Origin: an uncultured Holophagales bacterium
GTDB taxonomy: Bacteria > Acidobacteriota > Thermoanaerobaculia > UBA5066
Reading direction: 5' to 3'
Assembly (NCBI GenBank): GCA_964561935.1
Contig: CAZLQX010000005.1
Coordinates: forward strand, 131,939 to 195,938
Length of the DNA stretch: 64,000 bases
Part shown: positions 1 to 64,000 of the stretch, piece by piece
How the letters are laid out: the number at the start of each line of letters is the position of its first letter
Numbering within the stretch: position 1 is the first letter of the stretch
The notes under the pieces: generated by a model
The model's database searches: none
Seen by the model: only the letters and a program-made list of their open reading frames with translations
What the model was told of the DNA's origin: nothing
Translations under genes and position numbers: made by a program

Positions 1-2283
1 CGCCGCGAGCCGCCCGCGGCGCCCGAGCCCGGACGGCGCGCCGTCGCCGTCCTCGGCTTCGCGAACCTCTCCGGTCTCGCCGAGACCGCGTGGCTCGGGA
101 CGGCCCTGACCGAGATGCTCTCGACGGAGCTCGCCGCCGGCGAGGGACTCCGTCCCCTCCCCGGCGAGACGGTCGCGCGCGCGCGGGCCGACCTCTCGCT
201 CGAGCCGGCACAGACGCTCTCGCGCGAGACGCTCGGCCGGCTCCGGAAGGCGACGGGCGCCGCCCTCGTCGTCCACGGGACGTTCCTCGACCTCGGCGCC
301 CGGGGGAGCGGCCGCGTCCGCCTCGACGTCCGCCTCGTCGACGCGGCGCGGGGAGAGCTCCTCGCGAGCTTCTCGGAGGAGGGGGAGGAGGCGGCCCTCG
401 ACGCCGTCACCTCGCGCGCCGGGAACCGCCTGCTCGAGGCGCTCGGATCGTCGCGGAGAGGCGCCGCCCGGCGGGAAGCCCGCCGCGACCGCGAGGCCTC
501 CCGGCTCCATGCCGAGGGGATCGCGCGGCTCCGGCTCTTCGACGCCCGCGGCGCCGAGCCGTTCCTGAGGAAGGCCGCCGAGCGCGCGCCGGACGACCCG
601 CTCCTCCACACGGACCACGCCGAGGCGCTCTGGAGGCTCGGACGCGACCCGGAGGCGCGCGCGGCCGCGCGGGCCGCGTTCGAGAGGCTCGAGGGGCTCC
701 CGCGCGAAGAGCGGCTCGCGGCCGAGGGAAAGCTCCACGAGGTCCTCGGCGAGACGAAGGAGGCGATCGAGGCGCTCCGGGCGCTCCGGAGGCTCTACCC
801 CGACGACCTCGAGTACGGCCTCCAGCTCGCGGCGGTGCAGGCGGAGTCGGGCGACGCGAAGGGCTCTCTCGCCACCGTCGCCGAGCTCCGGAAGCTCCCC
901 GCCCCCGCGGGGGACGACGTCCGGCTCGACCTCGCCGAGGCCCGCGCCCTCTCCGAGGCCGAAGACTACCGCCGCCAGGAAGAGGCTGCGGCCCGGGCCG
1001 CGAAGCGAGCCGGCGCCGACGGCCTATTCGCCGTGCGGGCGCGGGCGCTCCGCCTCCTCGGGACGGCCCGGCGCGCGCTCGGGAAGGGGGAGGAGGCCGC
1101 GCAGGCCTTCGCCGAGGCGCGGACGCTCCACGCGAAGGCGGGCGACCGGGCGGCCGAGGCCCGCGTCATCCGAGACGCGGCCGGCCTCGCCTGGGACCGC
1201 GGCGACCTCGACGCGAGCCGCCGCGAGGTCGGCGAGTCGCTCGTCATCTTCCGGGAGATCGGGGACGAGCGGGGCCTGGCAGTCGCCCTCGAGACGCTCG
1301 CCGTCCTCGAGAAGGCTCAGGGACGCCCCGCCGCGGCGCGCGCCTACCTGACCGAGGCGCGCGACCTCTACGCGCGTCAGGGGGACCAGGGCCGGCTCCT
1401 CCAGGCGACGCTCACGCTCGCGAACATCCTCGTCGCCGAGGGGGACCTCGCCGGCGCCGCGCGCGGCTTTCGCGAGGTCGCCGACGGCGGACGCTCCCGC
1501 GGGAGCGACGAGCAGGCGGGCCTCGGCGACGCGAACCTCGCGAGCGTCCTTCTCTGGCGGGGCGAGCTCGCCGAGGCCCTCGAGAGGAACGCGCGCGCCG
1601 TCGAGACCTTCCGCCGGATCGGGCACCGCGACTTCGAGGCCGCCTCGCTCCGGACCCTCGCGACGATCCTCCGGGAGGGTCTGCGCCGCGAGGAGGAGGA
1701 GACGACGCTCGCCCGCGCCGAGGAGGTCGAACGGGCGCAGGGGTCGGCCCCCGGTCCCGCCACGCACGCGGCGCGCGTCGAGCAGCGCCTCGCGGCCGGC
1801 GACCTCCCCGCCGCCGAGGAGGCCTTCCGGCGCCTCGCGGCCGCGCTCGGGCCGGAGCCGGACCCGGACGCGCTCCTCGACCGGCACCTCCTCGAGGCCC
1901 GGATCGCCCTCGCCCGGGGCCGGCTCCCCGAGGCGCGGAAGGCCGTCCGGGCCGCCCGCGCCGCCGCGGGGAGGACGGCCGACTTCGAGCCGGACGCGAA
2001 GCCGTCCCTCGCGCTCGTCGAGGGGCTCCTCGCGGCGGCGGAGGGGCGGCGCGAGGAGGCCGCGCGCGACCTCGCCGCGCTCGCGGCCGACGCGCGCGCC
2101 GCGTCGCTCGCGTTCGTCGCGTTCGAGGCCGAGCTCGCGCACGCCGAGGTCGAGCTCGCGCTCGGCAGGCAGGCCGGGGCGGAAGGCCGGCTCCGCGCCC
2201 TCGCGGCCGAGGCGCGCGGGAAGGGGGCCCTTCGCGTCGCCTCGACCGCGGAGGCGCTCCTCGCGCGCGCCGCCCGGCCCTGA
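1..2283 (+). CDS. TPR-repeat regulatory protein, 5' partial. The frame is open from base 1; the ORF track's Met at 115 is internal.
   Basis: Frame +1 has no stop from base 1. The N-terminal peptide AVLGFANLSG..TAWLGTALTEMLSTEL resembles the TolB-like/adenylate-cyclase-type N-domain that precedes TPR arrays. It is followed by about 650 aa of Ala/Leu/Arg-rich TPR-like helical repeats. The dominant alternative ORFs (90..2339 +, 1024..2142 -) are Arg/Pro/Gly junk. Confidence 0.6.
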   Translation, partial: RREPPAAPEPGRRAVAVLGFANLSGLAETAWLGTALTEMLSTELAAGEGLRPLPGETVARARADLSLEPAQTLSRETLGRLRKATGAALVVHGTFLDLGARGSGRVRLDVRLVDAARGELLASFSEEGEEAALDAVTSRAGNRLLEALGSSRRGAARREARRDREASRLHAEGIARLRLFDARGAEPFLRKAAERAPDDPLLHTDHAEALWRLGRDPEARAAARAAFERLEGLPREERLAAEGKLHEVLGETKEAIEALRALRRLYPDDLEYGLQLAAVQAESGDAKGSLATVAELRKLPAPAGDDVRLDLAEARALSEAEDYRRQEEAAARAAKRAGADGLFAVRARALRLLGTARRALGKGEEAAQAFAEARTLHAKAGDRAAEARVIRDAAGLAWDRGDLDASRREVGESLVIFREIGDERGLAVALETLAVLEKAQGRPAAARAYLTEARDLYARQGDQGRLLQATLTLANILVAEGDLAGAARGFREVADGGRSRGSDEQAGLGDANLASVLLWRGELAEALERNARAVETFRRIGHRDFEAASLRTLATILREGLRREEEETTLARAEEVERAQGSAPGPATHAARVEQRLAAGDLPAAEEAFRRLAAALGPEPDPDALLDRHLLEARIALARGRLPEARKAVRAARAAAGRTADFEPDAKPSLALVEGLLAAAEGRREEAARDLAALAADARAASLAFVAFEAELAHAEVELALGRQAGAEGRLRALAAEARGKGALRVASTAEALLARAARP

Positions 2284-2295
2284 ACGGCGCCGGGG

Positions 2296-3225
2296 TCAGG
2301 CGCGGCCGAACGCGACGAGGAGGACGATCCCCGCGGTGACGACGAAGATCCCCGCGAGGACCCGCGCCCCGAGCCGCTCCCTCCCGATGACGAACGCGAA
2401 CGGCACCGAGAGGACCGGCGCGAGCGAGGTGAGCGCCGCGGCGACGGCGAGCGGCGAGTGCGTCAGCCCGATCACGAAGAGGGCCGTCCCGCCGACGCTC
2501 TCGAGGAGGAGATAGGGCCACGCGCGCCGGAGCTCGCCGGCCGGGACGAGGAGCGTCCGGGGGCTCCGCCGGAGGAGGAGCGTCCCGAGGGGGATGAGCG
2601 CCGCCGCGAATCCCATCCGGTACGTGTTCACGACGGCGACGGGAAGGTCCGCGCCGCCGCGGGCGATCGCGAACGTGTTCAGCGCCCAGAGGAACGACGT
2701 CGCGAGGGAGAGGAGGACGCCCGTCGCGCGGCCGGGCCGGGGTCCGCGGCGCGCCGGCTCCTCCGGTTCCGCGTCGACTTCCTCCCCGTCGCGCCGTCCG
2801 ACGACCGCGACGACGCCGGCGACGACGAGGCCGACGCCGGCGTACCCGGCCGGCGAGACGCGCTGACCGAGGAAGAGCCCGCCGGCGAGCGCCGACCAGA
2901 TCGGGTAGATCGAGGAGACCGCGAGGGCGACGGGGACACCGAGGAGGCGCGCGCTCGCGAGGAAGAGGGCGTCGCCGAGGACGTAGCTCCCGACGACGCT
3001 CAGGACGAGCCAGCCGGCCCTCTCCGGCCCGACGAGGGCGAGGCCACCCGGCTCGAGCACGAGGGCGCCGAGGAGAAAGAAGGGGAAGGAGAGCGACGCC
3101 CGGGCGAAGTTCACCGCCGAGGGGCTCGAAGCGTGCGCGGCCCGCGTGTAGACGTTCGCGGCGAGCGCCCAGAAGGCCGCGGAGCCGAGGCAGGCCGCCG
3201 GTCCGAGGAAGAGGGACGCGCTCAC
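2296..3225 (-). CDS. EamA/DMT-family (drug/metabolite exporter) membrane transporter
   Basis: 309 aa with two repeated five-TM hydrophobic halves, separated by a charged loop (DGEEVDAEPEEP). The overall Gly/Ala/Leu/Val-rich pattern is typical of the EamA duplication. Confidence 0.7.
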   Translation of the reverse strand: MSASLFLGPAACLGSAAFWALAANVYTRAAHASSPSAVNFARASLSFPFFLLGALVLEPGGLALVGPERAGWLVLSVVGSYVLGDALFLASARLLGVPVALAVSSIYPIWSALAGGLFLGQRVSPAGYAGVGLVVAGVVAVVGRRDGEEVDAEPEEPARRGPRPGRATGVLLSLATSFLWALNTFAIARGGADLPVAVVNTYRMGFAAALIPLGTLLLRRSPRTLLVPAGELRRAWPYLLLESVGGTALFVIGLTHSPLAVAAALTSLAPVLSVPFAFVIGRERLGARVLAGIFVVTAGIVLLVAFGRA

Positions 3226-3241
3226 GGAGGGGAGGCGCGCC

Positions 3242-3919
3242 TCAGGCGGCGGCCGGGACGGGCCGCGGCGCGGCGACGACGCGGTGCCGGTCGACCCAGT
3301 ACGCCCACGCCACGAGGAGCCACTGCGCGTGCCCCGCCCAGGCGATCGCCTCGACGCTCGGCGGCGCAGCGCCGAACAGGTTCGCAGCGTGGACGAGCAG
3401 AAGGAAGGCGACGAGCCCGGCGAGGGCGAAGCGGCCGGTGCGGTCCGCGGGGCGGGTCGCGCGGAGGTAGAGCGCGAGGCCGGCGGCGAAGAGCGCGAGC
3501 TCGACGACGAGCGTCGCGGGGAGGGAGTCCCAGAGGCCGAGCCCGACTCTCGTCCCGCCGCCCGGCCAGAGCGGGAGATCGGGCCGGTGGGTCGCGAGGT
3601 CGAGGAGCCAGTGGCTGACGACCGCGCCGAACACGGCGAGCGCGCCGGCCGCGTGGCGCCGGAGGAGCAGGTAGGCCCCGGAGAACAGGCCGGCCCAGAC
3701 GACGGCCATCAGGAGCGAGTGGGAGATCGGGTAGGAGACGAAGTCGAGCGGCGTGACGCGCGTGATCCCGGGGCGGATCTCGACCTTCTCGAGCCCGAGG
3801 AGGAGGAGCGTCGGCCAGAGGAGGTCGACGAGCTGGGCGGCGAGGAAGAGCGTCCCGAGGGAGACACGCGGCGCGGCCGCCTTCGCCGCGAAGCCGACGC
3901 CGAAGTGGCCGACGAACAT
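3242..3919 (-). CDS. membrane-bound metal-dependent hydrolase (YdjM/DUF457 family)
   Basis: 225 aa polytopic protein starting MFVGHFGVGFAAK with conserved His/Asp positions (HxxxH...HWLLD), typical of LexA-regulated inner-membrane hydrolases. Confidence 0.6.
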   Translation of the reverse strand: MFVGHFGVGFAAKAAAPRVSLGTLFLAAQLVDLLWPTLLLLGLEKVEIRPGITRVTPLDFVSYPISHSLLMAVVWAGLFSGAYLLLRRHAAGALAVFGAVVSHWLLDLATHRPDLPLWPGGGTRVGLGLWDSLPATLVVELALFAAGLALYLRATRPADRTGRFALAGLVAFLLLVHAANLFGAAPPSVEAIAWAGHAQWLLVAWAYWVDRHRVVAAPRPVPAAA

Positions 3920-4004
3920 GGCGGCAGAGAGTAGCAGGGGGCATGCCCGGGGCGCGCCGTCCGGCCGGGCGTCGTTCCGCCGGAACGCCTCCGCGCGGCC
4001 CGTC

Positions 4005-5408
4005 TCAGCAGTCGGGGAGGCCGACGCTCACGCCCGCGTGGGAGGCGAGGCGGGCGGCGAGACCTCCGCGCGCCGTCTCCTTGTACTTGCTCTTCATGTC
4101 GAGGCCCGTGTCGCGCATCGTCCGGATGACGTCGTCGAGCGAGACGAAGGCGTGCCCGTCGCCGCGCAGGGCGAGGCGCGCGGCGTTGATCGCCTTGACC
4201 GCGGCCATCGCGTTCCGCTCGATGCACGGAACCTGGACGAGCCCGCCGACCGGGTCGCACGTCAGGCCGAGGTTGTGCTCCATCGCGATCTCGGCCGCGT
4301 TCGCGGCCTGCTCCGGCGTCCCGCCGAGGACCTCGGCGAGGGCGCCGGCCGCCATCGAGCAGGCGCTGCCGACCTCTCCCTGGCAACCGACCTCCGCGCC
4401 GCTGATCGACGCCCCCTCCTTGCAGAGGAGCCCGACGGCGCCCGCCGTCAGGAGCATCCTCACGACGCCTCCGTCCGTCGCGCCCGGGACGAAGCGCCGG
4501 TAGTAGTGGAGGACCGCCGGGAGGATCCCCGCGGCGCCGTTCGTCGGGGCCGTGACGACGCGGCTCCCGGCCGCGTTCTCCTCGTTCACGGCGAGGGCGT
4601 AGAGGCTCACCCAGTCGATCGCGGTGAGCGGGTCGGCGAGGCCGCTCTCGGGATGCTCCGTCAGCTGCCGGAAGAGGGCGGGGGCCCGCCGCTTCACGCC
4701 GAGGCCGCCCGGGAGGACTCCGCTCGCGCGGCAGCCGCGGCGGACGCACTCCTGCATGACGCCCCAGACGCGCAGGAGGCCCTCCTCCGTCGCGGCGTCC
4801 GGCCGGTACGCGGCCTCGTTCCTCCGCACGACGCCGCTGATCGGAAGCGACGTCCGCCCGCACGTCGCGAGGAGCTCCTCGGCCGTCCGGAACGGGTGCG
4901 GGACGACGGTCTCCTCTGCGCGCGGCCCCGCGGGACCGCTCCCCTCCTCCACCACGAAGCCGCCGCCGGTCGAGAAGTACGTCCGCTCCGCGAGCGGCCT
5001 GCCCGCCGCGTCGCGTGCCGCGAGCGTCAGGCCGTTCGGGTGGAACGGCAGGGGCTCGAGGACGAGCCGGAGCGCCTCCGCCTCGACGAACGGCACCTCG
5101 CGCCGCCCCAGGAGGACGAGCCGCCCCGAGGCGCGGACCTCCCCGACGAGCGCGTCGGCGCGCTCCGGCTCGACGCCGTCGGGCGTCTCGCCGATGAGAC
5201 CGAGGACGACGGCGCGGTCCGTCGCGTGGCCGCGGGCCGTCGCCGCGAGGGAGCCGTGGAGCGTGACCCTTACGGCGGCGACCGATCCCAAGACGCCCGC
5301 CTCGTCGAGGCCGAGGACGAACGCGCGCGCCGCCTTCATCGGCCCGAGCGTGTGCGAGCTGCTCGGCCCGATGCCGATCTCGAAGAGGTCGAGGACGGAG
5401 AGGCTCAT
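4005..5408 (-). CDS. sdaA: L-serine dehydratase, iron-sulfur dependent, single chain
   Basis: Starts [24 protein letters not shown], the SdaA beta-domain signature. The alpha-domain is continuous, with the Cys cluster (..[14 protein letters not shown]..) and the C-terminal [16 protein letters not shown]. The upstream extension of the ORF to 5714 is Arg/Pro-rich and rejected. The start coordinate may be off by 1-2 nt. Confidence 0.85.
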
Positions 5409-5691
5409 CGTGCTCCCCGGCCGCGGCGCCGGTCCCGCGCGGACCTCACCTCGCCTTCCCCCGGCCGTGGACGACGGGAGCGCCGATGCCACCCCGGGCC
5501 CGCCCGTCGGGCGTCGAGGAGGAGACGGCGAGGAGCGTTCCGCGTCCCGCGTCGACGACGGCGAGCGGCGGCAGGAGAACGCAGAGGAGCGCGCGGCCGA
5601 GACCCATCCGTCTATTCTCTCCTCAGCGGCGGCCCCGCCGGGACGCCCGAAGGAAGCCGCCTGCACGCCCAGCCCCCGGAAGGAGTCCGCC

Positions 5692-6831
5692 GTGATCGAC
5701 GAGACGCTCACCATGATCCCCGGCCCGACCCCGGTCCACGGCCGGGTCCTCGACGCCCTCGCCCGCCCGACGACGTCGCACGTCGCCCCCTCCTTCGTCG
5801 AACGGTTTCGCGAGGCGCTCTCGGGCTTCCGCTCCCTCTGCCGGAGCGAGAAGGGGCAACCGTTCGTCGTCGCCGGGGGCGGGACGCTCGCGATGGAGAT
5901 CGCCCTCGTGAACGTCGTCGCCCCCGGGGAGAAGCTCCTCGTCGTCTCGCACGGCTACTTCGGCGACCGATTCGGAGACCTCGCGGCGGCCTTCGGGATC
6001 GAGGCCGACGTCCTCAGGGCGGAGTGGGGCCAGGCGATCCCGCCCGCCGAGGTCGAGTCTCGCCTCGAGAGGGGCGGCTACGCGGCCGTCACCGTCACTC
6101 ACGTCGACACGTCCACGGGTACGCGGGCCGCGGCCGCAGAGGTCGCCACCCTCCTCCGCGGCCGGCCCGAGCTCTTCCTCCTCGACGGCGTCTGCGCAAC
6201 GGGAGGCGTCGACGAACGGTTCGACGAGTGGGGCGTCGACGTCCTCCTGACCGGCCCGCAGAAGGCGATCGGCGCCCCTCCCGGCCTCGCGCTCTGCCTC
6301 TTCTCGGAGAGGGCGATGGCCCGGCGAAAGGCGCGCGCCTCGGTCCCGGCCTACTACGCCGACGCCCTGCGCTGGCTCCCCGTCATGGAGTACCCCGGAA
6401 AGTACTTCTCGACCCCGTGCGTGAACGAGATCGTCGCTCTCGCCGAAGCCCTCCGGATCGCGCACGCGGAGGGGCTCGACGCGCGGTTCGCCCGCCACGC
6501 GCGGATCGCCCGGGCCGTCCGCGCCGGCCTCGCGGCGCTCGGCCTCGAGCTCTTCACCGACGCCTCCTGCCGCGCCGACACGCTCTCCGTCGTCCTCCTT
6601 CCGGCCGGCGTCGCGGACGCCGACTTCCGCCGCGAGGTCGCTGCGCGGGGCGTCGTCGTGGCGGGCGGCCTCGGCCCGATCGCCGGGAAGGCCTTCCGGC
6701 TCGGGCACATGGGAAACGTCGGCCCCGCCGAGGTCGCGACGACGCTCACCGCGATCGAGGGGGCCCTCGCCGCCCTGGGCCTCTCGGTTCCGCCAGGCAC
6801 CGCCCTCGCCGCCGCCGCCGCGCAGCTCTGA
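5692..6831 (+). CDS. class V aminotransferase (serine-pyruvate / alanine-glyoxylate aminotransferase family)
   Basis: N-terminus ..LTMIPGPTPV, a Gly-rich PLP region, and the lysine motif TGPQKAIGAPPGL. The GTG start at 5692 is preceded by GGAAGGAG at -7. The long upstream extension to 4624 is an Arg/Ser/Pro-rich artefact. Confidence 0.8.
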   Translation: MIDETLTMIPGPTPVHGRVLDALARPTTSHVAPSFVERFREALSGFRSLCRSEKGQPFVVAGGGTLAMEIALVNVVAPGEKLLVVSHGYFGDRFGDLAAAFGIEADVLRAEWGQAIPPAEVESRLERGGYAAVTVTHVDTSTGTRAAAAEVATLLRGRPELFLLDGVCATGGVDERFDEWGVDVLLTGPQKAIGAPPGLALCLFSERAMARRKARASVPAYYADALRWLPVMEYPGKYFSTPCVNEIVALAEALRIAHAEGLDARFARHARIARAVRAGLAALGLELFTDASCRADTLSVVLLPAGVADADFRREVAARGVVVAGGLGPIAGKAFRLGHMGNVGPAEVATTLTAIEGALAALGLSVPPGTALAAAAAQL

Positions 6832-6902
6832 GCTCCGGCGGCTCCGGCCGTCGACGTCCTTCCCGGAGCCGTCGCTTCCCCCTCGCCCCCGCGAGCCGAC
6901 GC

Positions 6903-6957
6903 AGAGTGTAGAAAGTAGACCTGACCCCGGGGCCAGGTCTACCTTCTACACTCTGCG
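6903..6957. repeat. REP-like palindromic element, copy 1. Arms are about 23 bp (GAGTGTAGAAAGTAGACCTG ... CAGGTCTACCTTCTACACTC) around a CCCCGGGG core.
   Basis: Near-perfect inverted repeat with one mismatch, read directly in the intergenic region after the aminotransferase gene. A second copy lies at about 13592..13650. Confidence 0.7.
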
Positions 6958-7097
6958 GAGCACCCTTCGGCGCCGTCCTGCGGAGAGGGCTGCGCTCCGG
7001 GATGCGAATCGGGCAGACTCCCGCTGCGACGAAGCGAGGCGAACGAACCGGCCGGGGACCGACCCCGGCTCCGTGCGGAGCACGGGGAGGGCACGCC

Positions 7098-10000
7098 ATG
7101 AGGAACGACCGTCCGACGTCCGCAGCGGAGAACGCCGCCTCCGGCCTCTCGAAGCGCGCCCTCGCGACGCCCGAGCCGTACGTCCGCCTCTTCTCCAGGC
7201 GCGTCCAGCAGGAGGGGGCCCTCGACCTGACCCAGGGCGACTACAAGAACGCCGACTTCGCGCCGCACCCGGAGGTCGTGAGGGCCGCCCAGCGGATCAC
7301 GCGGAACACCGTCCACAGCTACGGGCCCGCCGTCGGGCGGATGGACGTCCGGGGCGAGGTCGCCGACTTCTTCAACCGCGACGGCCTCCTCGACTACCCC
7401 GCCTCGAACGTCCGCTTCCTCCCCGACGAGGTCCTCTTCACGCCGGGGACCCGCTCGGGCCTCGCGATGGTCCTCGAGGTCCTCGGGGCCGACGGCTCGG
7501 GGGTCGTCGTCCCGCGGCCGAGCTGGGAGTACGACTGGTACGTCGAGCGGGCCGGCAAGAAGCTCGTCGAGCTCCCGACGACGCCCCCCGACTTCCTCCC
7601 CGACCCGAAGGAGCTCGACCGGCTCCTCGCGAAAGGGGGGATCTCCTCCGTCATCCTGAACAACCCGCACAACCCGACCGGGCGGGTCTACCCGAGGGAG
7701 CTCGTCGAGGCGATCGTCCGGGTCGCGGTGAAGCACCGCTGCTACGTCCTCTACGACTCGGTCTACCAGCGGCTCGACTACGTCGGCTGGTTCGTGAACC
7801 CCGCCTTCGCCGACCCCGAGTGGCGCGACCGGGTCGTCTCCCTCTCGGGCCTCTCGAAGATGGACATGTTCGGCGCCTCGACCGGCGCGCGCGCCTGCTG
7901 GATGGTGATCTCCGACCAGATCCGCGCGAACGGCATCCGGGCCCGGGAGATCCTCGCGAACCTCTCCGCGTGGCTCGTCGCCACCCCCTCGACGCTCGCG
8001 CAGGACTGGGCCCTCGCCGCGCTTCAGAGCCCGCTCGCGGCGCTCCGCCGCCCCTCGCCCTACATGCGCGAGCGGCGCGACTACATGGTGAGGGCCGCCG
8101 ACGACCTCGCGCCGCTCGGCGTGACGAGGACCGACTTCGGCGGGACGTTCTACGCCCCGCTCGCCTTCCCCGGCCTCGTCGGCGAGCCGTTCGACCGCCT
8201 GAGGAACGGCGTCCGCGAGAGGGCCGTCGTGACGGACTCCGTCGACGCCTTCGAGCTCCTCCTCTCGGGCGGGGTCGGCGGGATCCCGTTCGTCGCCTTC
8301 GCCGGCTCCGACGCCGCGCGCTACGGCACCTGGCAGCGGCTCTCCTACGGCTCGAAGGACGTCAAAGAGCTGACCGTCTTCATCGACCGCGTGAAGGCGC
8401 GGATCGAGGCGCAGGGGAAGCTCGGGTCGAGCGCCCCGGCCGCACAGGTCGCGGCAACGCCGCTCGCCGCCGTCTGGGAGAGCGTCTGCACGGCCGCGGG
8501 CTACGAGGCGCTCGACGATCTCGACCCGAAGGCGTTCGCGAAGGCCCGGGCGGAGTTCCTGAAGGCGCCGCGCCACGAGGAGCTCCGCCTCACCGGGACG
8601 AAGCACCCCGACTCGACGGCCCACCGCGCCGAGCAGCTCGACCGCGCCCTGAGCGCCGTGCCGGCCGGCGCCGACCGCGCGAGGCTCGCGCTCAAGCACC
8701 TCGAGTGGAACCCGCTCGTCGACGCGCGCCTCGAGTACGAGGAGACGGTCGCCGACCTCCTCGGACCGTGCAGCGAGGTGCTCCTCGACTTCGAGGGGCG
8801 CCAGATCAGCCCCGAGTGGCTCGACCTGCCGGAGAAGGTCGTCCTCGCCCTCCTCCGCCACGGCGTCGTCCCGGGCGAGGACCGCCACCTCCTCTTCCGG
8901 GTCCCGAACCCCTTCATCGAGCAGGACGAGGAGAAGATCGTCCGGATCCTCGCCTCGGTCGCGCGCGCGAACGCCCTCTTCCACCTCGCCTGCGAGAAGG
9001 TCGGGGTGCCGCCGTCGCAGAACGCGCTCCCGGAGCTGACCGTCCCGCAGGTGAACTCGGGCGCCGAGATCGGCGCCGTCGTGAAGATCGGGACGCTCTA
9101 CCGCGCCGCGATCGCCTCCCTCTTCGCCGGCGACGCGCACGGCGACGCCTTCCTCCGGGCGCGCGTCCCCGAGGCGCGCCGCGCGGAGATGATCGCGAAG
9201 CTCGAGCGCGTCCGGCTCGTCCCGCTCTGCGAGAACGTCGGCGCGCTCGCGCGCCTCCCCGAGTTCCTCGAGGCGTTCTACGTCGCCCTCGAGAGGGGCC
9301 GCGGTCTCCCCGACGTCCCGACGGCCGCCGTCTTCCGGACGCGCTTCGACCGCGACGAGGCGATCGTCCGCGTCTTCGTCGCCATGTCCGACACCGCCGA
9401 GCAGAGCGGCAAGGTGGCGACGGACGCCGCCGTCACGCTCGCGCTCGCCGGCCGCGAGGAGGCCGAGGGGCGGCTCGCCGCGCTCGCGGCGAAGGCGGGT
9501 GAGCCGGCGCCGCGCGTCACGTTCCTGATCGGCGCCGGGCGGGCCGGCTTCCGCGGCGGCTTCGACCCCGACCACCCGGGGGTGATCCGGCAGTTCGCGC
9601 GCGCCGACGGCGTCACGATGCAGGGGATCCGCGCCGACGACCCGGCCGCCGCCGAGCGCCTCGCCGCCGCCTTCCGCGCCGCCGTCGCCTCCCCCGCGCC
9701 GTCGCCCGCGATGACCGCGGCCGACCGCGACGCGCTCGGCAAGCTCCTCGAGGCGGGCGTGAAGGCCCACACCGAGACGCTCCTCCGAATCGCGCCGCTC
9801 CTCGCTCCGTTCGGCGGCCTCGTGCCGCAGACGCGCGTGCGGATCCGCGCGACGGGCTCCGTGAACTACGGGCGCTCGATCCCGACCTACCCCGAGGAGT
9901 GGGGCGGCGGGACGACGCTCCCCGACAACCGCGACCTGCGCGACGCCTGGCCCGAGGGGGTCACGCTCCCGCGCGCCATCGTCTACAACCTCGGGTCGAC

Positions 10001-10667
10001 GACGCTCGGTCTCCCGGCCGTCACGAGCGACCTCGCCGTCCTCGACCGGCGCGGGGCCGTCCTCCTCGAGCGACACGTCCCCGGCTTCCGCGAGATCGTC
10101 GCCACGGAGCTCCCCGCCTTCGTGAAGGAGGCCGCGGCGCTCGTCTTCGGGAAGAGGCTCGCCGAGACGACCGCGCGGCGGTGCCTGCGCGCCGCGGCGG
10201 CGCTCTGGGTCGACGCGCGGACGCGGGAGGACCTCGTGCTGCCGACCTGCCTCTTCGCGATGGAGTACCTCCGCTGGCTCGCCGAGGACTCGGAGAGCTG
10301 GGACGAGACGAAGGAGCACGAAAGCCGGACGACCCGCGCGGAGGAGCTGATCCGCGAGACCTCGAGCGCCGCCTTCTCTGCGCTCTGCGCCGAGCGCCCG
10401 GGCGACCGCTGGCCGGTCCTCCAGGGGCTCGTCGACGCCGAGGACGCGACGCGCCTCCTCCTCGCGCGCGAGCTGACGCTCGAGGAGAAGAGGGAATTCG
10501 TCGACCTGAGGATCGAGGGGTGGCTCCGCGCGCTCCCCGACGCGCTCACGCGCGAGCTGCGCCGCGAGTGGGCGCGCCTGCGCGAGCTCGGCAAGGACGA
10601 ACTCGAGCTCGACGCGATCGAGCGGCTCGTGGCGCTCGAGAGACTGCGCGGGAGCCGGGGGGCGTAG
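7098..10667 (+). CDS. fusion protein: class I/II PLP aminotransferase (N-terminal, about 430 aa) plus a PEP-carboxylase-like domain (C-terminal, about 750 aa)
   Basis: The N-terminal part has NNPHNPTG and SLSGLSKMDMFGASTGARA (a Lys-containing SxSK-like PLP motif). The C-terminal part has PEPC-like motifs: RVRLVPLCENVGAL (cf. VPLFETIxDL), VFVAMSDTAEQSG (cf. VMxGYSDSxKDxG) and FLIGAGRAGFRGGFDP (cf. FHGRGGxxGRGGxP). The ATG at 7098 has GGGGAGGG 8 nt upstream. The antisense ORF 6939..10319 is rejected. Confidence 0.6.
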   Translation: MRNDRPTSAAENAASGLSKRALATPEPYVRLFSRRVQQEGALDLTQGDYKNADFAPHPEVVRAAQRITRNTVHSYGPAVGRMDVRGEVADFFNRDGLLDYPASNVRFLPDEVLFTPGTRSGLAMVLEVLGADGSGVVVPRPSWEYDWYVERAGKKLVELPTTPPDFLPDPKELDRLLAKGGISSVILNNPHNPTGRVYPRELVEAIVRVAVKHRCYVLYDSVYQRLDYVGWFVNPAFADPEWRDRVVSLSGLSKMDMFGASTGARACWMVISDQIRANGIRAREILANLSAWLVATPSTLAQDWALAALQSPLAALRRPSPYMRERRDYMVRAADDLAPLGVTRTDFGGTFYAPLAFPGLVGEPFDRLRNGVRERAVVTDSVDAFELLLSGGVGGIPFVAFAGSDAARYGTWQRLSYGSKDVKELTVFIDRVKARIEAQGKLGSSAPAAQVAATPLAAVWESVCTAAGYEALDDLDPKAFAKARAEFLKAPRHEELRLTGTKHPDSTAHRAEQLDRALSAVPAGADRARLALKHLEWNPLVDARLEYEETVADLLGPCSEVLLDFEGRQISPEWLDLPEKVVLALLRHGVVPGEDRHLLFRVPNPFIEQDEEKIVRILASVARANALFHLACEKVGVPPSQNALPELTVPQVNSGAEIGAVVKIGTLYRAAIASLFAGDAHGDAFLRARVPEARRAEMIAKLERVRLVPLCENVGALARLPEFLEAFYVALERGRGLPDVPTAAVFRTRFDRDEAIVRVFVAMSDTAEQSGKVATDAAVTLALAGREEAEGRLAALAAKAGEPAPRVTFLIGAGRAGFRGGFDPDHPGVIRQFARADGVTMQGIRADDPAAAERLAAAFRAAVASPAPSPAMTAADRDALGKLLEAGVKAHTETLLRIAPLLAPFGGLVPQTRVRIRATGSVNYGRSIPTYPEEWGGGTTLPDNRDLRDAWPEGVTLPRAIVYNLGSTTLGLPAVTSDLAVLDRRGAVLLERHVPGFREIVATELPAFVKEAAALVFGKRLAETTARRCLRAAAALWVDARTREDLVLPTCLFAMEYLRWLAEDSESWDETKEHESRTTRAEELIRETSSAAFSALCAERPGDRWPVLQGLVDAEDATRLLLARELTLEEKREFVDLRIEGWLRALPDALTRELRREWARLRELGKDELELDAIERLVALERLRGSRGA

Positions 10668-10777
10668 GCCGGAGCGGTCCCGTCGGGAGGCCCGTTCCGC
10701 CGCCGCACGGAGGGCGGGCCTCGGCGGCGCGTATCCTCGCGGCTTCGGCGGACGGCCGCGGCCAGGGAGGAGTCGGA

Positions 10778-11875
10778 GTGTCGGAAGAGGTCGGAGGGAT
10801 CCGCGCGAGGCTCGCGGCGCTCCAGGGCCTCGCCCTGCGGCACGAGCGCCTCTTCTGGACGCTCCACAGCGTCTGGGCCCTCGGCTGGGGCGTCGTCTTC
10901 GTCCTCCTCGGGAAAGGCCGACCGGGCCTCCTCCGCTGGGGGCTCGTCTCCGTCGGCGCCGTCTGGCTCACGAGCCTCGCCCTGCCGGCCTTCCTCGCCA
11001 GCTCGCGGATCCCCGCGGCGCGGAAAGGGGCGGCGCGAAGGCTCGTCCTCTGGGGCCAGAAGTGGCTCCTGCAGGGGCTCTCCTTCTTCCTCCTCCCGCT
11101 CTACCACCGGAGCGCGACCTACGCCTCGCCGCAGGCTCTCTTCATGGCGCTCCTCGCCGCGGCCGCCCTCGCGGCGACGGTCGACGTCGTCTACGACGAA
11201 GTCGTGACGAGGAAGCGGCCGCTCCTCGGCCTCTTCCTCTCGTTCGTCGCCTTCGCCACGGCGAACGTCTCGCTCCCGATGGTCTGGCGGGTCGGAGGCC
11301 TCTGGAACCTCTTCGCGAGCGGTCTCCTCGCGACGGCGGTCTTCGTCTCCTTCGTCGCGACCCGCGGGAGCGGCCGCCCGGCGTTCGCCGTCCTCCGGAC
11401 GACGCTCGTCGCCCTCTTCTTCCTCGCGCTCGTCACGCTCGGCCGGCCCGCCGTCCCCCCGGCTCCGCTCCGCCTCGTCTCCGCGCACCTCGGCCTCGCC
11501 CTCGCCCCGAACGGCCTCGACGTCTCCGAACCGCTCTCCGCGCTCCCCCCGACCCGGGCCGTCCGACTCCATGCCGTGGCGGCCGTCCAGGCGCCGGCGG
11601 GCCTTGCCGAGGGGGTCCGTCACGTCTGGTCCGTCGACGGCGACGTCGTCTTCGAGAGCCGCGTCATCGGGATCACGGGCGGGCGCGGGAGGGGCTTCCG
11701 CTCCCGGAGCGCCGTATCGCTCCACGGCCTGGGCGCGGGCCGGCGCGTGAGGCTCGAGGTCGAGACCGCCCGCGGGCAGCTCATCGGACGCGCGGAGCTG
11801 CGTGTGGAGGGCCTGCCTCCCGTGCCGCAGAGCGCCCGCGGATCCGGACGACCGCCCTCAGACCGGCAGCTATGA
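10778..11875 (+). CDS. hypothetical polytopic membrane protein with a soluble C-terminal domain
   Basis: GTG start preceded by GGGAGGAG. The first ~270 aa contain at least 6 hydrophobic helices; the C-terminal ~90 aa are soluble (HVWSVDGDVVFESRVIGITGG...). The upstream part of ORF 9899..11875 is Arg-rich junk. Confidence 0.5.
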   Translation: MSEEVGGIRARLAALQGLALRHERLFWTLHSVWALGWGVVFVLLGKGRPGLLRWGLVSVGAVWLTSLALPAFLASSRIPAARKGAARRLVLWGQKWLLQGLSFFLLPLYHRSATYASPQALFMALLAAAALAATVDVVYDEVVTRKRPLLGLFLSFVAFATANVSLPMVWRVGGLWNLFASGLLATAVFVSFVATRGSGRPAFAVLRTTLVALFFLALVTLGRPAVPPAPLRLVSAHLGLALAPNGLDVSEPLSALPPTRAVRLHAVAAVQAPAGLAEGVRHVWSVDGDVVFESRVIGITGGRGRGFRSRSAVSLHGLGAGRRVRLEVETARGQLIGRAELRVEGLPPVPQSARGSGRPPSDRQL

Positions 11876-11882
11876 TCGGTTC

Positions 11883-12341
11883 ATGGAGCGGACGGTCTGC
11901 CGGGACGTCGTCGTGAACGCCGCGCCGGAGAGGGTCTTCGCGGCCTTCACCGAGGTCCAGGAGGTCCTCGCCTGGCTCGCCGACGCCGCCGTGATCGGCC
12001 GGCGCGTCGGCGGGAACTGGGCCCTCGGCTGGTACGCCGACGAGGAGTCCGACGACGGCTATCACGTCCTCGGGACGTTCGACGTCTACGAGCCGGCGAG
12101 CCGGCTCGTCGTCCGCGACCTCCGATTCTCCACGCCCGAGGGGGACCTCTTCGAGGGGATGAGGCTCTCGGTCGAACTCGCCCCGGAGAACGGCGGGACG
12201 CGCGTCTCGGTCCGCCAGGAGGGGATCGGCGAGGGGGCCTCGTGGGACGGCTACGCCGCCGGCCTCGGGCCGGGCTGGGAGCGCTCCCTCGAGGACCTTC
12301 GCGGCTGGCTCGAGGAGGGCCGCAAGCTCCCGGGACGCTGA
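11883..12341 (+). CDS. SRPBCC-superfamily protein (AHSA1/polyketide-cyclase-like START fold)
   Basis: 152 aa starting MERTVCRDVVVNAAPERVFAAFTEVQEVLAW, the characteristic N-terminal beta-strand/helix of the Aha1/SRPBCC family. Confidence 0.6.
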   Translation: MERTVCRDVVVNAAPERVFAAFTEVQEVLAWLADAAVIGRRVGGNWALGWYADEESDDGYHVLGTFDVYEPASRLVVRDLRFSTPEGDLFEGMRLSVELAPENGGTRVSVRQEGIGEGASWDGYAAGLGPGWERSLEDLRGWLEEGRKLPGR

Positions 12342-12404
12342 CCGCGGCCGGGACATCCCCGTCGAGCTGGTAAGGTGCCGGCATCACGAACCCAGGAGGT
12401 CCCC

Positions 12405-13049
12405 ATGAGAGCTGCTCGTGTCGTCCTCGTCCTCTCGGCGCTCGCCGCCGCCTGCGGACCGCAGGCGAAGAAGCCGGAGGCCCCCGAGCCGCCCGCCTCC
12501 GCGACCACGGTCCGCGAGGAGCCTGGGCCGGCCGAGCGGCCCGAATCCGCCGCCGACCCCTGCGCCGTCCTCCGCGCGCCGATGACCCGCCACGACGCGG
12601 CCGGCTCCCCGCTCGCTTTCTCGTTCGAGATGCCGGAGGGCTTCGTCCCGAAGGACTTCTCGAAAGGGGAGCTCGTGAACGTCGACGTGACCCGCGACCT
12701 CGACGGAGACCGCGCGGACGAGCACGTCCTCCGTCTCGCCTACTCCACGAAGCCCGTGGAGCGCCCGGAGGACCTCGTCGCCGTTTGGCGGAAGCTGCCG
12801 GCGACCGTGAAGGTCCTCGAGAAGAGCGTCGGCGGCCGGACGATGTACGTCCAGCGGACGAAGGTGGGCGAGATGTCGGGCTTCGTCGCGCTCTTTCCGG
12901 CCCCCGGGAGCACGACCGCCGCCTACTCCGTCCTCGGCGGCCTGACGGCCGCGCCGAAGCCTTGCCGCGACGAGGCGGCCGAGGTCCTGGAGCGGATGCT
13001 CCTGAGCTTCGAGCCGAACCCGCGCATCGGTCCGATCCCGAAGGGCTGA
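12405..13049 (+). CDS. hypothetical lipoprotein
   Basis: Signal peptide plus lipobox (MRAARVVLVLSALAAACG). CCAGGAGGT lies 5-6 nt upstream of the ATG. High GC3. Confidence 0.6.
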   Translation: MRAARVVLVLSALAAACGPQAKKPEAPEPPASATTVREEPGPAERPESAADPCAVLRAPMTRHDAAGSPLAFSFEMPEGFVPKDFSKGELVNVDVTRDLDGDRADEHVLRLAYSTKPVERPEDLVAVWRKLPATVKVLEKSVGGRTMYVQRTKVGEMSGFVALFPAPGSTTAAYSVLGGLTAAPKPCRDEAAEVLERMLLSFEPNPRIGPIPKG

Positions 13050-13109
13050 AGGACGCCTCGCGATTCCGTACCATTCCTCCTCGCGCCCCGCGGCGGGGCG
13101 CGAGGGGAG

Positions 13110-13468
13110 GCGACGCCATGGGCGACGGAGCCTGGACGAAGGAGCTGAAGGTCGGGATCACCGTCTGCGACCGCGACGGGGTCGCGCTCGAGATGAACGA
13201 CAGGGCGGCCGAGACGTTCGCCGCCGACGGCGGGCGCGACCTCGTCGGGAAGAGCATCCTCGACTGCCACCCCCCGAGGGCGCGCGCCTTCTTCGAGGAG
13301 CTCCTCCGCACCGGCGCGACGAACGCCTACACGATCGAGAAGAACGGCGTGAAGAAGCTCGTCTATCAGGCGCCGTGGACCGTGGACGGCGAGTACCGCG
13401 GGATCGTCGAGCTCTCGCTCCCGATCCCGTTCGAGATGCCCCACTTCGTGAGGAAGAGCGAGGGCTGA
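13110..13468 (+). CDS. small PAS-like domain protein
   Basis: 119 aa (MGDGAWTKELKVGITVCDRDGVALEMNDRAAETF...). The mixed alpha/beta pattern resembles a sensory PAS fold. GAGGGGAGG precedes the ATG. Confidence 0.45.
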
Positions 13469-13591
13469 CGGCGCGCGCCGCGACCGTCGCCCCCCGAGGG
13501 CTCGCCGTCTCGCCGCGGTCCGCGAAGTGGGTCTCCACTGCGGAAAGAGCGCCGCGGAGGGCGGCATCGTCACGAGTGGGGTCATCACGAG

Positions 13592-13650
13592 TCGGGTCAG
13601 GTCGACCTTCTACACGCTACGCTCCCGCAGAGTGTAGAAAGCAGACCTGA
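13592..13650. repeat. REP-like palindromic element, copy 2 (CAGGTCGACCTTCTACAC ... GTGTAGAAAGCAGACCTG)
   Basis: Same arm sequence as the element at 6903..6957, with the arms in swapped order around a different 12-nt core. It is intergenic, downstream of both convergent flanking genes. Confidence 0.65.
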
Positions 13651-13699
13651 CCCCACGCCGCTTGACCCCACGCCCCTCCCGCCCCCGCAGCCCTCGGGC

Positions 13700-15223
13700 T
13701 CAGCCGAGCGGGCCGACCTCCTTCTCGACCTCCTCGAGGACGCGGCAGGAGCGGACGAGCTCCTTCATCCGGGTGTGGTCCGGGTAGAGGGGCCGGTCGA
13801 CGTCGAGGTGGTCGACGACGGTCCTCACGACGCGGCGGGCGGTCGCGACGCCGCGGCCGTTCGCGAAGTCGCGGAAGTCGAGCGCCTGCGCGGCGGCCAT
13901 CATCTCGATCCCGAGGATCCCGTACGCGTTGTCGAGGATCTGCCCGTTCTTGATCGCCGTGTTCATCCCCATCGAGACGAAGTCCTCCTGGTCGGCCGCG
14001 GCGGGGATCGACTGGATCGACGCGGGGACGGAGAGGATCCGCTGCTCGACGACGAGGGTGTCGGCCGTGTACTGGGAGAGCATGAGGCCCGAGAACATCC
14101 CGGCGCCCTTCGTCAGGAACGCGGGGAGGCCGACGGAGAGCGCCGGGTGGTTGAGCCGGTTCAGGCGCCGCTCCGAGAGGACGGAGACCATCGTCACCGC
14201 CGCGCCGACCATGTCCATCGGGAGGGAGACGGGCGTCCCCTGGAAGTTCGCGCCGGTGAGCGTGAGCCGCTCCTCGGGAAGGAAGATCGGGTTGTCGCCG
14301 ACGCCGTTCAGCTCCGTCTCGACCTGGGCGCGCGCGAAGGCGACCGCGTCGTGCGCGGCGCCGATGACCTGCGGCGTCGAGCGCATCGAGTAGGCGTCCT
14401 GGACCTTCGTCTTCAGCTTCCCGGTCCTCAGGTCGCTCCCCTCGACGCACTTCAGGATCGCCTTCGACGAGCGGATCGCGCCCGCGAAGCCGCGGAGCTG
14501 GTGGAGCCGCACGTCGTATGGCTTGAAGTTCGCGAAGAGCGCCTCGAGCGACATCGCGCAGGCGATTTCCGCCTGCCTCAGCCACCGGTCGATGTCGAAG
14601 AGGTGGATCGCGCTCATCGCCGTGAGGAGGTTCGAGCCGTTGATCGTCGCGAGGCCGTCGCGCGCCATGAGGCCCGGGACCGGGATCCCCGCCTTCTCCA
14701 TGGCGACCTTCCCGGGGAGCCTCTCGCCCCGGTACGTCGCCTCCCCCTCGCCGAGGAGGAGGAGCGCGATCTGCGACATCGGGGCGAGGTCGCCGCAGGC
14801 GCCGACGGAGCCCTTCTGGCAGACGACGGGCGTCACGCCCCGGTTCAGCATCTCGACGAGCGTCTGCGTGATCACGGGACGGCAGCCCGAGTTGCCGTGC
14901 GCGTGGACGTTGATCCGTCCCGCCATCGCGCCGCGGACGTACTCCTCGGGCGCCGGGTCGCCGATTCCGGCCGCGTGGTTGTAGATGAGGTAGCGCTGGA
15001 AGTCCTTCACCTGCTCGTCGGTCAGGACGACCTCGGAGAACTCGCCGATCCCCGTGTTGACGCCGTACATGATCTCGTGGGCGTCGATCTTCTCCTCGAG
15101 GACGGCGCGGCACGCGCGGATCCGCTCCAGGGCCTCGGGCGCGAGCTCGACCTTCTCGCCGTGGCGCGCGACGCGGACGAGGTCCGGGACCGTGAGCGAC
15201 GAACCGTTCAGGACGATGGCCAT
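13700..15223 (-). CDS. aromatic amino acid ammonia-lyase/aminomutase (HAL/PAL/TAL, MIO-dependent family)
   Basis: Full-length HAL-family pattern: MAIVLNGSSLTV..., then GSVGACGDLAPM at the MIO-forming tripeptide position (Ala-Cys-Gly rather than Ala-Ser-Gly), ...NPIFLPE... and QEDFVSMG. The antisense ORF 13775..15280 is rejected. Confidence 0.85.
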   Translation of the reverse strand: MAIVLNGSSLTVPDLVRVARHGEKVELAPEALERIRACRAVLEEKIDAHEIMYGVNTGIGEFSEVVLTDEQVKDFQRYLIYNHAAGIGDPAPEEYVRGAMAGRINVHAHGNSGCRPVITQTLVEMLNRGVTPVVCQKGSVGACGDLAPMSQIALLLLGEGEATYRGERLPGKVAMEKAGIPVPGLMARDGLATINGSNLLTAMSAIHLFDIDRWLRQAEIACAMSLEALFANFKPYDVRLHQLRGFAGAIRSSKAILKCVEGSDLRTGKLKTKVQDAYSMRSTPQVIGAAHDAVAFARAQVETELNGVGDNPIFLPEERLTLTGANFQGTPVSLPMDMVGAAVTMVSVLSERRLNRLNHPALSVGLPAFLTKGAGMFSGLMLSQYTADTLVVEQRILSVPASIQSIPAAADQEDFVSMGMNTAIKNGQILDNAYGILGIEMMAAAQALDFRDFANGRGVATARRVVRTVVDHLDVDRPLYPDHTRMKELVRSCRVLEEVEKEVGPLG

Positions 15224-15380
15224 GCTTCGGCTCCCCTCGCGCCGGCGGGCTCTCGGCCGCCGGGCCATCGGGCATTATGAGGCGCGTCGGAGAAGCCGAC
15301 CGATTCCGGCCCGCCCCGTGCCGGGATGCCGCCGGGTCTCGGAGCGCGCCCCCGACCGCGTCCCGTAGACTCCGCCCTTC

Positions 15381-16202
15381 ATGCCGGCCCTCGCCTGGAT
15401 CCTCGCCCGGACCCCGCTGCCGATCGCCGCGCTCTTCGCCGCCTCCCTTGCCTGGCTCTGGTGGACCGTCGTCCCGGTGAGAAAGCGCCTCGCGGTGAGG
15501 AACCTGCGCGCCTCGCTTCCCGACGCGGAGGCCGGACCCGTCCTCCGCCGGATGATGGCGGGCCTCGTCCTCGGCTACTTCGAGCTCCTTCGCGAGCTGC
15601 GCCTCCCCGGGTCGGTGGACCTCGCGCTCGAGGGCGCCGAGCCTGTCGCCGAGCGGTCGCGCCGCGGGGAGGGAACGCTTCTCCTCGCGGGGCACCTCGG
15701 CTCCTGGGACCTCCTCGGACCGATGGTCGCCAGGCGACTGGGGATCCCGGCCACGGTCGTCGTGAAGGTCCCCCGTTCGAAGGGGGTCGCGGCGCTCATG
15801 GAGAGGGTCCGGACCGGGTTCGGCCTCGGGCTGCTGCCGAACCGCCGCGGCGCGATGCCGCGCGTCTACGAGCTCCTCGCCGAGGGGCAGCTCGTCGCCT
15901 TCGTCCTCGACCAGAAGCTCGCCCGCGGGATCGCCGTCCCGTTCTTCGGCCGCCCCGCGCTGACGGCCCCGTCCCTCGCCGCCGCGGCCGCGCGCTCCGG
16001 CCTTCCCGTCTACTTCCTCGAGTACTGGCGAGAGGGGACGGCGCGCCACGGCGCGCGCGTCACGGGGCCGCTCCCGACGACCGGCCGGTCCGAGGAGGAC
16101 ACGGCCTCCTTCACCGCCTGCCTCGAGGAGGCGATCCGCCGCCGGCCGCACAGCTGGCTCTGGCTCCACGACCGATGGAAGGGGGCCCCCGCCCCCACGT
16201 GA
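15381..16202 (+). CDS. lysophospholipid/lipid A acyltransferase (LpxL/HtrB family)
   Basis: N-terminal TM helix, then ..LLLAGHLGSWDLLG.. (the HX4D-type acyltransferase box region) and the ..FVLDQKLARGIAVPFFGRPA motif, typical of the LpxL/LpxM/lysophospholipid acyltransferase family. Confidence 0.75.
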   Translation: MPALAWILARTPLPIAALFAASLAWLWWTVVPVRKRLAVRNLRASLPDAEAGPVLRRMMAGLVLGYFELLRELRLPGSVDLALEGAEPVAERSRRGEGTLLLAGHLGSWDLLGPMVARRLGIPATVVVKVPRSKGVAALMERVRTGFGLGLLPNRRGAMPRVYELLAEGQLVAFVLDQKLARGIAVPFFGRPALTAPSLAAAAARSGLPVYFLEYWREGTARHGARVTGPLPTTGRSEEDTASFTACLEEAIRRRPHSWLWLHDRWKGAPAPT

Positions 16203-16256
16203 CGGCGGCGCGAGGCGCCCGCGGGGAGGGCCGCACACGTCCCGCCGGCCGGCGTC

Positions 16257-17090
16257 TCAGCGCGCGGCGCGGAGCGGGGCGAAGGGGCGGGCGCTCCGGT
16301 AGCCGGAGAACTCGAAGCGGATCTCGCGCCGGAACGGGAGGAGCATCCCCGCGGTCGCGGTGATCCCGATCTCCTCGCGGCACGGCGCCCAGACCCCGGG
16401 GAGCACCTCGCGCGTCTCGTAGAGGAGCCGGACCCCCTTCAGGTCGAGGAGCGCGCCGCCGAGGACCTTGACCGGAGCGGTCAGCCGCCCGTCGATCTTC
16501 CTCACCTGGATCTCGGCGACGTCGATCCAGGCCTTCCCCGCGAAGGCGTTCAGGACGCGGTCGCGGACCGTCTTCGACGCGAGGCCCGGCTTCGGCCGGA
16601 ACTCGACGACGAACGTCGGCCTCCCGTCGAGCCGCTCCTCGCCGAGGAGGCGGAAGTCGAGGCGATGGTAGAGGTCGAGGAGCGGGACCCGGCCCGACAT
16701 CAGCTCCTCCTCGTCCGAACGCCGGTCGTCCGGGTCCGTCGAGGCGAGCTTGCGCTTCCGGTCGTCGCGGCGGGCGCCCTCGCGCTCCGCCTCCGTCGCG
16801 GGGCGACCGTCGACCTCGAGGAGCTCCCTCTCGACGACGCCCCGCCGGTCCATGAGGACGAGGAAGCGCTTCCGCTCGGAGCCCTTTCGACGCCCCTTCG
16901 CGTCGAGCTCCGTCTCGACCTCGACCCGCTCGAGGACGATCCTCCCGGCGGTCGCCTCCCCCTCCCGCTGGCGCGCCGCCGCCTCGAGGACGAGGGCGTC
17001 GACGTCCCAGGCGCGGGCCGGCGCCGCGCCGAGGACGGAAGCGAGGGCGGAGGCGAGGAGGGCCGCACGGCCCGCCGGCGCGCGCTTCAC
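16257..17090 (-). CDS. secreted LolA-like (outer-membrane lipoprotein carrier-like) protein
   Basis: Signal peptide MKRAPAGRAALLASALASVLGAAPARA, followed by a beta-rich about 250 aa domain of LolA/LppX size. Its position next to the acyltransferase is typical of aryl-polyene-type loci. Confidence 0.45.
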   Translation of the reverse strand: MKRAPAGRAALLASALASVLGAAPARAWDVDALVLEAAARQREGEATAGRIVLERVEVETELDAKGRRKGSERKRFLVLMDRRGVVERELLEVDGRPATEAEREGARRDDRKRKLASTDPDDRRSDEEELMSGRVPLLDLYHRLDFRLLGEERLDGRPTFVVEFRPKPGLASKTVRDRVLNAFAGKAWIDVAEIQVRKIDGRLTAPVKVLGGALLDLKGVRLLYETREVLPGVWAPCREEIGITATAGMLLPFRREIRFEFSGYRSARPFAPLRAAR

Positions 17091-17103
17091 GGGCCGCCCC
17101 CGG

Positions 17104-18738
17104 TCATCCGTGCGCCGGGGCCGCGACCTCCGCCGCCCCGGCAGGACGCGGCGGCAGGACCGGCTGCGGCCCGCCGATCGGCCGCGGCTTCACGACGTAC
17201 GTCCACGCGTTCGCGAGCTCCGCCTTCGCCCAGCGGACGAGGCCGTGCCCGAGCATGACGTACGCCGCGCTCCGAAGCGAGAATCCGACGAGCTTCGGGC
17301 AGCGGCCCGCGTTGTGGTTCCCGTAGATCCCGAGCGCCTTCTTGCGCTTCGCGATCGAGATGAGGCGGCGCTGGTAGAAGCGCATCGGGACGAGGCCGAG
17401 CTTCGCGCCGTCCTGGTAGTAGGGCGGGACGCCGAGCCGGTCGGCCGACCAAGTGTAGACGGGCTGGACGGCGACCATGTAGTAGAGCGCCGTGTCCATC
17501 AGGAACGACGTCGTCATCGTGTCGTAGTCGCCCATCAGGTGGTACTTGTCGCGGTAAATCGCCTCGTAGAAGTAGGTCAGGAACTGGAGAAAGCGCTCGT
17601 TGTGATGCGCGTACTCCTTCTCCATCTCCGCGGCCGGCGCGCCGTTCAGGGCCTTCACGACCAGGTCCGTCCGCATGTGAACGCCGAAGCTCATCGCGTC
17701 GAGGCCGGGCGAGTAGAACGGGTCGAGGAAGCCGCCCGCGTCGCCGACGCAGGTCCAGCCGTGGTCGATGAACAGATCGAGGAAGTACGGGAGCGTCCCG
17801 AGGTAGCGGCAGTCCCCCTCGACGGGGGTCGCGTGCTCGAGCATCTCGCGCGTGAGCGGGTTGCCGGAGAGGACGCTCGTCAGCCTCTCGAGGGGCGTCT
17901 TCCCCTCGGGCTGGAGGAGCCGGTTGTCCCAGACGAGGCCGACGCTCGTCTCCCCGCCGCGGAGCGGGATGAACCAGATCCAGTACCCCCAGCCGACGAA
18001 GTGGTTCGTCGCGAGACGGCGGGAGGCGATGACCCGCCGCGCGAACGGGTCGGCCGGGTCGGTCCCGACGACCTCCTTGCCGTCGAGGTCCTTCACGCCG
18101 CGGTAGCGGACCCAGATGGACGACGTCGGGTGCCCCTCGACGGGGCGGATGCCGCCCCGCTTCCGCGCGAGCGTCGCCGCGCGGCCGCTCGCGTCGACGA
18201 CCCACTTCGCGCGGACGGTCACTCGCGTGCCGTCGGCCTTCTCGACCGTCACGGAGTTGCCCGCCGGGCCCTCGAGCGTGAAGTCGACGACCTTCGCGGG
18301 GCGCCAGACCTCGGAGCCTTCCTCGGCGGCGAGCTTCAGGACGTGCTCGTCGAGGACGGCGCGGTCCATCTGGAAGCCCGGCGTCCGGGCGAGCTGGGTC
18401 GCGCCGACCTCGGAGGCCTCCCTCAGGCAGGTCACCTTCTCGTTGTGGAACCAGTAGCGAAAGGCCTGCTTGGCGAGGTGCTCCCGGCTCAGGTGGTCCA
18501 TGAGCTTCAGGACGCGCGTCAGAAAGTAGGCCGAGATCTCGACCGTCGACTCGCCGACCTTCCAGTCGAACTTCTCCGCCTTCTCGACGACGAGGACGCG
18601 GGTGCCGGGCCGGCGGCGCCGGAGGAGGATGGCGGTCGAGGCGCCCGCGAGGGCGCCGCCGATGACGACGACGTCGTAGGGTGCAGGTGCAGCGTCCGAG
18701 GCCGGTCCCGCGGCGGGGACCTCTTCCTTCCCGTTCAT
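17104..18738 (-). CDS. flavin-dependent halogenase-family FAD oxidoreductase
   Basis: YDVVVIGGALAGASTAILL (GxGxxG FAD fold) and GWGYWIWFIPL (the WxWxIP motif diagnostic of flavin-dependent halogenases). Start taken at MNGKEEVP, because the upstream ORF extension is Arg/Gly-rich. Confidence 0.75.
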   Translation of the reverse strand: MNGKEEVPAAGPASDAAPAPYDVVVIGGALAGASTAILLRRRRPGTRVLVVEKAEKFDWKVGESTVEISAYFLTRVLKLMDHLSREHLAKQAFRYWFHNEKVTCLREASEVGATQLARTPGFQMDRAVLDEHVLKLAAEEGSEVWRPAKVVDFTLEGPAGNSVTVEKADGTRVTVRAKWVVDASGRAATLARKRGGIRPVEGHPTSSIWVRYRGVKDLDGKEVVGTDPADPFARRVIASRRLATNHFVGWGYWIWFIPLRGGETSVGLVWDNRLLQPEGKTPLERLTSVLSGNPLTREMLEHATPVEGDCRYLGTLPYFLDLFIDHGWTCVGDAGGFLDPFYSPGLDAMSFGVHMRTDLVVKALNGAPAAEMEKEYAHHNERFLQFLTYFYEAIYRDKYHLMGDYDTMTTSFLMDTALYYMVAVQPVYTWSADRLGVPPYYQDGAKLGLVPMRFYQRRLISIAKRKKALGIYGNHNAGRCPKLVGFSLRSAAYVMLGHGLVRWAKAELANAWTYVVKPRPIGGPQPVLPPRPAGAAEVAAPAHG

Positions 18739-18904
18739 GGCGCGGATGATATGGGAAGCCTCGTCGGCCCCCGGTCCTTCCCCGCGTCCCGGCCGGACCG
18801 CGGAATCGATCGTCCGACCGGGGCGCGCGGGCGGCGGGCCTCGGATCTCCCGGCGGCCGGGACGGCGAAGGAAACACGGACCGGACCGATCCGTATCCTT
18901 CTCC

Positions 18905-20164
18905 ATGGCTCAGGCTTCGTCGACTCCCGTCTCGTTCGCCCCTCCGCGGCCGGCCCGGCGAGCCGGACGCCTCTTGCCGCTCGTCCTCGCGCTCGCCGGT
19001 CTCACCTTCCCGGCAACCGCCGCGCCGCAGTCGGCCCCGGCGCCGTCCCCCGGCCCGAAGACGTCGATCGGGCACGCAGGGTGGAGCGGCGCCCGGTGGT
19101 TCGAGCGCGGCCTCGAGCTCCACGAGGAAGGAGAGTGGGACGCGGCGATCGAGGCCTTCTCGAGGGCGATCGAGAAGGGCTACCGGGAGGAGGTCGCTTC
19201 CTTCAACATCGCGTGCGGCCACGCCCGAAAGGGGGACAAGGAGCGCGCCTTCGAGTGGCTCGGAAAGGCCGAGGCCTCCGGCTTTCGCGTCTCCTCGAAC
19301 CTCGACGACGGCGACCTCGACTCCCTCCGCTCCGACCCCCGCTTCACCCGGCTCAAGACGAAGGCGCGCCAGGCGCGCGCCGCGCGGGACGGCGAGGAGG
19401 TGAGGAAGGCGGTCTCCCGCTTCGACCTCCTGATGGGTCGGTCGCCCCGGAACGGACGCGCCCTCTACGACGTCGGGCGGGACCTCCTCGCGGCCGGGGA
19501 GTACGACCGGGCCGCGCGGGCCTTCGTCGCCGCCGCCGAGGCCGGCCGGCGCGAGGGAACCGCCCTCTACAACGCCGCCTGCGCCCGCGCCCTCGAGGGC
19601 GGGAAGGAGGAGGCGCTCGACCTCCTCGGGCGCGCCGTCGAGTCCGGGTACGACGGCCCCGGCCACATGCGGGGCGACGACGACCTCGACGCGCTCCGGG
19701 CCGAGCCGCGCTTCGCGCGGATCCTGAAGGACGCCGAGGCGCTCTCCCTCGACGGCTTCCCGAGCCTCGGCGCCCGGCTCCTCCGATCGCAGATGAAGGC
19801 GGAGGCGGACGAGGCGGCCTCCCGCTTCCGGCGCTACCTGAAGGACCACCCGCGAAGCGGACGGGCCTTCTCGAACCTCGGCACCGTCCACCTCGCGGCC
19901 GAGGAGGACCGCGAGGCGGCGCTCGCGTTCGCGAAAGCGCTCGAGCTCGGCTACCGGCGCCCCGCGACGACCTACAACCTCGCCTGCGCCCATGCGCGGC
20001 TGAAGGAGCGCGACGCCGCCTTCGCCCGCCTCGACGAGGCGATCGCGCTCGGCGCCGTCAGCGCCGACCACCTCGAGGAGGACGACGACCTCTGGAACCT
20101 GAGGCGCGACCCGCGGTTCGAGAAGGCCGTCGAGAGGGCGCGGAAGACCGGCAGGGACCGCTGA
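18905..20164 (+). CDS. secreted TPR-repeat protein
   Basis: Signal peptide (MAQASS...LLPLVLALAGLTFPATAAPQ) followed by at least 6 copies of about 34-aa repeats with the pattern A..A..G..E.A...L..A.E.G. Confidence 0.65.
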   Translation: MAQASSTPVSFAPPRPARRAGRLLPLVLALAGLTFPATAAPQSAPAPSPGPKTSIGHAGWSGARWFERGLELHEEGEWDAAIEAFSRAIEKGYREEVASFNIACGHARKGDKERAFEWLGKAEASGFRVSSNLDDGDLDSLRSDPRFTRLKTKARQARAARDGEEVRKAVSRFDLLMGRSPRNGRALYDVGRDLLAAGEYDRAARAFVAAAEAGRREGTALYNAACARALEGGKEEALDLLGRAVESGYDGPGHMRGDDDLDALRAEPRFARILKDAEALSLDGFPSLGARLLRSQMKAEADEAASRFRRYLKDHPRSGRAFSNLGTVHLAAEEDREAALAFAKALELGYRRPATTYNLACAHARLKERDAAFARLDEAIALGAVSADHLEEDDDLWNLRRDPRFEKAVERARKTGRDR

Positions 20165-20198
20165 AGTCGCGGCCCGGGAGGCCTTCGCGCGGCGCGCC

Positions 20199-20630
20199 TC
20201 AGGCGAGGCGCGCGAGCGAGGCCCTCTTTCGCGCGTAGGCCTCCCCGAGGCCGAGCGCGAGCGCGAGGTCGCAGAGGCGGAGCGCCTCCTCGAACTCGGC
20301 CCGCTCGCCCCTCAGCGCGATGCCGCGCTCGAGGAACCGGAGCGCGACGACCTCCCTCGCGAAGCGGCGCCCGAGCTCCTTCCGCGCGACGTCGAGGTAG
20401 CCCTCCGCGGTCGCGAGGGCTTCGAGCGCCTCCTCCTCGTCCGCGGCGTCCGCCGCGAGGAGCGCCCAGGCGAAGAACTTCACGGCGTTCGGCATCGAGT
20501 CGGACGAGGCGAGGGCCCGCGCGACGTACTTCGCCCCCTCGCCCCTCAGCGACGCCTCTCGGTGGCCCGACAGGAGGTCGTCGAGGCGTTCTTCGGGGCT
20601 CTTGCGACAGGGCTCGATCCGCTTTCCCAT
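20199..20630 (-). CDS. hypothetical protein (small, helical)
   Basis: 143-aa ORF with strong GC3 bias and a balanced Ala/Leu/Glu/Arg composition. It is intergenic between convergent genes. No recognised domain. Confidence 0.4.
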   Translation of the reverse strand: MGKRIEPCRKSPEERLDDLLSGHREASLRGEGAKYVARALASSDSMPNAVKFFAWALLAADAADEEEALEALATAEGYLDVARKELGRRFAREVVALRFLERGIALRGERAEFEEALRLCDLALALGLGEAYARKRASLARLA

Positions 20631-20702
20631 GGAGCGGAGGGTACGAGACGTCGAGGAACGGCGCGAGCGCCTTCCGGCAACGCCGCCCGCCAGCTCATCC
20701 CG

Positions 20703-22550
20703 TCAACGGAAGTAGCCCGAGACGTCGAGGACGACGTGGACCGGCTGCGCCGACTCGTTCTTCACGGTGAGCCGACCGAGGGCACCCGGGATTGCCGCCG
20801 CGTTCGAAGCGCGGGTCCGACCCGCGCGGAACGCGAGGACGTGGGCGGAGGGCGTCCCGCTCCCAGCGCCGAACAGGCGCAGAACGCCGTCCGCGCCGGG
20901 GGAGACGTCCGTCAGGTTCACCGCGAGGGCGCGCGCGTCCACGGGCGTCCCGCAAAGGCCGGCGGCGTCGAACGTGAGCGTCCCGTTCGCCGCGACCGGC
21001 GTCCCCGCCCCGTTCCGCGTGTCGAGGACCCGGCACGGCACGACGGTATGGAACCGGACGGGCGGCTCGGTCCCCTCGAAGGCGCCGACGTCGCACCGGA
21101 CGCCCGCGGGGCGCGCGGCCCCTCGCGCGTCGACGGCCGCCCAGCAGCCGGACAGGGCCCCGTCGACGGCCGGGCTCCCGGGAAGGAGCGAGACCGTCTC
21201 CACGAGGCCGCCGTGGTCGGCGAGAGGCCCCGGGAGCGGGTCGACGATGAGCGGCGAGGCGACGCAGTCGTAGTCGTTCCACGCGCCGAGGTTCCGCTGC
21301 GGGTACTCGAGGACGTCGCCGCCGTTCAGCATCATCCCGGGCTCGCTCGCGCAGTTCTTCCCGATGCCCCAGCCGTTCCCGCCGTTGTAGGCGGTGTTCC
21401 AGGCGACGATCGACGCGCGGAGCGTGACCCTTCCGGCGTGTGCGTTGTGGACCGTGATCCCTCCGCCGGTCCACCAGGCGTGGTTCCTCACGACCGTCAG
21501 GTGCGAGAGGACGACGCTCGAGGTCTCCGACGGGTAGATCGAGAGGCCGCCGCCGACCGCCCAGTCGTCGGGCGGCACGCCCCCCTCGACCCGGTTCCCC
21601 GTGAAGGTGACGTTCGTGATCGCCGCCGTCGTCGGCTCGAAGAGCCAGAGTCCGCCCCCCTGGTTGAACGCCTGGTTCCCCGCGACGAGCGACCCGGTGA
21701 ACGAGAGGGCGCCGCCCTGGTGGTAGATCGCCCCGGCGTTCGCTCCGGTCGCGCGGTTCTCCAGGAAGGTCGAGTCGGCGACGACGAGCGCCTGGGGGCT
21801 CCCGTACATGACGGACTGGATCGCGCCGCCTCCCCACGCGACGTTCTCGCGGAACGTGCAGCGCTCGATCCGCACTTCGCCGTCGCCGGACCCGTCGACG
21901 TAGAGCGCGCCGCCGGCCCCGCCGAACTGCCCGGCGTGTCCGTGGGTCGCGTTGCCGACGAAGAGGGAATCGCGGATCGTGAGGCCGTTCGCCGGCCCCT
22001 CCTCGTTGCCGCCGAGGTACCCGATCGCCCCGCCGTTCCCGCCGACGTTGCCGACGAACGCGCTCCCCTCGACGGTCGAGATGCCTCCCTGTATGTACAG
22101 CGCGCCGCCCCCGACGTCGTCGCCCGGCTGCGTGCAGACGTTCCCCTCGAACCTCACGTTCGCGACCGTCAGCGCCGCCGTCCCCCGCTCGTGATACTCG
22201 CTCCTCACGGCGGCGCCGTGGTCCGCGGCCCGTCCCCGCCGGAGCGTCAGGTTCCGGAGGGCGAGCTGGCGCTGGTAATCGACGGCGAAGATCCGGACGG
22301 CGTCCTGCCCGTCGAGGGCGACGAGGCCGCCGCCGTCGACGTCGGTCGGCGTCGCCGCGGAGATCGTCTTCGTCGCGGTGACCGGGATCGTCACGGGACC
22401 GCCGCCGCACGAGAAGGTGACGGTTCCGCCGCCCGCGAGGGCGGCGGCGAGGGCCGACTCCGTGCAGGAGGCGGGCGTCCCGTTCCCGACGACCCCGGCG
22501 CCCCGGGACAGACCCGGCAGGAGGAGGAGACCGAGGAGGACGCGCTTCAT
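20703..22550 (-). CDS. secreted right-handed parallel beta-helix repeat protein (pectate-lyase-fold)
   Basis: Signal peptide MKRVLLGLLLLPGLSRGAG, then about 20 Gly/Asn/Val-rich turns (GGAIY..GG.L....S...GN.A..GGG). The C-terminal domain looks beta-sandwich-like. The ORF's N-terminal extension to 22796 is rejected. Confidence 0.7.
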   Translation of the reverse strand: MKRVLLGLLLLPGLSRGAGVVGNGTPASCTESALAAALAGGGTVTFSCGGGPVTIPVTATKTISAATPTDVDGGGLVALDGQDAVRIFAVDYQRQLALRNLTLRRGRAADHGAAVRSEYHERGTAALTVANVRFEGNVCTQPGDDVGGGALYIQGGISTVEGSAFVGNVGGNGGAIGYLGGNEEGPANGLTIRDSLFVGNATHGHAGQFGGAGGALYVDGSGDGEVRIERCTFRENVAWGGGAIQSVMYGSPQALVVADSTFLENRATGANAGAIYHQGGALSFTGSLVAGNQAFNQGGGLWLFEPTTAAITNVTFTGNRVEGGVPPDDWAVGGGLSIYPSETSSVVLSHLTVVRNHAWWTGGGITVHNAHAGRVTLRASIVAWNTAYNGGNGWGIGKNCASEPGMMLNGGDVLEYPQRNLGAWNDYDCVASPLIVDPLPGPLADHGGLVETVSLLPGSPAVDGALSGCWAAVDARGAARPAGVRCDVGAFEGTEPPVRFHTVVPCRVLDTRNGAGTPVAANGTLTFDAAGLCGTPVDARALAVNLTDVSPGADGVLRLFGAGSGTPSAHVLAFRAGRTRASNAAAIPGALGRLTVKNESAQPVHVVLDVSGYFR

Positions 22551-22631
22551 GGCGCGACGATGGGGCCGAACGCCTCGCGATTCAAGCCTCCCGCGCGCGC
22601 CGCGCCCGGCGCTGCTAGACTCGGGAATTCC

Positions 22632-23382
22632 GATGAAGAAGGTCCAGACCGCCCTCGCTTCCGCCGTCTTCGTCCTCGTCTCCTCCGCCTGCGCGCCCGC
22701 CGGTCCCGGCCCGCGGACGGCGCCCGCCGTCGGCGACCTCCGCCCGACCGACGAGCTCCACTGGGTGAGGTCCTCCGCCGAGTACCGCGCGCTCACGATC
22801 CAGACCTACCGAGCCGCCCTCGAGGCGGCCGAGGAGGCGAGCGCCGGGCGGCCCTCGGGGAGCTGGGCCGTCTCCGTCGACGCCGACGAGACGATCATCG
22901 ACAACTCCGGCTACGAGGCGGAGCTCCAGAAGAAGGGCACGACCCACACGAACGAGGCCTGGAAGGACTGGGTGAAGCGGCGCGGCCGGACCGCGATCCC
23001 CGGAGCGGCGGAGTTCCTCGCCGGCGTGCAGAAGCTCGGGGGAAAGGTCGCCGTCGTCACGAACACCCAGCAGTCGCTCTGCGCGGACGTCGCGGCGAAC
23101 CTCGACGCCCTGAAGCTCCCGTACGACCTCCTCGTCTGCCGTCCCGACGACGCGGGCGACCGGAAGGAGCCGCGCTGGAAGATCGTGACGGACGGGACGG
23201 CGCGTCCCGACCTCGGCCCGCTCGAGATCCTCATCTGGGTCGGCGACAACATCCAGGACTTCCCGGAGCAGAGCCAGGCGCTTCGCGAGAAGCCGGAGGC
23301 CGCGTTCGGGGACTTCGGCGTCCGCTTCTTCGCCCTCCCGAACCCCGTCTACGGCACCTGGGAGAAGAACGCTCCGCGCTGA
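22632..23382 (+). CDS. class B acid phosphatase / 5'-nucleotidase lipoprotein e(P4) family (HAD superfamily)
   Basis: Lipoprotein signal MKKVQTALASAVFVLVSSAC. The DDDD-HAD motif is DADETIIDNS, and the distal WVGDNIQDF Asp motif is present. Confidence 0.75.
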
Positions 23383-23522
23383 TCGCCGGGCGAGCCGCCC
23401 CGCCCCGCCCGGCGCCCGCCCGCGGCGTTGACGCGCCGCCGAAACCGCTCCAGACTGGCCCGCACGTTTCCCCGGGAGAGTCCTCCGGCGCGCCCCGACG
23501 GCGGCCGGGAGAGGGGCCGCAG

Positions 23523-24299
23523 ATGGCGACCATCAGCACGCGCAAGTTCATCGCCCTCCGCAAGCTCACCCGCGCCCTCGCCGAGACGCTGCGCGGCGAC
23601 CTGCGCGGGACCCTGATCACCGTCGAGCCGCTGCTCCGGCCGAGGTCGGTCTTCGGCGAGCACGTCCAGGGCCACGGGAAGGACCTCGTCAAGGGCTCCG
23701 ACCGCGCCTTCAAGGACCTCGCCGCCGACTTCGCCGAGGTCGCCGGGAGCAAGCCCTTCCACCTCCCGCGGGAGCTGAAGTCGCCGTTCGAGGTGATGAG
23801 CGCCTCCCTCGAGATGCAGCCCGTCGAGTACTCCTACACGGCGCGCGGCGAGCGGGAAAGCAAGACCGTCAAGATCACGTCGCCCCTGAAGTGGGTCGTG
23901 AACTATCGCGACTACGGCCTCGACGAGCTCAAGCGCCTCCTCGCCGACCGGAACCGGACCGAGGAGCAGCTCCGGCGCTTCGTCCTCCACTTCCTCCTCG
24001 TCGAGCACGTCTTCACCCGGCAGCCTGGCGTCAAGGAGATGCTCGGCTCGCTCCGCTTCCCGGTCGTCGTCGAGCGTCGCCCCGAGTTCGGCTCGCTCCC
24101 GATCACCTGCATCACGACCGCCGTCTCGACCTACCGCCCCGACGACGAGGTCATCATCGAGACGACGGAGATCTCGGGAAGCGAGGAGTTCGAGGAGTTC
24201 GTGAAGGTCTCCGACATCTCCGGCATGAAGGACGCCTTCCGCGACCGGCTCCTCGAGATCGTCCGCGCCCAGGGCCCCGACCTCCTCGACGAGCCGTAG
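23523..24299 (+). CDS. hypothetical protein (258 aa), putative partner of the downstream sheath-like gene
   Basis: A clean ORF, MATISTRKFIALRKLTRALAETLRGDLRGTLITVEPLL..., forms the tail of junk ORF 20562..24299. It is co-directional with the following gene, 82 nt upstream of it. No recognised domain. Confidence 0.55.
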   Translation: MATISTRKFIALRKLTRALAETLRGDLRGTLITVEPLLRPRSVFGEHVQGHGKDLVKGSDRAFKDLAADFAEVAGSKPFHLPRELKSPFEVMSASLEMQPVEYSYTARGERESKTVKITSPLKWVVNYRDYGLDELKRLLADRNRTEEQLRRFVLHFLLVEHVFTRQPGVKEMLGSLRFPVVVERRPEFGSLPITCITTAVSTYRPDDEVIIETTEISGSEEFEEFVKVSDISGMKDAFRDRLLEIVRAQGPDLLDEP

Positions 24300-24380
24300 C
24301 CGCCCCGGAACGCTCCGGCGGCCCGCCCGGCCGCGGCGCCGCCTATACTCGGCCCACCTGTCGTCGAGGAGGTCCCGCCC

Positions 24381-25733
24381 ATGTCGAAGCCGTTCTCCTT
24401 CGGTGCGTTCGACGTCCGTCTCGAGGCCGGAGCCGAGCCCCGCCCCGCCCGCGCGGAGGACGACGCTCCCTTCCGGATCCTCGTCGCCGGGGACTTCTCG
24501 GGCCGGGCGGCTCGCGGACTCCTCGAGACCGGCGCCGCCCTCGGCGAGAGGAAGGCCTTCCGCGTCGACCTCGACTCCCTCGACGCGACGATCGCGCGCC
24601 TCGAGCCCGTCGTCCGCCTCCGCGACGGCGAGGTCCTCCGGTTCCGGGAGCTCGACGACTTCACGCCCGACGCCCTCTTCGCACGCATCCCCCGCTTCGG
24701 CGCCCTGAAGGAGGCGGGCGAGGCGCAGGCACGGCACCGTGCCGCGCGGCGACCCGCGACGGTCGACCTCCTCGACCGGATCCTGGACGGCACGCCGCAG
24801 GAGGAGGCGCCGCTCGACGACGCGGGCCCGGACCGCGTGACGGAGCTGATGCGGGAGATGCTCGGCGCCGCCGCCTTCAAGGCCCTCGAGGCGAGCTGGA
24901 GGGGCGTCGACTTCCTCCTCCGCCGCCTCGACGTCGACGGACCCCTCACTCTCCACCTCGTCGACCTCTCCCCGGAGGAGCTCCGCGCCGACCTCCTCGC
25001 CTCCGAGGAGCTCGGGAAAACGGGTCTTCACCGCCTCCTCGTCGAGAAGACGGTCGGGACACCGGGCGGCCACCCGTGGGCCGCGCTCGTCGTCCTCGGC
25101 TCGTTCGGGCCGGAGCGACGGGAGGCCGAGGCCCTCGGCCGCCTCGCGCGGATCGCCGCGCAGGCGGGGACCGCCGTCCTCGCCGGCGCCGAGCCCGGCA
25201 TCCTCGGCTGCGTCTCGCTCGCCGAGACGCCCGACCCGGACGACTGGACGGCCCCCGAGAGCGAAGGGGCCGAGGCGTGGGCCGCGCTCCGCCGGCTTCC
25301 CGAGGCCCGATTCTGCGGCCTCGCCCTCCCCCGCGTCCTCCTCCGCCTCCCGTACGGGAAGGAGGCGACCGCCGTCGAGGCGTTCGGCTTCGAGGAGCTC
25401 TCGACGCCGCCCTCTCACGAGGAGTACCTCTGGGGATGCCCCGCGCTCGCGACGGCGCTCCTCCTCGGCGAGGCCTTCCTCGAGGACGGCTGGGGCCTCC
25501 GCCCCGGCTCCGCGCAGGAGATCTCCGGCCTGCCGTTCGCCCTCGTCTCCGAGGACGGCGAGAAGCGGGCCGTGCCGTGCGCCGAGACGCTCTTCACCGT
25601 CCGCGCGGCTCAGGCCGTGACGGAGCGCGGGTTGATGCCGCTCCTCACGATGAAGGGGACCGACACCGTCCGCCTCGCGATCTTCCAGTCGATCGCGGAC
25701 CCGCACGGCGACCTCGCCGGCCTCTGGGGCTGA
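24381..25733 (+). CDS. single-chain TssB-TssC-like contractile-sheath paralog (VipA-like N-terminus fused to a C-terminally truncated VipB-like body)
   Basis: The N-terminus (FDVRLEAGAE...PFRILVAGDFSG) parallels the canonical TssB in this window (ITYDVEIGGAIE...LPFVVGVIGDFSG). The central and C-terminal parts align with the canonical TssC here: ALEASWRGVDFLL vs RLEASWRGLHHLV, LPRVLLRLPYG vs MPRTLMRLPYG, and HEEYLWGCPALA vs HDKYLWGNAAYS. The alignment stops about 70 aa before the TssC C-terminus. Confidence 0.6.
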   Translation: MSKPFSFGAFDVRLEAGAEPRPARAEDDAPFRILVAGDFSGRAARGLLETGAALGERKAFRVDLDSLDATIARLEPVVRLRDGEVLRFRELDDFTPDALFARIPRFGALKEAGEAQARHRAARRPATVDLLDRILDGTPQEEAPLDDAGPDRVTELMREMLGAAAFKALEASWRGVDFLLRRLDVDGPLTLHLVDLSPEELRADLLASEELGKTGLHRLLVEKTVGTPGGHPWAALVVLGSFGPERREAEALGRLARIAAQAGTAVLAGAEPGILGCVSLAETPDPDDWTAPESEGAEAWAALRRLPEARFCGLALPRVLLRLPYGKEATAVEAFGFEELSTPPSHEEYLWGCPALATALLLGEAFLEDGWGLRPGSAQEISGLPFALVSEDGEKRAVPCAETLFTVRAAQAVTERGLMPLLTMKGTDTVRLAIFQSIADPHGDLAGLWG

Positions 25734-25741
25734 GACGCCCC

Positions 25742-26311
25742 CTAGAACGCGCTCCAGCGCCCGTCGATCATCCAGGAGACCTTCTGGAGGATCGCGGGCT
25801 GGCGGAGGTCGACCTCGCGCCGCGCGACGGCGTTCCACCTCGGGGTCTCGCCGCGGCAGAGGACGACGTCGCGCATCGTCAGGACGAACCAGACCTGGAC
25901 GAGGAGCTCCTCGGCGCTCTGCAGCAGGTAGCCCTGCCGGATCAGCTCCTCGACGCGGAGGGCGAGGCGGGGCACCGCGCTCACGACGGGGATGTCCGAG
26001 AGCGGGTGCTCGCCGGGGCGCTCGAAGCCGGTCACCTCGCCCGCCTCGGAGAAGCCGCGGACGACCATCGGCTGGTCGAGCCATGGGCCGGGCTCGGCTC
26101 CCTCGGCGACCTCGCGCCGGGCCGTCCGCTCCACGAGGACGCCGCTGAAGGGGCGCCGGAAGAAGCGCATGCAGTTCTCCTTCGCGAGGGCGTCCGCGTC
26201 GTTCCGGCTCTTCGCCCACCACGCCGCGAAGCCCCACTCGTCGAAGAGGCGCATCGACCGGATCGCCGCCGTCGTCTCCTCGACGGCTTCGCGCCCGACG
26301 CGCGACTTCAT
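25742..26311 (-). CDS. hypothetical protein, candidate immunity protein for the upstream toxin. Start uncertain; the ORF extends to 26491.
   Basis: Last gene of the vgrG-PAAR-adaptor-effector string on the minus strand. Trp-rich (FAAWWAKSRNDADA...). The N-terminal 60 codons of the ORF are Gly/Pro/Arg-rich, so I take the internal Met (MKSRVGREA). Confidence 0.4.
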   Translation of the reverse strand: MKSRVGREAVEETTAAIRSMRLFDEWGFAAWWAKSRNDADALAKENCMRFFRRPFSGVLVERTARREVAEGAEPGPWLDQPMVVRGFSEAGEVTGFERPGEHPLSDIPVVSAVPRLALRVEELIRQGYLLQSAEELLVQVWFVLTMRDVVLCRGETPRWNAVARREVDLRQPAILQKVSWMIDGRWSAF

Positions 26312-26743
26312 CCAGCCGTCGAAGAGGGCGATCTCGACGTCCGTGAGGCCCGAGAACGGCGAGGGCGACGTGCCGCTCTCCTCGCGGCCCGCCGGACCGA
26401 CGCCGACGGCGCTCCGCCCGGGCCGTCCCGTCGGCCCCTCGGGCGTCAGGAGGCCGCCGCCCGCGCGGAAGGGGCTCACCCTCGACGGCACCGGCGCGCC
26501 CCTCTCAGCGCCTCGCCGGCCACGGGGGGACCGGCTTCGTCCGGCCCGGCTCGAGGCCGCCGAGGTGCTCGAGGACCTCCCGGTAGCGGGGGTCCGACTT
26601 GGGGTAGACGAGGCGGGCGTCGCCGACGATCCCGCGTCCGTCCGTGGCCCTCAGGTCGAGGACGATCGAGCCCTCCTCGTCGAGGCGCGCGACCCCGATG
26701 CTCGTGCCGCGCGGCGGCGGCGGCTGGCGTTCCCCTCGTTCCG

Positions 26744-27826
26744 TCACCGCGTCCCTCCTCCCCCCGCCCGCCCGAGCGGGTTCGTCCGCCAGTAGTCGTC
26801 GAGCCTTGGCTGCTCCGGGACGACGTCGGGCGGGCAGCCGAAGCGGCGGGCGGCGCTCTCGGCGAAGCTCTCCTCCTCGCCCGCCTGGCCCGACTGGGAC
26901 ATGTAGTCCGAAAGCTCGCCCGGCGCCGCCGCGCGGACGGAGGTGAAGTCCGCGCCCGAGGACGGCTTGCCGCTCTTGTAGTCGAGCCCGTGGTAGGCCT
27001 CGTGGATCGCGAGGTTCGCCGAGCCGTGCCCGTCCCCCGTGTCGGGGACGTGCGCGCCCCGCTCCGTCCCGTGTCCGCGCGTCGCGACGACGACCCGGTT
27101 CGTCGAGTCGTCGTAGCAGCCCGGCACCTTGCTCCAGTCGGTCCCCTCCGGCCAGCCGCGCGGCGGGTCCCCCGCGAGGCCCGGGCGGCAGTCGGTGACG
27201 GAGCCGCGGCAGACGGCGACGCGCGTCCCGTTCGCCTCCATCCGCTCGAGGTCCTCCCGGGGCATCTTCGCGAGCTCCTGCGCGACGAGCTCCGCGTCCG
27301 CCGCGTCCGCGCTCCCCTCGGCGTCGCAGAGGCCCCGCGCGAGCTCGAGCTTCTTCTCGGTCTCCTCGCTCGTCTCCGCCTCGAGCGCCTCGGCGTCCTT
27401 CTCGAGGCACGGCACGCAGGGGTCTTCCGCGTCCGGCGACCCCTTCGGCGCGTCCTGCGAGCCGTACTTCTCCTTCAGCTCTTCCTTCTTCGCGGCGAAG
27501 TCCTTCTTCGCCTTGCCGATCTTCCCCTCCAGCTCGGCCTTCCTCCGCGGGCTCGTCGACGGGTCGCGGGACTCCTCGACGAGGCGCTTCCCCTCCTCGC
27601 CCATCTTCGCGAGGGCGCGCCGGTCCTCGAGCTCGCGCGTCACACGTCCGTGCTGCTCGTCGATCCGGCGGAGGAGGTCGTCGCGCCGCGCGGAGAGCTC
27701 CGGCCCCGCGCCCGCGGCGGGCGTCGACCGGACCCGGTCGCCGAGGTCGCGCAGCTCCCCTTCGCGCCTCGCGAGCTGCGAGATCCGGCTCGGCGGCTTC
27801 GACCCCGGGCGGGCGTCAGCGGCCAC
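26744..27826 (-). CDS. putative T6SS effector with an HExxH zinc-metallopeptidase-like motif
   Basis: 360 aa. The N-terminal charged coiled-coil region is Lys/Glu-rich. The C-terminal region contains ...SANLAIHEAYHGLDY... (HEAYH). It lies directly downstream of PAAR and the DUF4123 adaptor, in effector position. Confidence 0.5.
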   Translation of the reverse strand: MAADARPGSKPPSRISQLARREGELRDLGDRVRSTPAAGAGPELSARRDDLLRRIDEQHGRVTRELEDRRALAKMGEEGKRLVEESRDPSTSPRRKAELEGKIGKAKKDFAAKKEELKEKYGSQDAPKGSPDAEDPCVPCLEKDAEALEAETSEETEKKLELARGLCDAEGSADAADAELVAQELAKMPREDLERMEANGTRVAVCRGSVTDCRPGLAGDPPRGWPEGTDWSKVPGCYDDSTNRVVVATRGHGTERGAHVPDTGDGHGSANLAIHEAYHGLDYKSGKPSSGADFTSVRAAAPGELSDYMSQSGQAGEEESFAESAARRFGCPPDVVPEQPRLDDYWRTNPLGRAGGGGTR

Positions 27827-28196
27827 GCGCGCCCGGGCGGCTTCCCGCCCCGTCCTCCGCGAAGGGGTCCTCGACGTCGCCCCCGAGGTAGGCGTCGCGG
27901 ACGGCGACGATCCGCTCGTGCGGGCCGCGCCGCCGGTCCTCGAGGTGCTCCCGCGCCCACCGTCCCTCCTCGCCCCGCTCGAACCCCTCGCCGAGATCCA
28001 GCGAGAGGTCGTAGTAGATCGTCGCGTCCCGCTCCGAGGTCAGTCCCCACTCCCGGGCCGAGGCCGCGATCCGAAGCGCCTCCGCGCGGAGCTCCGCGTC
28101 GCGGCGCCCCGCGGCCCGCTCCGGGTAGAGACGGGCGCCGCGCGAGGCGAGCCGCTCGGCGAGCGCCTCCCGGCGCTCCGCCCGGAACGCTTCCAT
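27816..28196 (-). CDS. hypothetical protein (126 aa) between the adaptor and the effector
   Basis: Internal Met of ORF 27816..28475 (MEAFRAERREALAERL...). The upstream part of that ORF overlaps the DUF4123 gene in another frame and is rejected. Confidence 0.4.
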   Translation of the reverse strand: MEAFRAERREALAERLASRGARLYPERAAGRRDAELRAEALRIAASAREWGLTSERDATIYYDLSLDLGEGFERGEEGRWAREHLEDRRRGPHERIVAVRDAYLGGDVEDPFAEDGAGSRPGARGR

Positions 28197-28216
28197 CTGC
28201 GCGGGGCGAATCCGGA

Positions 28217-28705
28217 TCACCTCCGCGCCTCCTTCGGGAAGCGCTCGGGAGCGCGCGCGCCCGGCTCTCCGAGGACGCCCCAGAAGGCCTCCACGGGCCC
28301 GAAGAGCTCGGCCCTCTCGGCCGCGGTCGCCGTCCTCAGATACGACCCGAGAACGCGCGGGTCGTAGAAGCGGAAGACCATCCTCCTCCCGGCCGGGTCC
28401 TCGACGACGTGGATCCTCCGGAAGTGGCCCCGGAGGGCGTCGAGCGTCGTCCGCACCTCGACGAAGACGCCCCACGGCTCCTCCCAGAGCGTCTCCCGGA
28501 TCCAGCCGTAGAGGTCGAGGTCGACGTTCGCGAGCCAGGGGGCGACCGCCCAGTTCCTCTCGCGGGCCGTCCCCTTCCAGAGGCAGTCCCCCTTCTCCGG
28601 CCCGCGAAGCTGGACGCGCGCCGGGACGTCGGGCGCGTCGCAGGCGTCGAGGACGGCCCAGAGCGTCCCTTCCGAGGCGAGGAGCCGGAGGCGGGCTTCG
28701 CTCAT
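28217..28705 (-). CDS. DUF4123-like T6SS effector adaptor (Tap/Tec family, short form)
   Basis: Contains the FRFYDPRVL motif that I associate with DUF4123 adaptor proteins. It sits between the PAAR gene and the putative effector. Confidence 0.5.
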   Translation of the reverse strand: MSEARLRLLASEGTLWAVLDACDAPDVPARVQLRGPEKGDCLWKGTARERNWAVAPWLANVDLDLYGWIRETLWEEPWGVFVEVRTTLDALRGHFRRIHVVEDPAGRRMVFRFYDPRVLGSYLRTATAAERAELFGPVEAFWGVLGEPGARAPERFPKEARR

Positions 28706-28709
28706 CCGC

Positions 28710-29156
28710 TCAGTTCTCGATCACCCGCCGGGGCGGCGCGGGCCGAGGCCCGTCGCAGTCCGTCGCCACGAACGGGGCCCCCTCCCGTTTCGCCGCCCGC
28801 ATCGAGGCCCCCGTCGAGCCGCCTGCGCCCGAGGCGCTCTCGCCGACGAGGACGTCGGGGCTCCCCTCGACGAGGAAGCCCATCCCGCCGCAGTGGGCGT
28901 CCTGGTCTCCGAGGCGGTGGGCCTGCAGGTTCTCGATGAGGACGGTCGGGCTCCCCTGCACCGCGACCCAGGTGTTCGGGCCGCAGCAGGCGGCGTGGAT
29001 GCCGGTGTCGCTCACCCGGAGCGCCGGCCGGCCGTTCACGTAGACCGTCGCGGACCCGGTGATCGCCGGGCCGATCGCGGGATGCGGACAGCCGCCGCAG
29101 GCGTGCGCGTCGGCCGGGACCTGCGACTTGTCGCCGAGACGGCCCTGCGCCGGCAT
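28710..29156 (-). CDS. PAAR-domain spike tip protein
   Basis: 148 aa with the PAAR-repeat pattern: CGGCPHPAIGPAITGSATVYVNGRPALRVSD, HAACCGPNTW and HCGGMGFLVEGSPDV. Confidence 0.85.
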   Translation of the reverse strand: MPAQGRLGDKSQVPADAHACGGCPHPAIGPAITGSATVYVNGRPALRVSDTGIHAACCGPNTWVAVQGSPTVLIENLQAHRLGDQDAHCGGMGFLVEGSPDVLVGESASGAGGSTGASMRAAKREGAPFVATDCDGPRPAPPRRVIEN

Positions 29157-29168
29157 CTCCTCACCCCC

Positions 29169-31529
29169 TCAGCACGACTTCTGGCCGGTCTTCGCGTCGT
29201 CGGCCGTGTCGGGGACGGCCGGCTTCGCCTCCTCGGCGTCCTTCGGCGCGTCCGGCGCGTCGGGCGCCTCGGGGCTGGCGCCGCAGCCCTGGTCGGGCGA
29301 GCCGCCGCTGTTGATCTTCACCATCGTGCCGACGATCGTGACTCCCATCGCGTCGACCTTCACGAAGCCCCCGGGCCCCTTCAGCGTGATCGCCGTCCCG
29401 GCCTCGAGGACGAGCTTCGTCCCGGCCTTGAGGTGGATCTCCTGGCCGGCCTCGACGGCGTGGTTCGAGGAGACCTTCGCGAGGGAGGAGTCGCCGACGG
29501 TGAGGCTCACCTTCCCGGCCACCTTCTCCTTGCGCGCCCCCTGAACCTCGACGCTCTCGTCGCCGACGACCTTCTCCTTGCGCGCCCCCTTCACCTCGAC
29601 GCTCTCGTCGCCGTCGACGAGCTCCATCCGGGAGCCCTTCACGTGGCGGTGCTCGTCCTTCTCGAGGAGCGTCTTCACGACGTCCTTCACGACGACGTCG
29701 AGCGTCCCGTCCCCCTCGTCACCGCCGACGAGGAGCTTCGCGTTCCCCCCGACCTGCCGCTCCTCGTGCCGCCGCACCTTCGTGTGGTGGTCGCGGACGA
29801 CGAGCTCCCGGAAGTCGCCCTTCTTCTCCCCGTCCTCCTCGCGCCCGACCGTCAGGTGCCGGTCGTTCAGGACGTTCTCGCGCCGGTCGTTCTTGACCCG
29901 GATGTCGGTGTCCTTCTCGGCGTGGACGAAGATCTGCTGCTTGTCCTTCGTGTCGTCGAACCTCCACTCGTTGAACCCCTGCCCCCCCTTCGTGGTGTTC
30001 GACTTGTAGCCCGAGAGCTTGTTGTCGTTCTTGTGCTTGGGATCGGGGCCCTGCCCGAGGTACGGGGGCATCTGGTCCGCGTTGTAGACGACGCCGACGA
30101 TGATCGGCTGGTCGGGGTCCCCCTCGAGGAAGTCGACGAGGACCTCCTGGCCGATCCGCGGCCAGAACGAGGCCCCCCAGCGCCGCCCCGCGGCGAGCTG
30201 CCCGACGCGGATCCAGCAGGAGCTGTCCTCGTCGTTCTTCCCCTCCCGGTCCCAGTGGAACTGGACCTTCACGCGCCCGTACTTGTCCGTGAAGATCTCC
30301 TCCCCCTTCGGCCCGACGACGACCGCGGACTGGCTCCCCTGGACGACGGGCTTCGCGGTGAGCCGCTTCGGCCGGTACGGGAGCGCCGCCGGGAAGCAGG
30401 TGAAGACGTTCTGGTACGTGAGGAGCGGGTCCTTGCCCGAGCGGTAGTCGGCCCCGAAGCTCGCGCGGTGGGTCACGGCAGCGAGGACCCACGCGCCGTC
30501 GCTCGAGAAATGCCGCTTCAGCTTCAGCTTGTGGCCCGCCACGAAGTGCTTCACGTTGCTCGCGCCGCGGGCCGCGACGGCGAGCGTCGCCTCCTCGTCC
30601 ATCCGGATCTCTACGGTCCGCGTGTTGTCCTGGAAGATCTTCTGGAGCTCCCCCTGCTGCTCTCCGCCGGAGCGGTTGATCCCGTCGAAGCGCTGGGCGT
30701 ACTCGCCCGGCCAGTCGTAGACCTCCCAGCCGTCCGAGCCCTTGACCTTCAGCTTGTGCGTGTCGCGCCCCGCCTGCACCGTGTCGAGGATCGGCGCCTC
30801 CGCCTCGAGGTGCTTGTGCGGGAGCTCGAAGCAGTGGTCCCAGAGGAGCGACTTCGTCGAGCGCGCCTCCTGGTAGCGCTCCCAGCCCCAGATCCGGTTC
30901 TCGTCGCGGGTCCCGCCCGAGAGCTCCTCGTAGGTGATCTCGCTCTCGCCGGGGAGGTCGGGGAATGCGGAAGAGGAGTTCGCGACGACCATCGTGTGCC
31001 GGCCGTCCTCGTGGCGGAAGAAGTAGAAGATCCCCTCCTCCTCCATGAGGCGCGAGGCGAAGTTGAAGTCCGTCTCCCGGTACTGGACGCAGAAGTCGCG
31101 CTTCTCGAACGTCCCCTGGATCTGCCAGTCGACGGTGACCCCCTTCATCACCTCCTTGAGGATGTCGGGGACGTTCATCCGCTGGAAGATCCGGCTCTGG
31201 GCCTTCCGCGCGAGGAGCTGGAACTCGGGGACGAGCTCGGCCCGGTAGAGCGTGAAGTTCTCGTCGCGCCCGGCCTGCGAGAAGCGCGCGCAGACGCCGT
31301 TGAAGTGGTGCTCCGTCGACTCGTCGGGAAGGAGGAGGTGGACCGTGAGCTTCTCCCCGAGGAGCGCGTCGAACGGGACCTTCTGCCGGTTCTCCGCGAT
31401 CATCTCGATCTGGAAGCGGAACGGCCGCGAGATCTCCTCGGTGCCGGTGAAGGCCTTCAGGAGGAGGACGTTCTCCCCCAGCGGCGTCGTGACGCGGACC
31501 TTGCGGTTCTGCTGCAGGTAGGACGTCAC
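29169..31529 (-). CDS. vgrG: VgrG (TssI) spike protein
   Basis: gp27-like N-terminus (SYLQQNRKVRVTTPLGENVLLLKAFTGTEEISRPFRFQIEMIA), gp5-like OB domain, and a C-terminal beta-helix of repeated VxGxxxxxV units. A GTG start is proposed at 31529 with G-rich RBS-like sequence upstream; the ORF's first Met at 31775 would add an Arg/Pro-rich leader. Confidence 0.9.
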   Translation of the reverse strand: MTSYLQQNRKVRVTTPLGENVLLLKAFTGTEEISRPFRFQIEMIAENRQKVPFDALLGEKLTVHLLLPDESTEHHFNGVCARFSQAGRDENFTLYRAELVPEFQLLARKAQSRIFQRMNVPDILKEVMKGVTVDWQIQGTFEKRDFCVQYRETDFNFASRLMEEEGIFYFFRHEDGRHTMVVANSSSAFPDLPGESEITYEELSGGTRDENRIWGWERYQEARSTKSLLWDHCFELPHKHLEAEAPILDTVQAGRDTHKLKVKGSDGWEVYDWPGEYAQRFDGINRSGGEQQGELQKIFQDNTRTVEIRMDEEATLAVAARGASNVKHFVAGHKLKLKRHFSSDGAWVLAAVTHRASFGADYRSGKDPLLTYQNVFTCFPAALPYRPKRLTAKPVVQGSQSAVVVGPKGEEIFTDKYGRVKVQFHWDREGKNDEDSSCWIRVGQLAAGRRWGASFWPRIGQEVLVDFLEGDPDQPIIVGVVYNADQMPPYLGQGPDPKHKNDNKLSGYKSNTTKGGQGFNEWRFDDTKDKQQIFVHAEKDTDIRVKNDRRENVLNDRHLTVGREEDGEKKGDFRELVVRDHHTKVRRHEERQVGGNAKLLVGGDEGDGTLDVVVKDVVKTLLEKDEHRHVKGSRMELVDGDESVEVKGARKEKVVGDESVEVQGARKEKVAGKVSLTVGDSSLAKVSSNHAVEAGQEIHLKAGTKLVLEAGTAITLKGPGGFVKVDAMGVTIVGTMVKINSGGSPDQGCGASPEAPDAPDAPKDAEEAKPAVPDTADDAKTGQKSC

Positions 31530-31741
31530 CCCACACCCCCGCACCGGACGAAAGATCCGGGTCGCACGGGCCGGTGCTCCCGACGGGCCATTCTCGCTCC
31601 GGGGAGGGCGTCGGGTACACCCTTTCGCGAGCGGCGGCGAGGGACGCGGCGGGAGGGGGCGGCCCCACGGGCGACGGCCGGCCTCCCCGGGGTCGGGCGC
31701 TGCCCCCGGGAGAGACGGCTTCGGGCTATTCTCGGCGTCCG

Positions 31742-33268
31742 ATGCACGCTCGCCGGCTCCGGGCCCTCGCCGCACTCTGCGGCCTTTGCGCGTATGGCTG
31801 CCGCGGCTCGGGCCGCGGCCCCGGGGAGACGCTCACCGTCTCGGTCCCGTACGACGTCGACTCGCTCGAGCCGGGGCGGCGCGACCGCCTGAGCGACTTC
31901 GCCGTCCTCTCGAACGCCTACGAGCCTCTCGTGACGACCGACGCCCGGCTCGCCCTCGCGCCCGCCCTCGCGCGCCGATGGGAGAACCCCGACGAGAGGA
32001 GCTGGGTCTTCCACCTCCGCCGCGACGTCCGCTTCCACGACGGGAAGCCGATGACGGCGGACGACGTCGTCTTCACGTTCCGCCGGCTCCTCGACGACCC
32101 GTCCCTCGAAGCCCGGCGGCACATCCTCGCGGTCGAGGACGTCCGGAGGATCACCGATTCGATCGTCGTCGTCAGGACGCGGGCGCCCCTCGCCGACTTC
32201 CTGAACCGGGTCCGCTTCCTCCATGTCGTGCGCCGGGGGTCGACGAACGAGGAGCTGCGGACACGGCCGAACGGGACGGGACCGTTCCGCACCGCCGCCT
32301 ACCGGGCCGGGAAGGAGGTCGTCTTCGAGCGGAACGACGCCTACTGGGGCCCGCGGCCTTCCTTCGAGAGGGCGGTCCTCCGCCTGAACCGCTCGGCCCC
32401 GAAGGCCCTTGCCGAGCTCGAGGAGGGGACGAGCGACCTCGTCCAGGCCGGCTCGCGGGACGCGCTCGCGAGGGCGGGCCCCGGGGTCCGTGTCCGACGG
32501 GTCCCGAGCATCACCGTGAAGCTCCTCCTCTTCGACGTGGAGCGGGAGGGGACGCCGCACGTCGAAGGGGGGCGGAACCCGTTCCGCGACCGGAGGGTGC
32601 GGGAGGCAGTCCACCTCGCGCTCGACCGGTCCCGTTTTGCCCGGCTCCTCCGCGCGCCCGCCGTCCCGGCGGTCCAGCTCGTCCCCCCGTTCATCTTCGG
32701 CTTCGACCCCGACCTCCCCGCGCCCGTCCACGACCTCGCTCGGGCGAAGGCCCTCCTCTCGGAGGCGGGCTGGCCCTCCGGGTTCCGCGTGACGCTCCAT
32801 GCCCGCGAGCTCCTCGCGGACGGGGCCGAGGCCGTCCGGACCCTCCTCGCCCCGGCGGGGATCCGGGTCGACGTGCGGCTCCTCTCGGAGAAGGAGTTCT
32901 TCGGCGCGACGAGCGTCGCCCGGCGGGACTTCGCGATGGCCCTCACGCGGTTCGGCTGCCCGACGGGCGACGCCGCGAACTTCCTCGACGCCGCCCTCCA
33001 CACGCGGGAGACGGGGACCGGGCTCGGCCGGGCGAACACCGGCGGCTACTCGAGCCCCGAGGCGGACCGCCTCGTCGACGAGGCGGCCCGCACGCTCGAC
33101 CCGCCCCGACGCAAAGCCGTGCTGCAGCAGCTCATGCGCCTCGCGATGCACGACCTCCCGTGGGTCCCGCTCTACCTCGAGGAGGAGGTCTACCTCTCGC
33201 GCGAGGGGATCGACTGGGAGCCCCGCCTCGACAACTACGTCCTCCTCTCGGAGGTCCGGCTCCGCTGA
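31742..33268 (+). CDS. ABC transporter substrate-binding protein, family 5 (peptide/nickel/opine type), lipoprotein
   Basis: Lipobox MHARRLRALAALCGLCAYGC, then typical cluster-C SBP blocks: VSVPYDVDSLEP, VFHLRRDVRFHDGKPMTADDVVFTF and RNDAYWG. No permease or ATPase genes nearby. Confidence 0.8.
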   Translation: MHARRLRALAALCGLCAYGCRGSGRGPGETLTVSVPYDVDSLEPGRRDRLSDFAVLSNAYEPLVTTDARLALAPALARRWENPDERSWVFHLRRDVRFHDGKPMTADDVVFTFRRLLDDPSLEARRHILAVEDVRRITDSIVVVRTRAPLADFLNRVRFLHVVRRGSTNEELRTRPNGTGPFRTAAYRAGKEVVFERNDAYWGPRPSFERAVLRLNRSAPKALAELEEGTSDLVQAGSRDALARAGPGVRVRRVPSITVKLLLFDVEREGTPHVEGGRNPFRDRRVREAVHLALDRSRFARLLRAPAVPAVQLVPPFIFGFDPDLPAPVHDLARAKALLSEAGWPSGFRVTLHARELLADGAEAVRTLLAPAGIRVDVRLLSEKEFFGATSVARRDFAMALTRFGCPTGDAANFLDAALHTRETGTGLGRANTGGYSSPEADRLVDEAARTLDPPRRKAVLQQLMRLAMHDLPWVPLYLEEEVYLSREGIDWEPRLDNYVLLSEVRLR

Positions 33269-33440
33269 CCCGCCGCGGGGACGGGGAGGCCGGCGCGTCG
33301 GTCCGACGCCCCGAGCCCGAGAGGGGATCCGGGGCGAGGATCCCGGCCCGGCGGCCGGGAGCGCCCGGAGCCGCGAGAGAAGGGGCCGGGCCCCCCTCGC
33401 GGGAAGCCCGGCCCCGCCGGGTCAAGAGGGAACGGACGGG

Positions 33441-36092
33441 TCAGGAGATGTCGTAGGCGAACGCCCCGCCCTCGCCGACGCGGACGTGGACCTTCGAGAT
33501 CGACGCCCCCTCGGCCATCCGGGCGAGGAACTCCCCCGAGAGGTCGGGGAGGACGGTCTTCGTGAGGATCGAGTCGACGTTCCGCGCGCCCGACTCGACC
33601 TCCTTGCACCGGCTCCCGATCTCGTTCACGACGGCCTCGTCGTAGCTGAACGTCGCGCCGTGGTTCTCCATGAGGCGCTTCCCGATCCGGCCGAGCTGGA
33701 GCCGGATGATGAGCTTCATGACGGACTCGGAGATCGGGTAGTACGGGACGATCGACATGCGGCCGAGGAAGGCGGGCTTGAAGATCTTGTCGAGCCCCGG
33801 CTTGATCGTCTCGACGATCTTCTGGGGCGTCGGCGCCGTCTCCGGGTCGGCGCACATCTTCATCATCGCCTCCGACTCGGCGTTCGTCGTCAGGAGGATG
33901 ACGCAGTTCTTGAAGTCGATCTCGCGCCCCTCGCCGTCCTCCATCTGCCCCTTGTCGAAGACCTGGTAGAAGAGCTCGAGGACGTCCGGGTGCGCCTTCT
34001 CGACCTCGTCGAGGAGGACGACGGAGTAGGGCTTGCGCCGCACGGCCTCGGTCAGGACGCCCCCCTCGCCGTAGCCGACGTAGCCCGGAGGGGAGCCCTT
34101 CAGCGACGAGACGGTGTGCGCTTCCTGGAACTCCGACATGTTGATCGTGACCATGTTCCGCTCGCCGCCGTAGAGCGTCTCGGCGAGCGCGATCGCGGTC
34201 TCCGTCTTCCCGACGCCCGAGGTGCCGACGAACATGAACACGGCGATCGGCTTGCGCGGGTCGGTCAGGCCGGCGCGCGCGGTCTGGATCTTCTGCGCGA
34301 TCGCCGCGAGAGCGTGGTCCTGGCCGACGACCCGCTCGCCGAGGAGCTTGTCGAGGTTCCGCACCGTCTCGATCTCGTCCGCCTGCATCCGCCCCACGGG
34401 AATGCCCGTCCAGCCGGCGACGATCTCGGCGACGGCCTGGGCGTTCACGTCGGCCTGCATCATCGGGGTGTCGCCCTGGACGGCCTTCAGCTCGGCCTTG
34501 AGCCCGTCGAGCTCCTTGCGGAGCGCCTCGAGGCCCGCCTCGTCGCTCCCGCCGACGGCCGCCTCGAGCTTGCCGCGCGTCTCCTTGATCTTGTTGACGA
34601 GCTCGATCTCCTTCTTGCACTGCTCGTCGAGGACGGCGAGGCGGGCCTGGGTCTCGGCCTTCGCGGCCTTCGCCTTCTCGATCCGCTCGCCGTGGGCCGC
34701 CCCCGCGGCCGCCTCGCGCTCGAGCGCGTCGATCTCGGCGCCGAGCTGGTCGATCCGGCGCCGGCAGTCCTCGATCGGGGCGGGCGTCGCGGCCTGGCTG
34801 ATGTTCACCTTCGCGCAGGCCGTGTCGAGGACGGAGACGCACTTGTCGGGGAGCTGCCGCCCCGAGATGTACCGGTGGGAGAGCTTGACGGACGACTCGA
34901 CGGCCTCGTCGAGGATCCGGAGGCCCCCGTGGTGCTTCTCGAGGTTCTTCGCGAGGGCCCGCATCATGACGATCGCGACGTCCTCGGTCGGCTCCTCGAC
35001 CTTCACGACCTGGAAGCGCCGGGCGAGGGCGGCGTCCTTCTCGAAGTACTTCTTGTACTCGGCCCACGTCGTCGCGGCGATCGTCCGGAGCTCGCCGCGC
35101 GCGAGGGCGGGCTTCAGGAGGTTCGCGGCGTCGTTCTGCCCCGCCGAGCCCCCCGCCCCGATCATCGTGTGCGCCTCGTCGATGAAGATGATGATCGGCG
35201 TCGGCGAGGACTTGACCTCCTCGATGACCTGCTTGAGGCGGTTCTCGAACTCGCCCTTGATCCCCGCGCCCGCCTGGAGGAGGCCGAGGTCGAGCGTCCG
35301 CACGGTGACGTTCTTCAGCGGCCCCGGGACGTCCCCCTGGACGATCCGCTGCGCGAAGCCCTCGACGACGGCCGTCTTGCCGACGCCCGCCTCGCCCGTG
35401 AGGATCGGGTTGTTCTGGCGGCGCCGCGTCAGGATGTCGATGACCTGGCGGATCTCGAAGTCGCGCCCGAGGATCGGGTCGATCTTCCCGGCGCGCGCCT
35501 TCGCCGTGAGGTCCTCCGTGTACTGGTCGAGCGCCTTCGTCTTCCCCGGGACCCCCGTCGCGACGTCCGGCCCGCCGGCGGCGCCGGGCGCCGTGGAGAG
35601 CGCCTGCGCCTCGCGGTCCTCGGCGGAGCCCTTCACGATGTCCGCGAGCTCCTTGGCGAGCTGCTCCGCCGAGATGCGGGCGAGGTCCTTCGAGATCTCG
35701 CGCGCGAGGCGCGCGAGGTCGTCGTCGGTCAGGAGGACGAGGACGAGGTGCCCGGAGCGGATCTTCGCCGCACCGTACTCGATCGAGGCGACGACCCAAG
35801 CCTTCTCGACGAGGCGCGGGATCCGCGGCGAGAGCCCCGGCGTGCGGGAGTTGCCCGTCTTGAGCCGGTCGAGGTTGAACGTCACGTCCTTGACGAGGCG
35901 GGACATGTCGATCTCGAATCGCCGCAGGATCTTCGCGAGGTCCGTGTCCGGCGCCTCGAGGAGCTTCAGGAGGAAGTGCTCGACCTCGACGTCGTAGTTC
36001 GTCCGGGAGAGACAGAGCCCCGCCGCGTTGTGAAAGGCCTTGTAGCAGGTCTCGTTGAGCCGACCGAACAGGGACTTCGTGTTCACGCTCAT
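33441..36092 (-). CDS. clpV: ClpV (TssH) AAA+ ATPase
   Basis: Clp N-domain, two AAA+ modules (Walker A GEAGVGKTA and GTSGVGKTE), and ClpB-type middle region. The internal Met (MSVNTKSLFGRLNETC) is taken as start because it matches the ClpV N-terminus. Confidence 0.9.
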   Translation of the reverse strand: MSVNTKSLFGRLNETCYKAFHNAAGLCLSRTNYDVEVEHFLLKLLEAPDTDLAKILRRFEIDMSRLVKDVTFNLDRLKTGNSRTPGLSPRIPRLVEKAWVVASIEYGAAKIRSGHLVLVLLTDDDLARLAREISKDLARISAEQLAKELADIVKGSAEDREAQALSTAPGAAGGPDVATGVPGKTKALDQYTEDLTAKARAGKIDPILGRDFEIRQVIDILTRRRQNNPILTGEAGVGKTAVVEGFAQRIVQGDVPGPLKNVTVRTLDLGLLQAGAGIKGEFENRLKQVIEEVKSSPTPIIIFIDEAHTMIGAGGSAGQNDAANLLKPALARGELRTIAATTWAEYKKYFEKDAALARRFQVVKVEEPTEDVAIVMMRALAKNLEKHHGGLRILDEAVESSVKLSHRYISGRQLPDKCVSVLDTACAKVNISQAATPAPIEDCRRRIDQLGAEIDALEREAAAGAAHGERIEKAKAAKAETQARLAVLDEQCKKEIELVNKIKETRGKLEAAVGGSDEAGLEALRKELDGLKAELKAVQGDTPMMQADVNAQAVAEIVAGWTGIPVGRMQADEIETVRNLDKLLGERVVGQDHALAAIAQKIQTARAGLTDPRKPIAVFMFVGTSGVGKTETAIALAETLYGGERNMVTINMSEFQEAHTVSSLKGSPPGYVGYGEGGVLTEAVRRKPYSVVLLDEVEKAHPDVLELFYQVFDKGQMEDGEGREIDFKNCVILLTTNAESEAMMKMCADPETAPTPQKIVETIKPGLDKIFKPAFLGRMSIVPYYPISESVMKLIIRLQLGRIGKRLMENHGATFSYDEAVVNEIGSRCKEVESGARNVDSILTKTVLPDLSGEFLARMAEGASISKVHVRVGEGGAFAYDIS

Positions 36093-36121
36093 TTCGTCGT
36101 CCTCTCGCGCGCCGTCTTTCC

Positions 36122-37117
36122 TCAATTATCGACCGGGAGGACGACTTCGTCGGCGTCCTTCCGGGGCGTTTCGCTGGTGACCCAGGTCGTCCACCCGAGC
36201 ATCGGGGGGAGCGGGGATCTCGAGTCGAGGGAGCAGGGGGGGACATCCTCCTTGCGGAGGACGAGCTGGACGTCGTAGTCGAACTCGAGGCCCGCGAGGT
36301 ACCGAACGAGCTCCTTCAGCGGCCGGAAGGAGGGCCCGACGGGAAGGAAGGCGACGAACTGGGCGAGGGTGAGGGGCCCCATCCTGACCCGGAACTTCGA
36401 CTGAGAGACGAAGACGGACGACCCCGCGACGACCGTCCGCCCGAGCTCGGAGTTCGCCTGCCCGATCCGGGTCACGTTCTCCGCCTCGAGGGGGAACCAC
36501 TGCCCCAGGAACTGGACGACCTCGGCCGGCGCCCGGAAGTAGTCCCTCAGGACGGAGGCGATCGCCCCCGCCGAGTGGGGCCTCTGCGCCACGAGGCCCG
36601 CGTAGAGGAGGAGCGCCTGGTCCGGGACGCTCATCCGGCCCCTGAGCCCCGGCGTCCCCATCCCGATCAGGTCGAAGAGGTACTCGGTGAACGAGTCCTC
36701 GCCCCGCCGCTCGTAGGCGATGGGGAAGCGGTACTTCTCCCACGCGCGGTAGAAGAGCGAGGCGAACCGGTGGTTGAAGAGGTCGAGGAACGCCCAGAGC
36801 GCGGTGTCCTTGTAGGAGACCCGCTCCTTGACGAGCTCCGTGTACGGGTGCGGGAGGACCCCGAGCGGCCCGGTGAGCCCGATGAAGTTCACCGTCATCT
36901 CGGGCGGGCGGTCCTCCTGGCCCGGCGGCGGCGCCTTCAGGTCGACGACCTCGCTCGCGGGGAACGAGAGCGAGGGGTGCGACCGGATCCGGACGATCTC
37001 GCTCCCGGGCCTCACCGCGCGGCCGATCCCCTCCTTCTCCGGGTGGATCCGCTCGAGGAGGCGGACCGCCTGGAAGAAGGAGAAGCGGTGCGGCTCGGAG
37101 TAGAGGAGCTCCTTCAT
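36122..37117 (-). CDS. tssG: TssG baseplate protein
   Basis: MKELLYSEPHRFSFFQAVRLLERIHPE is the canonical TssG N-terminus. Its stop overlaps the clpV start region. Confidence 0.85.
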   Translation of the reverse strand: MKELLYSEPHRFSFFQAVRLLERIHPEKEGIGRAVRPGSEIVRIRSHPSLSFPASEVVDLKAPPPGQEDRPPEMTVNFIGLTGPLGVLPHPYTELVKERVSYKDTALWAFLDLFNHRFASLFYRAWEKYRFPIAYERRGEDSFTEYLFDLIGMGTPGLRGRMSVPDQALLLYAGLVAQRPHSAGAIASVLRDYFRAPAEVVQFLGQWFPLEAENVTRIGQANSELGRTVVAGSSVFVSQSKFRVRMGPLTLAQFVAFLPVGPSFRPLKELVRYLAGLEFDYDVQLVLRKEDVPPCSLDSRSPLPPMLGWTTWVTSETPRKDADEVVLPVDN

Positions 37118-37123
37118 CGGCGC

Positions 37124-38980
37124 CTACAGGACGATCTGCTCCCCGGCGCGCGGCGCCCACCGGCGGATGACGCCCTCGCGCTGGCGGCTCGTCAGGACGA
37201 GCTGGCTGAACGAGTTCACGGAGGCGTAGAGGCCGAGGAAGCGCTCGAGGACCTGGGCGAAGAGGAAGATCCCGGTCCCGACGAACTGCTGCTCGTCGAG
37301 CTCGACCGTCACCTCGATGCCGCGGACGAAGCTCGGCTGCAGGACGCCGATCGAGCGGAGGACGCGGCGCGACCCGACCTTCGTGATGCCGGCGATCTGC
37401 TGGCGCGTCACGGAGGAGTCCGCGAAGTCGTAGAGGCGAAGGATCTCCTGGAGCGCCTCCGGTCCCGGCCCGCCGTCCTTCTCGACGAGCGAGAGGAGGT
37501 TCAGCGAGAGGTGCGAGAGGAGCCGCCACTGGAGGCCCCTCCGGAGCGGCGCGCGGACCGTCGGCGTCGGCCTCTTCAGGCAGCGGATCCCGGAGAAGAC
37601 GCCCGCCCCCTCGAGCTGGAAGTCCGCCTCCCCCCCCTCGAAGGGGAGCCGCGCCGCGAGGTCCCGGTTCGTGCAGAGGACCTCGACCGTGAGCGTGTCC
37701 GCGTCGGGCTGGGCGGGGCTCCAGCCGAGGTCGACGAGCGAGAGGTAGGCGTCCGTCCCGTCGTCGTCCTTGCGAGCCGAGGGACGGCGGCTCATGTACC
37801 AGAACGCGGGCGCCTGGCCCTTCTCGAAGCCGTGGCGGTACGAGTAGAAGGGCTCGTAGGTCGTGACCCGGTCGCTCCCCTTCGCGACGCTCGTGACGGA
37901 CTCGACGGAGTAGACCTCGGTGACGTCCTGCCGCCGCACGTCGGGGACGATCCGGTACTCGGGCTGCAGGTGGGTGAGGCGGATCGGCTCGGCGACCTGC
38001 CGGAAGAGGTTCGCGACGGGGGTGCAGTTCAGCCGGAAGGTCTGCGCGGAGACGTTCCTCTCGAGCGGGAAGTCGCGGTCGAAGTAGAGGAGGATCTCGA
38101 GGACGTCGTCGAAGTCGTCGCGCGAGGCCTCCTCGAGACCCTTCACGTCGAAGAAGAAGAACTTCTCGGGGAACGCGAAGTACTCCGCGAGGAGCCGGTA
38201 CCCCAGGAAGGAGCGGTCCGTGTAGGGGAGGAGCCCCTCGTCCCGCTCGAAGCCGACGCCGGAGACGACCGACTTCGGGAGCTTCACGGGCGAGGGGACG
38301 TCGCGCGGGCCGCCCGGCCGGAGCTCGACGGCGACGAGGTGGTTGTGGAGGAGCTCGTGGAGCGAGTAGACGACCTTCCCTTCGCCCTGGAGGAAGAAAC
38401 GGAGGGAGCCCATCGGGCGCTCCTCCGACTCGGAGACCTTCTCCTTCAGCTCGCGGAGCGGGGAGCCGCCGAACGTCTTCAGCTCGAGGCGAAGGACCGT
38501 CCGCACCCCCTCCTCCGGGCCGACGCCGGGAATCGGGAGCTCGAAGCGGGCCTGGCGGACCTCGATCGGCCAGAGGTGGACGGGGTAGGCCGTCCGGAAC
38601 CGGCACGACGTGCCCCCGACGGAGCGCGAGTAGAGCATCGCGCCGCGCGGGATCTTCTGTCCCGACTGGAGGCTCACCTGCGACGGGTCGAGGACGAACT
38701 GCACGACCGACATCGACGGGATCGGGGCCAGGAGGTGCGGGTAGAGGACGTTGAGGAGGGACTCCGTGACCTCCGGGAACTCGTCGTCGACCTTCAGGTG
38801 GACGCGCGAGGCGAGGAAGGCGAACGACTCGATGAGCCGCTCGACGTGCGGGTCTTCGCACGTCTCCGGCTCGAGCTGGAGGCGGCTCGCGATCTTCGGG
38901 TACTTCTCCGCGAACTCCGCCCCCATCTGGCGAAGGAAGGTGAGCTCGCGCTCGAAGTACCCCAGGAGCTCGTCGCGCAT
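37124..38980 (-). CDS. tssF: TssF baseplate protein
   Basis: MRDELLGYFERELTFLRQMGAEFAEKYPKIASRLQL is the canonical TssF N-terminus. The ORF's N-terminal extension to 39316 lies in the tssE frame region and is rejected. Confidence 0.85.
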   Translation of the reverse strand: MRDELLGYFERELTFLRQMGAEFAEKYPKIASRLQLEPETCEDPHVERLIESFAFLASRVHLKVDDEFPEVTESLLNVLYPHLLAPIPSMSVVQFVLDPSQVSLQSGQKIPRGAMLYSRSVGGTSCRFRTAYPVHLWPIEVRQARFELPIPGVGPEEGVRTVLRLELKTFGGSPLRELKEKVSESEERPMGSLRFFLQGEGKVVYSLHELLHNHLVAVELRPGGPRDVPSPVKLPKSVVSGVGFERDEGLLPYTDRSFLGYRLLAEYFAFPEKFFFFDVKGLEEASRDDFDDVLEILLYFDRDFPLERNVSAQTFRLNCTPVANLFRQVAEPIRLTHLQPEYRIVPDVRRQDVTEVYSVESVTSVAKGSDRVTTYEPFYSYRHGFEKGQAPAFWYMSRRPSARKDDDGTDAYLSLVDLGWSPAQPDADTLTVEVLCTNRDLAARLPFEGGEADFQLEGAGVFSGIRCLKRPTPTVRAPLRRGLQWRLLSHLSLNLLSLVEKDGGPGPEALQEILRLYDFADSSVTRQQIAGITKVGSRRVLRSIGVLQPSFVRGIEVTVELDEQQFVGTGIFLFAQVLERFLGLYASVNSFSQLVLTSRQREGVIRRWAPRAGEQIVL

Positions 38981-39462
38981 CACTCCCCCTTCACGCGGAA
39001 CTCCCCGCTTCCGATCTGGAGCAGGGTGTCGAACGAGACGGGCTCGGGGGCCGGGTCGACCTTGAGCCGCGCGTCGATCCGGAACTTCAGCGAGAGGCCG
39101 GGTCCGGGCTCCGGGTCGACGGTCACGACGACCCCCTCGAGCCGCGGCTCGAACGCCTCGAGCGCCTTCTCGACGGTCCGCCTCAGGCGCGCCTTGTCGG
39201 CCGGGCTCTTGCCCGAGAGCGTCGTCATGTCGGGGAGGCCGAAGGCGACGACGGAGGAGGGAACCTCCTTGAGCTCCGGCGGGAGGTTCGGCGTCGCGCG
39301 CGTGTTCAGGAGCCACTCGAGGTCGCGCCGGACCGACTGCTTCAGGATGCGCAGGTTCTTCACCCGCGAGGCGGGCGCCTCGCGCGAGTACTCCGGCTCG
39401 TAGTCGATCAGCCGGTCGAGGACCGACGGGCGGACACGGATCTCGTTGTCGAACCGCGACAT
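38980..39462 (-). CDS. tssE: TssE (gp25-like baseplate wedge protein)
   Basis: MSRFDNEIRVRPSVLDRLIDYEP..VKNLRILKQSVRRDLEWLLNTR is the GPW/gp25 lysozyme-like family signature. Its stop overlaps the tssF start by 1 nt. Confidence 0.85.
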   Translation of the reverse strand: MSRFDNEIRVRPSVLDRLIDYEPEYSREAPASRVKNLRILKQSVRRDLEWLLNTRATPNLPPELKEVPSSVVAFGLPDMTTLSGKSPADKARLRRTVEKALEAFEPRLEGVVVTVDPEPGPGLSLKFRIDARLKVDPAPEPVSFDTLLQIGSGEFRVKGE

Positions 39463-39526
39463 CTCGGGCGGACTCCTGGGACGACGAGGAAGGCCGGGCG
39501 GCGGGAACCGCCGCCCGGCCGGGCGG

Positions 39527-41023
39527 TTACTTGCGCGCCGAGGCGGGCAGGTCGGCCACGAGGCGCAGCGAGACCTGCAGCTCGTCGAGCTGGAAGTGGG
39601 GCCTGAGGAAGGCCACGGCGCGGTAGGCACCGGGCTTGCCCGGGATCTCGGCGACCTCGATGCGGGCCTCCCGCAGCGGGTAGCGGGCCTTCGTGTCCTG
39701 GGACGCGGTGTCGTCCGGGGAGACGTAGTTCGAGATCCACTGGTTCAGGAAGAGCTCGCAGTCCTTGCGGGACATGAAGCTCCCGATCTTGTCGCGCATC
39801 ATCGCCTTCAGGTAGTGCGCGAAGCGCGAGACCGCGAAGATGTGCGGCAGCATCGTCGAGAGGCGGGCGTTCGCGTTCGCCGACTCGAGGTCGTACTTCT
39901 TCGCCTTCTGCGCCGACTGCGCGCCGAAGAAGGCCGCATAGTCGGTGTTCTTGCAGTGGACGAGCGGCATGAAGCCGAGGTCCGAGAGCTCCTTCTCGCG
40001 CCGGTCCGTGATCGCGATCTCCGTCGGGCACTTCAGCGCGACGTCGCCTTCGTCCGTCTGGAACGTGTGGACGGGGAGCCCCTGGACGAGGCCGCCCCCC
40101 TCGACGCCGCGGATCGCGACGCACCAGCCGTACATCGCGAACGCCTCGGTGAGGCGTGTGCCGAACGAGTAGGCCGCGTTCCCCCAGAGGTACTTGTCGT
40201 GCTCCTTCCCGTCGACGTCCTCCTCGTAGCGGAAGGTCTCCGTCGGGAGGCCCGTCTCCTGGCCGTACGGAAGGCGCATGAGCGTGCGCGGCATCGCGAG
40301 GCCGACGTAGCGGGAGTCCTCCGAGTCGCGGAACGAGCGCCACTTCAGGTACTCGGTCCGGTCGAAGATCTTCGCGAGGTCGCGGACCTCGGTCATCTCG
40401 GAGAAGTTCTCCCACCCGAAGAGCTGCGGCGCCGGCGCCGAGATGAACGGCGCGTTCGCGGCCGCCGCGACCTGGGACATCTTCTCGAGGAGGAGCATGT
40501 CCTGCGGGTGGTTCGAGAAGTAGTAGTCGCCGATGAGGGCGCCGAACGGCTGGCCGCCGAACGTGCCGTACTCCTCCTCGTAGATCTTCTTGAAGACGGC
40601 CGACTGGTCGAACTCCGAGACGCGCTCGAGGTCGCGCAGGAGGTCCTTCTTCGAGACGTTGAAGACCTTGATCTTCAGCATCGACGAGGTCTCGGACTCG
40701 TAGACGAGGTGGTGCAGGCCGCGCCAGGAGGCCTCGAGGCGCTGGTACTGCTCGTGGTGGAGGATCGCGTTCATCTGGGCCGAGAGGAGGCGGTCGATCT
40801 CGGCGATGCGCGCCTGGAGGGACGTCTCCAGGTCCTTCGCCATGACCATCTGCCCCTGCATGGCCTGCTGGACGAACTCCGCGATCATGTCCTTGGCCTG
40901 CTGGAGCTGGCTCTCGTGCTGGACGAGGCGCCCCTCGTCGAGGATCTTCGAGAGGAGGTCGACCTCGCCCGTCTGCTCGCGGACGATCGCTTCGGCCTTG
41001 CGGCCCTCGGTCGGGTGGGCCAT
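39527..41023 (-). CDS. tssC: TssC (VipB) sheath large subunit
   Basis: 498 aa with RLEASWRGLHHLV, MPRTLMRLPYG and the conserved C-terminal domain. Confidence 0.9.
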   Translation of the reverse strand: MAHPTEGRKAEAIVREQTGEVDLLSKILDEGRLVQHESQLQQAKDMIAEFVQQAMQGQMVMAKDLETSLQARIAEIDRLLSAQMNAILHHEQYQRLEASWRGLHHLVYESETSSMLKIKVFNVSKKDLLRDLERVSEFDQSAVFKKIYEEEYGTFGGQPFGALIGDYYFSNHPQDMLLLEKMSQVAAAANAPFISAPAPQLFGWENFSEMTEVRDLAKIFDRTEYLKWRSFRDSEDSRYVGLAMPRTLMRLPYGQETGLPTETFRYEEDVDGKEHDKYLWGNAAYSFGTRLTEAFAMYGWCVAIRGVEGGGLVQGLPVHTFQTDEGDVALKCPTEIAITDRREKELSDLGFMPLVHCKNTDYAAFFGAQSAQKAKKYDLESANANARLSTMLPHIFAVSRFAHYLKAMMRDKIGSFMSRKDCELFLNQWISNYVSPDDTASQDTKARYPLREARIEVAEIPGKPGAYRAVAFLRPHFQLDELQVSLRLVADLPASARK

Positions 41024-41024
41024 C

Positions 41025-41552
41025 TCAGTCCTCCTTCTTCGGCTCGGAGGGCTCGAGACCGAGCGCGCCGGCGAGCTGCTGCTGGGAGGAGCTGTTCCTC
41101 AGGACGTCGCTGAGGGCCTTCTCGAGCTTCTCGTTCCCGTCCGCCTTCGAGAGGAGGTCGGAGAGGCGCTGCCGCGCCTCGACGAGCTTCCGCATCGGCT
41201 CGACCTGCCCGGCGATCCGGTCCGGCTCGAAGTCCTCGAGGCTGTTGAACTTCAGCTCGACGCCCATCTTGCTGCCGTCGCCGGCGAGCTTGTTCTCGAC
41301 GGGCATCTGGAGACGCGGCGCCATGCCGGAGAGGACCTGGTCGAAGTTGTCGCGGTCGATCTCGACCATCTTCCGGTCCTTGACCTTCGGCAGCGGCGTC
41401 TCGGGCTGGCCCGAGAAGTCGCCGATGACGCCGACGACGAACGGGAGCTCCTTCAGCTCGATCGCTCCGCCGATCTCGACGTCGTAGGTGATCTGCACCC
41501 TCGGGGGGCGGATCCTCTTCAGTTTCTGCTGGATGCTTTCCTTCTTCACCAT
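41025..41552 (-). CDS. tssB: TssB (VipA) sheath small subunit
   Basis: 175 aa with LPFVVGVIGDFSG and a C-terminal helix. Its stop lies 1 nt from the tssC start. Confidence 0.9.
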   Translation of the reverse strand: MVKKESIQQKLKRIRPPRVQITYDVEIGGAIELKELPFVVGVIGDFSGQPETPLPKVKDRKMVEIDRDNFDQVLSGMAPRLQMPVENKLAGDGSKMGVELKFNSLEDFEPDRIAGQVEPMRKLVEARQRLSDLLSKADGNEKLEKALSDVLRNSSSQQQLAGALGLEPSEPKKED

Positions 41553-41605
41553 GAGCGTTCCTCCCTGACGGCTGTCGGCATTCCGCTAAGCCTTCGAAAG
41601 CGCCT

Positions 41606-42724
41606 TCATTCGGAGACGGGCCGGATCCCGAGAGTCTCCCGGATTCCCTCGAGGACGGACGTGTCCTTGATCACGTCCGCGAGCCAGGTGTCGAGAGGCA
41701 TCTGGCCCCAGGCGATCGCGCGCTGGACGAGGTACGAGACGGGGCTGTGGGGCTCGGTCTGCCGGAAGTACTCGGCGACCTCGGCGAGGCGCGCGAGCGC
41801 CTCCGCGCGCCCCCGCACCGCGCCGGTCCCGCCTCCGAAGCGGGCCCCGCCTTCCCCGGCCGCGCCGGCCTCTCCCGCGTCCTCCGCCCCCGCGGCGGCG
41901 AGCGGGTCCGGCTCGAGCGCCCGCTTCTCCTTCAGGATCCCGTCGACGACGCGGCGGACCTCCTCGAGGGACTTCTTCAGGTCCCCGAGGCCCGGCGTCT
42001 GGCGGCCGAACTTCTCGTCCATGACCCGGTCGAGCGCCTGATACTCCTCCCAGGCCGCCGCGAGCGCCTTCGACGCCTCCTCGTAGTACGACTTCGGCGT
42101 CGAGCCCTTCGCCTTCCGGAAGTCCTCGCCGCTCGTCTTGTTCTCCTCGGCCGCCTGCCGCTTGAGCTCGGAGAGGCGCGCCTGCGCGTCGCCGTCGAGC
42201 GGGCCGGTGACGGAGTCCGGGAGGTCGAACGGCCGGGACTCCGTCCACTCGAGCCACGAGAAGTTCATCCCCGGCGCGCGCGTGAGCGGGGCCGCGCGGA
42301 GCGCGAGGGCGACCTGCCGGTCGAAGAAGGCGAGGACGTTCGCGCGCCCCTCCAGGTCGCCCTCGTCGATCTCGGGGAAGCAGGTCTCCCAGAAGTTCTC
42401 GTGGAGGAGCTTCATCGCGCGGACCCCGTCGCGCGCGCCGGCGAAGCCGTGGAGCATCGTGAGCCCCTCGGCGAGCCACGCGCAGATCTGGAGGTCCTTC
42501 GTCTTGTTGAGGAGCGCGTCCGAGGCGAGGGCGACGGCCTCGTCCCAGTCGGAGACCTTCAGCTCGCGCTTCCAGTCGCCCTGCTCGAGCTGGTCGTCCG
42601 CGCGCCGCGCCTCGCGGATCTCGTCGTAGAGACCCGAGTACTGCAGGCTTTCGCCCGAAGGACTTTCGTCCGAGACCGGGGCGAGGAGCCGGTCGAAGTC
42701 GAGGAGAGGAGCCTCCGACGACAT
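41606..42724 (-). CDS. tssA: TssA (ImpA N-terminal domain protein)
   Basis: MSSEAPLLDFDRLLAPVSDESPSGESLQYSGLYDEIREAR is the ImpA_N signature. GGGAGGGA lies 6 nt upstream of the ATG. Confidence 0.8.
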   Translation of the reverse strand: MSSEAPLLDFDRLLAPVSDESPSGESLQYSGLYDEIREARRADDQLEQGDWKRELKVSDWDEAVALASDALLNKTKDLQICAWLAEGLTMLHGFAGARDGVRAMKLLHENFWETCFPEIDEGDLEGRANVLAFFDRQVALALRAAPLTRAPGMNFSWLEWTESRPFDLPDSVTGPLDGDAQARLSELKRQAAEENKTSGEDFRKAKGSTPKSYYEEASKALAAAWEEYQALDRVMDEKFGRQTPGLGDLKKSLEEVRRVVDGILKEKRALEPDPLAAAGAEDAGEAGAAGEGGARFGGGTGAVRGRAEALARLAEVAEYFRQTEPHSPVSYLVQRAIAWGQMPLDTWLADVIKDTSVLEGIRETLGIRPVSE

Positions 42725-42852
42725 CTGGATCCCTCCCAAAGGATTGCGAAGTGATGCTACTGTAACTGACTCAGCAGCCCCTGTCACCCGTCACCGAACC
42801 GTCCGGCGCGGCGGCCCTGCGCCGCCCGGCCGAGACAAGCAGGAGGACCGAT

Positions 42853-43662
42853 ATGCCGACGCCCAAGGAGCTCCTCGACGCGGGGAACCTGAAGGCCGCG
42901 ATCGAGGCCCTGACCCAGGAGGTCCGCGAGGCCCCCGCCGACGCCCACCGGCGGACGTTCCTCTTCGAGCTCCTCGCCTTCGCGGGCGAGTGGGACCGGG
43001 CCGAGAAGCAGATCGCCGCCGCCGCCGGGTCCGACGCCCCCGCCCAGCTCGCCGCCGAGCTCTACAAGGGCCTGCTCCAGGCCGAGCGGCAGCGGGCCCT
43101 CGTCTTCGCCGGGCGGGCCCGCCCGCACTTCCTCAGGCCCGTCCCCTCCTACGTCGAGAAGAGCCTCGCGGCGATCGGGCAGATCAGCGAGGGGAACCAC
43201 GCGGCGGCCCGCACCCTCCTCGACGAGGCCGAGGAGGAGCGCCCCGCCCTCTCCGGCCGCCGGGGCGAGTCGGCGTTCGAGGACTTCCGGGACTTCGACG
43301 ACCTCGTCGGCGGGGTCGTGGAGGTCGTCTTCCAGGGACAGTACGCTTGGTTCCCGCTCGAGCAGGCGCGCGGCCTCGAGCCGACGCCGCCGAAGAAGCT
43401 TCGCGACCTGCTCTGGCCCGGGGCCCGGATCACCGCCGACGACGGGACGACGGGAGACGTCTTCCTCTTCGCGCTCTACCCCGGCTCCGCGACCCACCCC
43501 GACGACCTCGTGAAGCTCGGCCGGATGACCGACTGGAAGACGCTCTCCGAGGACCTCCAGACGGGGCTCGGGCTCCGCGCCTTCCTCGTCGACGGCGAGG
43601 ACGTCAGCATCTTCGAGCTCGGAGGCGTCGCGTTCGACCCCCGCGAGGGTCTCCCGAGCTGA
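42853..43662 (+). CDS. TagJ/ImpE-family T6SS accessory protein
   Basis: 269 aa, divergently transcribed from tssA. The N-terminal TPR-like helical part and the C-terminal beta part match the size and architecture of the ImpE family. SD CAGGAGGAC. Confidence 0.5.
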   Translation: MPTPKELLDAGNLKAAIEALTQEVREAPADAHRRTFLFELLAFAGEWDRAEKQIAAAAGSDAPAQLAAELYKGLLQAERQRALVFAGRARPHFLRPVPSYVEKSLAAIGQISEGNHAAARTLLDEAEEERPALSGRRGESAFEDFRDFDDLVGGVVEVVFQGQYAWFPLEQARGLEPTPPKKLRDLLWPGARITADDGTTGDVFLFALYPGSATHPDDLVKLGRMTDWKTLSEDLQTGLGLRAFLVDGEDVSIFELGGVAFDPREGLPS

Positions 43663-43724
43663 GCGGCACGGTGCGCCGGCCGGGCGGCGGCCGGCGCCCG
43701 CTCACCCCGGGGCCGCCCAGACGA

Positions 43725-43756
43725 AAAACCGGCCTCCCTTTCGGGAGGCCGGCTTC
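43725..43756 (-). terminator. rho-independent terminator of hcp
   Basis: CCGGCCTCCC-TTTC-GGGAGGCCGG hairpin. On the minus strand it is followed by TTTTTCGTC, immediately 3' of the hcp stop. Confidence 0.6.
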
Positions 43757-43781
43757 GTCTCCGGGATCGCCCCGGAGGGCG

Positions 43782-44270
43782 TCAGCACTTGACGTTCTTC
43801 TTGAGGTCCCAGCCCGCGCGGACGGAGCCGGCGAGGCTGCCCTTGGCGTCCTGGGGGGCGTACTCGTACTCGATCTTGGCGTAGTTGAGGGAGATCTGGT
43901 CGATCGGGACGGGGTCGCCGGAGCCGGTCCCGCCCGTCTGGTACGAGGAGACGAGGCAGTCGGAGAACTTCAGCTTGAGGAACTTCTGCTGCGTCTTGCC
44001 CGCCTTGCGGGCGACGAGCTGGGCGTTCCCGAAGTGCTCGCCGCTCGCGCAGGCCTCGACGAGCTTCGGGCTCCCCTTGCAGACCCTCATCGTGAAGTGG
44101 AAGTCCTGCATCGAGACCTTGCCGGCGCCACCGCCGCCACCGTAGGCCATCGTGCCGGTCTGGGTCTCGCCCCAGGACCAGGAGAGGACGTCGATCCAGC
44201 CCTTGTGCTCCTGGTCTTCGCTCTCACCCTCGATCCCCTCGATCTTCAGAAAGTAGTCAACGGACGACAT
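43782..44270 (-). CDS. hcp: Hcp (TssD) tube protein
   Basis: 162 aa starting MSSVDYFLKIEGIEGESEDQEHKGWIDVLSWSWG, the canonical Hcp signature. AAAGGAGG SD. Confidence 0.95.
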   Translation of the reverse strand: MSSVDYFLKIEGIEGESEDQEHKGWIDVLSWSWGETQTGTMAYGGGGGAGKVSMQDFHFTMRVCKGSPKLVEACASGEHFGNAQLVARKAGKTQQKFLKLKFSDCLVSSYQTGGTGSGDPVPIDQISLNYAKIEYEYAPQDAKGSLAGSVRAGWDLKKNVKC

Positions 44271-44378
44271 GATTCGCTTCCTCCTTTCGGCAGCTTCCGA
44301 GCTATAAGGTAGGGATCGCTCCCCGTGAATTCAAGGTCGTTCCCGGCCCGTCCGACAACGGTGTGACCTCTCGCACCC

Positions 44379-45401
44379 TCACGCGCCCGCCTTCTCGCGC
44401 CCGAGGAAGGCCGCGAGGGGCGCGTCCCAGCCCGCCGGGCGGGCCCCGTCGCCCGGCGTGGCGTCCGCGGGGGGCGCCGCCTCGCCGCCGGCGGCCGGCG
44501 GGGCCGTCTCCTCGACGAACTCGTAGTCCGACGCGGTGGGGTGGAGGAGGAGGAAGTCCTCCGAGCGGAGCTCCCGGAGGAAGAGGACGGCCCGCGAGCG
44601 GCCCCCGGAACGGCAGACGAGCGTCCCGATCGGGCCGCGCTCGGAGAGCGCCCCTTCGGCCTCGAGCCAGCTCAGGAAGACCTGGACCTGCAGCTCGGCC
44701 GGCAGGAGGTTGCCGAGGGGGACGCGGACCGCGCCCGCGCCCGCGCCCGGTGCGTGGGAGCAGGCGGCCTTCAGCCGCGCGAGGAACCGCGGCCACGCGG
44801 CCGCCGCCTCCGGTCCGAGGAGCGACTCGGCGAACTCGCCGAGCGTGACCCCTTTCGCCTCCTTCTCGATCGCCTCCGAGATTCTCGCCGGCCTCTTCAC
44901 CGGGATCTCGATGCGGGCGCCCCGGAAGCTCTCGTAGAACGACGCGAGCGTCCGCCCCTGGGAGAAGTTCCGTCGGATGTAGGCGGCGCGCTCCTCGAAG
45001 ACCTCGAGGTACGAGAGCGCGACGAACGGCTCGGCCGCCGCCTTCCCCTGCGGCACGACCGAGAAGAGGGTGAACGGGAACTGCCGGAGCCCTCCCTCGT
45101 CGTGGCTTCCCCACAGCGCCCCGGCTACGGAGCGCTTGCCGCCCGGCAGCGCGAGGACGAACGTGTGGAGCGGGATCTCCGTCCCCTTGTACTCCTCGAC
45201 GAGCGACCAGCGGCGGCTGAAGCCGTTCCCGATCCAGTCGCGGAAGTCCTTCGAGCCCTCCTCGGTGAACCCCGTCGAGATGAAGTCCTTGTAGATCGGG
45301 AGCTTCCCGTGGAGGTGGAGCGCGTACGTCTCCATCCGGGGCGGGCCGTCGGCCCCGGTGAGCCCGTCCTTCAGCTTCGAGAAAAGACTCCAGGCTGCCA
45401 C
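44379..45401 (-). CDS. tagF: TagF (ImpM/DUF2094-like T6SS-associated protein), long form
   Basis: The N-terminal HGKLPIYKDFISTGF matches the TagF GKLPxxGDF motif. It lies immediately upstream of hcp and downstream of tssM, as in many T6SS loci. Confidence 0.65.
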   Translation of the reverse strand: MAAWSLFSKLKDGLTGADGPPRMETYALHLHGKLPIYKDFISTGFTEEGSKDFRDWIGNGFSRRWSLVEEYKGTEIPLHTFVLALPGGKRSVAGALWGSHDEGGLRQFPFTLFSVVPQGKAAAEPFVALSYLEVFEERAAYIRRNFSQGRTLASFYESFRGARIEIPVKRPARISEAIEKEAKGVTLGEFAESLLGPEAAAAWPRFLARLKAACSHAPGAGAGAVRVPLGNLLPAELQVQVFLSWLEAEGALSERGPIGTLVCRSGGRSRAVLFLRELRSEDFLLLHPTASDYEFVEETAPPAAGGEAAPPADATPGDGARPAGWDAPLAAFLGREKAGA

Positions 45402-45486
45402 TCGGTCACCTCTCGCTCGTCCAGGTCCGCGTCGCGGGGCAGGGCGGGGCGGGGTCCGGCGGACCGGGCCCCGCCCCGGGGGAAGC

Positions 45487-48400
45487 TCAGTTCGGGAGGA
45501 TCGGAGGCATCGGCTCCTCGAACGCGAGCTCGAAGAGCCCCTCGAGAGGCTCGGTCCGCTGCATCGCGTTCGGGATGACGACCCGGATCGTCCAGATCTT
45601 CTCCTTCTCGCGCTCGCGCTCGGGGTCGTCCGAGACGTCCCGACGGTCCCGCTCCTCGCTCGCGACCCTGACGAAGTAGAAGAAGCGGAGCGGGCCTCCG
45701 TACGCCTCGAGACTGCCGGTCCACCCGGCCTTCGACTCCTCGTCGCGCCCCGTGATCGACATCGGGGCGTCCGCCGGCCCGAGGCGCCAGACGTACGGGT
45801 TCGGCTGCTTGCCCGTCTTGAAGTCCGTCGAGGGGCGGACGACGACGGACCGGTCGAAGAGGAAGAGGGAGTTCACGCGGTCGCCCATGAAGCGCTTGCC
45901 CGGGCTCGGCGTGAACTGCAGCGGCCGGATCTCGACCTTGTGCTCCTTGATGACGGAGGTCGAGCGGCCGCCGCCGAAGAGGAAGAGCTGCCAGCCGCGG
46001 CCGACGGCGAGGAGCCCGCGCGCGTCGCCGACGAAGTCGAACTGCGGCTCCCAGCCCCAGAGGATCGGGTTCAGGGCGTACTCGTCGGCGAGGGAGCCGA
46101 CGTCCGTGAGGACGCCCGAGAAGTGCCCCTGGCTGATCGACGGGAGGTCGAGGCGGTAGGTCGCGCTGTTGCCGCTCCCGCCGGGCTTCAGCGAGCTGCC
46201 GGCGGCGTAGGCGACCCGCTCCTGCCTCAGCTGCGACTCGCGGACGAACGGGAACTGCCCGAGGCACTGCTCCCGGATCTTCCTCACGACCGGCTCGGCC
46301 GCCTGCTGGAACGCGGGGCGGATCATGTCGCGGATCAGGTTCGCGCCCCGGTTCTCCACCGCGATGAGCTGGCGGCCGTAGACGCTCCGGCGCACGGCCG
46401 GGTTGCGCGAGAAGGCGTGGTACCCGCGGAGCGAGACGCCGTCCTGCGCGAGGGAGAGCTGCCGCCACGCCTTGAGCTCCTGCTCGGGGAGCGGGACGAC
46501 GTTGTTCTTGAAGAGGTTCGCCGCCGCGACGAGCTCGGGCGGGGCCTTCGCGGGGCCGCTCGAGCGGCGCTGCGGCGCCGCCTTCCCCTTGAAGTAGGCG
46601 AGGACCGAGTTCAGGCGCCGGTTCGAGGCGGCGAACGACTGGACGTCCTCGAAGGCGAGGGCGCCCGACATGTCCGTGACCGGGGCGTCGCCGCCCCCCT
46701 GGGACTCGGGGATCCAGCGGGTGATCGCGGCCTGGAACTCGCGCCAGGAATTCGCCCTCAGGGCCGAGCCCGGGACGATGAAGCCGCCGCCGCCCCCGCC
46801 CCCCCCGCGGCCCGCGAAGCGGTCGATGTAGCGGCGGAGGTAGTCGAGCATCGCCTCCGCGTGCCCCTGGGCGAGCGCGTCGACGTCGGGCCGCGTCGCG
46901 ATCGACGAGGCCTCGGCGAACGAGATGTAGGAGACCCCGAGCGGGATCATCTGCTGCGCGTGGTTCCGCGTGAAGCAGACGTTCTCGAGGCAGGCGGGAC
47001 CGATCGAGCGGTCGAGGAACTGCTGCGTGTACGGGAGGACGCGGTAGACGAGGGCGAGGTCCGCCGTCCGCGGGACGAAGGCCGCGAGGGCCGTGTCCTG
47101 CCAGAGCGTCTTCTGCTCGGGCGGAATCGCCCCGATCGCGGTCACGTTCGCCGTCGCCTTCGCCTTCGCGTCGACCTGCTTCTTCGAGAAGAGCTCGAGC
47201 GTCGCCTTCTGGTCGGCGGGCGTCGACTTCCGCGACGCCTCCTCCACCACGGCCTTCGGGTTCTCCGTCGCCTCGAACGCGGCGAGGTCCGCGAACGACG
47301 TCACGTCGGCGACCATCGGCGAGATCGCCGCCGCGGACGGGCTCCAGGCCTTCTTCGCGGGGTTCTGCGGGTCCGGCACGACGAGGTAGGCGTAGGCGAG
47401 GATCTGGACCTCGAGGTTCTTCCAGTCCGACTCCATCTGGCCCTTGATCCGGTTCCGGGCGTTCTCGTTGACGACGCCCGGGACGACGGTCGTGAAGCGC
47501 ATCAGGAGGGTGTAGTCCGCGTCGAAGTTCCTCTTCCAGTCGGCGAGGGTCGCGCCCGGGAAGTCCTTCGTCCCCGGCTTCAGCGTGCCGAGGTGCTTCG
47601 TCGTGTCCTCCCAGGTCTTGCGGAACTCCTTTCCCGTCGCCGCCGCCCGGCCGAGGTAGCCGAGCGAGGACGGGTCCTCGATCTTGAGGAGCTCGGAGTA
47701 CTTCTGGACGTAGAGCGCGAGGAGCTGGTTCAGGCGGAAGTCCCACCGCGCGAGGTTCGCGACCGTCCAGTACTCCTCGAACTTCTTCAGCGCCGCGCCC
47801 GGGTCGGGGACGCGGACGAGCTCCGGGTCTTTCGGCGGCTCGGTCGGGAGCGCCCCGAGGATCAGGTCGGGGTTCCCGCTCGTCCCGACGGTCGCGACCC
47901 ACTCGTCGATCTCGCCCGACTTCGGCCCCGGCGCCATCCCCTTCGTGTTCGCGAGGAAGGCGATGAGCGGGACGACCTTCAGCTCCGACGCCTCCACGAG
48001 CGGCTTCTGCTCGCTCGTGAGCGCCCCCTTCTTGACGGACCACCACTTCAGGTGCCCGTCGAGGGCGGAGAAGAACGTCCGGTAGTCGTACGGGCCCGCC
48101 CAGTCGAGCGCGGCCATCCGGGCCTCGCCCTCCTTCATGAGCGGGTTCACGACGCGCTCGACGTAGAGCCTCTGGTTGATCTTGCCGAGGAGCGTGAAGA
48201 GCTGCCCCGACGAGGCGCGCTGGAAGAAGAGCGCGAAGAGGAAGGGCCGCTGCCGGATCGCGGCCTGGTGCTTGTAGATCGCCTCCGAGATCGCGTAGGC
48301 CTCCCCGATCGAGCAGGCCTCCTTCTTCTCGACGCAGGCCTGGGCCTTAAGCGCCGTCTCCCGCATCGGCTTCACGAACTTCCGCATGGAGACGTAGGGG

Positions 48401-49764
48401 AGGATCATCCCGCAGAGGCAGAGGAGCGGGAGGAGGACGATCGCGGCCTTCATGACGAGCCGCGTCGTCTTCTCCCGCTCGAGGGCCGCCTTCGTCCGCG
48501 CGATGAGCCCCTGCTCCGGGAAGACCTTCTTCTCGTAGAAGTCCTTGATGAAGAAGGCGCGGGAGCGCTTGAAGATCTGCTCGAGGTTCTCGACGATCCC
48601 CTCGGCGGAGCTCCCGAGCATCTCGCGCGTCGCCCGCGCGATCGGCTTGCCCTGCTGGACGCCGGAGGAGAAGTAGAAGCCGCGGAAGACGAACGGGTCG
48701 TCGTAGCGCGTCTCCTGGAAGACCCCCTGGAAGTAGCGCTTGAGCGACTCGCGGAGGGCGCGGAGCTCCTCGGGGAAGACGAAGATCCGGTCGACGTTCT
48801 GGACGATCTCCTCGTTCGCCGTGAACTTCATCCGGAGCTTGTGGACGCGCGTCAGGATCTCCTCGTAGGCCTCGTCGAACGTCGCGAGGGCGTACGGCTT
48901 GTCGGGGCCGTTCGGGTTCGACCAGCCGACGAGCTGCCGCTGGTCGACCGGGTCGAGCTTCGAGAAGAACTCGGAGAAACCGAGGATCCGGTCGGCCTTC
49001 GTGACCATGATGAAGACCGGGAAGCGGATCTCGAGGACCCGCTGGAGGTTCATGAGCTTCGACCGGATGTTCGCGGCCTTCTTGTCCTGCTCCTCGGGCG
49101 TGTCCTCGAGGAGCGAGGTCGCCGGGATGACCACGAGGACGCCGTTGATCGGGCACTCCTTGCGGTACTTCTTGAGCATCCTCAGGAAGGTCGACCACTC
49201 CGTCGCGTCGGGAGCGGCCTCCTCCTGGAACGTGAACCGGCCGGCGGTGTCGAGGATGACGGCCTCGTTCGCGAACCACCAGTCGCAGTTCCGCGTGCCG
49301 CCCGAGCCCGAGAGACCGTCGCCGCCGACGGGGAACTCGAGCCCGGAGTTCTTCAGCGTCGTCGACTTGCCCGACTGCGGCTCGCCGATGAGGAGGTACC
49401 AGGGGAGCGAGTAGACCTGCAGGCCCGTCGCCTTGAGCTGGGCGAGGGACTCCGTCCACTTCTGGGAGAGCTCCTTGACGGCCTCGCGGACCTCCTGCTT
49501 GGAGGCGCCGGCGCCGCCCTGCGCGTCGCGGGCGAGGTCCTTCTCGAAGGCGCCGCCGCGCGCCTTGTCGCCCTTCTTCAGGAAGGCGTCGTAGGCCGCG
49601 ACGAGGAGCGCGATGACGATGAGGCCGCCGATGACGGCCCACCAGAGGTGCCCGAAGCCGGCGGCCCTCGCGATCGCGAGGCAGAGCGGCATGAGCAGGA
49701 AGACGATGCCGAGGGTCTTGACGGGCTTCGGAAGGCGTCCGAGGAGGTCGAGCAGCTCGTACAT
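45487..49764 (-). CDS. tssM: TssM (IcmF) membrane complex protein
   Basis: 1425 aa. N-terminal TM helices flank a P-loop NTPase region (GEPQSGKST), followed by the long periplasmic IcmF domain. The antisense ORFs 45358..49806 and 45371..48046 are rejected. Confidence 0.9.
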   Translation of the reverse strand: MYELLDLLGRLPKPVKTLGIVFLLMPLCLAIARAAGFGHLWWAVIGGLIVIALLVAAYDAFLKKGDKARGGAFEKDLARDAQGGAGASKQEVREAVKELSQKWTESLAQLKATGLQVYSLPWYLLIGEPQSGKSTTLKNSGLEFPVGGDGLSGSGGTRNCDWWFANEAVILDTAGRFTFQEEAAPDATEWSTFLRMLKKYRKECPINGVLVVIPATSLLEDTPEEQDKKAANIRSKLMNLQRVLEIRFPVFIMVTKADRILGFSEFFSKLDPVDQRQLVGWSNPNGPDKPYALATFDEAYEEILTRVHKLRMKFTANEEIVQNVDRIFVFPEELRALRESLKRYFQGVFQETRYDDPFVFRGFYFSSGVQQGKPIARATREMLGSSAEGIVENLEQIFKRSRAFFIKDFYEKKVFPEQGLIARTKAALEREKTTRLVMKAAIVLLPLLCLCGMILPYVSMRKFVKPMRETALKAQACVEKKEACSIGEAYAISEAIYKHQAAIRQRPFLFALFFQRASSGQLFTLLGKINQRLYVERVVNPLMKEGEARMAALDWAGPYDYRTFFSALDGHLKWWSVKKGALTSEQKPLVEASELKVVPLIAFLANTKGMAPGPKSGEIDEWVATVGTSGNPDLILGALPTEPPKDPELVRVPDPGAALKKFEEYWTVANLARWDFRLNQLLALYVQKYSELLKIEDPSSLGYLGRAAATGKEFRKTWEDTTKHLGTLKPGTKDFPGATLADWKRNFDADYTLLMRFTTVVPGVVNENARNRIKGQMESDWKNLEVQILAYAYLVVPDPQNPAKKAWSPSAAAISPMVADVTSFADLAAFEATENPKAVVEEASRKSTPADQKATLELFSKKQVDAKAKATANVTAIGAIPPEQKTLWQDTALAAFVPRTADLALVYRVLPYTQQFLDRSIGPACLENVCFTRNHAQQMIPLGVSYISFAEASSIATRPDVDALAQGHAEAMLDYLRRYIDRFAGRGGGGGGGGFIVPGSALRANSWREFQAAITRWIPESQGGGDAPVTDMSGALAFEDVQSFAASNRRLNSVLAYFKGKAAPQRRSSGPAKAPPELVAAANLFKNNVVPLPEQELKAWRQLSLAQDGVSLRGYHAFSRNPAVRRSVYGRQLIAVENRGANLIRDMIRPAFQQAAEPVVRKIREQCLGQFPFVRESQLRQERVAYAAGSSLKPGGSGNSATYRLDLPSISQGHFSGVLTDVGSLADEYALNPILWGWEPQFDFVGDARGLLAVGRGWQLFLFGGGRSTSVIKEHKVEIRPLQFTPSPGKRFMGDRVNSLFLFDRSVVVRPSTDFKTGKQPNPYVWRLGPADAPMSITGRDEESKAGWTGSLEAYGGPLRFFYFVRVASEERDRRDVSDDPEREREKEKIWTIRVVIPNAMQRTEPLEGLFELAFEEPMPPILPN

Positions 49765-49771
49765 GGCGGCC

Positions 49772-50449
49772 TCAGAGGACTCCCAGCTTCTCGGCGACGC
49801 TCTTGATCTGGCCGACGAGGGAGGCCCAGGAGAGGAACGTCAGGAGCCAGAACCCGATGAGGACCCCGAAGCTGACGATCGCGACGCGGCCGAGGGTCAC
49901 GACCGGGTTCAGGCGCTTCCCCGAGGTCGCCATCACGGTGTAGGCCTCGGGGGTGATCTTGTCGCTCTGCGAAGCGAGGTACTCCGAGAGGAGGCGGTAG
50001 GTGTTCTTCCGCACCTCCGCGAGCTTCTCGGGCCGCTCGCGGTACTTGCCGCGGAAGCCGAGGGCGAGGCCGGCGTACACGATCGAGCCGAGCTCCACGT
50101 CCTCCGGCCTCAGCTCCTTGGCGATCGCGAAGTACTGGTCGCCGCCGATGTTCGAGCGGAAGTACTTCTCCTCGAAGATCCGGTCCTGCCACTCGCGGGA
50201 GAACTCCCAGCCGGAGTGGATCAGGATCTCGTCCGCGAGGACGACGAGCGGGTAGCGCGCCTGGTCGTAGAGCGCCTGGAGGCGGGGGTCGTTCCGGACG
50301 GCGGAGGCCTGCTCGCGGAAGATCTCCTCGAGGTCCGCGGCCGCGTCGTCGATGTCGACGCGGACGCCCTTCCGCACCTTCTGCCGGAACGCCGAAAGGA
50401 AGAGGAACTCCTTCGCGGCGACCTTGAAGAGCTCGGTCGTGTAGTCCAT
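49772..50449 (-). CDS. tssL: TssL (DotU/IcmH) membrane complex protein
   Basis: 225 aa DotU-type cytoplasmic domain with a single C-terminal TM helix (VAIVSFGVLIGFWLLTFL). No OmpA/peptidoglycan-binding extension. Confidence 0.85.
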   Translation of the reverse strand: MDYTTELFKVAAKEFLFLSAFRQKVRKGVRVDIDDAAADLEEIFREQASAVRNDPRLQALYDQARYPLVVLADEILIHSGWEFSREWQDRIFEEKYFRSNIGGDQYFAIAKELRPEDVELGSIVYAGLALGFRGKYRERPEKLAEVRKNTYRLLSEYLASQSDKITPEAYTVMATSGKRLNPVVTLGRVAIVSFGVLIGFWLLTFLSWASLVGQIKSVAEKLGVL

Positions 50450-50450
50450 C

Positions 50451-51809
50451 TCAGCTCCCGGGCTTCGTGATGATGTAGAGCGAGAACTTGAGCTTCGGGT
50501 CGAGGGCGTCGGACAGGGCGACGTTCCGGTCGCGGACGACGTTCGTCCAGTACGGCCCCTCCTTCTCGATCCGGAAGTAGAAGTAGTCCTCCCGCTGCGG
50601 GAGGCCGGGCGGCGTCCGCTTCAGGAGCTCGAGGTCGAGGCCGAAGAGCCGCCGCTGGCGGAGGATCGGGATGTCGCGGACCGTCCCGAGCTTCATCGTG
50701 ACGATCCGGCTCCTCAGCTCCTTCTCCTCCATCTCGGCCTCGATCGCGAGGAAGACCTCCGTCTGCGCGGCGAGCCACTCCTCGAGGAGGTCCGCGACGA
50801 GGAGGTCGTCCCTCAGGACGAAGTCGACCTTCACGAAGCGGGAGGCGACGATCTTCTCGAGGAGCGCCTCGATGACCCGGCACGTCTCGTGGAAGCAGGG
50901 CCCGAGCTTGTCGTGGTCGTAGACGGGGACCTTCACGGGGACCTTCCCGTCGTCGAAGATCGAGAGCTCGCCCGCGAGCCTCGCGAACTCCGTGTAGACG
51001 TGGAACGGGTGGATCCGCGGGATCCGGGTGAGCTGCTGGAAGAGGAAGAGGAAGCTCCCGAGGATCTGGAGCTTGATGATCGTCTGCCAGCCCGAGGTCC
51101 CGTCCGAGGCGATCGTGAGCCGCCCCTGGGCGACGTCCGTGAGGAGGAGCCGGTGCTTCGCCTCGATCCGGTTCGTGACGCCGTCGCAGAGCGTCTGGAT
51201 CGTCTTCGAGGCGCCGAGCTCCGTGAGCGAGGGGATGAACTCGCGCGAGAGGACGGGGAAGTTCCGCCCCGAGCCCGAGCGCTCGACGACGGCGACCTCG
51301 AGGCACTCGTAGCCCTCCTGGCTCTCGGCGCCGAAGAAGAGCTTCCCGTTGCAGCGCCGCACGCCGACGGGCTGCGGGTTCAGGCCGGAGTTCTCGTCGA
51401 GGACCTCGGCGTTCTCGGCGACGAAGCGCCGGTCGACGCCCGCGGGCCCCTCGCCCGGCGCGAACGTGTTCGGCGCCGTCTCGCGGAAGACCGGCACGCC
51501 GACGAAGACGCGCATCCGGCCGCTCGCCTTGTCGAGCTCGTTCTTGAAGCTGCGGGGAGAGATCCGGAGAGTGGAGTCGGACGACAGCGCGGTCCCGTCC
51601 TTGAGCTTCAGGGAGACGTCGCGGATCTCGAAGACGAAGTTCTCGAGCTGGTCCGGCGCCACGTCCAGCGACTGGAGGCCGTAGAAGAACGGCTGGATCC
51701 GCTGGATCTCGCGCTGGAGCGCCTCCTCGCGGTAGCGCTCGGCCGTCTGGAGGTGGTGGGGCCGGAGGAACATCCCCTCGGCCCAGAGGACCTGCGGCGT
51801 CTTCTTCAT
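50451..51809 (-). CDS. tssK: TssK baseplate protein
   Basis: MKKTPQVLWAEGMFLRPHHLQ is the canonical TssK N-terminus. 452 aa. Confidence 0.9.
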   Translation of the reverse strand: MKKTPQVLWAEGMFLRPHHLQTAERYREEALQREIQRIQPFFYGLQSLDVAPDQLENFVFEIRDVSLKLKDGTALSSDSTLRISPRSFKNELDKASGRMRVFVGVPVFRETAPNTFAPGEGPAGVDRRFVAENAEVLDENSGLNPQPVGVRRCNGKLFFGAESQEGYECLEVAVVERSGSGRNFPVLSREFIPSLTELGASKTIQTLCDGVTNRIEAKHRLLLTDVAQGRLTIASDGTSGWQTIIKLQILGSFLFLFQQLTRIPRIHPFHVYTEFARLAGELSIFDDGKVPVKVPVYDHDKLGPCFHETCRVIEALLEKIVASRFVKVDFVLRDDLLVADLLEEWLAAQTEVFLAIEAEMEEKELRSRIVTMKLGTVRDIPILRQRRLFGLDLELLKRTPPGLPQREDYFYFRIEKEGPYWTNVVRDRNVALSDALDPKLKFSLYIITKPGS

Positions 51810-51819
51810 GGGGGACCCG

Positions 51820-52302
51820 CTACCAGCGGCGCTCGACGGAGAGCTCCCGCTCGAGGACCGAGACGAGGATCTTCTGACCGACCCACTTCTCGCGGGCGAG
51901 GACGACGACCTGCTTCGTCGGGTCGACGTTCTGGAACTTGTAGTCGGCGATGAGGACGAGGAAGCGCTCGCCCTTCGAGAACGGCACGGAGACCGTCCGG
52001 TCGCACGGGCCGGCGCCCTCCCCCGTCTTGAAGGTCACGGTCTGGATCCGGTTCTGGCCCTGGATGTTGAAGCGGGTCTGGTCGTAGAACCACTTCTCGC
52101 CCATCTCCTGGATCCGCCGCGACTCTTCCTCCGTGGCCCGGATGACGTCGACGGCGAGCGCGAGGCCGCCGTTGATCTGGGGGCCGCACCGGAACGAGAC
52201 GGTGCCGACCTTCGCCCCGCAGCCCGTGAGCGCGGGGAGGGCGGCGACGATGAGGCCGCACGCGGCGATCCGGATCCGGGAGGGGAACGTCGTCTTCGTC
52301 AT
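51820..52302 (-). CDS. tssJ: TssJ outer-membrane lipoprotein
   Basis: Internal start MTKTTFPSRIRIAACGLIVAALPALTGCG (lipobox), then a 160-aa TssJ-sized beta domain. The remainder of ORF 51820..53976 upstream is Arg/Gly junk overlapping the fha frame. Confidence 0.8.
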   Translation of the reverse strand: MTKTTFPSRIRIAACGLIVAALPALTGCGAKVGTVSFRCGPQINGGLALAVDVIRATEEESRRIQEMGEKWFYDQTRFNIQGQNRIQTVTFKTGEGAGPCDRTVSVPFSKGERFLVLIADYKFQNVDPTKQVVVLAREKWVGQKILVSVLERELSVERRW

Positions 52303-54410
52303 GAGTTCTCTCCTCGCTGCGTCTTCCTGAGCTTCTCGAGCTCTTCCTTGGACAGGCGGGCCACGCCCTGGAGAATCTGGTCGTTCACGAGGTCGGGCGA
52401 GAGGTCGCGGACGGCGATCTTGTAGAGGTCCCACCACTCCGCCGCCTCGCCCCTCAGCTTCCACCCCGCGCTCCTCGGCGCGGACTCGATCGTGACGGGG
52501 TTGATCCGCTTCCAGAGGCGCTCGAACCAGTCCCCGGGCGCCTGGTGGAAGGCCGCGAGGATCGCGACCTGCCACTTCTTCAGCTCGTCGAGATACTCCT
52601 CGACGCGCTGGAGGCTCACGGGCTTCCCCTGGTCGAGGGCGTGGAGGAAGCTCCGCGTCGTCTCCTTGAAGCCGGGGAGCTTGAAGGCCATCGTCTCGTT
52701 CCCCGGCATCGTGAGCGACTGGATGAGGCCGAGCGTCATCCCCTCCATCGCGAGCGCGTACTCGATGACGCGGCGCAGGACGAGGACGTTCCGGTCCGCC
52801 TGGGCGAGGTCCTCGCCGAGGGCGAGCTGCTTGAGGGGGAGCGGCCCCGAGGGGAAGCCGGGCGCCTGCGACTTCCGCCGCTCGACCCCCTTCGACGGCA
52901 TCTCCTCGACGCGCTTGCGCTCGAGCTCCTCGACCTTCCTGCGGAGGCGCGGGAGCTCCGGGTCGACGCCCGCCCCCGCGGGGAGGACCGGGAAGTAGCG
53001 GCGGAGGAGCTCGAGGAACCGCGCGCGAGACTCCTTCGGGATCGGCGCGAGCTCCTTCTCGACGCGCCGCTTCAGCTGCCGGCGGCGGTCGTCGACGGAG
53101 CCGAAGCGGAGCTCCCCCGCGAGGACGAAGAGCTCGTCGGCGAGCTCGCGAGCGCGGCCGTCGAGGAGGATCTCCGCCGGCGTCCGCGGCGCGTCCCAGG
53201 CGACGGCCGGCGCGACGGGGGCCGCCGGCGGCGACGGAGCCGGGGCGGGGGCGGGAGCGGCGACCGGCTCCGGCGCCGGCCGCTCCGCCTCCCGCTCGGG
53301 CGCCCTCTCGTGCGCGGGCTCCGGGCGGCGACGGGGCGCGGGCGCCACGGCCGACGCCTCGGGCGAGGCGGCCCGCGGCGGGGGCGGAGGGGGCGGCGCG
53401 GTCCGGGAGAGCGGGGACGGCCCGGACGTCGCCGTCGCGTCGCCGACCTCCTCCGAGAGGAGCGTCGTGGTGCGCCCCTTCGCCGCTTCCGCGCGCGCCG
53501 CGGCGCGCGCCGCGAGGCGCTCGTCCGGCGTGGAGGCGGGGCGGCCCGGGACGGGCGCCGCGGCCCAGCCGTCGGGGACCGCGGTGATGCCGGAGGCGCC
53601 GAGCCAGTCGCCGACGGGGCCGAAGCGGTCGGCGACGAGGCCTGCGAGAAGGCTCCGCGCCGCGAGGCGGCTCGCCTCCGCCGGCTCGGTCCCGTCGGGC
53701 GCGGCGCCGCGGGAGGCGTCGAGAAGGCGCGCGACGCGAGGGGAGACGACGGCCGTCTCGAAGGCGCCGGTCAGGTTCGCGGGCTTCACGAGGATCTCGG
53801 CGATCCAGGCGAGCGGCTCGCGGAAGAAGGTCTTTCGGTAGACCTCGCCCCGCACCTCGCTCGCCCGCGCGCCCGCGCGGCCGAGGAGGTCCTCGATCTC
53901 GGGGTCCTCGAGCTTCAGGATCGCCTCGAGGAGGTGGCGTGTGTCGACGTAGCCCTCGCGGCGCGCCGCGGCGCACTCCGCGGCGCTCGCCAGGAGCGGC
54001 TCCAGGACCGAGCCCTCCCAGTGCGAGACGGCGAGCGGCTCGAAGGGCGGCGGCGCCGCGAGCGGGCTCGTGAGGTAGACCTGCACGGGCGTGAGCGAGA
54101 CGAGGAAGATCTCGCCCGACTTCACCTCCGTCTCGGTCGTGACGGCCTGCTGGGCCGCGAACGTCCCGTTCGAGCTCCCGAGGTCGCGGAGGAAGATCCG
54201 CCCCTGGGCGAAGCGGACCTCCGCGTGCGAGCCGGAGACGCCCGCGGAGACGGAGAGGACGAGGTGGTTCCGCTCCTTCGTCTGCCGGTCGAACGGGAGG
54301 CGCCCGATCCTCACGAGCTGCATCGCCTGCCGCGCCTCGGCGGCGTAGCGCAGCCCCTCCATCGGGCCGAGCCAGACCTCGAGCGTCAGGGAGCGCGGCG
54401 GGACGCTCAA
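52299..54410 (-). CDS. fha: FHA-domain protein (Fha/TagH)
   Basis: N-terminal FHA domain (RIGRLPFDRQ..NHLVLS..VSGSHAEVRF..GRIFLRDLGSSNGTF), then a Pro/Ala-rich low-complexity linker and a helical C-terminal domain. Its stop overlaps the tssJ start. Confidence 0.85.
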   Translation of the reverse strand: MSVPPRSLTLEVWLGPMEGLRYAAEARQAMQLVRIGRLPFDRQTKERNHLVLSVSAGVSGSHAEVRFAQGRIFLRDLGSSNGTFAAQQAVTTETEVKSGEIFLVSLTPVQVYLTSPLAAPPPFEPLAVSHWEGSVLEPLLASAAECAAARREGYVDTRHLLEAILKLEDPEIEDLLGRAGARASEVRGEVYRKTFFREPLAWIAEILVKPANLTGAFETAVVSPRVARLLDASRGAAPDGTEPAEASRLAARSLLAGLVADRFGPVGDWLGASGITAVPDGWAAAPVPGRPASTPDERLAARAAARAEAAKGRTTTLLSEEVGDATATSGPSPLSRTAPPPPPPPRAASPEASAVAPAPRRRPEPAHERAPEREAERPAPEPVAAPAPAPAPSPPAAPVAPAVAWDAPRTPAEILLDGRARELADELFVLAGELRFGSVDDRRRQLKRRVEKELAPIPKESRARFLELLRRYFPVLPAGAGVDPELPRLRRKVEELERKRVEEMPSKGVERRKSQAPGFPSGPLPLKQLALGEDLAQADRNVLVLRRVIEYALAMEGMTLGLIQSLTMPGNETMAFKLPGFKETTRSFLHALDQGKPVSLQRVEEYLDELKKWQVAILAAFHQAPGDWFERLWKRINPVTIESAPRSAGWKLRGEAAEWWDLYKIAVRDLSPDLVNDQILQGVARLSKEELEKLRKTQRGENS

Positions 54411-54528
54411 CGTCCGCCCCCGCGGAAGGGGCGATACGCCAGCGCCTCGAGAGAGGAGACGGCCTGACTGCAGGACACAGTGGCCGGATCTTACCCTCGG
54501 ACCCCGCGGGCCGCGACCCGGCTCCCGC

Positions 54529-56661
54529 TCAGAGGCGGCGCACCGCCTCCGCCTCCTCGTCCAGGAGCTCGGCGAGGACGCCCTGGATCTCGAAGTGGAG
54601 CGGCTGGCGGTGGACGAGAAGAGACCGGAGCTCCGCGACGACCTCGTCCGTCTCGCGGAGCGCCTGCTCGATCCTCCCCGTCGGGTCCTCGGGGACGAAG
54701 TCGCCCGGGGCCGTCGCGATCGAGAAGCCCGGAACCCGAGTCACGAGCCGGAGCGCGAGGAGGACGGCCCGCTCGAAGAGCGTGGGAGGGATCGCGTTCG
54801 GCCGACCGGGGCCGCGGTCCTCGTCCCGGTAGAACGCCTGCGACCGGTCGAAGAGGGCCGCGGTGACGGAGTCCGAGGCGAGCGCCGCCTTCAGGCGCGA
54901 GAGGCCGTCCCCCTCCTTCGTCCGGACGGCCGCCGTCGCCGCGCGCTGCACCGCCTGGAGGAGGAGCGTGAAGTCGGAGCTTTCCCCGCCGGTGAGGGAC
55001 CGGAGGAGGAGGACGCCGAGCGAGTGGAGGTCGGACGGAGCGCCGAAACGCGGGAAGACCTTGTAGCGCGCCCCGGGGAGGCGGACGCCGAACGAGCGCC
55101 GGAGCCTCTTCACGGCGGCGTCGTCGAGGTCGACCGGCTCCGAGACGAACGTGAGCTCCTCGTACGAGGCCGGGACGCCCGGCTTGCGCTTCACGACGAG
55201 GGCGTCGATGCCGAGGCCGAGCGCCTCGTCGGGGAACGTGACGTGGATCCAGTCGGGCTCCTCCGGCTTCGGGAAGAGGCCGTTCGGGTCGGAGAGGCGC
55301 CCCTCGACCCGCACGCCGAGGCCCGCGTCCGCCGGCTCGATCTCGGAGAGGTAGACGTCGCCGGGACGCCGCGCGGCGAGCCGGAACTCGAGGATCTCCG
55401 GCGCCGCGTAGGGGAACATCGGCTCCGGGGGCGGCACGACGACCTCCACCCCGAACGCCGACGTCTTCGCCGCCGAGGCGACCCCGTGGAGTCGGACCTC
55501 GAACGTCCAGAGGGCCGGCAGCGAGGAGCCCGACCCGTAGCTGTCGAGCAGGACGTGCCCCGGGTGAAGGTCGAGGTGCGGCTGCCCCGTCGCGCGGTAG
55601 TAGGCGAGGACCGCGTCGACGAGCTGCCGGAACCCCGTCATCTTCAGGTAGAGGACCTCGACGGCGTCGACGCCCGTGCCGTCGTGGCCGTAGAGGTAGC
55701 GGCCCGTCGGCGGAAGCGTCTCGAGGAGCCACTCGAGCCGCCGCCGGCTCGAGTCCGCCTCGAGGCTCTCGGGCGCGGCCGAGGGGACGAGGTCCTCCTC
55801 GGCCCGCCCGCCGACGAAGTCGGACCACTCGTCCCACTTCACCGGCGAGAGGCCCGTCACGACGAAGGGCGAGGGGCAGAGCGAGAAGACGGACCACCGC
55901 GCGGCGAAGTCGCCGAGCGAGGCTCCCCCTTCCTTCCGGAGGCGGAGCGCCTCCTCGGAGACGGCGTGCGACGGGAAGGCCTTCACCTGTTCCTCGTCCC
56001 AGTCGCGGAGGAGGGCCCGGGCGAGCCCCTTCAGGAGGTCGTCCGCGCCCCCGACGGGGACGTCCGGCGTCCCCGGGACCGGGTCGTGGCAGAAGACGGC
56101 GAGGACGCGGTCCGTCGAGGCGCAGGCGGGGCAGCCGACGAGCCGGTGGAGCGACTCGAGGTGCGAGGGGAGCCGCCGTTCCCGGAGGAAGAGCTCGTCC
56201 GTCAGGAGCTGAAGCGGCCGGCCGCACGCCGCGCAGGGAGGCGTGAAGAACGTGCGCGACGGCTTGTCGTAGAGGAGGGCCGGGAGCGTCCCCTCCCCCG
56301 CGCCGTCCGGCTGGAGGAGCCGCGGGAACCAGGGGCGCTCCGAGCGGAGGGAGCGGAGCCGTTCCCGCTCGGACGCGAAGCGCGCGAAGAGCGTCCCGTT
56401 CGTCGGGCGCGCGGCGCTCTCGACGAGCGACTCGGAGAGGGCGTTCGGGAGGAGCTTGACGGCGACGAGCTCGACGACGCTGTCCGCGTCCCCCTTGAGC
56501 GCCCCGAGGTAGACGCGGCTCGTCCCCTCGTCCGACGAGAGCGGGAGCGGGACCGGCCCCTCCTCCGCCCCGCCCGCGAGCGGGCCGAGGACGAGGTGGA
56601 GGCCGAAGGGCGACGGCGCGTCGCCCGGCGGGAGGAGGCGGGCGGTCGGGAACCCCTTCAC
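54529..56661 (-). CDS. PpkA-like Ser/Thr protein kinase-like protein with a degenerate catalytic loop and a Cys4 zinc-ribbon insert
   Basis: VYLGALKGDADSVVELVAVKLL resembles kinase subdomains I-II (Gly-loop / VAxK). HLDLHPGHVLLDS stands in the HRDLKPxNxLLD catalytic-loop position, keeping the Asp but with Lys-to-His and Asn-to-His. CAACGRPLQ...CPAC is a zinc ribbon. It lies adjacent to the FHA gene, as PpkA does. Confidence 0.45.
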   Translation of the reverse strand: MKGFPTARLLPPGDAPSPFGLHLVLGPLAGGAEEGPVPLPLSSDEGTSRVYLGALKGDADSVVELVAVKLLPNALSESLVESAARPTNGTLFARFASERERLRSLRSERPWFPRLLQPDGAGEGTLPALLYDKPSRTFFTPPCAACGRPLQLLTDELFLRERRLPSHLESLHRLVGCPACASTDRVLAVFCHDPVPGTPDVPVGGADDLLKGLARALLRDWDEEQVKAFPSHAVSEEALRLRKEGGASLGDFAARWSVFSLCPSPFVVTGLSPVKWDEWSDFVGGRAEEDLVPSAAPESLEADSSRRRLEWLLETLPPTGRYLYGHDGTGVDAVEVLYLKMTGFRQLVDAVLAYYRATGQPHLDLHPGHVLLDSYGSGSSLPALWTFEVRLHGVASAAKTSAFGVEVVVPPPEPMFPYAAPEILEFRLAARRPGDVYLSEIEPADAGLGVRVEGRLSDPNGLFPKPEEPDWIHVTFPDEALGLGIDALVVKRKPGVPASYEELTFVSEPVDLDDAAVKRLRRSFGVRLPGARYKVFPRFGAPSDLHSLGVLLLRSLTGGESSDFTLLLQAVQRAATAAVRTKEGDGLSRLKAALASDSVTAALFDRSQAFYRDEDRGPGRPNAIPPTLFERAVLLALRLVTRVPGFSIATAPGDFVPEDPTGRIEQALRETDEVVAELRSLLVHRQPLHFEIQGVLAELLDEEAEAVRRL

Positions 56662-56741
56662 CTCGGCCCTCCTTCGGGCCGCGCCATACGGACCGTCGGC
56701 ACGCGCGTGCTCACCACTGGGTTTCCTCCGGTCTGCCGAGT

Positions 56742-58793
56742 CTACCCTTCCCGCGGCGCGTCGCCGCCGCCGGACGGGCCGGGTCCGCGCCGCAGCAGCC
56801 GCGCGACGACGAGGAGGAGCGCGACGACGGCCCCGACGAGAGCCGCCTGGAAGAGCCTCGGTCCGGCGGCGGCGCGCTCAGCCTCGGGCGCGGCCTCGGG
56901 TGCGAGCGACGCCTCGAGCGCCGGCGCGCCGAGGAGGCGCGGGGCGAGGAGCTCGAGGTCGTAGCGCGGCGGCGCCAGGCCGGCGCGCCCCGCGAGGAGC
57001 GTGAGGGCCCCTCCCTCGCGCACGAAGCGGAGGCGGTGCTCCGGGAGGAGAAGGGAGGCCCGGACGAGCGGGAGCGGCGCGTTGTCGCCGTCGTCGACCG
57101 AGAGCCAGAGCTCGCGCCCTTCCCCCGGCGGCAGGTCGAGGAGCAGAGCCGGGGCGTCGCGCCCGGGGTCCGCCCCTTGCCACGCCGAGGAGGCGACCGG
57201 GGAGAACGTCCCGGCCGTCTCGGGGCGCCCGCCGAGCCGCTCGCGAAGGAGGACGACGTTCCGCGAGAAGACGCGCGCCGTCGTCGCGAGCTCGAGCCGC
57301 GCGGCGGGAAGGCGCTCGAACGGCAGCTCGATCCTGTGGAAGGAGACGCGGCCCTCTTCGCCCGGTCCGCTCCGCGGGCGCGGGTCCTTCCCCGGCTGCG
57401 GCGCCGGGAGCTTCACGACGAGCGGTCCGGCGAGCGTCTCGACGAGGTACGGGACCTGCCGGCCGTCGGCCGTCGCGATCCGCACGTCCGAGAGGTCCGG
57501 GCTCGCGGCGAGGAGCGCCGCGTCGACGCGGAGCGCCGTCAGGCCGAAAGGTCCGTCGGGGATCGCGCGGGAGACACGAAAGCCCGACCTCTCGAGCGCC
57601 GCCCCCGCGGGAACGGTCGGGAGCTGCGCGGCGGAGGCGGCGGCCGCGGGCGCGGTCCGCGCCGCTCCCCAGGCCGCCTCGTGCGGCGGCGCGGCGCCTC
57701 GCCGGGTGATCGCGGGGCGCACGGCCTCGAGGTCGTACCGCGGGCGCGCGAGCCCCGTCGACCCGTAGCGCGCCGTGAGCGGCGCGCCGTCGGGGCTCTC
57801 GAAGTAGACCCAGGGGAGCCCCTGGAGGAGGAGCGTGACGGTGGCGACGTCGAGGGGCGGGTTCCCGGCGTCCTCGACGACGAGCTCCAGCTCGGCTTCG
57901 GCCGGCGGCGAGACGCGGATCGCGAGGCTCGTCGCCGCGGCGTCCTCGCGCTCGGCCCGCCGGAGCGTCCCCGCGCCGAGCTCGAACGGCACGAGGCGCC
58001 CGCCGGAGAGACGCGACTCGAGGAGCCGCGCGTCCCTCAGGACGTGGCCCGAGCGGACGCCGACCTCGACCGCGGAGACGGGGATCCCCGCCGCGGGGAG
58101 CCGGACCCGGAAGCGGCTCCGGCCCGGCTCGCTCTCGAGGCGCTCGAACGGCACCTCCGCGCGGAGGGGCTCGGCCTCGCCGCCCGTCCCCGCGAGGCGG
58201 GCCTCGACACGTTCCGGCAGAGGCACGCGCCCGCTCTTCGCGTCGTTCCACGTCAGGCGCAGGAACCGGTGCTCCCCCTCCGGGCAGGCGACCTCGGTCC
58301 GCGTCAGACCCTCCGCCGGGAGGTCGAAGAGCGTCCCTTCCGCGACGAGGACGGTCCAGCGGGCACGGTCGCCGCTCGCCTCGAGCCGGAGCCGCTTCAG
58401 GTACGGCGCCGGGAGCCCGTGGACGCGGAGACGGTCGACCCTCCGGAGCGCGCCGAGGTCCGCCTCGAAACCGCTGGAGCTCTTCGTCTCGGGGATGGGC
58501 AGGATCGAGGCGCGGAGCCACTCCGGCTCGCTTCGCCGCGGCGGCACGAGGAGGTACGGCACCTCCTTCCCGTCCGCGGCGACGAGACGCAGGTCCGAGA
58601 GGAGACCCGGCCCCGAGCGCGCCTCCGATCCCGCGAGGAGCGCGACGTCGACCGCGAGCTGGTTCGGCCCCGCTCCTCCCGGCGTGACGGCCCGCTCGTG
58701 CCGGAAGGCGGCGGGAGCGGCCCCTTCCCGGGACGCGCTCGCGGGGGCGGCGAGGACGATGGCGATCGCGAGGACGCGGCGGGTCGGCGTCAT
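56742..58793 (-). CDS. secreted/anchored DUF3999-like beta-rich protein
   Basis: Internal start MTPTRRVLAIAIVLAAPASA (signal peptide), taken from the C-terminal 683 aa of junk ORF 56742..62546. A C-terminal hydrophobic helix (LVGAVVALLLVVARLL) precedes a basic tail. The start overlaps the stop of the upstream membrane-protein gene (TCATG). Confidence 0.6.
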   Translation of the reverse strand: MTPTRRVLAIAIVLAAPASASREGAAPAAFRHERAVTPGGAGPNQLAVDVALLAGSEARSGPGLLSDLRLVAADGKEVPYLLVPPRRSEPEWLRASILPIPETKSSSGFEADLGALRRVDRLRVHGLPAPYLKRLRLEASGDRARWTVLVAEGTLFDLPAEGLTRTEVACPEGEHRFLRLTWNDAKSGRVPLPERVEARLAGTGGEAEPLRAEVPFERLESEPGRSRFRVRLPAAGIPVSAVEVGVRSGHVLRDARLLESRLSGGRLVPFELGAGTLRRAEREDAAATSLAIRVSPPAEAELELVVEDAGNPPLDVATVTLLLQGLPWVYFESPDGAPLTARYGSTGLARPRYDLEAVRPAITRRGAAPPHEAAWGAARTAPAAAASAAQLPTVPAGAALERSGFRVSRAIPDGPFGLTALRVDAALLAASPDLSDVRIATADGRQVPYLVETLAGPLVVKLPAPQPGKDPRPRSGPGEEGRVSFHRIELPFERLPAARLELATTARVFSRNVVLLRERLGGRPETAGTFSPVASSAWQGADPGRDAPALLLDLPPGEGRELWLSVDDGDNAPLPLVRASLLLPEHRLRFVREGGALTLLAGRAGLAPPRYDLELLAPRLLGAPALEASLAPEAAPEAERAAAGPRLFQAALVGAVVALLLVVARLLRRGPGPSGGGDAPREG

Positions 58794-61700
58794 TCCTTCT
58801 CCCGGGTCCGGAGGACGAAGCGCTGGATGGCGATCGCGACGAGCGAGAGCGACACCGCGAGGCCGACGAACGAGGCGACCCGGTAGAGGCCCCCGAGGCG
58901 GCCGAGGTCGTGGAGGAACGCCTTCAGGACGGTGACGACGAGGAGACCGAGCGCCGCGGCGCGCGCCGCACGGCTTCTCCCGACGATCCCGGCCGCGAGG
59001 AGGCCGACGCCGAAAACGGCCCAGGCGAGCGTGTAGGCGAGGTCCTGCGCGAGAGAGGCCCCGCGCGCGAAGTTGAAGGCGAGCGCCGGCCCCGTCGCGA
59101 ACCAGTCGGCGATCTCGATGTTGACGAGGGCGAAGAGGAGGACCGTCGCGCCCGTGACCTGCGCGGACGAGAGCCGGAGCCGGCCTCCCGCGAGCTCGTC
59201 CGCCGTGGGGCGGAGGAACCGGGCGGCGAGGAAGAGCGCGATCGCCGCGGCGAGGTACGTGTAGAGGTACCAGTTCCAGATCGGCGTCGCGCTCCGCGCG
59301 TGGTACGTGAGGACCGCCTCGTTCAGGACGAGCCTCGCGAAGACGGCCGCCGAAAGGCCCGCCGACGCGAGGAGGAGCCCCCGGTGCGGCACGCGCGTGT
59401 AGAGCCACGCGAGAGCCGCCGCCTCGAGCGCCCAGCCGATCGTGATCCACTCCCTCTCGAGCTGGAGCGGGATCGCGACCGTCACGAACGCGAGGGCGGC
59501 TCCCGCGACGAGGGCGAGCCGGCCGAGATCGCGTGCCGCCGGCGGCTCGATCCTCAGGAGCGCGACGAGGAGGAGCGCGAGCGCCGCCGCGATGCCGACC
59601 GGCAGGACGCCGACGAAGCCGTCCCAGCCCGCCTCGCGGAAGCTCTCGCGCCCGAGGAGGAAGAAGGCCCCGCTCGCGAGGACGGCCGTGACCCAGGGGG
59701 CCCTCGCGGCCCGAGCGCGGCGCGAGGCGAGCGGCGCCGCGGCGAGGAAGAGGAGCCACGGAAGGAGGCCGAAGAGGAGGCGGGGAACGGCCACGTCCGC
59801 GATCCGCCCCTCCCTCCCGGCCCAGGCGAGGACCGAGACGAACCAGGTCGCCGCCGAGAGGACGGAGAGGCCGTGCCACCCCTCGAGCGTCGCGACGGCG
59901 ACGAGCGCCCCCGCGAGGAGGAGGTGTGCGGCGATCAGGAGCGCGACGTCGGGGCTGCCCCCTCTCGTGCCGGCGAAGAGCGCGACGACCTGCCCGAGGA
60001 GGAGCGCCGCCGCCGCCCCCTGAGCGACGGCCTTCCGGAGGGCCTCCCCCCCCTTCGGGGCCCGCGGCGCGAGCGAGCGCGCGATCAGGCCCAGGCCGGC
60101 GACCCCGAGCGCCGAGAGGAGCCCGACCGAGGGCCACGGGGGCTCGGCGACCGCCGAGACGAAGGCGAGGAGGACGACCTGCGAGAGGACGAGCGCCGCG
60201 GCGAGGAGAGCGCCGACGCCGGTCCCGAACGCGGCGGCCGCGAGCGCGAGGTCGAGGACGAGGAGGACTCCGAGGAGCGGCCCCGGCGGGACGGCGAGCG
60301 ACGGCTGCGTCGCGACGAAGAGGAGGAAGAGGTGCCCGACGAGGCCGAGGTGGACGCCGTCGGGTCCGGCGGCCGCCTCGGAGCCGGTCTTCGCTCGGGC
60401 CCAGGCGGTCCCGCCGACGACGACGAGGGCGAAGCCGAGGACGACGAGGAGACCCGGTACGAGGAGCGGCGCGAGAGGGACCGTCATCCACCAGACGGCG
60501 AGGACGCCCCACGAAAGGAGGACGCCGAGGAGCGTCGCGACCGGGAAGCGCCCGGCGGCCCCTTCCGCGAAGAGGCCGACGTTCAGGACCGCGAGGAGGA
60601 GCGCGAGCCCCCAGAGCGCCGAGGCGGCGACCGGCCCGGCGGCGAGGAAGAGGAGGAGCGCGAGCGCCGCGAAGAGGAGGACGACGGAGAGGCCGCCCGG
60701 CTTCAGCCCCTTGCCGTATCGGCGCGCGAGGAGCGGGACGCCGAGGTAGAAGAGGGAGAAGACGCCGTAGAGCGCAAGGCCCGGGAGGAGCCGCTCCGGG
60801 GTCAGGTGCTTCGCCGACCAGACCGCCTGCGCGACGAGCGCGAAGAAGGCCCCCGCGAAGAAGACGCCCCCCTCCTCGCGGACGACCGCGTACGCCGCGC
60901 AGGCCGCGAGGAGGACGAACACGACGCCGAAGAGGAGGCCGGGCGCGGCGGCGCGCGGCTCCTCGGCCACGAGGACCGGTGCGAGCGAGAGGAGGAGAGG
61001 GGCCGTGTACGCGGCGCTCCGGCCGGCCGCGCCGAGCGGCCGACCGACCCTCTCGGCGAAGAACGGCGCCGCGAGGAAGAAGACGACGAAGAGGGCGAGG
61101 AACGCGAGGACCGAGGGCCACGCCCCGGGCGCGTAGCTCCGGAAGGCCCAGACGACGAAGACGAGGAGCGTGGCGAGCCCGCCGGCGAGGTGGAGCTCGG
61201 AGGGCCCGCGCCAGACGGCCACCGCGAAGAGTCCCGCGGCGAGGAGGAAGAGGAACCCGAAGAGGAGGCCGTGGCGCGCGCCGTAGGCGGGCACCGCCGC
61301 GAGGAAGAGGGCGAAGAGGAGCGGCAGGAGCCCGGCGAGGCGCGCGGCCCCCTCGAAGAGAGGCGCCTTCCCGTCCGCCCCCTTCTCCTCGGGCCTGCCG
61401 AGCGCGAGCCCGGCGTAGAGGACGAGCGGGAAGACGAGGAAGACGCCCGCGGCGATCCCGAGCTTCCCCTCGGTCAGGAACTTCGCGACCCAGCCCCACT
61501 GGTAGACCGCCGTCAGGACGGCGCAGAGGAGCGTCAGGACCGGCCACTTCTTCCGGTGCGCGACCCAGGCGAGGCCGGCGTTCAGGAGGAGGAGGTAGCC
61601 GAAGAGGCCGAACGGGCGGTCCTCCCCCGTCGAGAGGAGCGCCGGCGTCGCGAAGCCGCCGACGAGGCCGAGGAGGGCGATGAAGATCGAGTCGCGCCGG

Positions 61701-62716
61701 ATCGAGAGGAGGACCGCGGCCGCCGTCACGAGCGCCATCAGCCCGAACGTCGGGATCGCCGGGACGAGCTTCCAGAGGGAGTGCGCGGCGAAGAAGGTCG
61801 AGAAGAGGACGGCGATCGCGGCGCCGTCGAGGGCGTTCGCGGTGACCGGGTAACGTCGCGCCGCCCTCAGCTCGCACGCGACGAGGAGGCCGATTCCGGT
61901 CAGGAGGCCGATCGCCATTCGGAGCGGCGGCGTCAGCCAGCCGTGGTCGATCGAGTAGCGGAGGAAGAGGACCGCGGCGACGACGAGCGCCACGGCCGCC
62001 ACCCACGAGAAGAGCTTCACGCCGACGAGGCTCTCCCAGTCGAAGGGGGGCTTCGGCGGAGCGGCGGGGGGCGGCGCCGGGCGCCGCGGCGGAGGCTGCG
62101 GCGGCGGGGCCGGGGTCGGCGCGACGGGGGGCGCCGGGACGGTCGCCGCCTCGCGCGGGCGCTCCGGCGCGGAAGCGGCGGCGGCCCGGGGCAGGGCCTC
62201 GACAGAGGGCGGCGCCGCCGCCGGGAGGGGCGTCGTCGGGAGCGGAGGCGCCTGCGGGACGGCCGGAGGGGCCGGCGGCGGGGGAACGGGCGGGATCCGC
62301 GACGGCGGCGGAGGAGCCGAGGCCGGCGACGGAGCGGGAGCGGCCAGCCGGTCGGTCTCGTCGAAGACCGACGGCGGGCGCGTCGGCGCCGGCGGCGCCG
62401 CGGCCGCGGCGGGCAGGGGCGGGACGGGAGCCGGCGGCACGGCCGCCGTCGGAGCGGGCCGCGACCCTTCTGCGGGGGTCGGGGTGGCCGCCTGGGCGGG
62501 CTCCGCCGGGCCGGCCGCGGCCCCTGAGGCCCGGGCCGCGTGCCACTCGGACCTCAGCTCGTGGAGGTGCCCTTCCAGCCGCGCGTTCGCCCGCTCCAGC
62601 ACGGCCGCGCGCTCCTCGAGCTTCCGGAGGCGGCTCCTCGTCAGGAGGGAGACGACGAGCGACACGAGGGGCGCGAGGACGAGCGCCGCCGCCAGGAGGA
62701 GGAAGAAGGCCTCCAT
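58790..62716 (-). CDS. giant polytopic membrane protein (DUF2339-like). It has an N-terminal TM helix, a coiled coil, an about 170-aa proline-rich linker, then more than 25 TM helices.
   Basis: 1308 aa. N-terminal TM helix (MEAFFLLLAAALVLAPLVSLVV), then a coiled coil (RLRKLEERAAVLERANARLEGHLHELRSE). The PAPVPPLP...PPPQPPPRRPAPPPAAPPKPPF linker follows, then continuous hydrophobic helices with a balanced Leu/Ala/Val/Gly/Phe/Trp composition, unlike the Arg/Pro junk frames. Antisense ORFs 58910..62527 and 59926..61683 are rejected. Confidence 0.65.
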   Translation of the reverse strand: MEAFFLLLAAALVLAPLVSLVVSLLTRSRLRKLEERAAVLERANARLEGHLHELRSEWHAARASGAAAGPAEPAQAATPTPAEGSRPAPTAAVPPAPVPPLPAAAAAPPAPTRPPSVFDETDRLAAPAPSPASAPPPPSRIPPVPPPPAPPAVPQAPPLPTTPLPAAAPPSVEALPRAAAASAPERPREAATVPAPPVAPTPAPPPQPPPRRPAPPPAAPPKPPFDWESLVGVKLFSWVAAVALVVAAVLFLRYSIDHGWLTPPLRMAIGLLTGIGLLVACELRAARRYPVTANALDGAAIAVLFSTFFAAHSLWKLVPAIPTFGLMALVTAAAVLLSIRRDSIFIALLGLVGGFATPALLSTGEDRPFGLFGYLLLLNAGLAWVAHRKKWPVLTLLCAVLTAVYQWGWVAKFLTEGKLGIAAGVFLVFPLVLYAGLALGRPEEKGADGKAPLFEGAARLAGLLPLLFALFLAAVPAYGARHGLLFGFLFLLAAGLFAVAVWRGPSELHLAGGLATLLVFVVWAFRSYAPGAWPSVLAFLALFVVFFLAAPFFAERVGRPLGAAGRSAAYTAPLLLSLAPVLVAEEPRAAAPGLLFGVVFVLLAACAAYAVVREEGGVFFAGAFFALVAQAVWSAKHLTPERLLPGLALYGVFSLFYLGVPLLARRYGKGLKPGGLSVVLLFAALALLLFLAAGPVAASALWGLALLLAVLNVGLFAEGAAGRFPVATLLGVLLSWGVLAVWWMTVPLAPLLVPGLLVVLGFALVVVGGTAWARAKTGSEAAAGPDGVHLGLVGHLFLLFVATQPSLAVPPGPLLGVLLVLDLALAAAAFGTGVGALLAAALVLSQVVLLAFVSAVAEPPWPSVGLLSALGVAGLGLIARSLAPRAPKGGEALRKAVAQGAAAALLLGQVVALFAGTRGGSPDVALLIAAHLLLAGALVAVATLEGWHGLSVLSAATWFVSVLAWAGREGRIADVAVPRLLFGLLPWLLFLAAAPLASRRARAARAPWVTAVLASGAFFLLGRESFREAGWDGFVGVLPVGIAAALALLLVALLRIEPPAARDLGRLALVAGAALAFVTVAIPLQLEREWITIGWALEAAALAWLYTRVPHRGLLLASAGLSAAVFARLVLNEAVLTYHARSATPIWNWYLYTYLAAAIALFLAARFLRPTADELAGGRLRLSSAQVTGATVLLFALVNIEIADWFATGPALAFNFARGASLAQDLAYTLAWAVFGVGLLAAGIVGRSRAARAAALGLLVVTVLKAFLHDLGRLGGLYRVASFVGLAVSLSLVAIAIQRFVLRTREKE

Positions 62717-62743
62717 TTCAGCCGATCCTCACGCTGCGCGACC

Positions 62744-62965
62744 CTATTCCTCGGGCGTCCCCTCGTCGTCGACGTCGCCCCCGAAGAAGAACGAGTCGCC
62801 GCAAGGCCGGCTGCAGTAGTTCCTCGATCCGATGCGGTAGACGCAGTAGGTGCAGAACGTCTTCGCGCAGACGGGGCACTTGTCGAGCTCGGCCGCCTCG
62901 CAGAGCCGCCCGCAACGCCCGCACACGTCGACCGGGGTCTCCTCGTCTTCCTCAAGGAAGGGCAT
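62744..62965 (-). CDS. small zinc-ribbon protein (73 aa, 4x CxxC)
   Basis: Internal Met of ORF 62744..63589: MPFLEEDEETPVDVCGRCGRLCEAAELDKCPVCAKTFCTYCVYRIGSRNYCSRPC. It lies 28 nt upstream of, and co-oriented with, the giant membrane-protein gene. Confidence 0.55.
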   Translation of the reverse strand: MPFLEEDEETPVDVCGRCGRLCEAAELDKCPVCAKTFCTYCVYRIGSRNYCSRPCGDSFFFGGDVDDEGTPEE

Positions 62966-63022
62966 GACGGGATCATATCGCCGACGGATCTGGTACCATT
63001 CGCGGCTCTGCGGCCGGCTCGT

Positions 63023-63098
63023 GGCGATGTAGCTCAGTCGGTAGAGCGGGGGTCTCATAAGCCCTGTGTCGGCGGTTCGAGTCCGCCCATCGCCACCA
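63023..63098 (+). tRNA. tRNA with anticodon CAU (elongator Met or Ile2/lysidine type)
   Basis: The cloverleaf was read by hand. Acceptor GGCGATG/CATCGCC (G1-C72), D-arm GCTC-AGTCGGTA-GAGC, anticodon loop CUCAUAA, T-arm GGCGG-TTCGAGT-CCGCC, discriminator A, encoded CCA. It is not initiator-type: there is no C1xA72 mismatch, and the anticodon stem has only two of the three consecutive G-C pairs required at positions 29-31/39-41. Confidence 0.8.
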
Positions 63099-63136
63099 AC
63101 TCTCCCCGCAGAGCCGTCCTCGCCTACGATCACCCG

Positions 63137-64000
63137 GTGCCGCTCTCCCCTCTCGCCGACCCGACGGCACCCTTGCGGGACGCATTCCGGAGCCACCTCG
63201 ACGCCTCCGGCCTCCTCGAGGGGGCGACCGCCCTCGTCGCCGCCTGCTCCGGCGGGAGCGACTCCACCGCCCTCCTCCTCCTCCTCGGAGGAGAGGCGAA
63301 GCGGCGGGGCCTCCCCCTCGTCGGGTTCCACGTCGACCACCAGCTCCGGGGGGCCGAGGGCCACCGGGACGCCCGGGCCGCGGCGGACCTCGCCGCCTCG
63401 CTCGGCCTCTCGTTCGTCTTCCGGAGCTTCCCCGTCCGCGAGCTCCGGCGCCGCGGCGAGAGCCTCGAGTCGGCCGCCCGGCGCCTCAGGTACGAGTCGC
63501 TCCTCGCCCTCGGGCGGGACCTCGGGACGGGGACGCTCCTCGCGACGGGACATACCCTCGAGGACCAGGCCGAGACCGTCCTCCTCCATCTCGAGCGGCG
63601 GCTCGGCCGCGCCCGAGGCGGCATCCGGGCCCGCCGGGCCGACGGTGTCGTTCGTCCGCTCCTTCCCTTCCGCCGGGCGGAGCTGCGCGCCTTCCTCTCC
63701 TCGGAGGGGGTCGCGTGGCGGGAGGACGCGTCGAACGAGGACGAGCGGTTCGCCCGGAACCGGGTCCGCTCGCGCCTCCTGCCGGAGCTCGAGTCGCGCT
63801 GGCCGGGGACGACGGCCCGGCTCGCCCGGGCCGGCGAAGCCTGGAACCGGCGTCTCGACGCCCTCGACGACCGGATCGCCCGGTCGCTCTCCGCCGCCGA
63901 CGCGCCCTTCGAGGGGCCCTGGCCGCGGACGCTGCTGGAATCGCTCGGCGTCGAGGCGGCGGGGCGCCTCCTCGTCCGCGCCGTCGGGGGCGAAGGCCGG
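63137..64000 (+). CDS. tilS: tRNA(Ile)-lysidine synthetase TilS, 3' partial
   Basis: The PP-loop LVAACSGGSDSTALLLLL, then HVDHQLRG... and the downstream TilS-like region. The GTG start at about 63137 is tentative. The gene runs off the window end. Confidence 0.7.
   Translation, partial: MPLSPLADPTAPLRDAFRSHLDASGLLEGATALVAACSGGSDSTALLLLLGGEAKRRGLPLVGFHVDHQLRGAEGHRDARAAADLAASLGLSFVFRSFPVRELRRRGESLESAARRLRYESLLALGRDLGTGTLLATGHTLEDQAETVLLHLERRLGRARGGIRARRADGVVRPLLPFRRAELRAFLSSEGVAWREDASNEDERFARNRVRSRLLPELESRWPGTTARLARAGEAWNRRLDALDDRIARSLSAADAPFEGPWPRTLLESLGVEAAGRLLVRAVGGEGR

What the first reader, a model, noticed from the sequence alone, without database searches (positions are those of the whole stretch)
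7098..10667. Aminotransferase fused to a PEP-carboxylase-like domain (possible PEP to oxaloacetate to aspartate channeling enzyme)
A single 1189-aa ORF joins a class I aminotransferase (NNPHNPTG, SxSK-type lysine) to a C-terminal region carrying three PEPC-like signature blocks (VPLCEN, AMSDTAEQSG and GRAGFRGG in order). I do not know this architecture as a described enzyme. If functional it could carboxylate PEP and transaminate the product in one protein. It sits next to serine dehydratase and a serine-pyruvate aminotransferase, suggesting a serine/C3-C4 amino-acid node.
Basis: seen in the sequence. Interest (0 to 1): 0.7.

Follow-up and report, generated by a model that had tools for sequence, protein, structure and literature searches.

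The report
Natural aminotransferase–PEP carboxylase fusion enzyme
One 1189-residue protein really does join an intact aspartate-aminotransferase-like domain to an intact archaeal-type PEP carboxylase domain; it probably makes aspartate from PEP, bicarbonate and an amino donor, it occurs only in uncultured bacteria of at least seven phyla, and I found no study of it.

Summary
Window 7098-10667 (+) is one uninterrupted coding frame, with third-codon-position GC of 0.96-1.00 throughout. Pfam finds Aminotran_1_2 (E 4e-31) and PEPcase_2 (E 7e-28).

The fusion is not an artefact. The same 1190-residue architecture occurs in 132 species-level genomes, all of them MAGs: Acidobacteriota, Gammaproteobacteria, Chloroflexota, Myxococcota, Actinomycetes, Eisenbacteria and Methylomirabilota. 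Identity to the window protein is 62-95%.

Both domains look catalytically complete:
- **Aminotransferase domain:** closest solved structure is Thermus AspAT. It keeps the Schiff-base Lys254, the PLP ligands, the alpha-carboxylate Arg414, and Arg119 where subgroup-Ib AspATs carry the distal-carboxylate Lys.
- **PEPC domain:** it aligns end to end with archaeal-type PEPCs and keeps the catalytic His503, metal ligands Glu712 and Asp765, and loop Arg819. Its model matches PDB 3ODM at TM 0.76-0.79.

Both domains are under purifying selection, while the linker drifts.

The best reading is a self-contained PEPC-AspAT enzyme (PEP to oxaloacetate to aspartate). This is inferred, not assayed. Channelling is untested. 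I found no literature on it. It is a new variant of known kinds.

The parts
7086..7090 (+). Shine-Dalgarno-like GGAGG, 7 nt upstream of the ATG at 7098
   Evidence: Read directly from the sequence.
7098..10667 (+). Complete fusion gene: 1189 aa plus a stop codon.
   Evidence: One continuous frame with third-position GC of 0.96-1.00. Translation. Two Pfam domains. Full-length homologues at 62-95% identity.
7170..8417 (+). Class I (fold-type I) aminotransferase domain, aa 25-440, AspAT subgroup-Ib-like. Key residues: Tyr75, Arg119, Trp143, Asn192, Asp220, Tyr223, Lys254 (Schiff base; codon 7857-7859), Arg265 and Arg414 (alpha-carboxylate).
   Evidence: Pfam Aminotran_1_2, E 4e-31. Best solved structures are Thermus thermophilus AspAT 1BKG/1BJW, E 1.5e-27, with a residue-by-residue alignment. 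Key residues are invariant in 79-80 of 80 sequences, and mean pairwise identity is 84%. dN/dS is about 0.04-0.27.
8418..8582 (+). Inter-domain linker, aa 441-495. It is Ala/Pro-rich at its start.
   Evidence: Least conserved segment: 50% mean identity, 18% minimum. dN/dS is about 0.3-1.0.
8583..10664 (+). Archaeal-type PEP carboxylase-like domain, aa 496-1189. Motifs and key residues:
- TKHPD, aa 501-505 (His503; codon 8604-8606)
- DFEG, aa 564-567
- Arg601
- VPLCEN (Glu712; codon 9231-9233)
- AMSDTA (Asp765; codon 9390-9392)
- GAGRAGFRGG (Arg819; codon 9552-9554)
- PQTRVR (Arg913 and Arg915)
- Arg926
- LPRAI (Arg959)
- C-terminal LRGSRGA
   Evidence: Pfam PEPcase_2, E 7.3e-28. End-to-end alignment with 8 canonical atPEPCs, with 31-37 invariant columns. 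hhalign to E. coli Ppc pairs Glu712 with E506, Asp765 with D543 and Arg819 with R587. The AlphaFold model (pLDDT 84.9) matches 3ODM at TM 0.76-0.79. Of 65 columns invariant in canonical atPEPCs, 41 are retained.
10203..10547 (+). Family-specific helical insertion in the PEPC domain, aa 1036-1150. Canonical atPEPCs lack it; it is partly shared with the 'long-form' PEPcase_2 proteins P0162 and P0169.
   Evidence: Alignment A1, columns about 1520-1660. 78% mean identity within the family. Predicted helical, with low confidence at aa 1070-1112.

Best explanation
The gene encodes a self-contained bifunctional enzyme.

1. The C-terminal archaeal-type PEPC domain carboxylates phosphoenolpyruvate with bicarbonate to give oxaloacetate and phosphate. 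This would use the usual metal-bound enolate and carboxyphosphate chemistry.
2. The N-terminal PLP-dependent domain, which resembles subgroup-Ib aspartate aminotransferases, transaminates that oxaloacetate to L-aspartate. Glutamate is the likely amino donor.

Fusing the two would couple an irreversible carboxylation to a freely reversible transamination. It would also keep unstable, low-abundance oxaloacetate local. Aspartate aminotransferases are dimers and archaeal-type PEPCs are tetramers, so a tetramer carrying two aminotransferase dimers is geometrically plausible.

**Shown here:** the fusion is real; both folds and families; all catalytic and cofactor residues are intact; both halves are under purifying selection; the gene works without fixed neighbours.

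**Inferred:** the two activities, the substrates (oxaloacetate, aspartate, glutamate), the oligomeric state, and any channelling.
For: 1. **One real frame.** It is continuous, and the same architecture occurs in more than 120 proteins and 132 genomes.
2. **PEPC half, profiles and fold.** PF14010 scores above its gathering cutoff. PDB 3ODM is the only significant PDB sequence hit, and it is the top fold hit for the confident C-domain model at TM 0.76-0.79, followed only by PEPCs.
3. **PEPC half, residues.** The alignment with canonical atPEPCs runs from the N-terminal T-x-H-P-D motif to the C-terminal R-G-S-x-G motif. Invariant in it are His503, Glu546, Glu560, Asp564, Glu566, Arg601, Glu712, Arg758, Ser764-Asp765, Phe818-Arg819-Gly820, Gln842, Asp847, Arg913, Arg915, Arg926 and Arg959.
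4. **Mapping to E. coli Ppc.** Profile-profile alignment pairs Glu712, Asp765 and Arg819 with E506, D543 (the Mn2+ ligands) and R587 (the Gly-rich loop Arg). The roles of those E. coli residues come from my own knowledge of the Kai/Izui/Matsumura structures.
5. **Aminotransferase half.** The best solved relatives are Thermus, Phormidium and Thermotoga AspATs and prephenate aminotransferases. The alignment to ttAspAT pairs Trp143/W125, Asn192/N175, Asp220/D203, Tyr223/Y206, Lys254/K234 and Arg265/R242. Arg119 pairs with K101. The QRLSYG motif supplies the alpha-carboxylate Arg414. From my recollection of Nobe 1998 and Nakai 1999, K101 is the Lys that binds the distal carboxylate of Asp and Glu in subgroup Ib.
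6. **Conservation.** All these residues are invariant in 79-80 of 80 sequences from at least 7 phyla. The aminotransferase domain is the most conserved part (84% identity), and the linker is the least (50%). dN/dS is about 0.04-0.27 for the aminotransferase domain, 0.09-0.56 for PEPC and about 0.3-1.0 for the linker.
7. **No conserved partner genes.** Flanks differ in nearly every lineage, as expected for an enzyme that needs only common metabolites.
Against: - No activity data exist for any member; all carriers found are uncultured MAGs.
- The PEPC half is divergent. It shares 21-25% identity with canonical atPEPCs in the alignment. It scores 90 bits on TIGR02751, below the 146-bit equivalog cutoff.
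- 24 of the 65 columns invariant in canonical atPEPCs are changed. One change is the loss of an invariant Gly...Arg (the 'GTGR' motif), and there are two insertions.
- Its nearest relatives are uncharacterised 'long-form' PEPcase_2 proteins.
- The aminotransferase half is only about 25-30% identical to AspATs. It scores far below every NCBIfam equivalog cutoff, and its nominal best hit is GntC. Substrate specificity is therefore not established.
- Arg replaces Lys at the distal-carboxylate position.
- I could not test whether the host genomes lack a separate PEPC or AspAT.
Confidence: 0.6

Rival explanations
1. Both domains are catalytic, but the chemistry is not plain PEP to oxaloacetate to aspartate. 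Two possibilities:
- The divergent PEPC-like domain uses another electrophile or another phosphoenol substrate. For example, sulfite in place of bicarbonate would give sulfino- or sulfopyruvate.
- The aminotransferase acts on another keto acid, so the product is a different amino acid such as cysteate or cysteine sulfinate.
For: - The PEPC half fails the TIGR02751 equivalog cutoff.
- It differs from canonical atPEPCs at 24 of 65 invariant columns.
- It groups with uncharacterised long forms. One of these, P0169, lies beside a ComB-family 2-phosphosulfolactate phosphatase gene (Pfam 2-ph_phosp) in a methanogen-like cluster of coenzyme genes.
- The aminotransferase half is far from every curated AspAT model.
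- From my own knowledge, AspAT-type enzymes are known to accept cysteate and cysteine sulfinate.
Against: - Every residue tied to bicarbonate and PEP chemistry that I could map is retained: His503, Glu712, Asp765, Arg819 and the Arg cluster.
- Arg119 and Arg414 fit a dicarboxylate substrate.
- No sulfur-metabolism genes accompany the fusion in any of the loci examined.
- The ComB adjacency concerns a relative that is only 30% identical, and it may be coincidental.
Confidence: 0.2
2. The protein is a PEP carboxylase in which the aminotransferase-like domain is a PLP-dependent amino-acid sensor. It would sense aspartate or glutamate, as in MocR/GabR-type proteins, and regulate the carboxylase rather than turn over oxaloacetate.
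For: - PEPCs are classically controlled by aspartate, and archaeal-type PEPCs lack the bacterial allosteric site (review PMC8100219).
- Sensor domains of the MocR type also keep the PLP lysine, so residue conservation alone does not prove turnover.
- The aminotransferase domain is unusually conserved at 84% identity, which could reflect inter-domain contacts.
Against: The full catalytic set is retained, including both substrate-carboxylate arginines, and dN/dS is very low. A complete, intact aminotransferase placed directly after the enzyme that makes its keto-acid substrate is explained more simply by catalysis.
Confidence: 0.12
3. The fusion is an assembly or sequencing artefact that joined two adjacent genes: a frameshift, a lost stop codon, or a chimeric contig.
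For: Two database 'representatives' of the family (P0186 and P0131) are visibly frameshifted assemblies. Errors therefore do occur in this gene in public data.
Against: - The frame is continuous, with third-position GC of 0.96-1.00.
- The identical architecture and length (1180-1238 aa) occur in more than 120 independent protein clusters and 132 genomes. These come from many projects and sequencing technologies, on contigs up to 3.7 Mb.
- A conserved linker region is present in all members.
Confidence: 0.01

Closest known systems
Archaeal-type PEP carboxylase (atPEPC/PepcA; Pfam PF14010, TIGR02751; structure 3ODM from Clostridium perfringens)
   Same: - Same fold: TM 0.76-0.79.
- Colinear from the T-x-H-P-D motif to the C-terminal R-G-S-x-G motif.
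- All mapped catalytic residues are retained: the His, the metal-binding Glu and Asp, and the Arg residues.
- 41 of 65 atPEPC-invariant columns are retained.
   Different: - Only 21-25% identity.
- Scores below the TIGR02751 equivalog cutoff.
- Motif changes: Lys for Gln in TQHPD, PQ for PM, AGFRGG for LPFRGH, and loss of the invariant 'GTGR' Arg.
- Two insertions, at aa 506-540 and aa 1036-1150.
- Fused behind a 440-residue aminotransferase, whereas known atPEPCs are stand-alone subunits of 55-60 kDa (PMC8100219).
Subgroup Ib aspartate aminotransferases (Thermus thermophilus AspAT 1BJW/1BKG) and the related prephenate aminotransferases (Arabidopsis 5WMH, Rhizobium 6F77)
   Same: - Best solved-structure matches, E 1.5e-27.
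- Same PLP-binding constellation: Trp, Asn, Asp, Tyr, Lys and Arg.
- Same alpha-carboxylate Arg.
- A basic residue at the position that binds the distal carboxylate.
   Different: - About 25-30% identity, with several insertions. Examples are 3 residues after the catalytic Lys, 7 residues at about aa 275-282, and about 25 residues at aa 355-380.
- Arg instead of Lys at the distal-carboxylate position.
- Far below the NCBIfam AspAT cutoffs.
- Covalently linked to a PEPC.
Sequential but unfused PEPC and AspAT, as in the first two steps of aspartate-forming C4 photosynthesis and in bacterial anaplerosis
   Same: The same two reactions in the same order: PEP plus HCO3- gives oxaloacetate, which gives aspartate.
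   Different: In those systems the two enzymes are separate proteins, and the PEPC is of the unrelated-in-sequence bacterial/plant type (PF00311). Here a single polypeptide carries an archaeal-type PEPC. No natural fusion is mentioned in the review of the PEP-pyruvate-oxaloacetate node or in my searches.
'Long-form' PEPcase_2 proteins without an aminotransferase: P0162 (905 aa), P0169 (930 aa, methanogen-like contig) and P0223 (1037 aa, Candidatus Micrarchaeota)
   Same: - Nearest non-family relatives of the PEPC half, at 30-33% identity.
- They share its derived features: GTKHPD, the insertion after it, PQ(I/V)N, loss of 'GTGR', and a C-terminal insertion.
   Different: They have no aminotransferase domain, they carry other large insertions, and P0169 and P0223 come from archaea-like or AT-rich sources. 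Their function is unknown.

Membership tests
Archaeal-type PEP carboxylase (PF14010 / TIGR02751) | Significant match to the Pfam PEPcase_2 profile, above its gathering score | tested here: met
   97.8 bits against a cutoff of 25, E 7.3e-28, aa 546-1006.
Archaeal-type PEP carboxylase (PF14010 / TIGR02751) | Score above the curated equivalog cutoff of TIGR02751 (same function as characterised atPEPCs) | tested here: not met
   90.3 bits against a cutoff of 146.05. Canonical atPEPCs score 360-427 bits on PF14010, against 98-110 bits for the fusion family.
Archaeal-type PEP carboxylase (PF14010 / TIGR02751) | Catalytic and metal-binding residues shared by all PEPCs: the His of T-x-H-P, the Glu of P-L-x-E, the Asp of S-D, the Arg of the F/G-R-G-G loop, and the C-terminal Arg cluster | tested here: met
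   His503, Glu712, Asp765, Arg819, Arg913, Arg915, Arg926 and Arg959 are invariant with 8 canonical atPEPCs and in 80 of 80 family members. Glu712, Asp765 and Arg819 align to E. coli E506, D543 and R587.
Archaeal-type PEP carboxylase (PF14010 / TIGR02751) | PEPC three-dimensional fold | tested here: met
   The AlphaFold C-domain model (pLDDT 84.9, pTM 0.88) matches 3ODM at E 1e-20 and TM 0.76-0.79. The next hits are all plant or E. coli PEPCs.
Archaeal-type PEP carboxylase (PF14010 / TIGR02751) | Stand-alone subunit of 55-60 kDa forming a homotetramer | tested here: not met
   The domain is about 690 aa with two insertions, and it is fused to a 440-aa aminotransferase. The oligomeric state cannot be tested here.
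Archaeal-type PEP carboxylase (PF14010 / TIGR02751) | Bicarbonate-dependent conversion of PEP to oxaloacetate | not testable with these tools
   Needs an enzyme assay.
Aspartate aminotransferase, class I, subgroup Ib | Class I/II aminotransferase fold-type I profile match | tested here: met
   PF00155 scores 109 bits against a cutoff of 19.7.
Aspartate aminotransferase, class I, subgroup Ib | PLP-binding set: Schiff-base Lys, ring-N Asp, stacking Trp, O3' Asn and Tyr, phosphate Arg and Tyr* | tested here: met
   Lys254, Asp220, Trp143, Asn192, Tyr223, Arg265 and Tyr75 align to ttAspAT K234, D203, W125, N175, Y206, R242 and the Tyr of K-Y-A-P. They are conserved in 79-80 of 80 sequences.
Aspartate aminotransferase, class I, subgroup Ib | Dicarboxylate recognition: an alpha-carboxylate Arg plus a distal-carboxylate Lys (K101 in ttAspAT's own numbering, 'Lys109' in pig numbering) | tested here: inconclusive
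   Arg414 (QRLSYG) matches the 'RLSY' Arg of ttAspAT as I recall that sequence; the alignment stops at query residue 355. Position 119 is Arg rather than Lys. It is still basic, and it is invariant in the family. The role of this position is recalled from the literature, not tested here.
Aspartate aminotransferase, class I, subgroup Ib | Score above a curated AspAT equivalog cutoff | tested here: not met
   Best AspAT models score 61-78 bits against cutoffs of 550-617. The nominal top hit, GntC, scores 111 bits against a cutoff of 415.
Aspartate aminotransferase, class I, subgroup Ib | Asp plus 2-oxoglutarate <-> oxaloacetate plus Glu activity | not testable with these tools
   Needs an enzyme assay.

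The most novel reading that the evidence does not exclude
The protein is not merely two housekeeping enzymes tethered together. It is a new kind of PEP-dependent amino-acid synthase.

In this reading its divergent 'long-form' PEPC-like domain has changed its electrophile or substrate, for example from bicarbonate to sulfite. Its unusually conserved aminotransferase domain then receives the labile keto acid through a dedicated inter-domain path.

The result would be a one-protein route from PEP to a specific amino acid, such as aspartate made with obligate channelling, or a sulfonated or sulfinated analogue. This route would have spread by horizontal transfer through uncultured soil and water bacteria.
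Probability: 0.12. Interest if true: 0.85.

Novelty: new variant of a known kind. Interest (0 to 1): 0.6.

Why it matters
If the prediction holds, this would be, as far as I could find, the first natural single-polypeptide link between anaplerotic CO2 fixation and amino-acid formation. One enzyme would turn PEP, bicarbonate and an amino donor into aspartate.

- **A test case for channelling.** Whether unstable oxaloacetate is channelled in vivo is a long-argued question. This protein would give a natural case to test it.
- **A fifth PEPC form.** It would add to the four PEPC types currently recognised (PMC8100219).
- **A unit for engineering.** It would be a compact, transferable part for engineering aspartate-family or C4-type pathways.
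- **An evolutionary puzzle.** The protein is 67-95% identical to the window protein in the 80 best of the 132 carrier genomes, which span at least seven phyla, and all 80 are MAGs. This points to recent horizontal spread, strong constraint, or both, and to a blind spot in metabolic models of Acidobacteriota, Steroidobacteraceae-like Gammaproteobacteria, Chloroflexota and Myxococcota. Automatic annotation currently calls the gene either 'PEPC' or 'aminotransferase'.

Tried and rejected
- **Frameshift or chimera:** rejected by the codon-position GC profile and by the many independent full-length homologues.
- **Functional operon with serine dehydratase, the class-V aminotransferase, DUF5924 or AHSA1:** rejected. 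tblastn of the window's neighbours against 86 loci found them only in the 1-11 closest loci. Five neighbourhood look-ups showed unrelated flanks.
- **Biosynthetic-cluster or defence context:** nothing recurrent appears around the gene.
- **More divergent fusion members (P0186 and P0131, at 39-52%):** these turned out to be frameshifted assemblies of the same family.
- **Plasmid carriage:** no hit in PLSDB.
- **Full-length AlphaFold model:** poor (pLDDT 59, aminotransferase half below 50). It says nothing about domain packing or a tunnel.
- **Regulatory RNA upstream:** Rfam gave only a spurious sub-threshold miRNA hit on the palindrome. Promoter and terminator scans found nothing.
- **Rosetta-stone test:** I looked for atPEPC next to AspAT genes in other genomes, using two look-ups. 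No adjacency was found.
- **Literature:** seven full-text searches aimed at the fusion found no description of it. Two further searches for residue-role sources also found nothing. The atPEPC structure paper (PMC3092815) and the discovery paper (PMC524890) are not held. The assigned roles of the E. coli and Thermus residues therefore rest on my own knowledge.

Full report
**1. The observation**

The window is very GC-rich, about 75%, so long spurious ORFs abound. I therefore judged coding by codon-position GC. From about 7100 to 10667, one + frame has third-position GC of 0.96-1.00 without interruption. That frame is the ORF starting at the ATG at 7098, which follows a GGAGG at 7086-7090. It encodes 1189 residues.

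Pfam finds exactly two families. Aminotran_1_2 covers aa 42-335 (E 4e-31). PEPcase_2, the archaeal-type PEP carboxylase family, covers aa 546-1006 (E 7.3e-28). Both score far above their gathering cutoffs.

**2. The fusion is natural and widespread**

A search of 5.8 billion proteins returned more than 120 full-length proteins of 1162-1238 aa, at 79-95% identity, all with the same two Pfam domains. Their automatic names are 'phosphoenolpyruvate carboxylase' or 'aspartate/methionine/tyrosine aminotransferase/phosphoenolpyruvate carboxylase'.

I then ran an exhaustive HMMER scan of the C-terminal 719 residues against 1.84 billion cluster representatives. It found only 111 hits:
- The fusion family collapses into essentially one 50%-identity cluster, plus one 62%-identical full-length member (P0121).
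- Most other hits are fragments of the same family.
- Canonical atPEPCs appear only at E 1e-8 to 1e-4 and 28-33% identity.
- Two apparent 'divergent' members are frameshifted assemblies of the same gene.

In one genome per species (GTDB), 132 genomes carry the gene. The best 80 are all metagenome-assembled genomes. They come from:
- Acidobacteriota (Holophagales, Thermoanaerobaculia, Vicinamibacteria)
- Gammaproteobacteria (Steroidobacteraceae, Nevskiaceae, Lysobacterales, Acidithiobacillales)
- Chloroflexota
- Myxococcota
- Actinomycetes
- Eisenbacteria
- Methylomirabilota

Identity in these 80 is 67-95%, on contigs up to 3.7 Mb.

A neighbour-joining tree shows mostly phylum-coherent clades. 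However, the gammaproteobacterial clade nests inside the acidobacterial clades, and several sequences are misplaced. In the lower-GC hosts the gene is 5-8 points more GC-rich than its flanks. Together this indicates several inter-phylum transfers followed by vertical inheritance. No plasmid copy was found. The window itself groups with the Holophagales/Thermoanaerobaculia MAGs.

**3. The PEPC half**

Aligned with eight canonical atPEPCs and two 'long' PEPcase_2 proteins, the C-terminal domain is colinear from the N-terminal T-x-H-P-D motif (TKHPD, aa 501-505) to the C-terminal R-G-S-x-G motif. In bacterial and plant PEPCs the first motif corresponds to the catalytic-His motif TAHPTE; that correspondence rests on motif resemblance and my own knowledge.

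The invariant columns include His503, Glu546, Glu560, Asp564, Glu566, Arg601, Glu712, Arg758, Ser764-Asp765, Phe818-Arg819-Gly820, Gln842, Asp847, Arg913, Arg915, Arg926 and Arg959.

A profile-profile alignment to E. coli Ppc pairs three motifs:
- VPLCEN with APLFET (E506)
- AMSDTA with GYSDSA (D543)
- FRGG with GRGG (R587)

From my own knowledge, these are the two Mn2+ ligands and the catalytic loop arginine.

An AlphaFold model of the domain is confident (pLDDT 84.9, pTM 0.88). Its best structural match is the only solved atPEPC, 3ODM, at TM 0.76-0.79. Only PEPCs follow.

The domain is nevertheless a divergent sub-lineage:
- It scores 90 bits on TIGR02751, below the 146-bit cutoff.
- It keeps 41 of the 65 columns that are invariant in canonical atPEPCs and changes 24. 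One change is the loss of an invariant 'GTGR' arginine.
- It has insertions at aa 506-540 and aa 1036-1150.

Many of these derived states are shared with the long-form proteins P0162, P0169 and P0223. P0223 comes from Candidatus Micrarchaeota, and P0169 from a methanogen-like contig.

**4. The aminotransferase half**

The best solved relatives are Thermus thermophilus AspAT (E 1.5e-27), other subgroup-Ib AspATs, and prephenate aminotransferases. The printed alignment lets residues be read off directly:
- Trp143 pairs with W125
- Asn192 with N175
- Asp220 with D203
- Tyr223 with Y206
- Lys254 with K234
- Arg265 with R242
- Arg119 with K101

From my recollection of Nobe 1998 and Nakai 1999, not verified here, K101 is the lysine that binds the distal carboxylate of aspartate and glutamate in subgroup Ib. 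The QRLSYG motif matches the '-RLSY-' alpha-carboxylate arginine as I recall the ttAspAT sequence; the alignment stops before it. Substrate specificity is not proven, because all NCBIfam AspAT models score far below their cutoffs.

**5. Both halves are under selection**

Across 80 sequences, every residue listed above is conserved in 79-80 cases. Mean pairwise identity by region is:
- 84% for the aminotransferase domain, the highest
- 73-77% for the PEPC domain
- 78% for the C-terminal insertion
- 50% for the linker

Pairwise dN/dS is about 0.04-0.27 for the aminotransferase domain, 0.09-0.56 for PEPC and 0.3-1.0 for the linker. dS is compressed by the extreme third-position GC bias, so these ratios are rough. 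Neither domain is decaying.

**6. Context**

The window shows this gene order: L-serine ammonia-lyase (-), class-V aminotransferase (+), fusion (+), DUF5924 (+), AHSA1 (+). The class-V aminotransferase, DUF5924 and AHSA1 recur only in the 5-11 most closely related loci, and the serine dehydratase in only one. Elsewhere the flanks are unrelated. The gene therefore acts on its own, and the 'serine node' idea rests on lineage-specific synteny.

**7. Interpretation**

The simplest mechanism is a bifunctional PEPC-AspAT. The PEPC domain irreversibly carboxylates PEP. The aminotransferase domain then converts the labile oxaloacetate to aspartate, with glutamate as the probable donor. I put this at about 0.6.

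The rivals are:
- Altered chemistry or substrates in one or both halves (0.2).
- A sensor role for the aminotransferase-like domain (0.12).
- An artefact (0.01 or less).

Channelling is a hypothesis only. The full-length model was too poor to show how the domains pack.

**8. Novelty**

The review of the PEP-pyruvate-oxaloacetate node recognises four PEPC types, all unfused. A 2012 study of HGT in PF14010 mentions no fusion. Seven full-text searches aimed at the fusion found nothing on this architecture. The sequences are in public databases under automatic names, so the architecture is recorded but, as far as I can tell, undescribed and uncharacterised.

I rate it a new variant of known kinds, with interest about 0.6. 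It is a clear, testable and ecologically widespread enzyme fusion. It is built from two well-understood chemistries.

Noticed in passing
window 6903-6954 and 13598-13649: A near-perfect palindrome with 21-bp arms (AGAGTGTAGAAAGTAGACCTG, 10 nt, then its complement). It is AT-richer than its surroundings. It occurs twice: once in the gap upstream of the fusion gene, and once just 3' of the aromatic-amino-acid-lyase gene. Four arm matches were found against 0 expected. It looks like a REP-like extragenic repeat or a hairpin terminator. Rfam gave only a spurious sub-threshold miRNA hit on it.
   Followed up: partly
window about 24300-57000: A complete type VI secretion cluster. It contains TssB/C sheath genes (two VipB-type genes, at 24300-25733 and 39527-41098), VgrG (29169-31832), ClpV (33441-36125), TssG, TssA/ImpA, ImpE, TssM/IcmF-like (45487-49839), TssK/VasE and an FHA protein. 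An anthrax-lethal-factor-like (ATLF) domain protein at 26744-28039 could be an effector.
   Followed up: no
L088 2820-5612 (protein P0169); also L089: P0169 is a 930-aa 'long-form' PEPcase_2 protein and the nearest non-fusion relative of the PEPC half. It sits in a methanogen-like cluster of coenzyme genes: an MfnA-like decarboxylase, MJ0043_C, a ComB-family 2-phosphosulfolactate phosphatase gene (Pfam 2-ph_phosp), Fae and CofE. Its function is unknown. Its position beside a coenzyme-M gene that acts on a PEP-plus-sulfite product is suggestive.
   Followed up: no
L090-L092 5001-6620 (protein P0226): A canonical 539-aa archaeal-type PEPC is wedged directly between purK and purE, the bicarbonate-dependent carboxylation steps of purine synthesis. 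This arrangement recurs in three independent bacterial contigs.
   Followed up: no
proteins P0186 and P0131: Two 50%-identity cluster 'representatives' are frameshifted assemblies of the fusion gene. Blocks at about 90-100% identity alternate with out-of-frame sequence. They inflate the apparent diversity of the family.
   Followed up: yes
window 5692-6831 (+): The upstream class-V aminotransferase scores best on the BhcA model (L-aspartate-glyoxylate aminotransferase): 241 bits, far below the 650-bit cutoff. An aspartate-consuming aminotransferase next to a putative aspartate-forming enzyme would be neat. However, the adjacency is limited to close relatives.
   Followed up: partly
window 13700-18906: An aromatic-amino-acid ammonia-lyase at 13700-15268 scores just under the HutH cutoffs, with weaker hits to the Tyr ammonia-lyase and aminomutase models. 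It lies near a lipid-A-type acyltransferase (15381-16202) and an FAD-dependent halogenase-like protein (17104-18906). This could be a small specialised-metabolite locus.
   Followed up: no
fusion protein around aa 975-982 (window about 10020-10045): The 'G-T-G-R' motif is invariant in the eight canonical atPEPCs examined. It is deleted or replaced in the fusion family and in the long-form PEPcase_2 proteins. I could not assign its role, because the atPEPC structure paper is not held.
   Followed up: partly

Follow-up and report, generated by a model that had tools for sequence, protein, structure and literature searches.

Firmicutes secrete Pro-Pro endopeptidases (PPEPs) by the Sec route, and these enzymes free their producer's own surface adhesins (PMC8610288, PMC12828418). 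The S-loop of these enzymes contacts the substrate prolines, and the tyrosine of the oxyanion hole, Tyr178 in PPEP-1 and Tyr728 in anthrax lethal factor (LF), lies 7 residues before the glutamate zinc ligand (PMC12828418). The related Tox-ALF domain was predicted earlier to be a toxin domain that moves between delivery modules (Zhang et al. 2012, PMC3482391), and the same authors listed PVC and T2SS delivery and Imm-SuFu immunity for it (PMC3482391). Precedents also exist for two-lobe and split DUF4123 adaptors, docking on a PAAR extension (PMC11582642); in the PAAR4-TecT-co-TecT-TseT-TsiT locus of Pseudomonas aeruginosa the adaptor lobes are placed on separate ORFs (Burkinshaw 2018, via PMC11582642).

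The locus described here is best read, with a probability of roughly 0.7, as an adaptor-dependent T6SS cargo operon comprising a PPEP-like toxin, an 80-aa immunity protein and a split adaptor made of a DUF4123 protein and a 134-aa protein. Overall it is a new effector/immunity family inside a well-known kind of system.

Gene content of the island and the proposed split adaptor

The island consists of seven co-oriented genes on the minus strand, running from 31529 to 25742 of the window (the whole 64,000-nt stretch of DNA that was analysed). A complete T6SS core cluster carries it at its 3' end, and the genome, of ~74% GC, is probably from the Holophagales (Acidobacteriota). Genes for FHA, TssK, TssL, TssM, TagF, Hcp, TssA, TssB, TssC, TssE, TssF, TssG and ClpV are present within the window. 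The island genes are tightly packed, with neighbours overlapping by at most 11 nt and lying at most 13 nt apart. The original prediction had recognised the packed single-strand arrangement but counted six genes, missing the 80-aa gene at 26505-26747. The gene set is backed by GC3 frame analysis and by a separate GC3-based gene call, publicly available calls for this very sequence agree with the island genes, and all of these genes show dN/dS < 1 in orthologous loci. The vgrG/PAAR/DUF4123/effector synteny is kept in six loci (L001, L005 and L010-L013). The earlier view of the island as a spike/adaptor/effector/immunity cargo island is supported.

Two overlapping ORFs had been set aside as GC artefacts. 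For the plus-strand ORF 23891-28939 this was correct, and it was rejected as a gene because its GC3 phase is wrong. The minus-strand ORF 26505-27410 was misjudged, since its 3' 243 nt constitute the conserved 80-aa gene (dN/dS 0.26-0.39), which is coupled to the effector gene.

The first gene, vgrG (29169..31529, minus strand), encodes a T6SS spike protein of 786 aa (TIGR03361, 522 bits) with Phage_GPD, Phage_base_V and Gp5_trimer_C domains, which is 78-87% identical to its orthologues (dN/dS 0.20-0.36) and ends in an acidic, Pro-rich, conserved C-terminal tail. It is followed by the gene of a 148-aa PAAR protein (28710..29156, minus strand; PF05488, 53.7 bits), whose PAAR domain ends at about residue 105 and is succeeded by a C-terminal extension partly conserved in the orthologues, the stretch SASGAGGSTGASMRAAKREGAPFVATDCDG being conserved in the alignment with L001 and L005. 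Together, VgrG and this PAAR protein make up the spike.

The third product is a DUF4123 protein of 162 aa (28217..28705, minus strand; 87.5 bits) that covers positions 1-118 of the 119 of Pfam PF13503, carries the FRFYDPRVL motif and is matched by the NCBIfam Tla1 profile only at positions 42-151 of 245. By analogy with described adaptors it would represent the conserved spike-binding lobe (N-lobe) alone. Its length and motif had been noted correctly before, and what had been called an unusually short adaptor is explained by the split-adaptor arrangement known from the literature: the protein would be short because the 134-aa protein encoded next to it is the detached second lobe.

The gene of that protein (27816..28220, minus strand) starts in a GTGA that overlaps the stop codon of the DUF4123 gene, with GGAGG upstream. 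A small ORF after DUF4123 had been seen before, and it is real, but its product has 134 aa and not 126 aa; the eight additional N-terminal residues are conserved in the orthologues, and dN/dS is 0.29-0.59. The gene was found only in loci whose effector has a coiled-coil N-terminus, it accompanies DUF4123 in every locus whose upstream flank is included (L008 begins at the 134-aa gene), and it is absent from PAAR-toxin fusion loci. In a family of 570-aa proteins the 134-aa protein is fused to the N-terminus of the effector, and in the AF2 model of this fusion the 134-aa part forms six helices. No match to the protein was obtained in Pfam, NCBIfam, PADLOC or PDB, and sequence similarity to known adaptor lobes was not detected. 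Its gene tracks the coiled-coil N-terminus and not the toxin domain, and therefore the most fitting reading of this putative co-adaptor, predicted to be all-helical, is that of a split DUF4123 adaptor's detached lobe for binding the effector; the same co-occurrence speaks against the immunity or co-effector role proposed for the 126-aa ORF. The DUF4123 adaptor would dock onto VgrG or PAAR, and the two lobes together would tether the coiled-coil N-terminus of the effector to the C-terminal extension of PAAR or to the VgrG tail.

The putative effector protease

The cargo effector (26744..27826, minus strand) has 360 aa and a HEAYH motif at residues 275-279, and on all these points the original prediction holds. 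Its residues ~1-160 form a long-helix or coiled-coil region including a DPCVPC motif, and residues ~160-350 an ATLF/M34 PPEP-like zinc endopeptidase domain. Pfam ATLF (PF07737, MEROPS M34) matched residues 171-297 with 29.9 bits, just 2.5 bits above the gathering threshold of 27.4, and relatives of the effector scored up to 55.7 bits. A phmmer search of PDB sequences returned PPEP-2 (6fpc, E = 1.1e-8) and PPEP-1/Zmp1 (E = 2e-6), with the HExxH and EE..AES regions aligned. The Pfam score and the PDB matches agree with the earlier proposal of a zinc metallopeptidase-like toxin candidate; the effector had then been left unclassified and can now be assigned to ATLF/M34.

The fold was assessed on the AF2 model of P0013, a natural homologue of the window protein with 40% identity, the toxin domain of which was modelled with pLDDT > 90. 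In a Foldseek search of PDB with this homologue's model the best 42 matches were all PPEP-1, PPEP-2 or PPEP-3 (TM 0.76-0.80), with anthrax lethal factor ranking next, so that the HExxH segment falls into a metalloprotease fold of the PPEP/lethal factor kind, contrary to the outcome that the original prediction had named as its own refutation.

Among the 44 toxin domains aligned, H275 and H279 are invariant and E276 is present in 42. For the third zinc ligand HMMER aligns E318-E319 with E184-E185 of PPEP-1, E319 being found in 44/44 domains. The S-loop residues P222-R223-G224-W225 and W231 align with P-K101-G-W103 and the following Trp of PPEP-1; P222, W225 and W231 occur in all 44 domains and R223 in 43. 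Y308 and E323 are likewise invariant (44/44). What the corresponding residues do in PPEPs has been described (PMC12828418). Y308 lies 11 residues before E319 (7 in the PPEPs), and HMMER places Q311, not Y308, opposite Tyr178 of PPEP-1.

Judged by these alignments, the C-terminus of the effector is a zinc endopeptidase domain of the anthrax lethal factor/Pro-Pro endopeptidase family in which the predicted catalytic HExxH and Glu ligand are intact and Y308 is the candidate oxyanion tyrosine. The whole protein is a candidate toxin of the zinc metallopeptidase type. Although it probably acts in the manner of a PPEP, it does not count among the canonical ones, because it has no signal peptide, comes from an Acidobacteriota-like genome and is encoded as T6SS cargo. 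The toxin domain spans many phyla and is fused to PAAR, eCIS_core, PG_binding_1 or DUF1353, or to no partner at all, and such swapping of delivery modules suggests the behaviour of a polymorphic toxin. Once delivered, the protease would cleave X-Pro bonds, probably Pro-Pro, in proteins of the target cell; the compartment attacked is probably the cytoplasm, because the 80-aa partner encoded in the window has no signal peptide.

The 80-aa partner and the terminal 249-aa gene

The 80-aa gene (26505..26747, minus strand) is the 3' end (243 nt) of ORF 26505-27410 and starts in a GTGA that overlaps the stop codon of the effector gene, with a GGAGG ribosome-binding site upstream. Its product is 71-76% identical to its orthologues and has the core SIGxAxLDxxGxIVLDLRA...GDAR..Y....P.Y...L.HLGGL.PGE.KPVPPWP; the protein gave no match in Pfam, NCBIfam, PADLOC or PDB. 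In 39 of the 42 species genomes, across phyla and whatever the delivery module, PAAR-toxin fusions included, the toxin domain is succeeded by a domain homologous to the 80-aa protein. The neighbouring proteins gave no Pfam family at E < 0.1, and the conserved partner domain has ~65 aa. Two 80-aa-like copies are present in four loci, either as a tandem downstream of the toxin (L024, L025 and L048) or flanking the toxin (L018), and lipoprotein variants with lipoboxes were found in three loci. The lipoboxes of some versions are incompatible with a cytoplasmic loading chaperone. On this genomic evidence the gene is the best immunity candidate and the most likely antidote in the island. Its translationally coupled product would bind and block the protease in producer and sibling cells, and its C-terminal V-x-P-[W/F] tail may, speculatively, occupy the substrate cleft. 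The KPVPPWP tail of the window protein fits the PPEP pattern P-P-x-P; the Pro-Pro pair is common in this tail but not invariant, and no covariation of the tail with residues of the protease pocket was seen.

The last gene of the island (25742..26491, minus strand) encodes a Trp-rich protein in which a conserved N-terminal motif predicted to be disordered, SPFRxGGGLLTPxGxTGRPGxxxVGxGP, stands ahead of an alpha/beta core. The Trp-rich terminal ORF of the original prediction is therefore real, but with 249 aa in place of 190 aa, and the ~35 added N-terminal residues are the most conserved motif of its family. This family is lineage-restricted, with four clusters worldwide. L008 and the first L011 copy lack the gene although their toxins are intact, and no homologue occurs in PAAR-toxin fusion loci; on the other hand, the gene is found after the 570-aa fusions that are catalytically dead. 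Judged by its distribution, it is a lineage-specific accessory that is not needed for the toxin/immunity pair, and the immunity or co-effector role once suggested for it is at odds with its absence from loci that have an intact toxin.

The 80-aa protein could instead be a detached autoinhibitory, pro-domain-like or structural subunit of the protease, with sibling protection, if it is needed, coming from the 249-aa protein or from elsewhere. A diverged 80-aa-like domain is indeed fused in frame after an intact HExxH domain in ~16 genomes, mostly alphaproteobacterial and several without any secretion module, and there a C-terminal domain with an autoinhibitory or structural role seems a better description than a classical immunity protein. 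It also remains strongly conserved in the 570-aa family, in which the catalytic Glu has been lost, and because of this conservation in dead fusions the domain appears to do more than neutralise catalysis; moreover, the 249-aa gene stands last in the operon, a usual position for an immunity gene. This explanation is nevertheless unlikely, as the PAAR-toxin fusions and L008 have the 80-aa gene as their sole conserved neighbour and no 249-aa homologue, the paired copies and lipoprotein versions fit immunity, and the 249-aa family is confined to its four clusters whereas the toxin occurs in many phyla. An autoinhibitory origin is, besides, compatible with a present-day immunity role.

It also seems improbable that eukaryotic cells, or else proteins outside the cell or on its surface, are the target of the protease instead of bacterial competitors; no immunity would then be needed, and the 80-aa protein would be a stabilising partner or a chaperone. 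All characterised members of the family act on host proteins (lethal factor) or surface adhesins (PPEPs), Zhang et al. tie the domain mainly to PVC/eCIS-type delivery, which is often eukaryote-targeting, and one homologue has eCIS_core domains. However, a small, strictly co-inherited partner (39/42 genomes), paired copies and periplasmic lipoprotein forms make up an antibacterial effector-immunity signature, and the genes lie in a canonical antibacterial-type vgrG-PAAR-adaptor island.

Very little weight can be given to the protease as a processing enzyme that matures another cargo, for instance by cutting the disordered N-terminal motif of the 249-aa protein, which would then be the true effector. 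That N-terminus is strongly conserved and Pro/Gly-rich, and the dead 570-aa fusions, after which the 249-aa gene is found, would need another payload; yet the toxin/80-aa pair is widespread without any 249-aa homologue, no immunity gene lies downstream of the 249-aa gene, the motif has no Pro-Pro pair and the protein has no fold or family match. The assignment of immunity or co-effector function to the 126/134-aa ORF, the Trp-rich ORF or both, with ORF 26505-27410 wholly a GC artefact, is scarcely credible, and comparative genomics already contradicts it. Both ORFs are indeed real and conserved, and they share a transcript with the effector, but the 3' end of ORF 26505-27410 holds a gene that is conserved and translationally coupled. 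The 134-aa gene precedes the effector gene, does not occur at PAAR-toxin loci and is fused to the N-terminus of the effector in one family, and the 249-aa gene is lacking in L008 and the first L011 copy.

The reading of the island as an adaptor-dependent operon for a PPEP-like toxin and its 80-aa immunity protein can be carried further, though only tentatively and with considerable doubt, to a first T6SS-delivered PPEP-like toxin, a new family of pseudo-substrate inhibitors and, in the 249-aa ORFan, a new T6SS component. The V-x-P-[W/F] tail (KPVPPWP in the window) would then be inserted in the protease cleft, and the inhibitor would derive from, or be the source of, an autoinhibitory C-terminal domain still fused in the alphaproteobacterial homologues. 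The ORFan, with its conserved disordered N-terminus and no recognisable fold, might be, for example, a second cargo. If this were true, the island would hold small inhibitor/immunity proteins of a family not described before and the first proline-specific endopeptidase toxin delivered via the T6SS.

Comparison with known systems

PPEP-1 (Zmp1 of C. difficile), PPEP-2 and PPEP-3 (MEROPS M34, EC 3.4.24.89) are the best sequence and structure matches of the effector, the latter through the model of its homologue. Common to the PPEPs and the effector are the fold, as predicted from the homologue, and the layout of the active site: the HExxH helix, a Glu zinc ligand that lies further downstream within an EE tandem, and, forming the proline-binding S1/S1' region, the S-loop P-[K/R]-G-W with a second Trp. 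Canonical PPEPs are often encoded next to their adhesin substrate, whereas the effector is encoded as T6SS cargo; it differs from them further in the ~160-aa coiled-coil loading region, the dedicated 80-aa partner, the lack of a signal peptide, the Acidobacteriota-type genome and the Tyr-to-Glu spacing (11 vs 7).

The anthrax lethal factor/Tox-ALF metallopeptidase domain belongs, like the effector, to Pfam ATLF (PMC3482391). In contrast to the delivery routes listed by Zhang et al., the domain would be delivered here by the T6SS, through PAAR fusion or a DUF4123 adaptor, and in place of Imm-SuFu its partner is an unrelated ~65-aa domain without a Pfam match, no SuFu-superfamily neighbour being present.

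The components of the island resemble those of the TecT locus: in both, a PAAR protein with a C-terminal extension and a short N-lobe DUF4123 protein are accompanied by a separate small protein, an effector carried as cargo and its immunity gene (a candidate in the island), and the two adaptor lobes would likewise lie on separate ORFs. The PAAR4-TecT-co-TecT-TseT-TsiT genes of P. aeruginosa presumably stand in the same order as those of the island. The TseT toxin is a DNase, whereas the island encodes a metallopeptidase, and vgrG directly precedes the PAAR gene in the island, unlike in the TecT locus. Finally, the C-terminal metallopeptidase of VgrG2b from P. aeruginosa is an antibacterial T6SS toxin of the zinc metallopeptidase type that an immunity protein neutralises, but it belongs to another metallopeptidase family, is part of VgrG instead of a separate cargo, and has its site of action in the periplasm.

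Gene content and setting of the cargo island

The GC content of the window is ~74 %, and long open reading frames are therefore found in all six frames. The gene set of the T6SS cargo island was chosen by third-position GC in each phase together with an independent GC3-based gene call. Seven genes on the minus strand were obtained in this way: vgrG (29169-31529), a PAAR gene (28710-29156), a DUF4123 gene (28217-28705), a gene for a 134-aa protein (27816-28220), the gene of the 360-aa HExxH protein, i.e. the effector (26744-27826), an 80-aa gene (26505-26747) and a terminal 249-aa gene (25742-26491). Consecutive genes overlap by up to 11 nt or are separated by up to 13 nt, and GTGA start/stop overlaps preceded by GGAGG are present at two junctions, DUF4123 to the 134-aa gene and effector to the 80-aa gene. 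All seven genes also occur in two orthologous loci fetched from other genomes (L001 and L005; 61-87 % protein identity), with dN/dS below 1 for each of them, and in public gene calls for the identical sequence the products are 134, 360, 80 and 249 aa long.

The original prediction of the island was largely right and required three corrections. Six genes had been proposed where the GC3 phase, the gene calls and the orthologous loci give seven; the small ORF, taken as 126 aa, encodes 134 aa, and the terminal ORF, taken as 190 aa, encodes 249 aa, as in the public gene calls. The ORF at 26505-27410 had been set aside as a GC artefact, but a real gene, the 80-aa one, lies at its 3' end. As a lesson for annotation, at ~74 % GC a short real gene can be concealed where a long spurious ORF ends.

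Genes for FHA, TssK, TssL, TssM, TagF, Hcp and TssA and, further, for TssB, TssC, TssE, TssF, TssG and ClpV lie upstream of the island on the same strand. The island therefore prolongs a complete T6SS cluster at its 3' end. The nearest genomes are Holophagales and Thermoanaerobaculia MAGs.

Several features of the surroundings differ between loci. In the window a gene for an SBP_bac_5 solute-binding protein (31742-33268, plus strand, opposite to the island) separates clpV from vgrG; in L001 and L005 vgrG directly follows clpV with no such gene between them, and in the homologous locus L009 an SBP_bac_5 gene is likewise found beside the island. In the closest complete relative (L001/L002, 300-4076) a second, different spike island, missing from the window, is located directly upstream; it consists of vgrG and PAAR genes (products of 745 and 215 aa) and an oppositely oriented 280-aa gene. 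On the other side, a 450-aa sheath-like protein is encoded at 24381-25733 (plus strand) by a gene converging on the island, with the two stop codons 8 bp apart. It shows weak VipA (TssB) and VipB N-terminal (TssC) matches in a single chain and has no VipB_2 C-terminal domain. The window encodes canonical TssB and TssC besides this fused, truncated paralogue. The paralogue adjoins the island also in L001, L005, L008 and L052, and its usual companion is a 258-aa protein without a Pfam match; in the window a gene at 23523-24299 (plus strand) lies upstream of it.

The HExxH effector and its proposed split adaptor

The effector scored 29.9 bits against the Pfam ATLF model (gathering score 27.4). 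Its best phmmer matches among PDB sequences were the Pro-Pro endopeptidases (PPEPs) PPEP-2 (E = 1.1e-8) and PPEP-1/Zmp1 (E = 2e-6), with alignments that include the HExxH and EE..AES regions. For a natural 570-aa homologue, 40 % identical to the effector, the AF2 model has pLDDT above 90 in the toxin domain; the 42 best Foldseek matches of this model in the PDB are all PPEP-1, -2 or -3 (target-normalised TM 0.76-0.80), and anthrax lethal factor ranks next. In a set of 44 distinct toxin domains H275, H279, E319, E323, Y308, Q311, P222, W225 and W231 (effector numbering) are invariant, while R223 is kept in 43 and E276 in 42. In PPEP-1 the catalytic base and two of the zinc ligands come from the HExxH motif and the third ligand is Glu185; on the S-loop, Lys101 (Arg in PPEP-3) and Trp103 fold over the bound substrate and touch its prolines, and another Trp lines the S1 pocket (PMC12828418). 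On the ATLF score, the PPEP matches, the fold of the homologue and the invariant residues, the effector belongs to the ATLF/M34 family and is, very probably, an active zinc endopeptidase that recognises prolines in the manner of PPEPs. The invariant Tyr (Y308) precedes the Glu ligand by 11 residues, compared with 7 in PPEPs.

The N-terminal ~160 residues of the effector are predicted, from the homologue model, to form long helices. The linker between this coiled coil and the toxin domain carries a D-P-C-[VA]-x-C motif (27405-27422; effector residues 136-139), kept in L001, L005, L008, L012 and L013. Within the toxin domain C206, in the motif V-C-R-G, is near-invariant (43/44).

The DUF4123 protein spans the whole Pfam model, yet covers just positions 42-151 of the 245-position Tla1 profile. 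In DUF4123 adaptors VgrG (or PAAR) is bound by a conserved N-lobe and the effector by a C-lobe that is alpha-helical and variable; in TecT/co-TecT of P. aeruginosa the two lobes are encoded by separate ORFs and TecT docks on a C-terminal extension of PAAR (PMC11582642). The island fits the same pattern. The 134-aa gene lies between the adaptor and effector genes, occurs only with effectors that have the coiled-coil N-terminus, adjoins DUF4123 wherever the upstream flank is present and is missing from loci with PAAR-toxin fusions. A 134-aa-like domain is joined to the effector N-terminus in the 570-aa family and is all-helical in the AF2 model, and the PAAR protein of the window has a conserved C-terminal extension. 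With this position, co-occurrence, fusion and helical fold, and the TecT/co-TecT precedent, the DUF4123 and 134-aa proteins read as a split adaptor which, if confirmed, would be a second, phylogenetically distant case of a two-lobe DUF4123 adaptor divided between two genes. Nothing significant matched the 134-aa protein in NCBIfam, PADLOC or PDB sequences, either with single sequences or with profiles, and the homologue search of large databases returned close relatives only (62-100 % identity), without names or Pfam domains.

The 80-aa partner, its fused relatives and the terminal gene

Homologues of the 80-aa protein (56-70 % identity) are encoded directly 3' of more distant ATLF proteins, both in PAAR-ATLF fusion loci (L006, L007) and in L008. 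When 185,579 species genomes were scanned with a pattern, 42 toxin-domain loci were recovered, and in 39 of them the 80-aa domain, detected with a local HMM, immediately follows the toxin. The N-terminal module of the toxin varies (PAAR, DUF4123-associated coiled coil, eCIS_core, PG_binding_1, DUF1353 or none). Retention of the 80-aa module whatever this N-terminal module may be indicates that the pair behaves as a polymorphic toxin/immunity cassette. Four loci have two 80-aa copies, in tandem 3' of the toxin in L024, L025 and L048 and flanking the toxin in L018. The family itself had no significant match in Pfam, NCBIfam, PADLOC or PDB in single-sequence and profile searches.

A lipoprotein signal peptide is present in three versions of the 80-aa protein, which argues against a role as a cytoplasmic chaperone and hints that the toxin may act in the periplasm in some lineages. 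These versions are encoded at L025 ~1350-1753, L042 685-1029 and L051 956-1351, with lipoboxes LSGC, CAGC and LNGC among them, and in L025 a cytoplasmic-type and a lipoprotein-type copy stand in tandem. The lack of a signal peptide in the copy of the window suggests that its toxin acts in the cytoplasm. In the window the conserved V-x-P-[W/F] tail has the sequence KPVPPWP, which agrees with the P-P-x-P pattern of PPEP substrates and suggests a pseudo-substrate mechanism; this is put forward as a hypothesis because the first Pro of the Pro-Pro pair is variable and no covariation was found between the tail and the toxin pocket residues.

Two groups of fused relatives are a caveat to reading the 80-aa protein as an immunity protein. 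In the first, seen in ~16 mainly alphaproteobacterial genomes, an intact HExxH domain continues in frame into a diverged 80-aa-like domain. Such single-frame proteins are found in L031-L047 (Polymorphobacter, Sphingomonas, Brevundimonas and other Alphaproteobacteria); their N-terminus is missing (proteins of ~287 aa) or consists of a DUF1353 domain, and no PAAR, VgrG or DUF4123 was detected with narrow HMMs within 6 kb. One possibility is that they are autoinhibited proteases and relatives of the ancestral form of the toxin/immunity pair. The second group is the 570-aa family, in which the 80-aa-like domain, still conserved, lies behind an ATLF domain devoid of the catalytic Glu (HVxxH).

The ~570-aa proteins (L009 577-2289; L011 ~10760-12469; proteins P0010-P0019) combine a 134-aa co-adaptor-like domain, a coiled coil, an ATLF domain and an 80-aa-like domain in a single polypeptide. 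All seven members have H-V-x-x-H, with the zinc ligands retained and the catalytic Glu gone. The gene still stands behind vgrG-PAAR-DUF4123 and is followed by a homologue of the 249-aa gene; its product could act as a non-catalytic carrier or scaffold. The union of co-adaptor lobe, dead protease and inhibitor domain offers natural evidence of the three modules working together.

In L011 an intact toxin seems at first to be joined to a strongly matching 80-aa domain, but this fusion was discounted. One extra base at ~7180-7235 relative to L008, L012 and L013, a probable 1-nt insertion in this long-read assembly, joins the two frames, and the AGGAGG-ATGA junction is kept. The 134-aa gene is split over two frames in the same contig; both disruptions are probably assembly indels. 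In L028, a Kofleriaceae MAG, a 689-aa protein has the toxin domain fused to two eCIS_core (PF13699) domains, and an 80-aa-like gene follows it. Given this fusion, extracellular contractile injection systems (eCIS) seem to use the cassette as well, in agreement with the PVC association (PMC3482391).

The terminal 249-aa gene is kept in the closest lineages, but L008 and the first copy in L011, whose toxins are intact, lack it; the toxin/immunity pair does not require it. An exhaustive HMMER search among 1.84 billion representatives placed the family in 4 clusters, with no fusions. Searches of Pfam, NCBIfam, PADLOC, PDB sequences and folds gave no match, and large-database homologues were close relatives only (62-100 % identity), unnamed and without Pfam domains. 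Tvp-type spike accessory proteins (DUF2169, DUF6484, DUF3540) were considered as its identity and discarded, as no domain matched. The most conserved stretch of the family is its first ~35 residues, nonetheless predicted to be disordered (pLDDT < 40); the motif SPFRxGGGLLTPxGxTGRPGxxxVGxGP (26380-26491, residues 1-37), sought elsewhere in the window and in 53 fetched loci, was found only in this family.

Relation to known systems

The type of system (vgrG, PAAR, adaptor, effector and immunity genes), the split adaptor and the toxin family are already known; the use of the ATLF/PPEP-like family by a T6SS and its small partner family appear to be new. If confirmed, M34/Pro-Pro-endopeptidase-like enzymes would be an added protease class among T6SS effectors, and PPEP-type enzymes, described solely as secreted Firmicute enzymes (PMC8610288, PMC12828418), would extend into interbacterial warfare in Acidobacteriota, Myxococcota, Alphaproteobacteria, Planctomycetota and other phyla. 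Likewise, a compact ~65-aa immunity/inhibitor domain would be defined, which could be a genomic marker for the toxin and a natural inhibitor scaffold for M34 proteases. No link of ATLF, PF07737, PPEP or lethal factor to T6SS was found in open-access papers, which is not proof of absence. An anthrax-lethal-factor-like metallopeptidase was already listed as a polymorphic toxin domain in 2012 (PMC3482391). The domain described there by Zhang et al. is associated with PVC/T2SS delivery and Imm-SuFu immunity, whereas the one in the island is associated with a T6SS and the 80-aa partner family.
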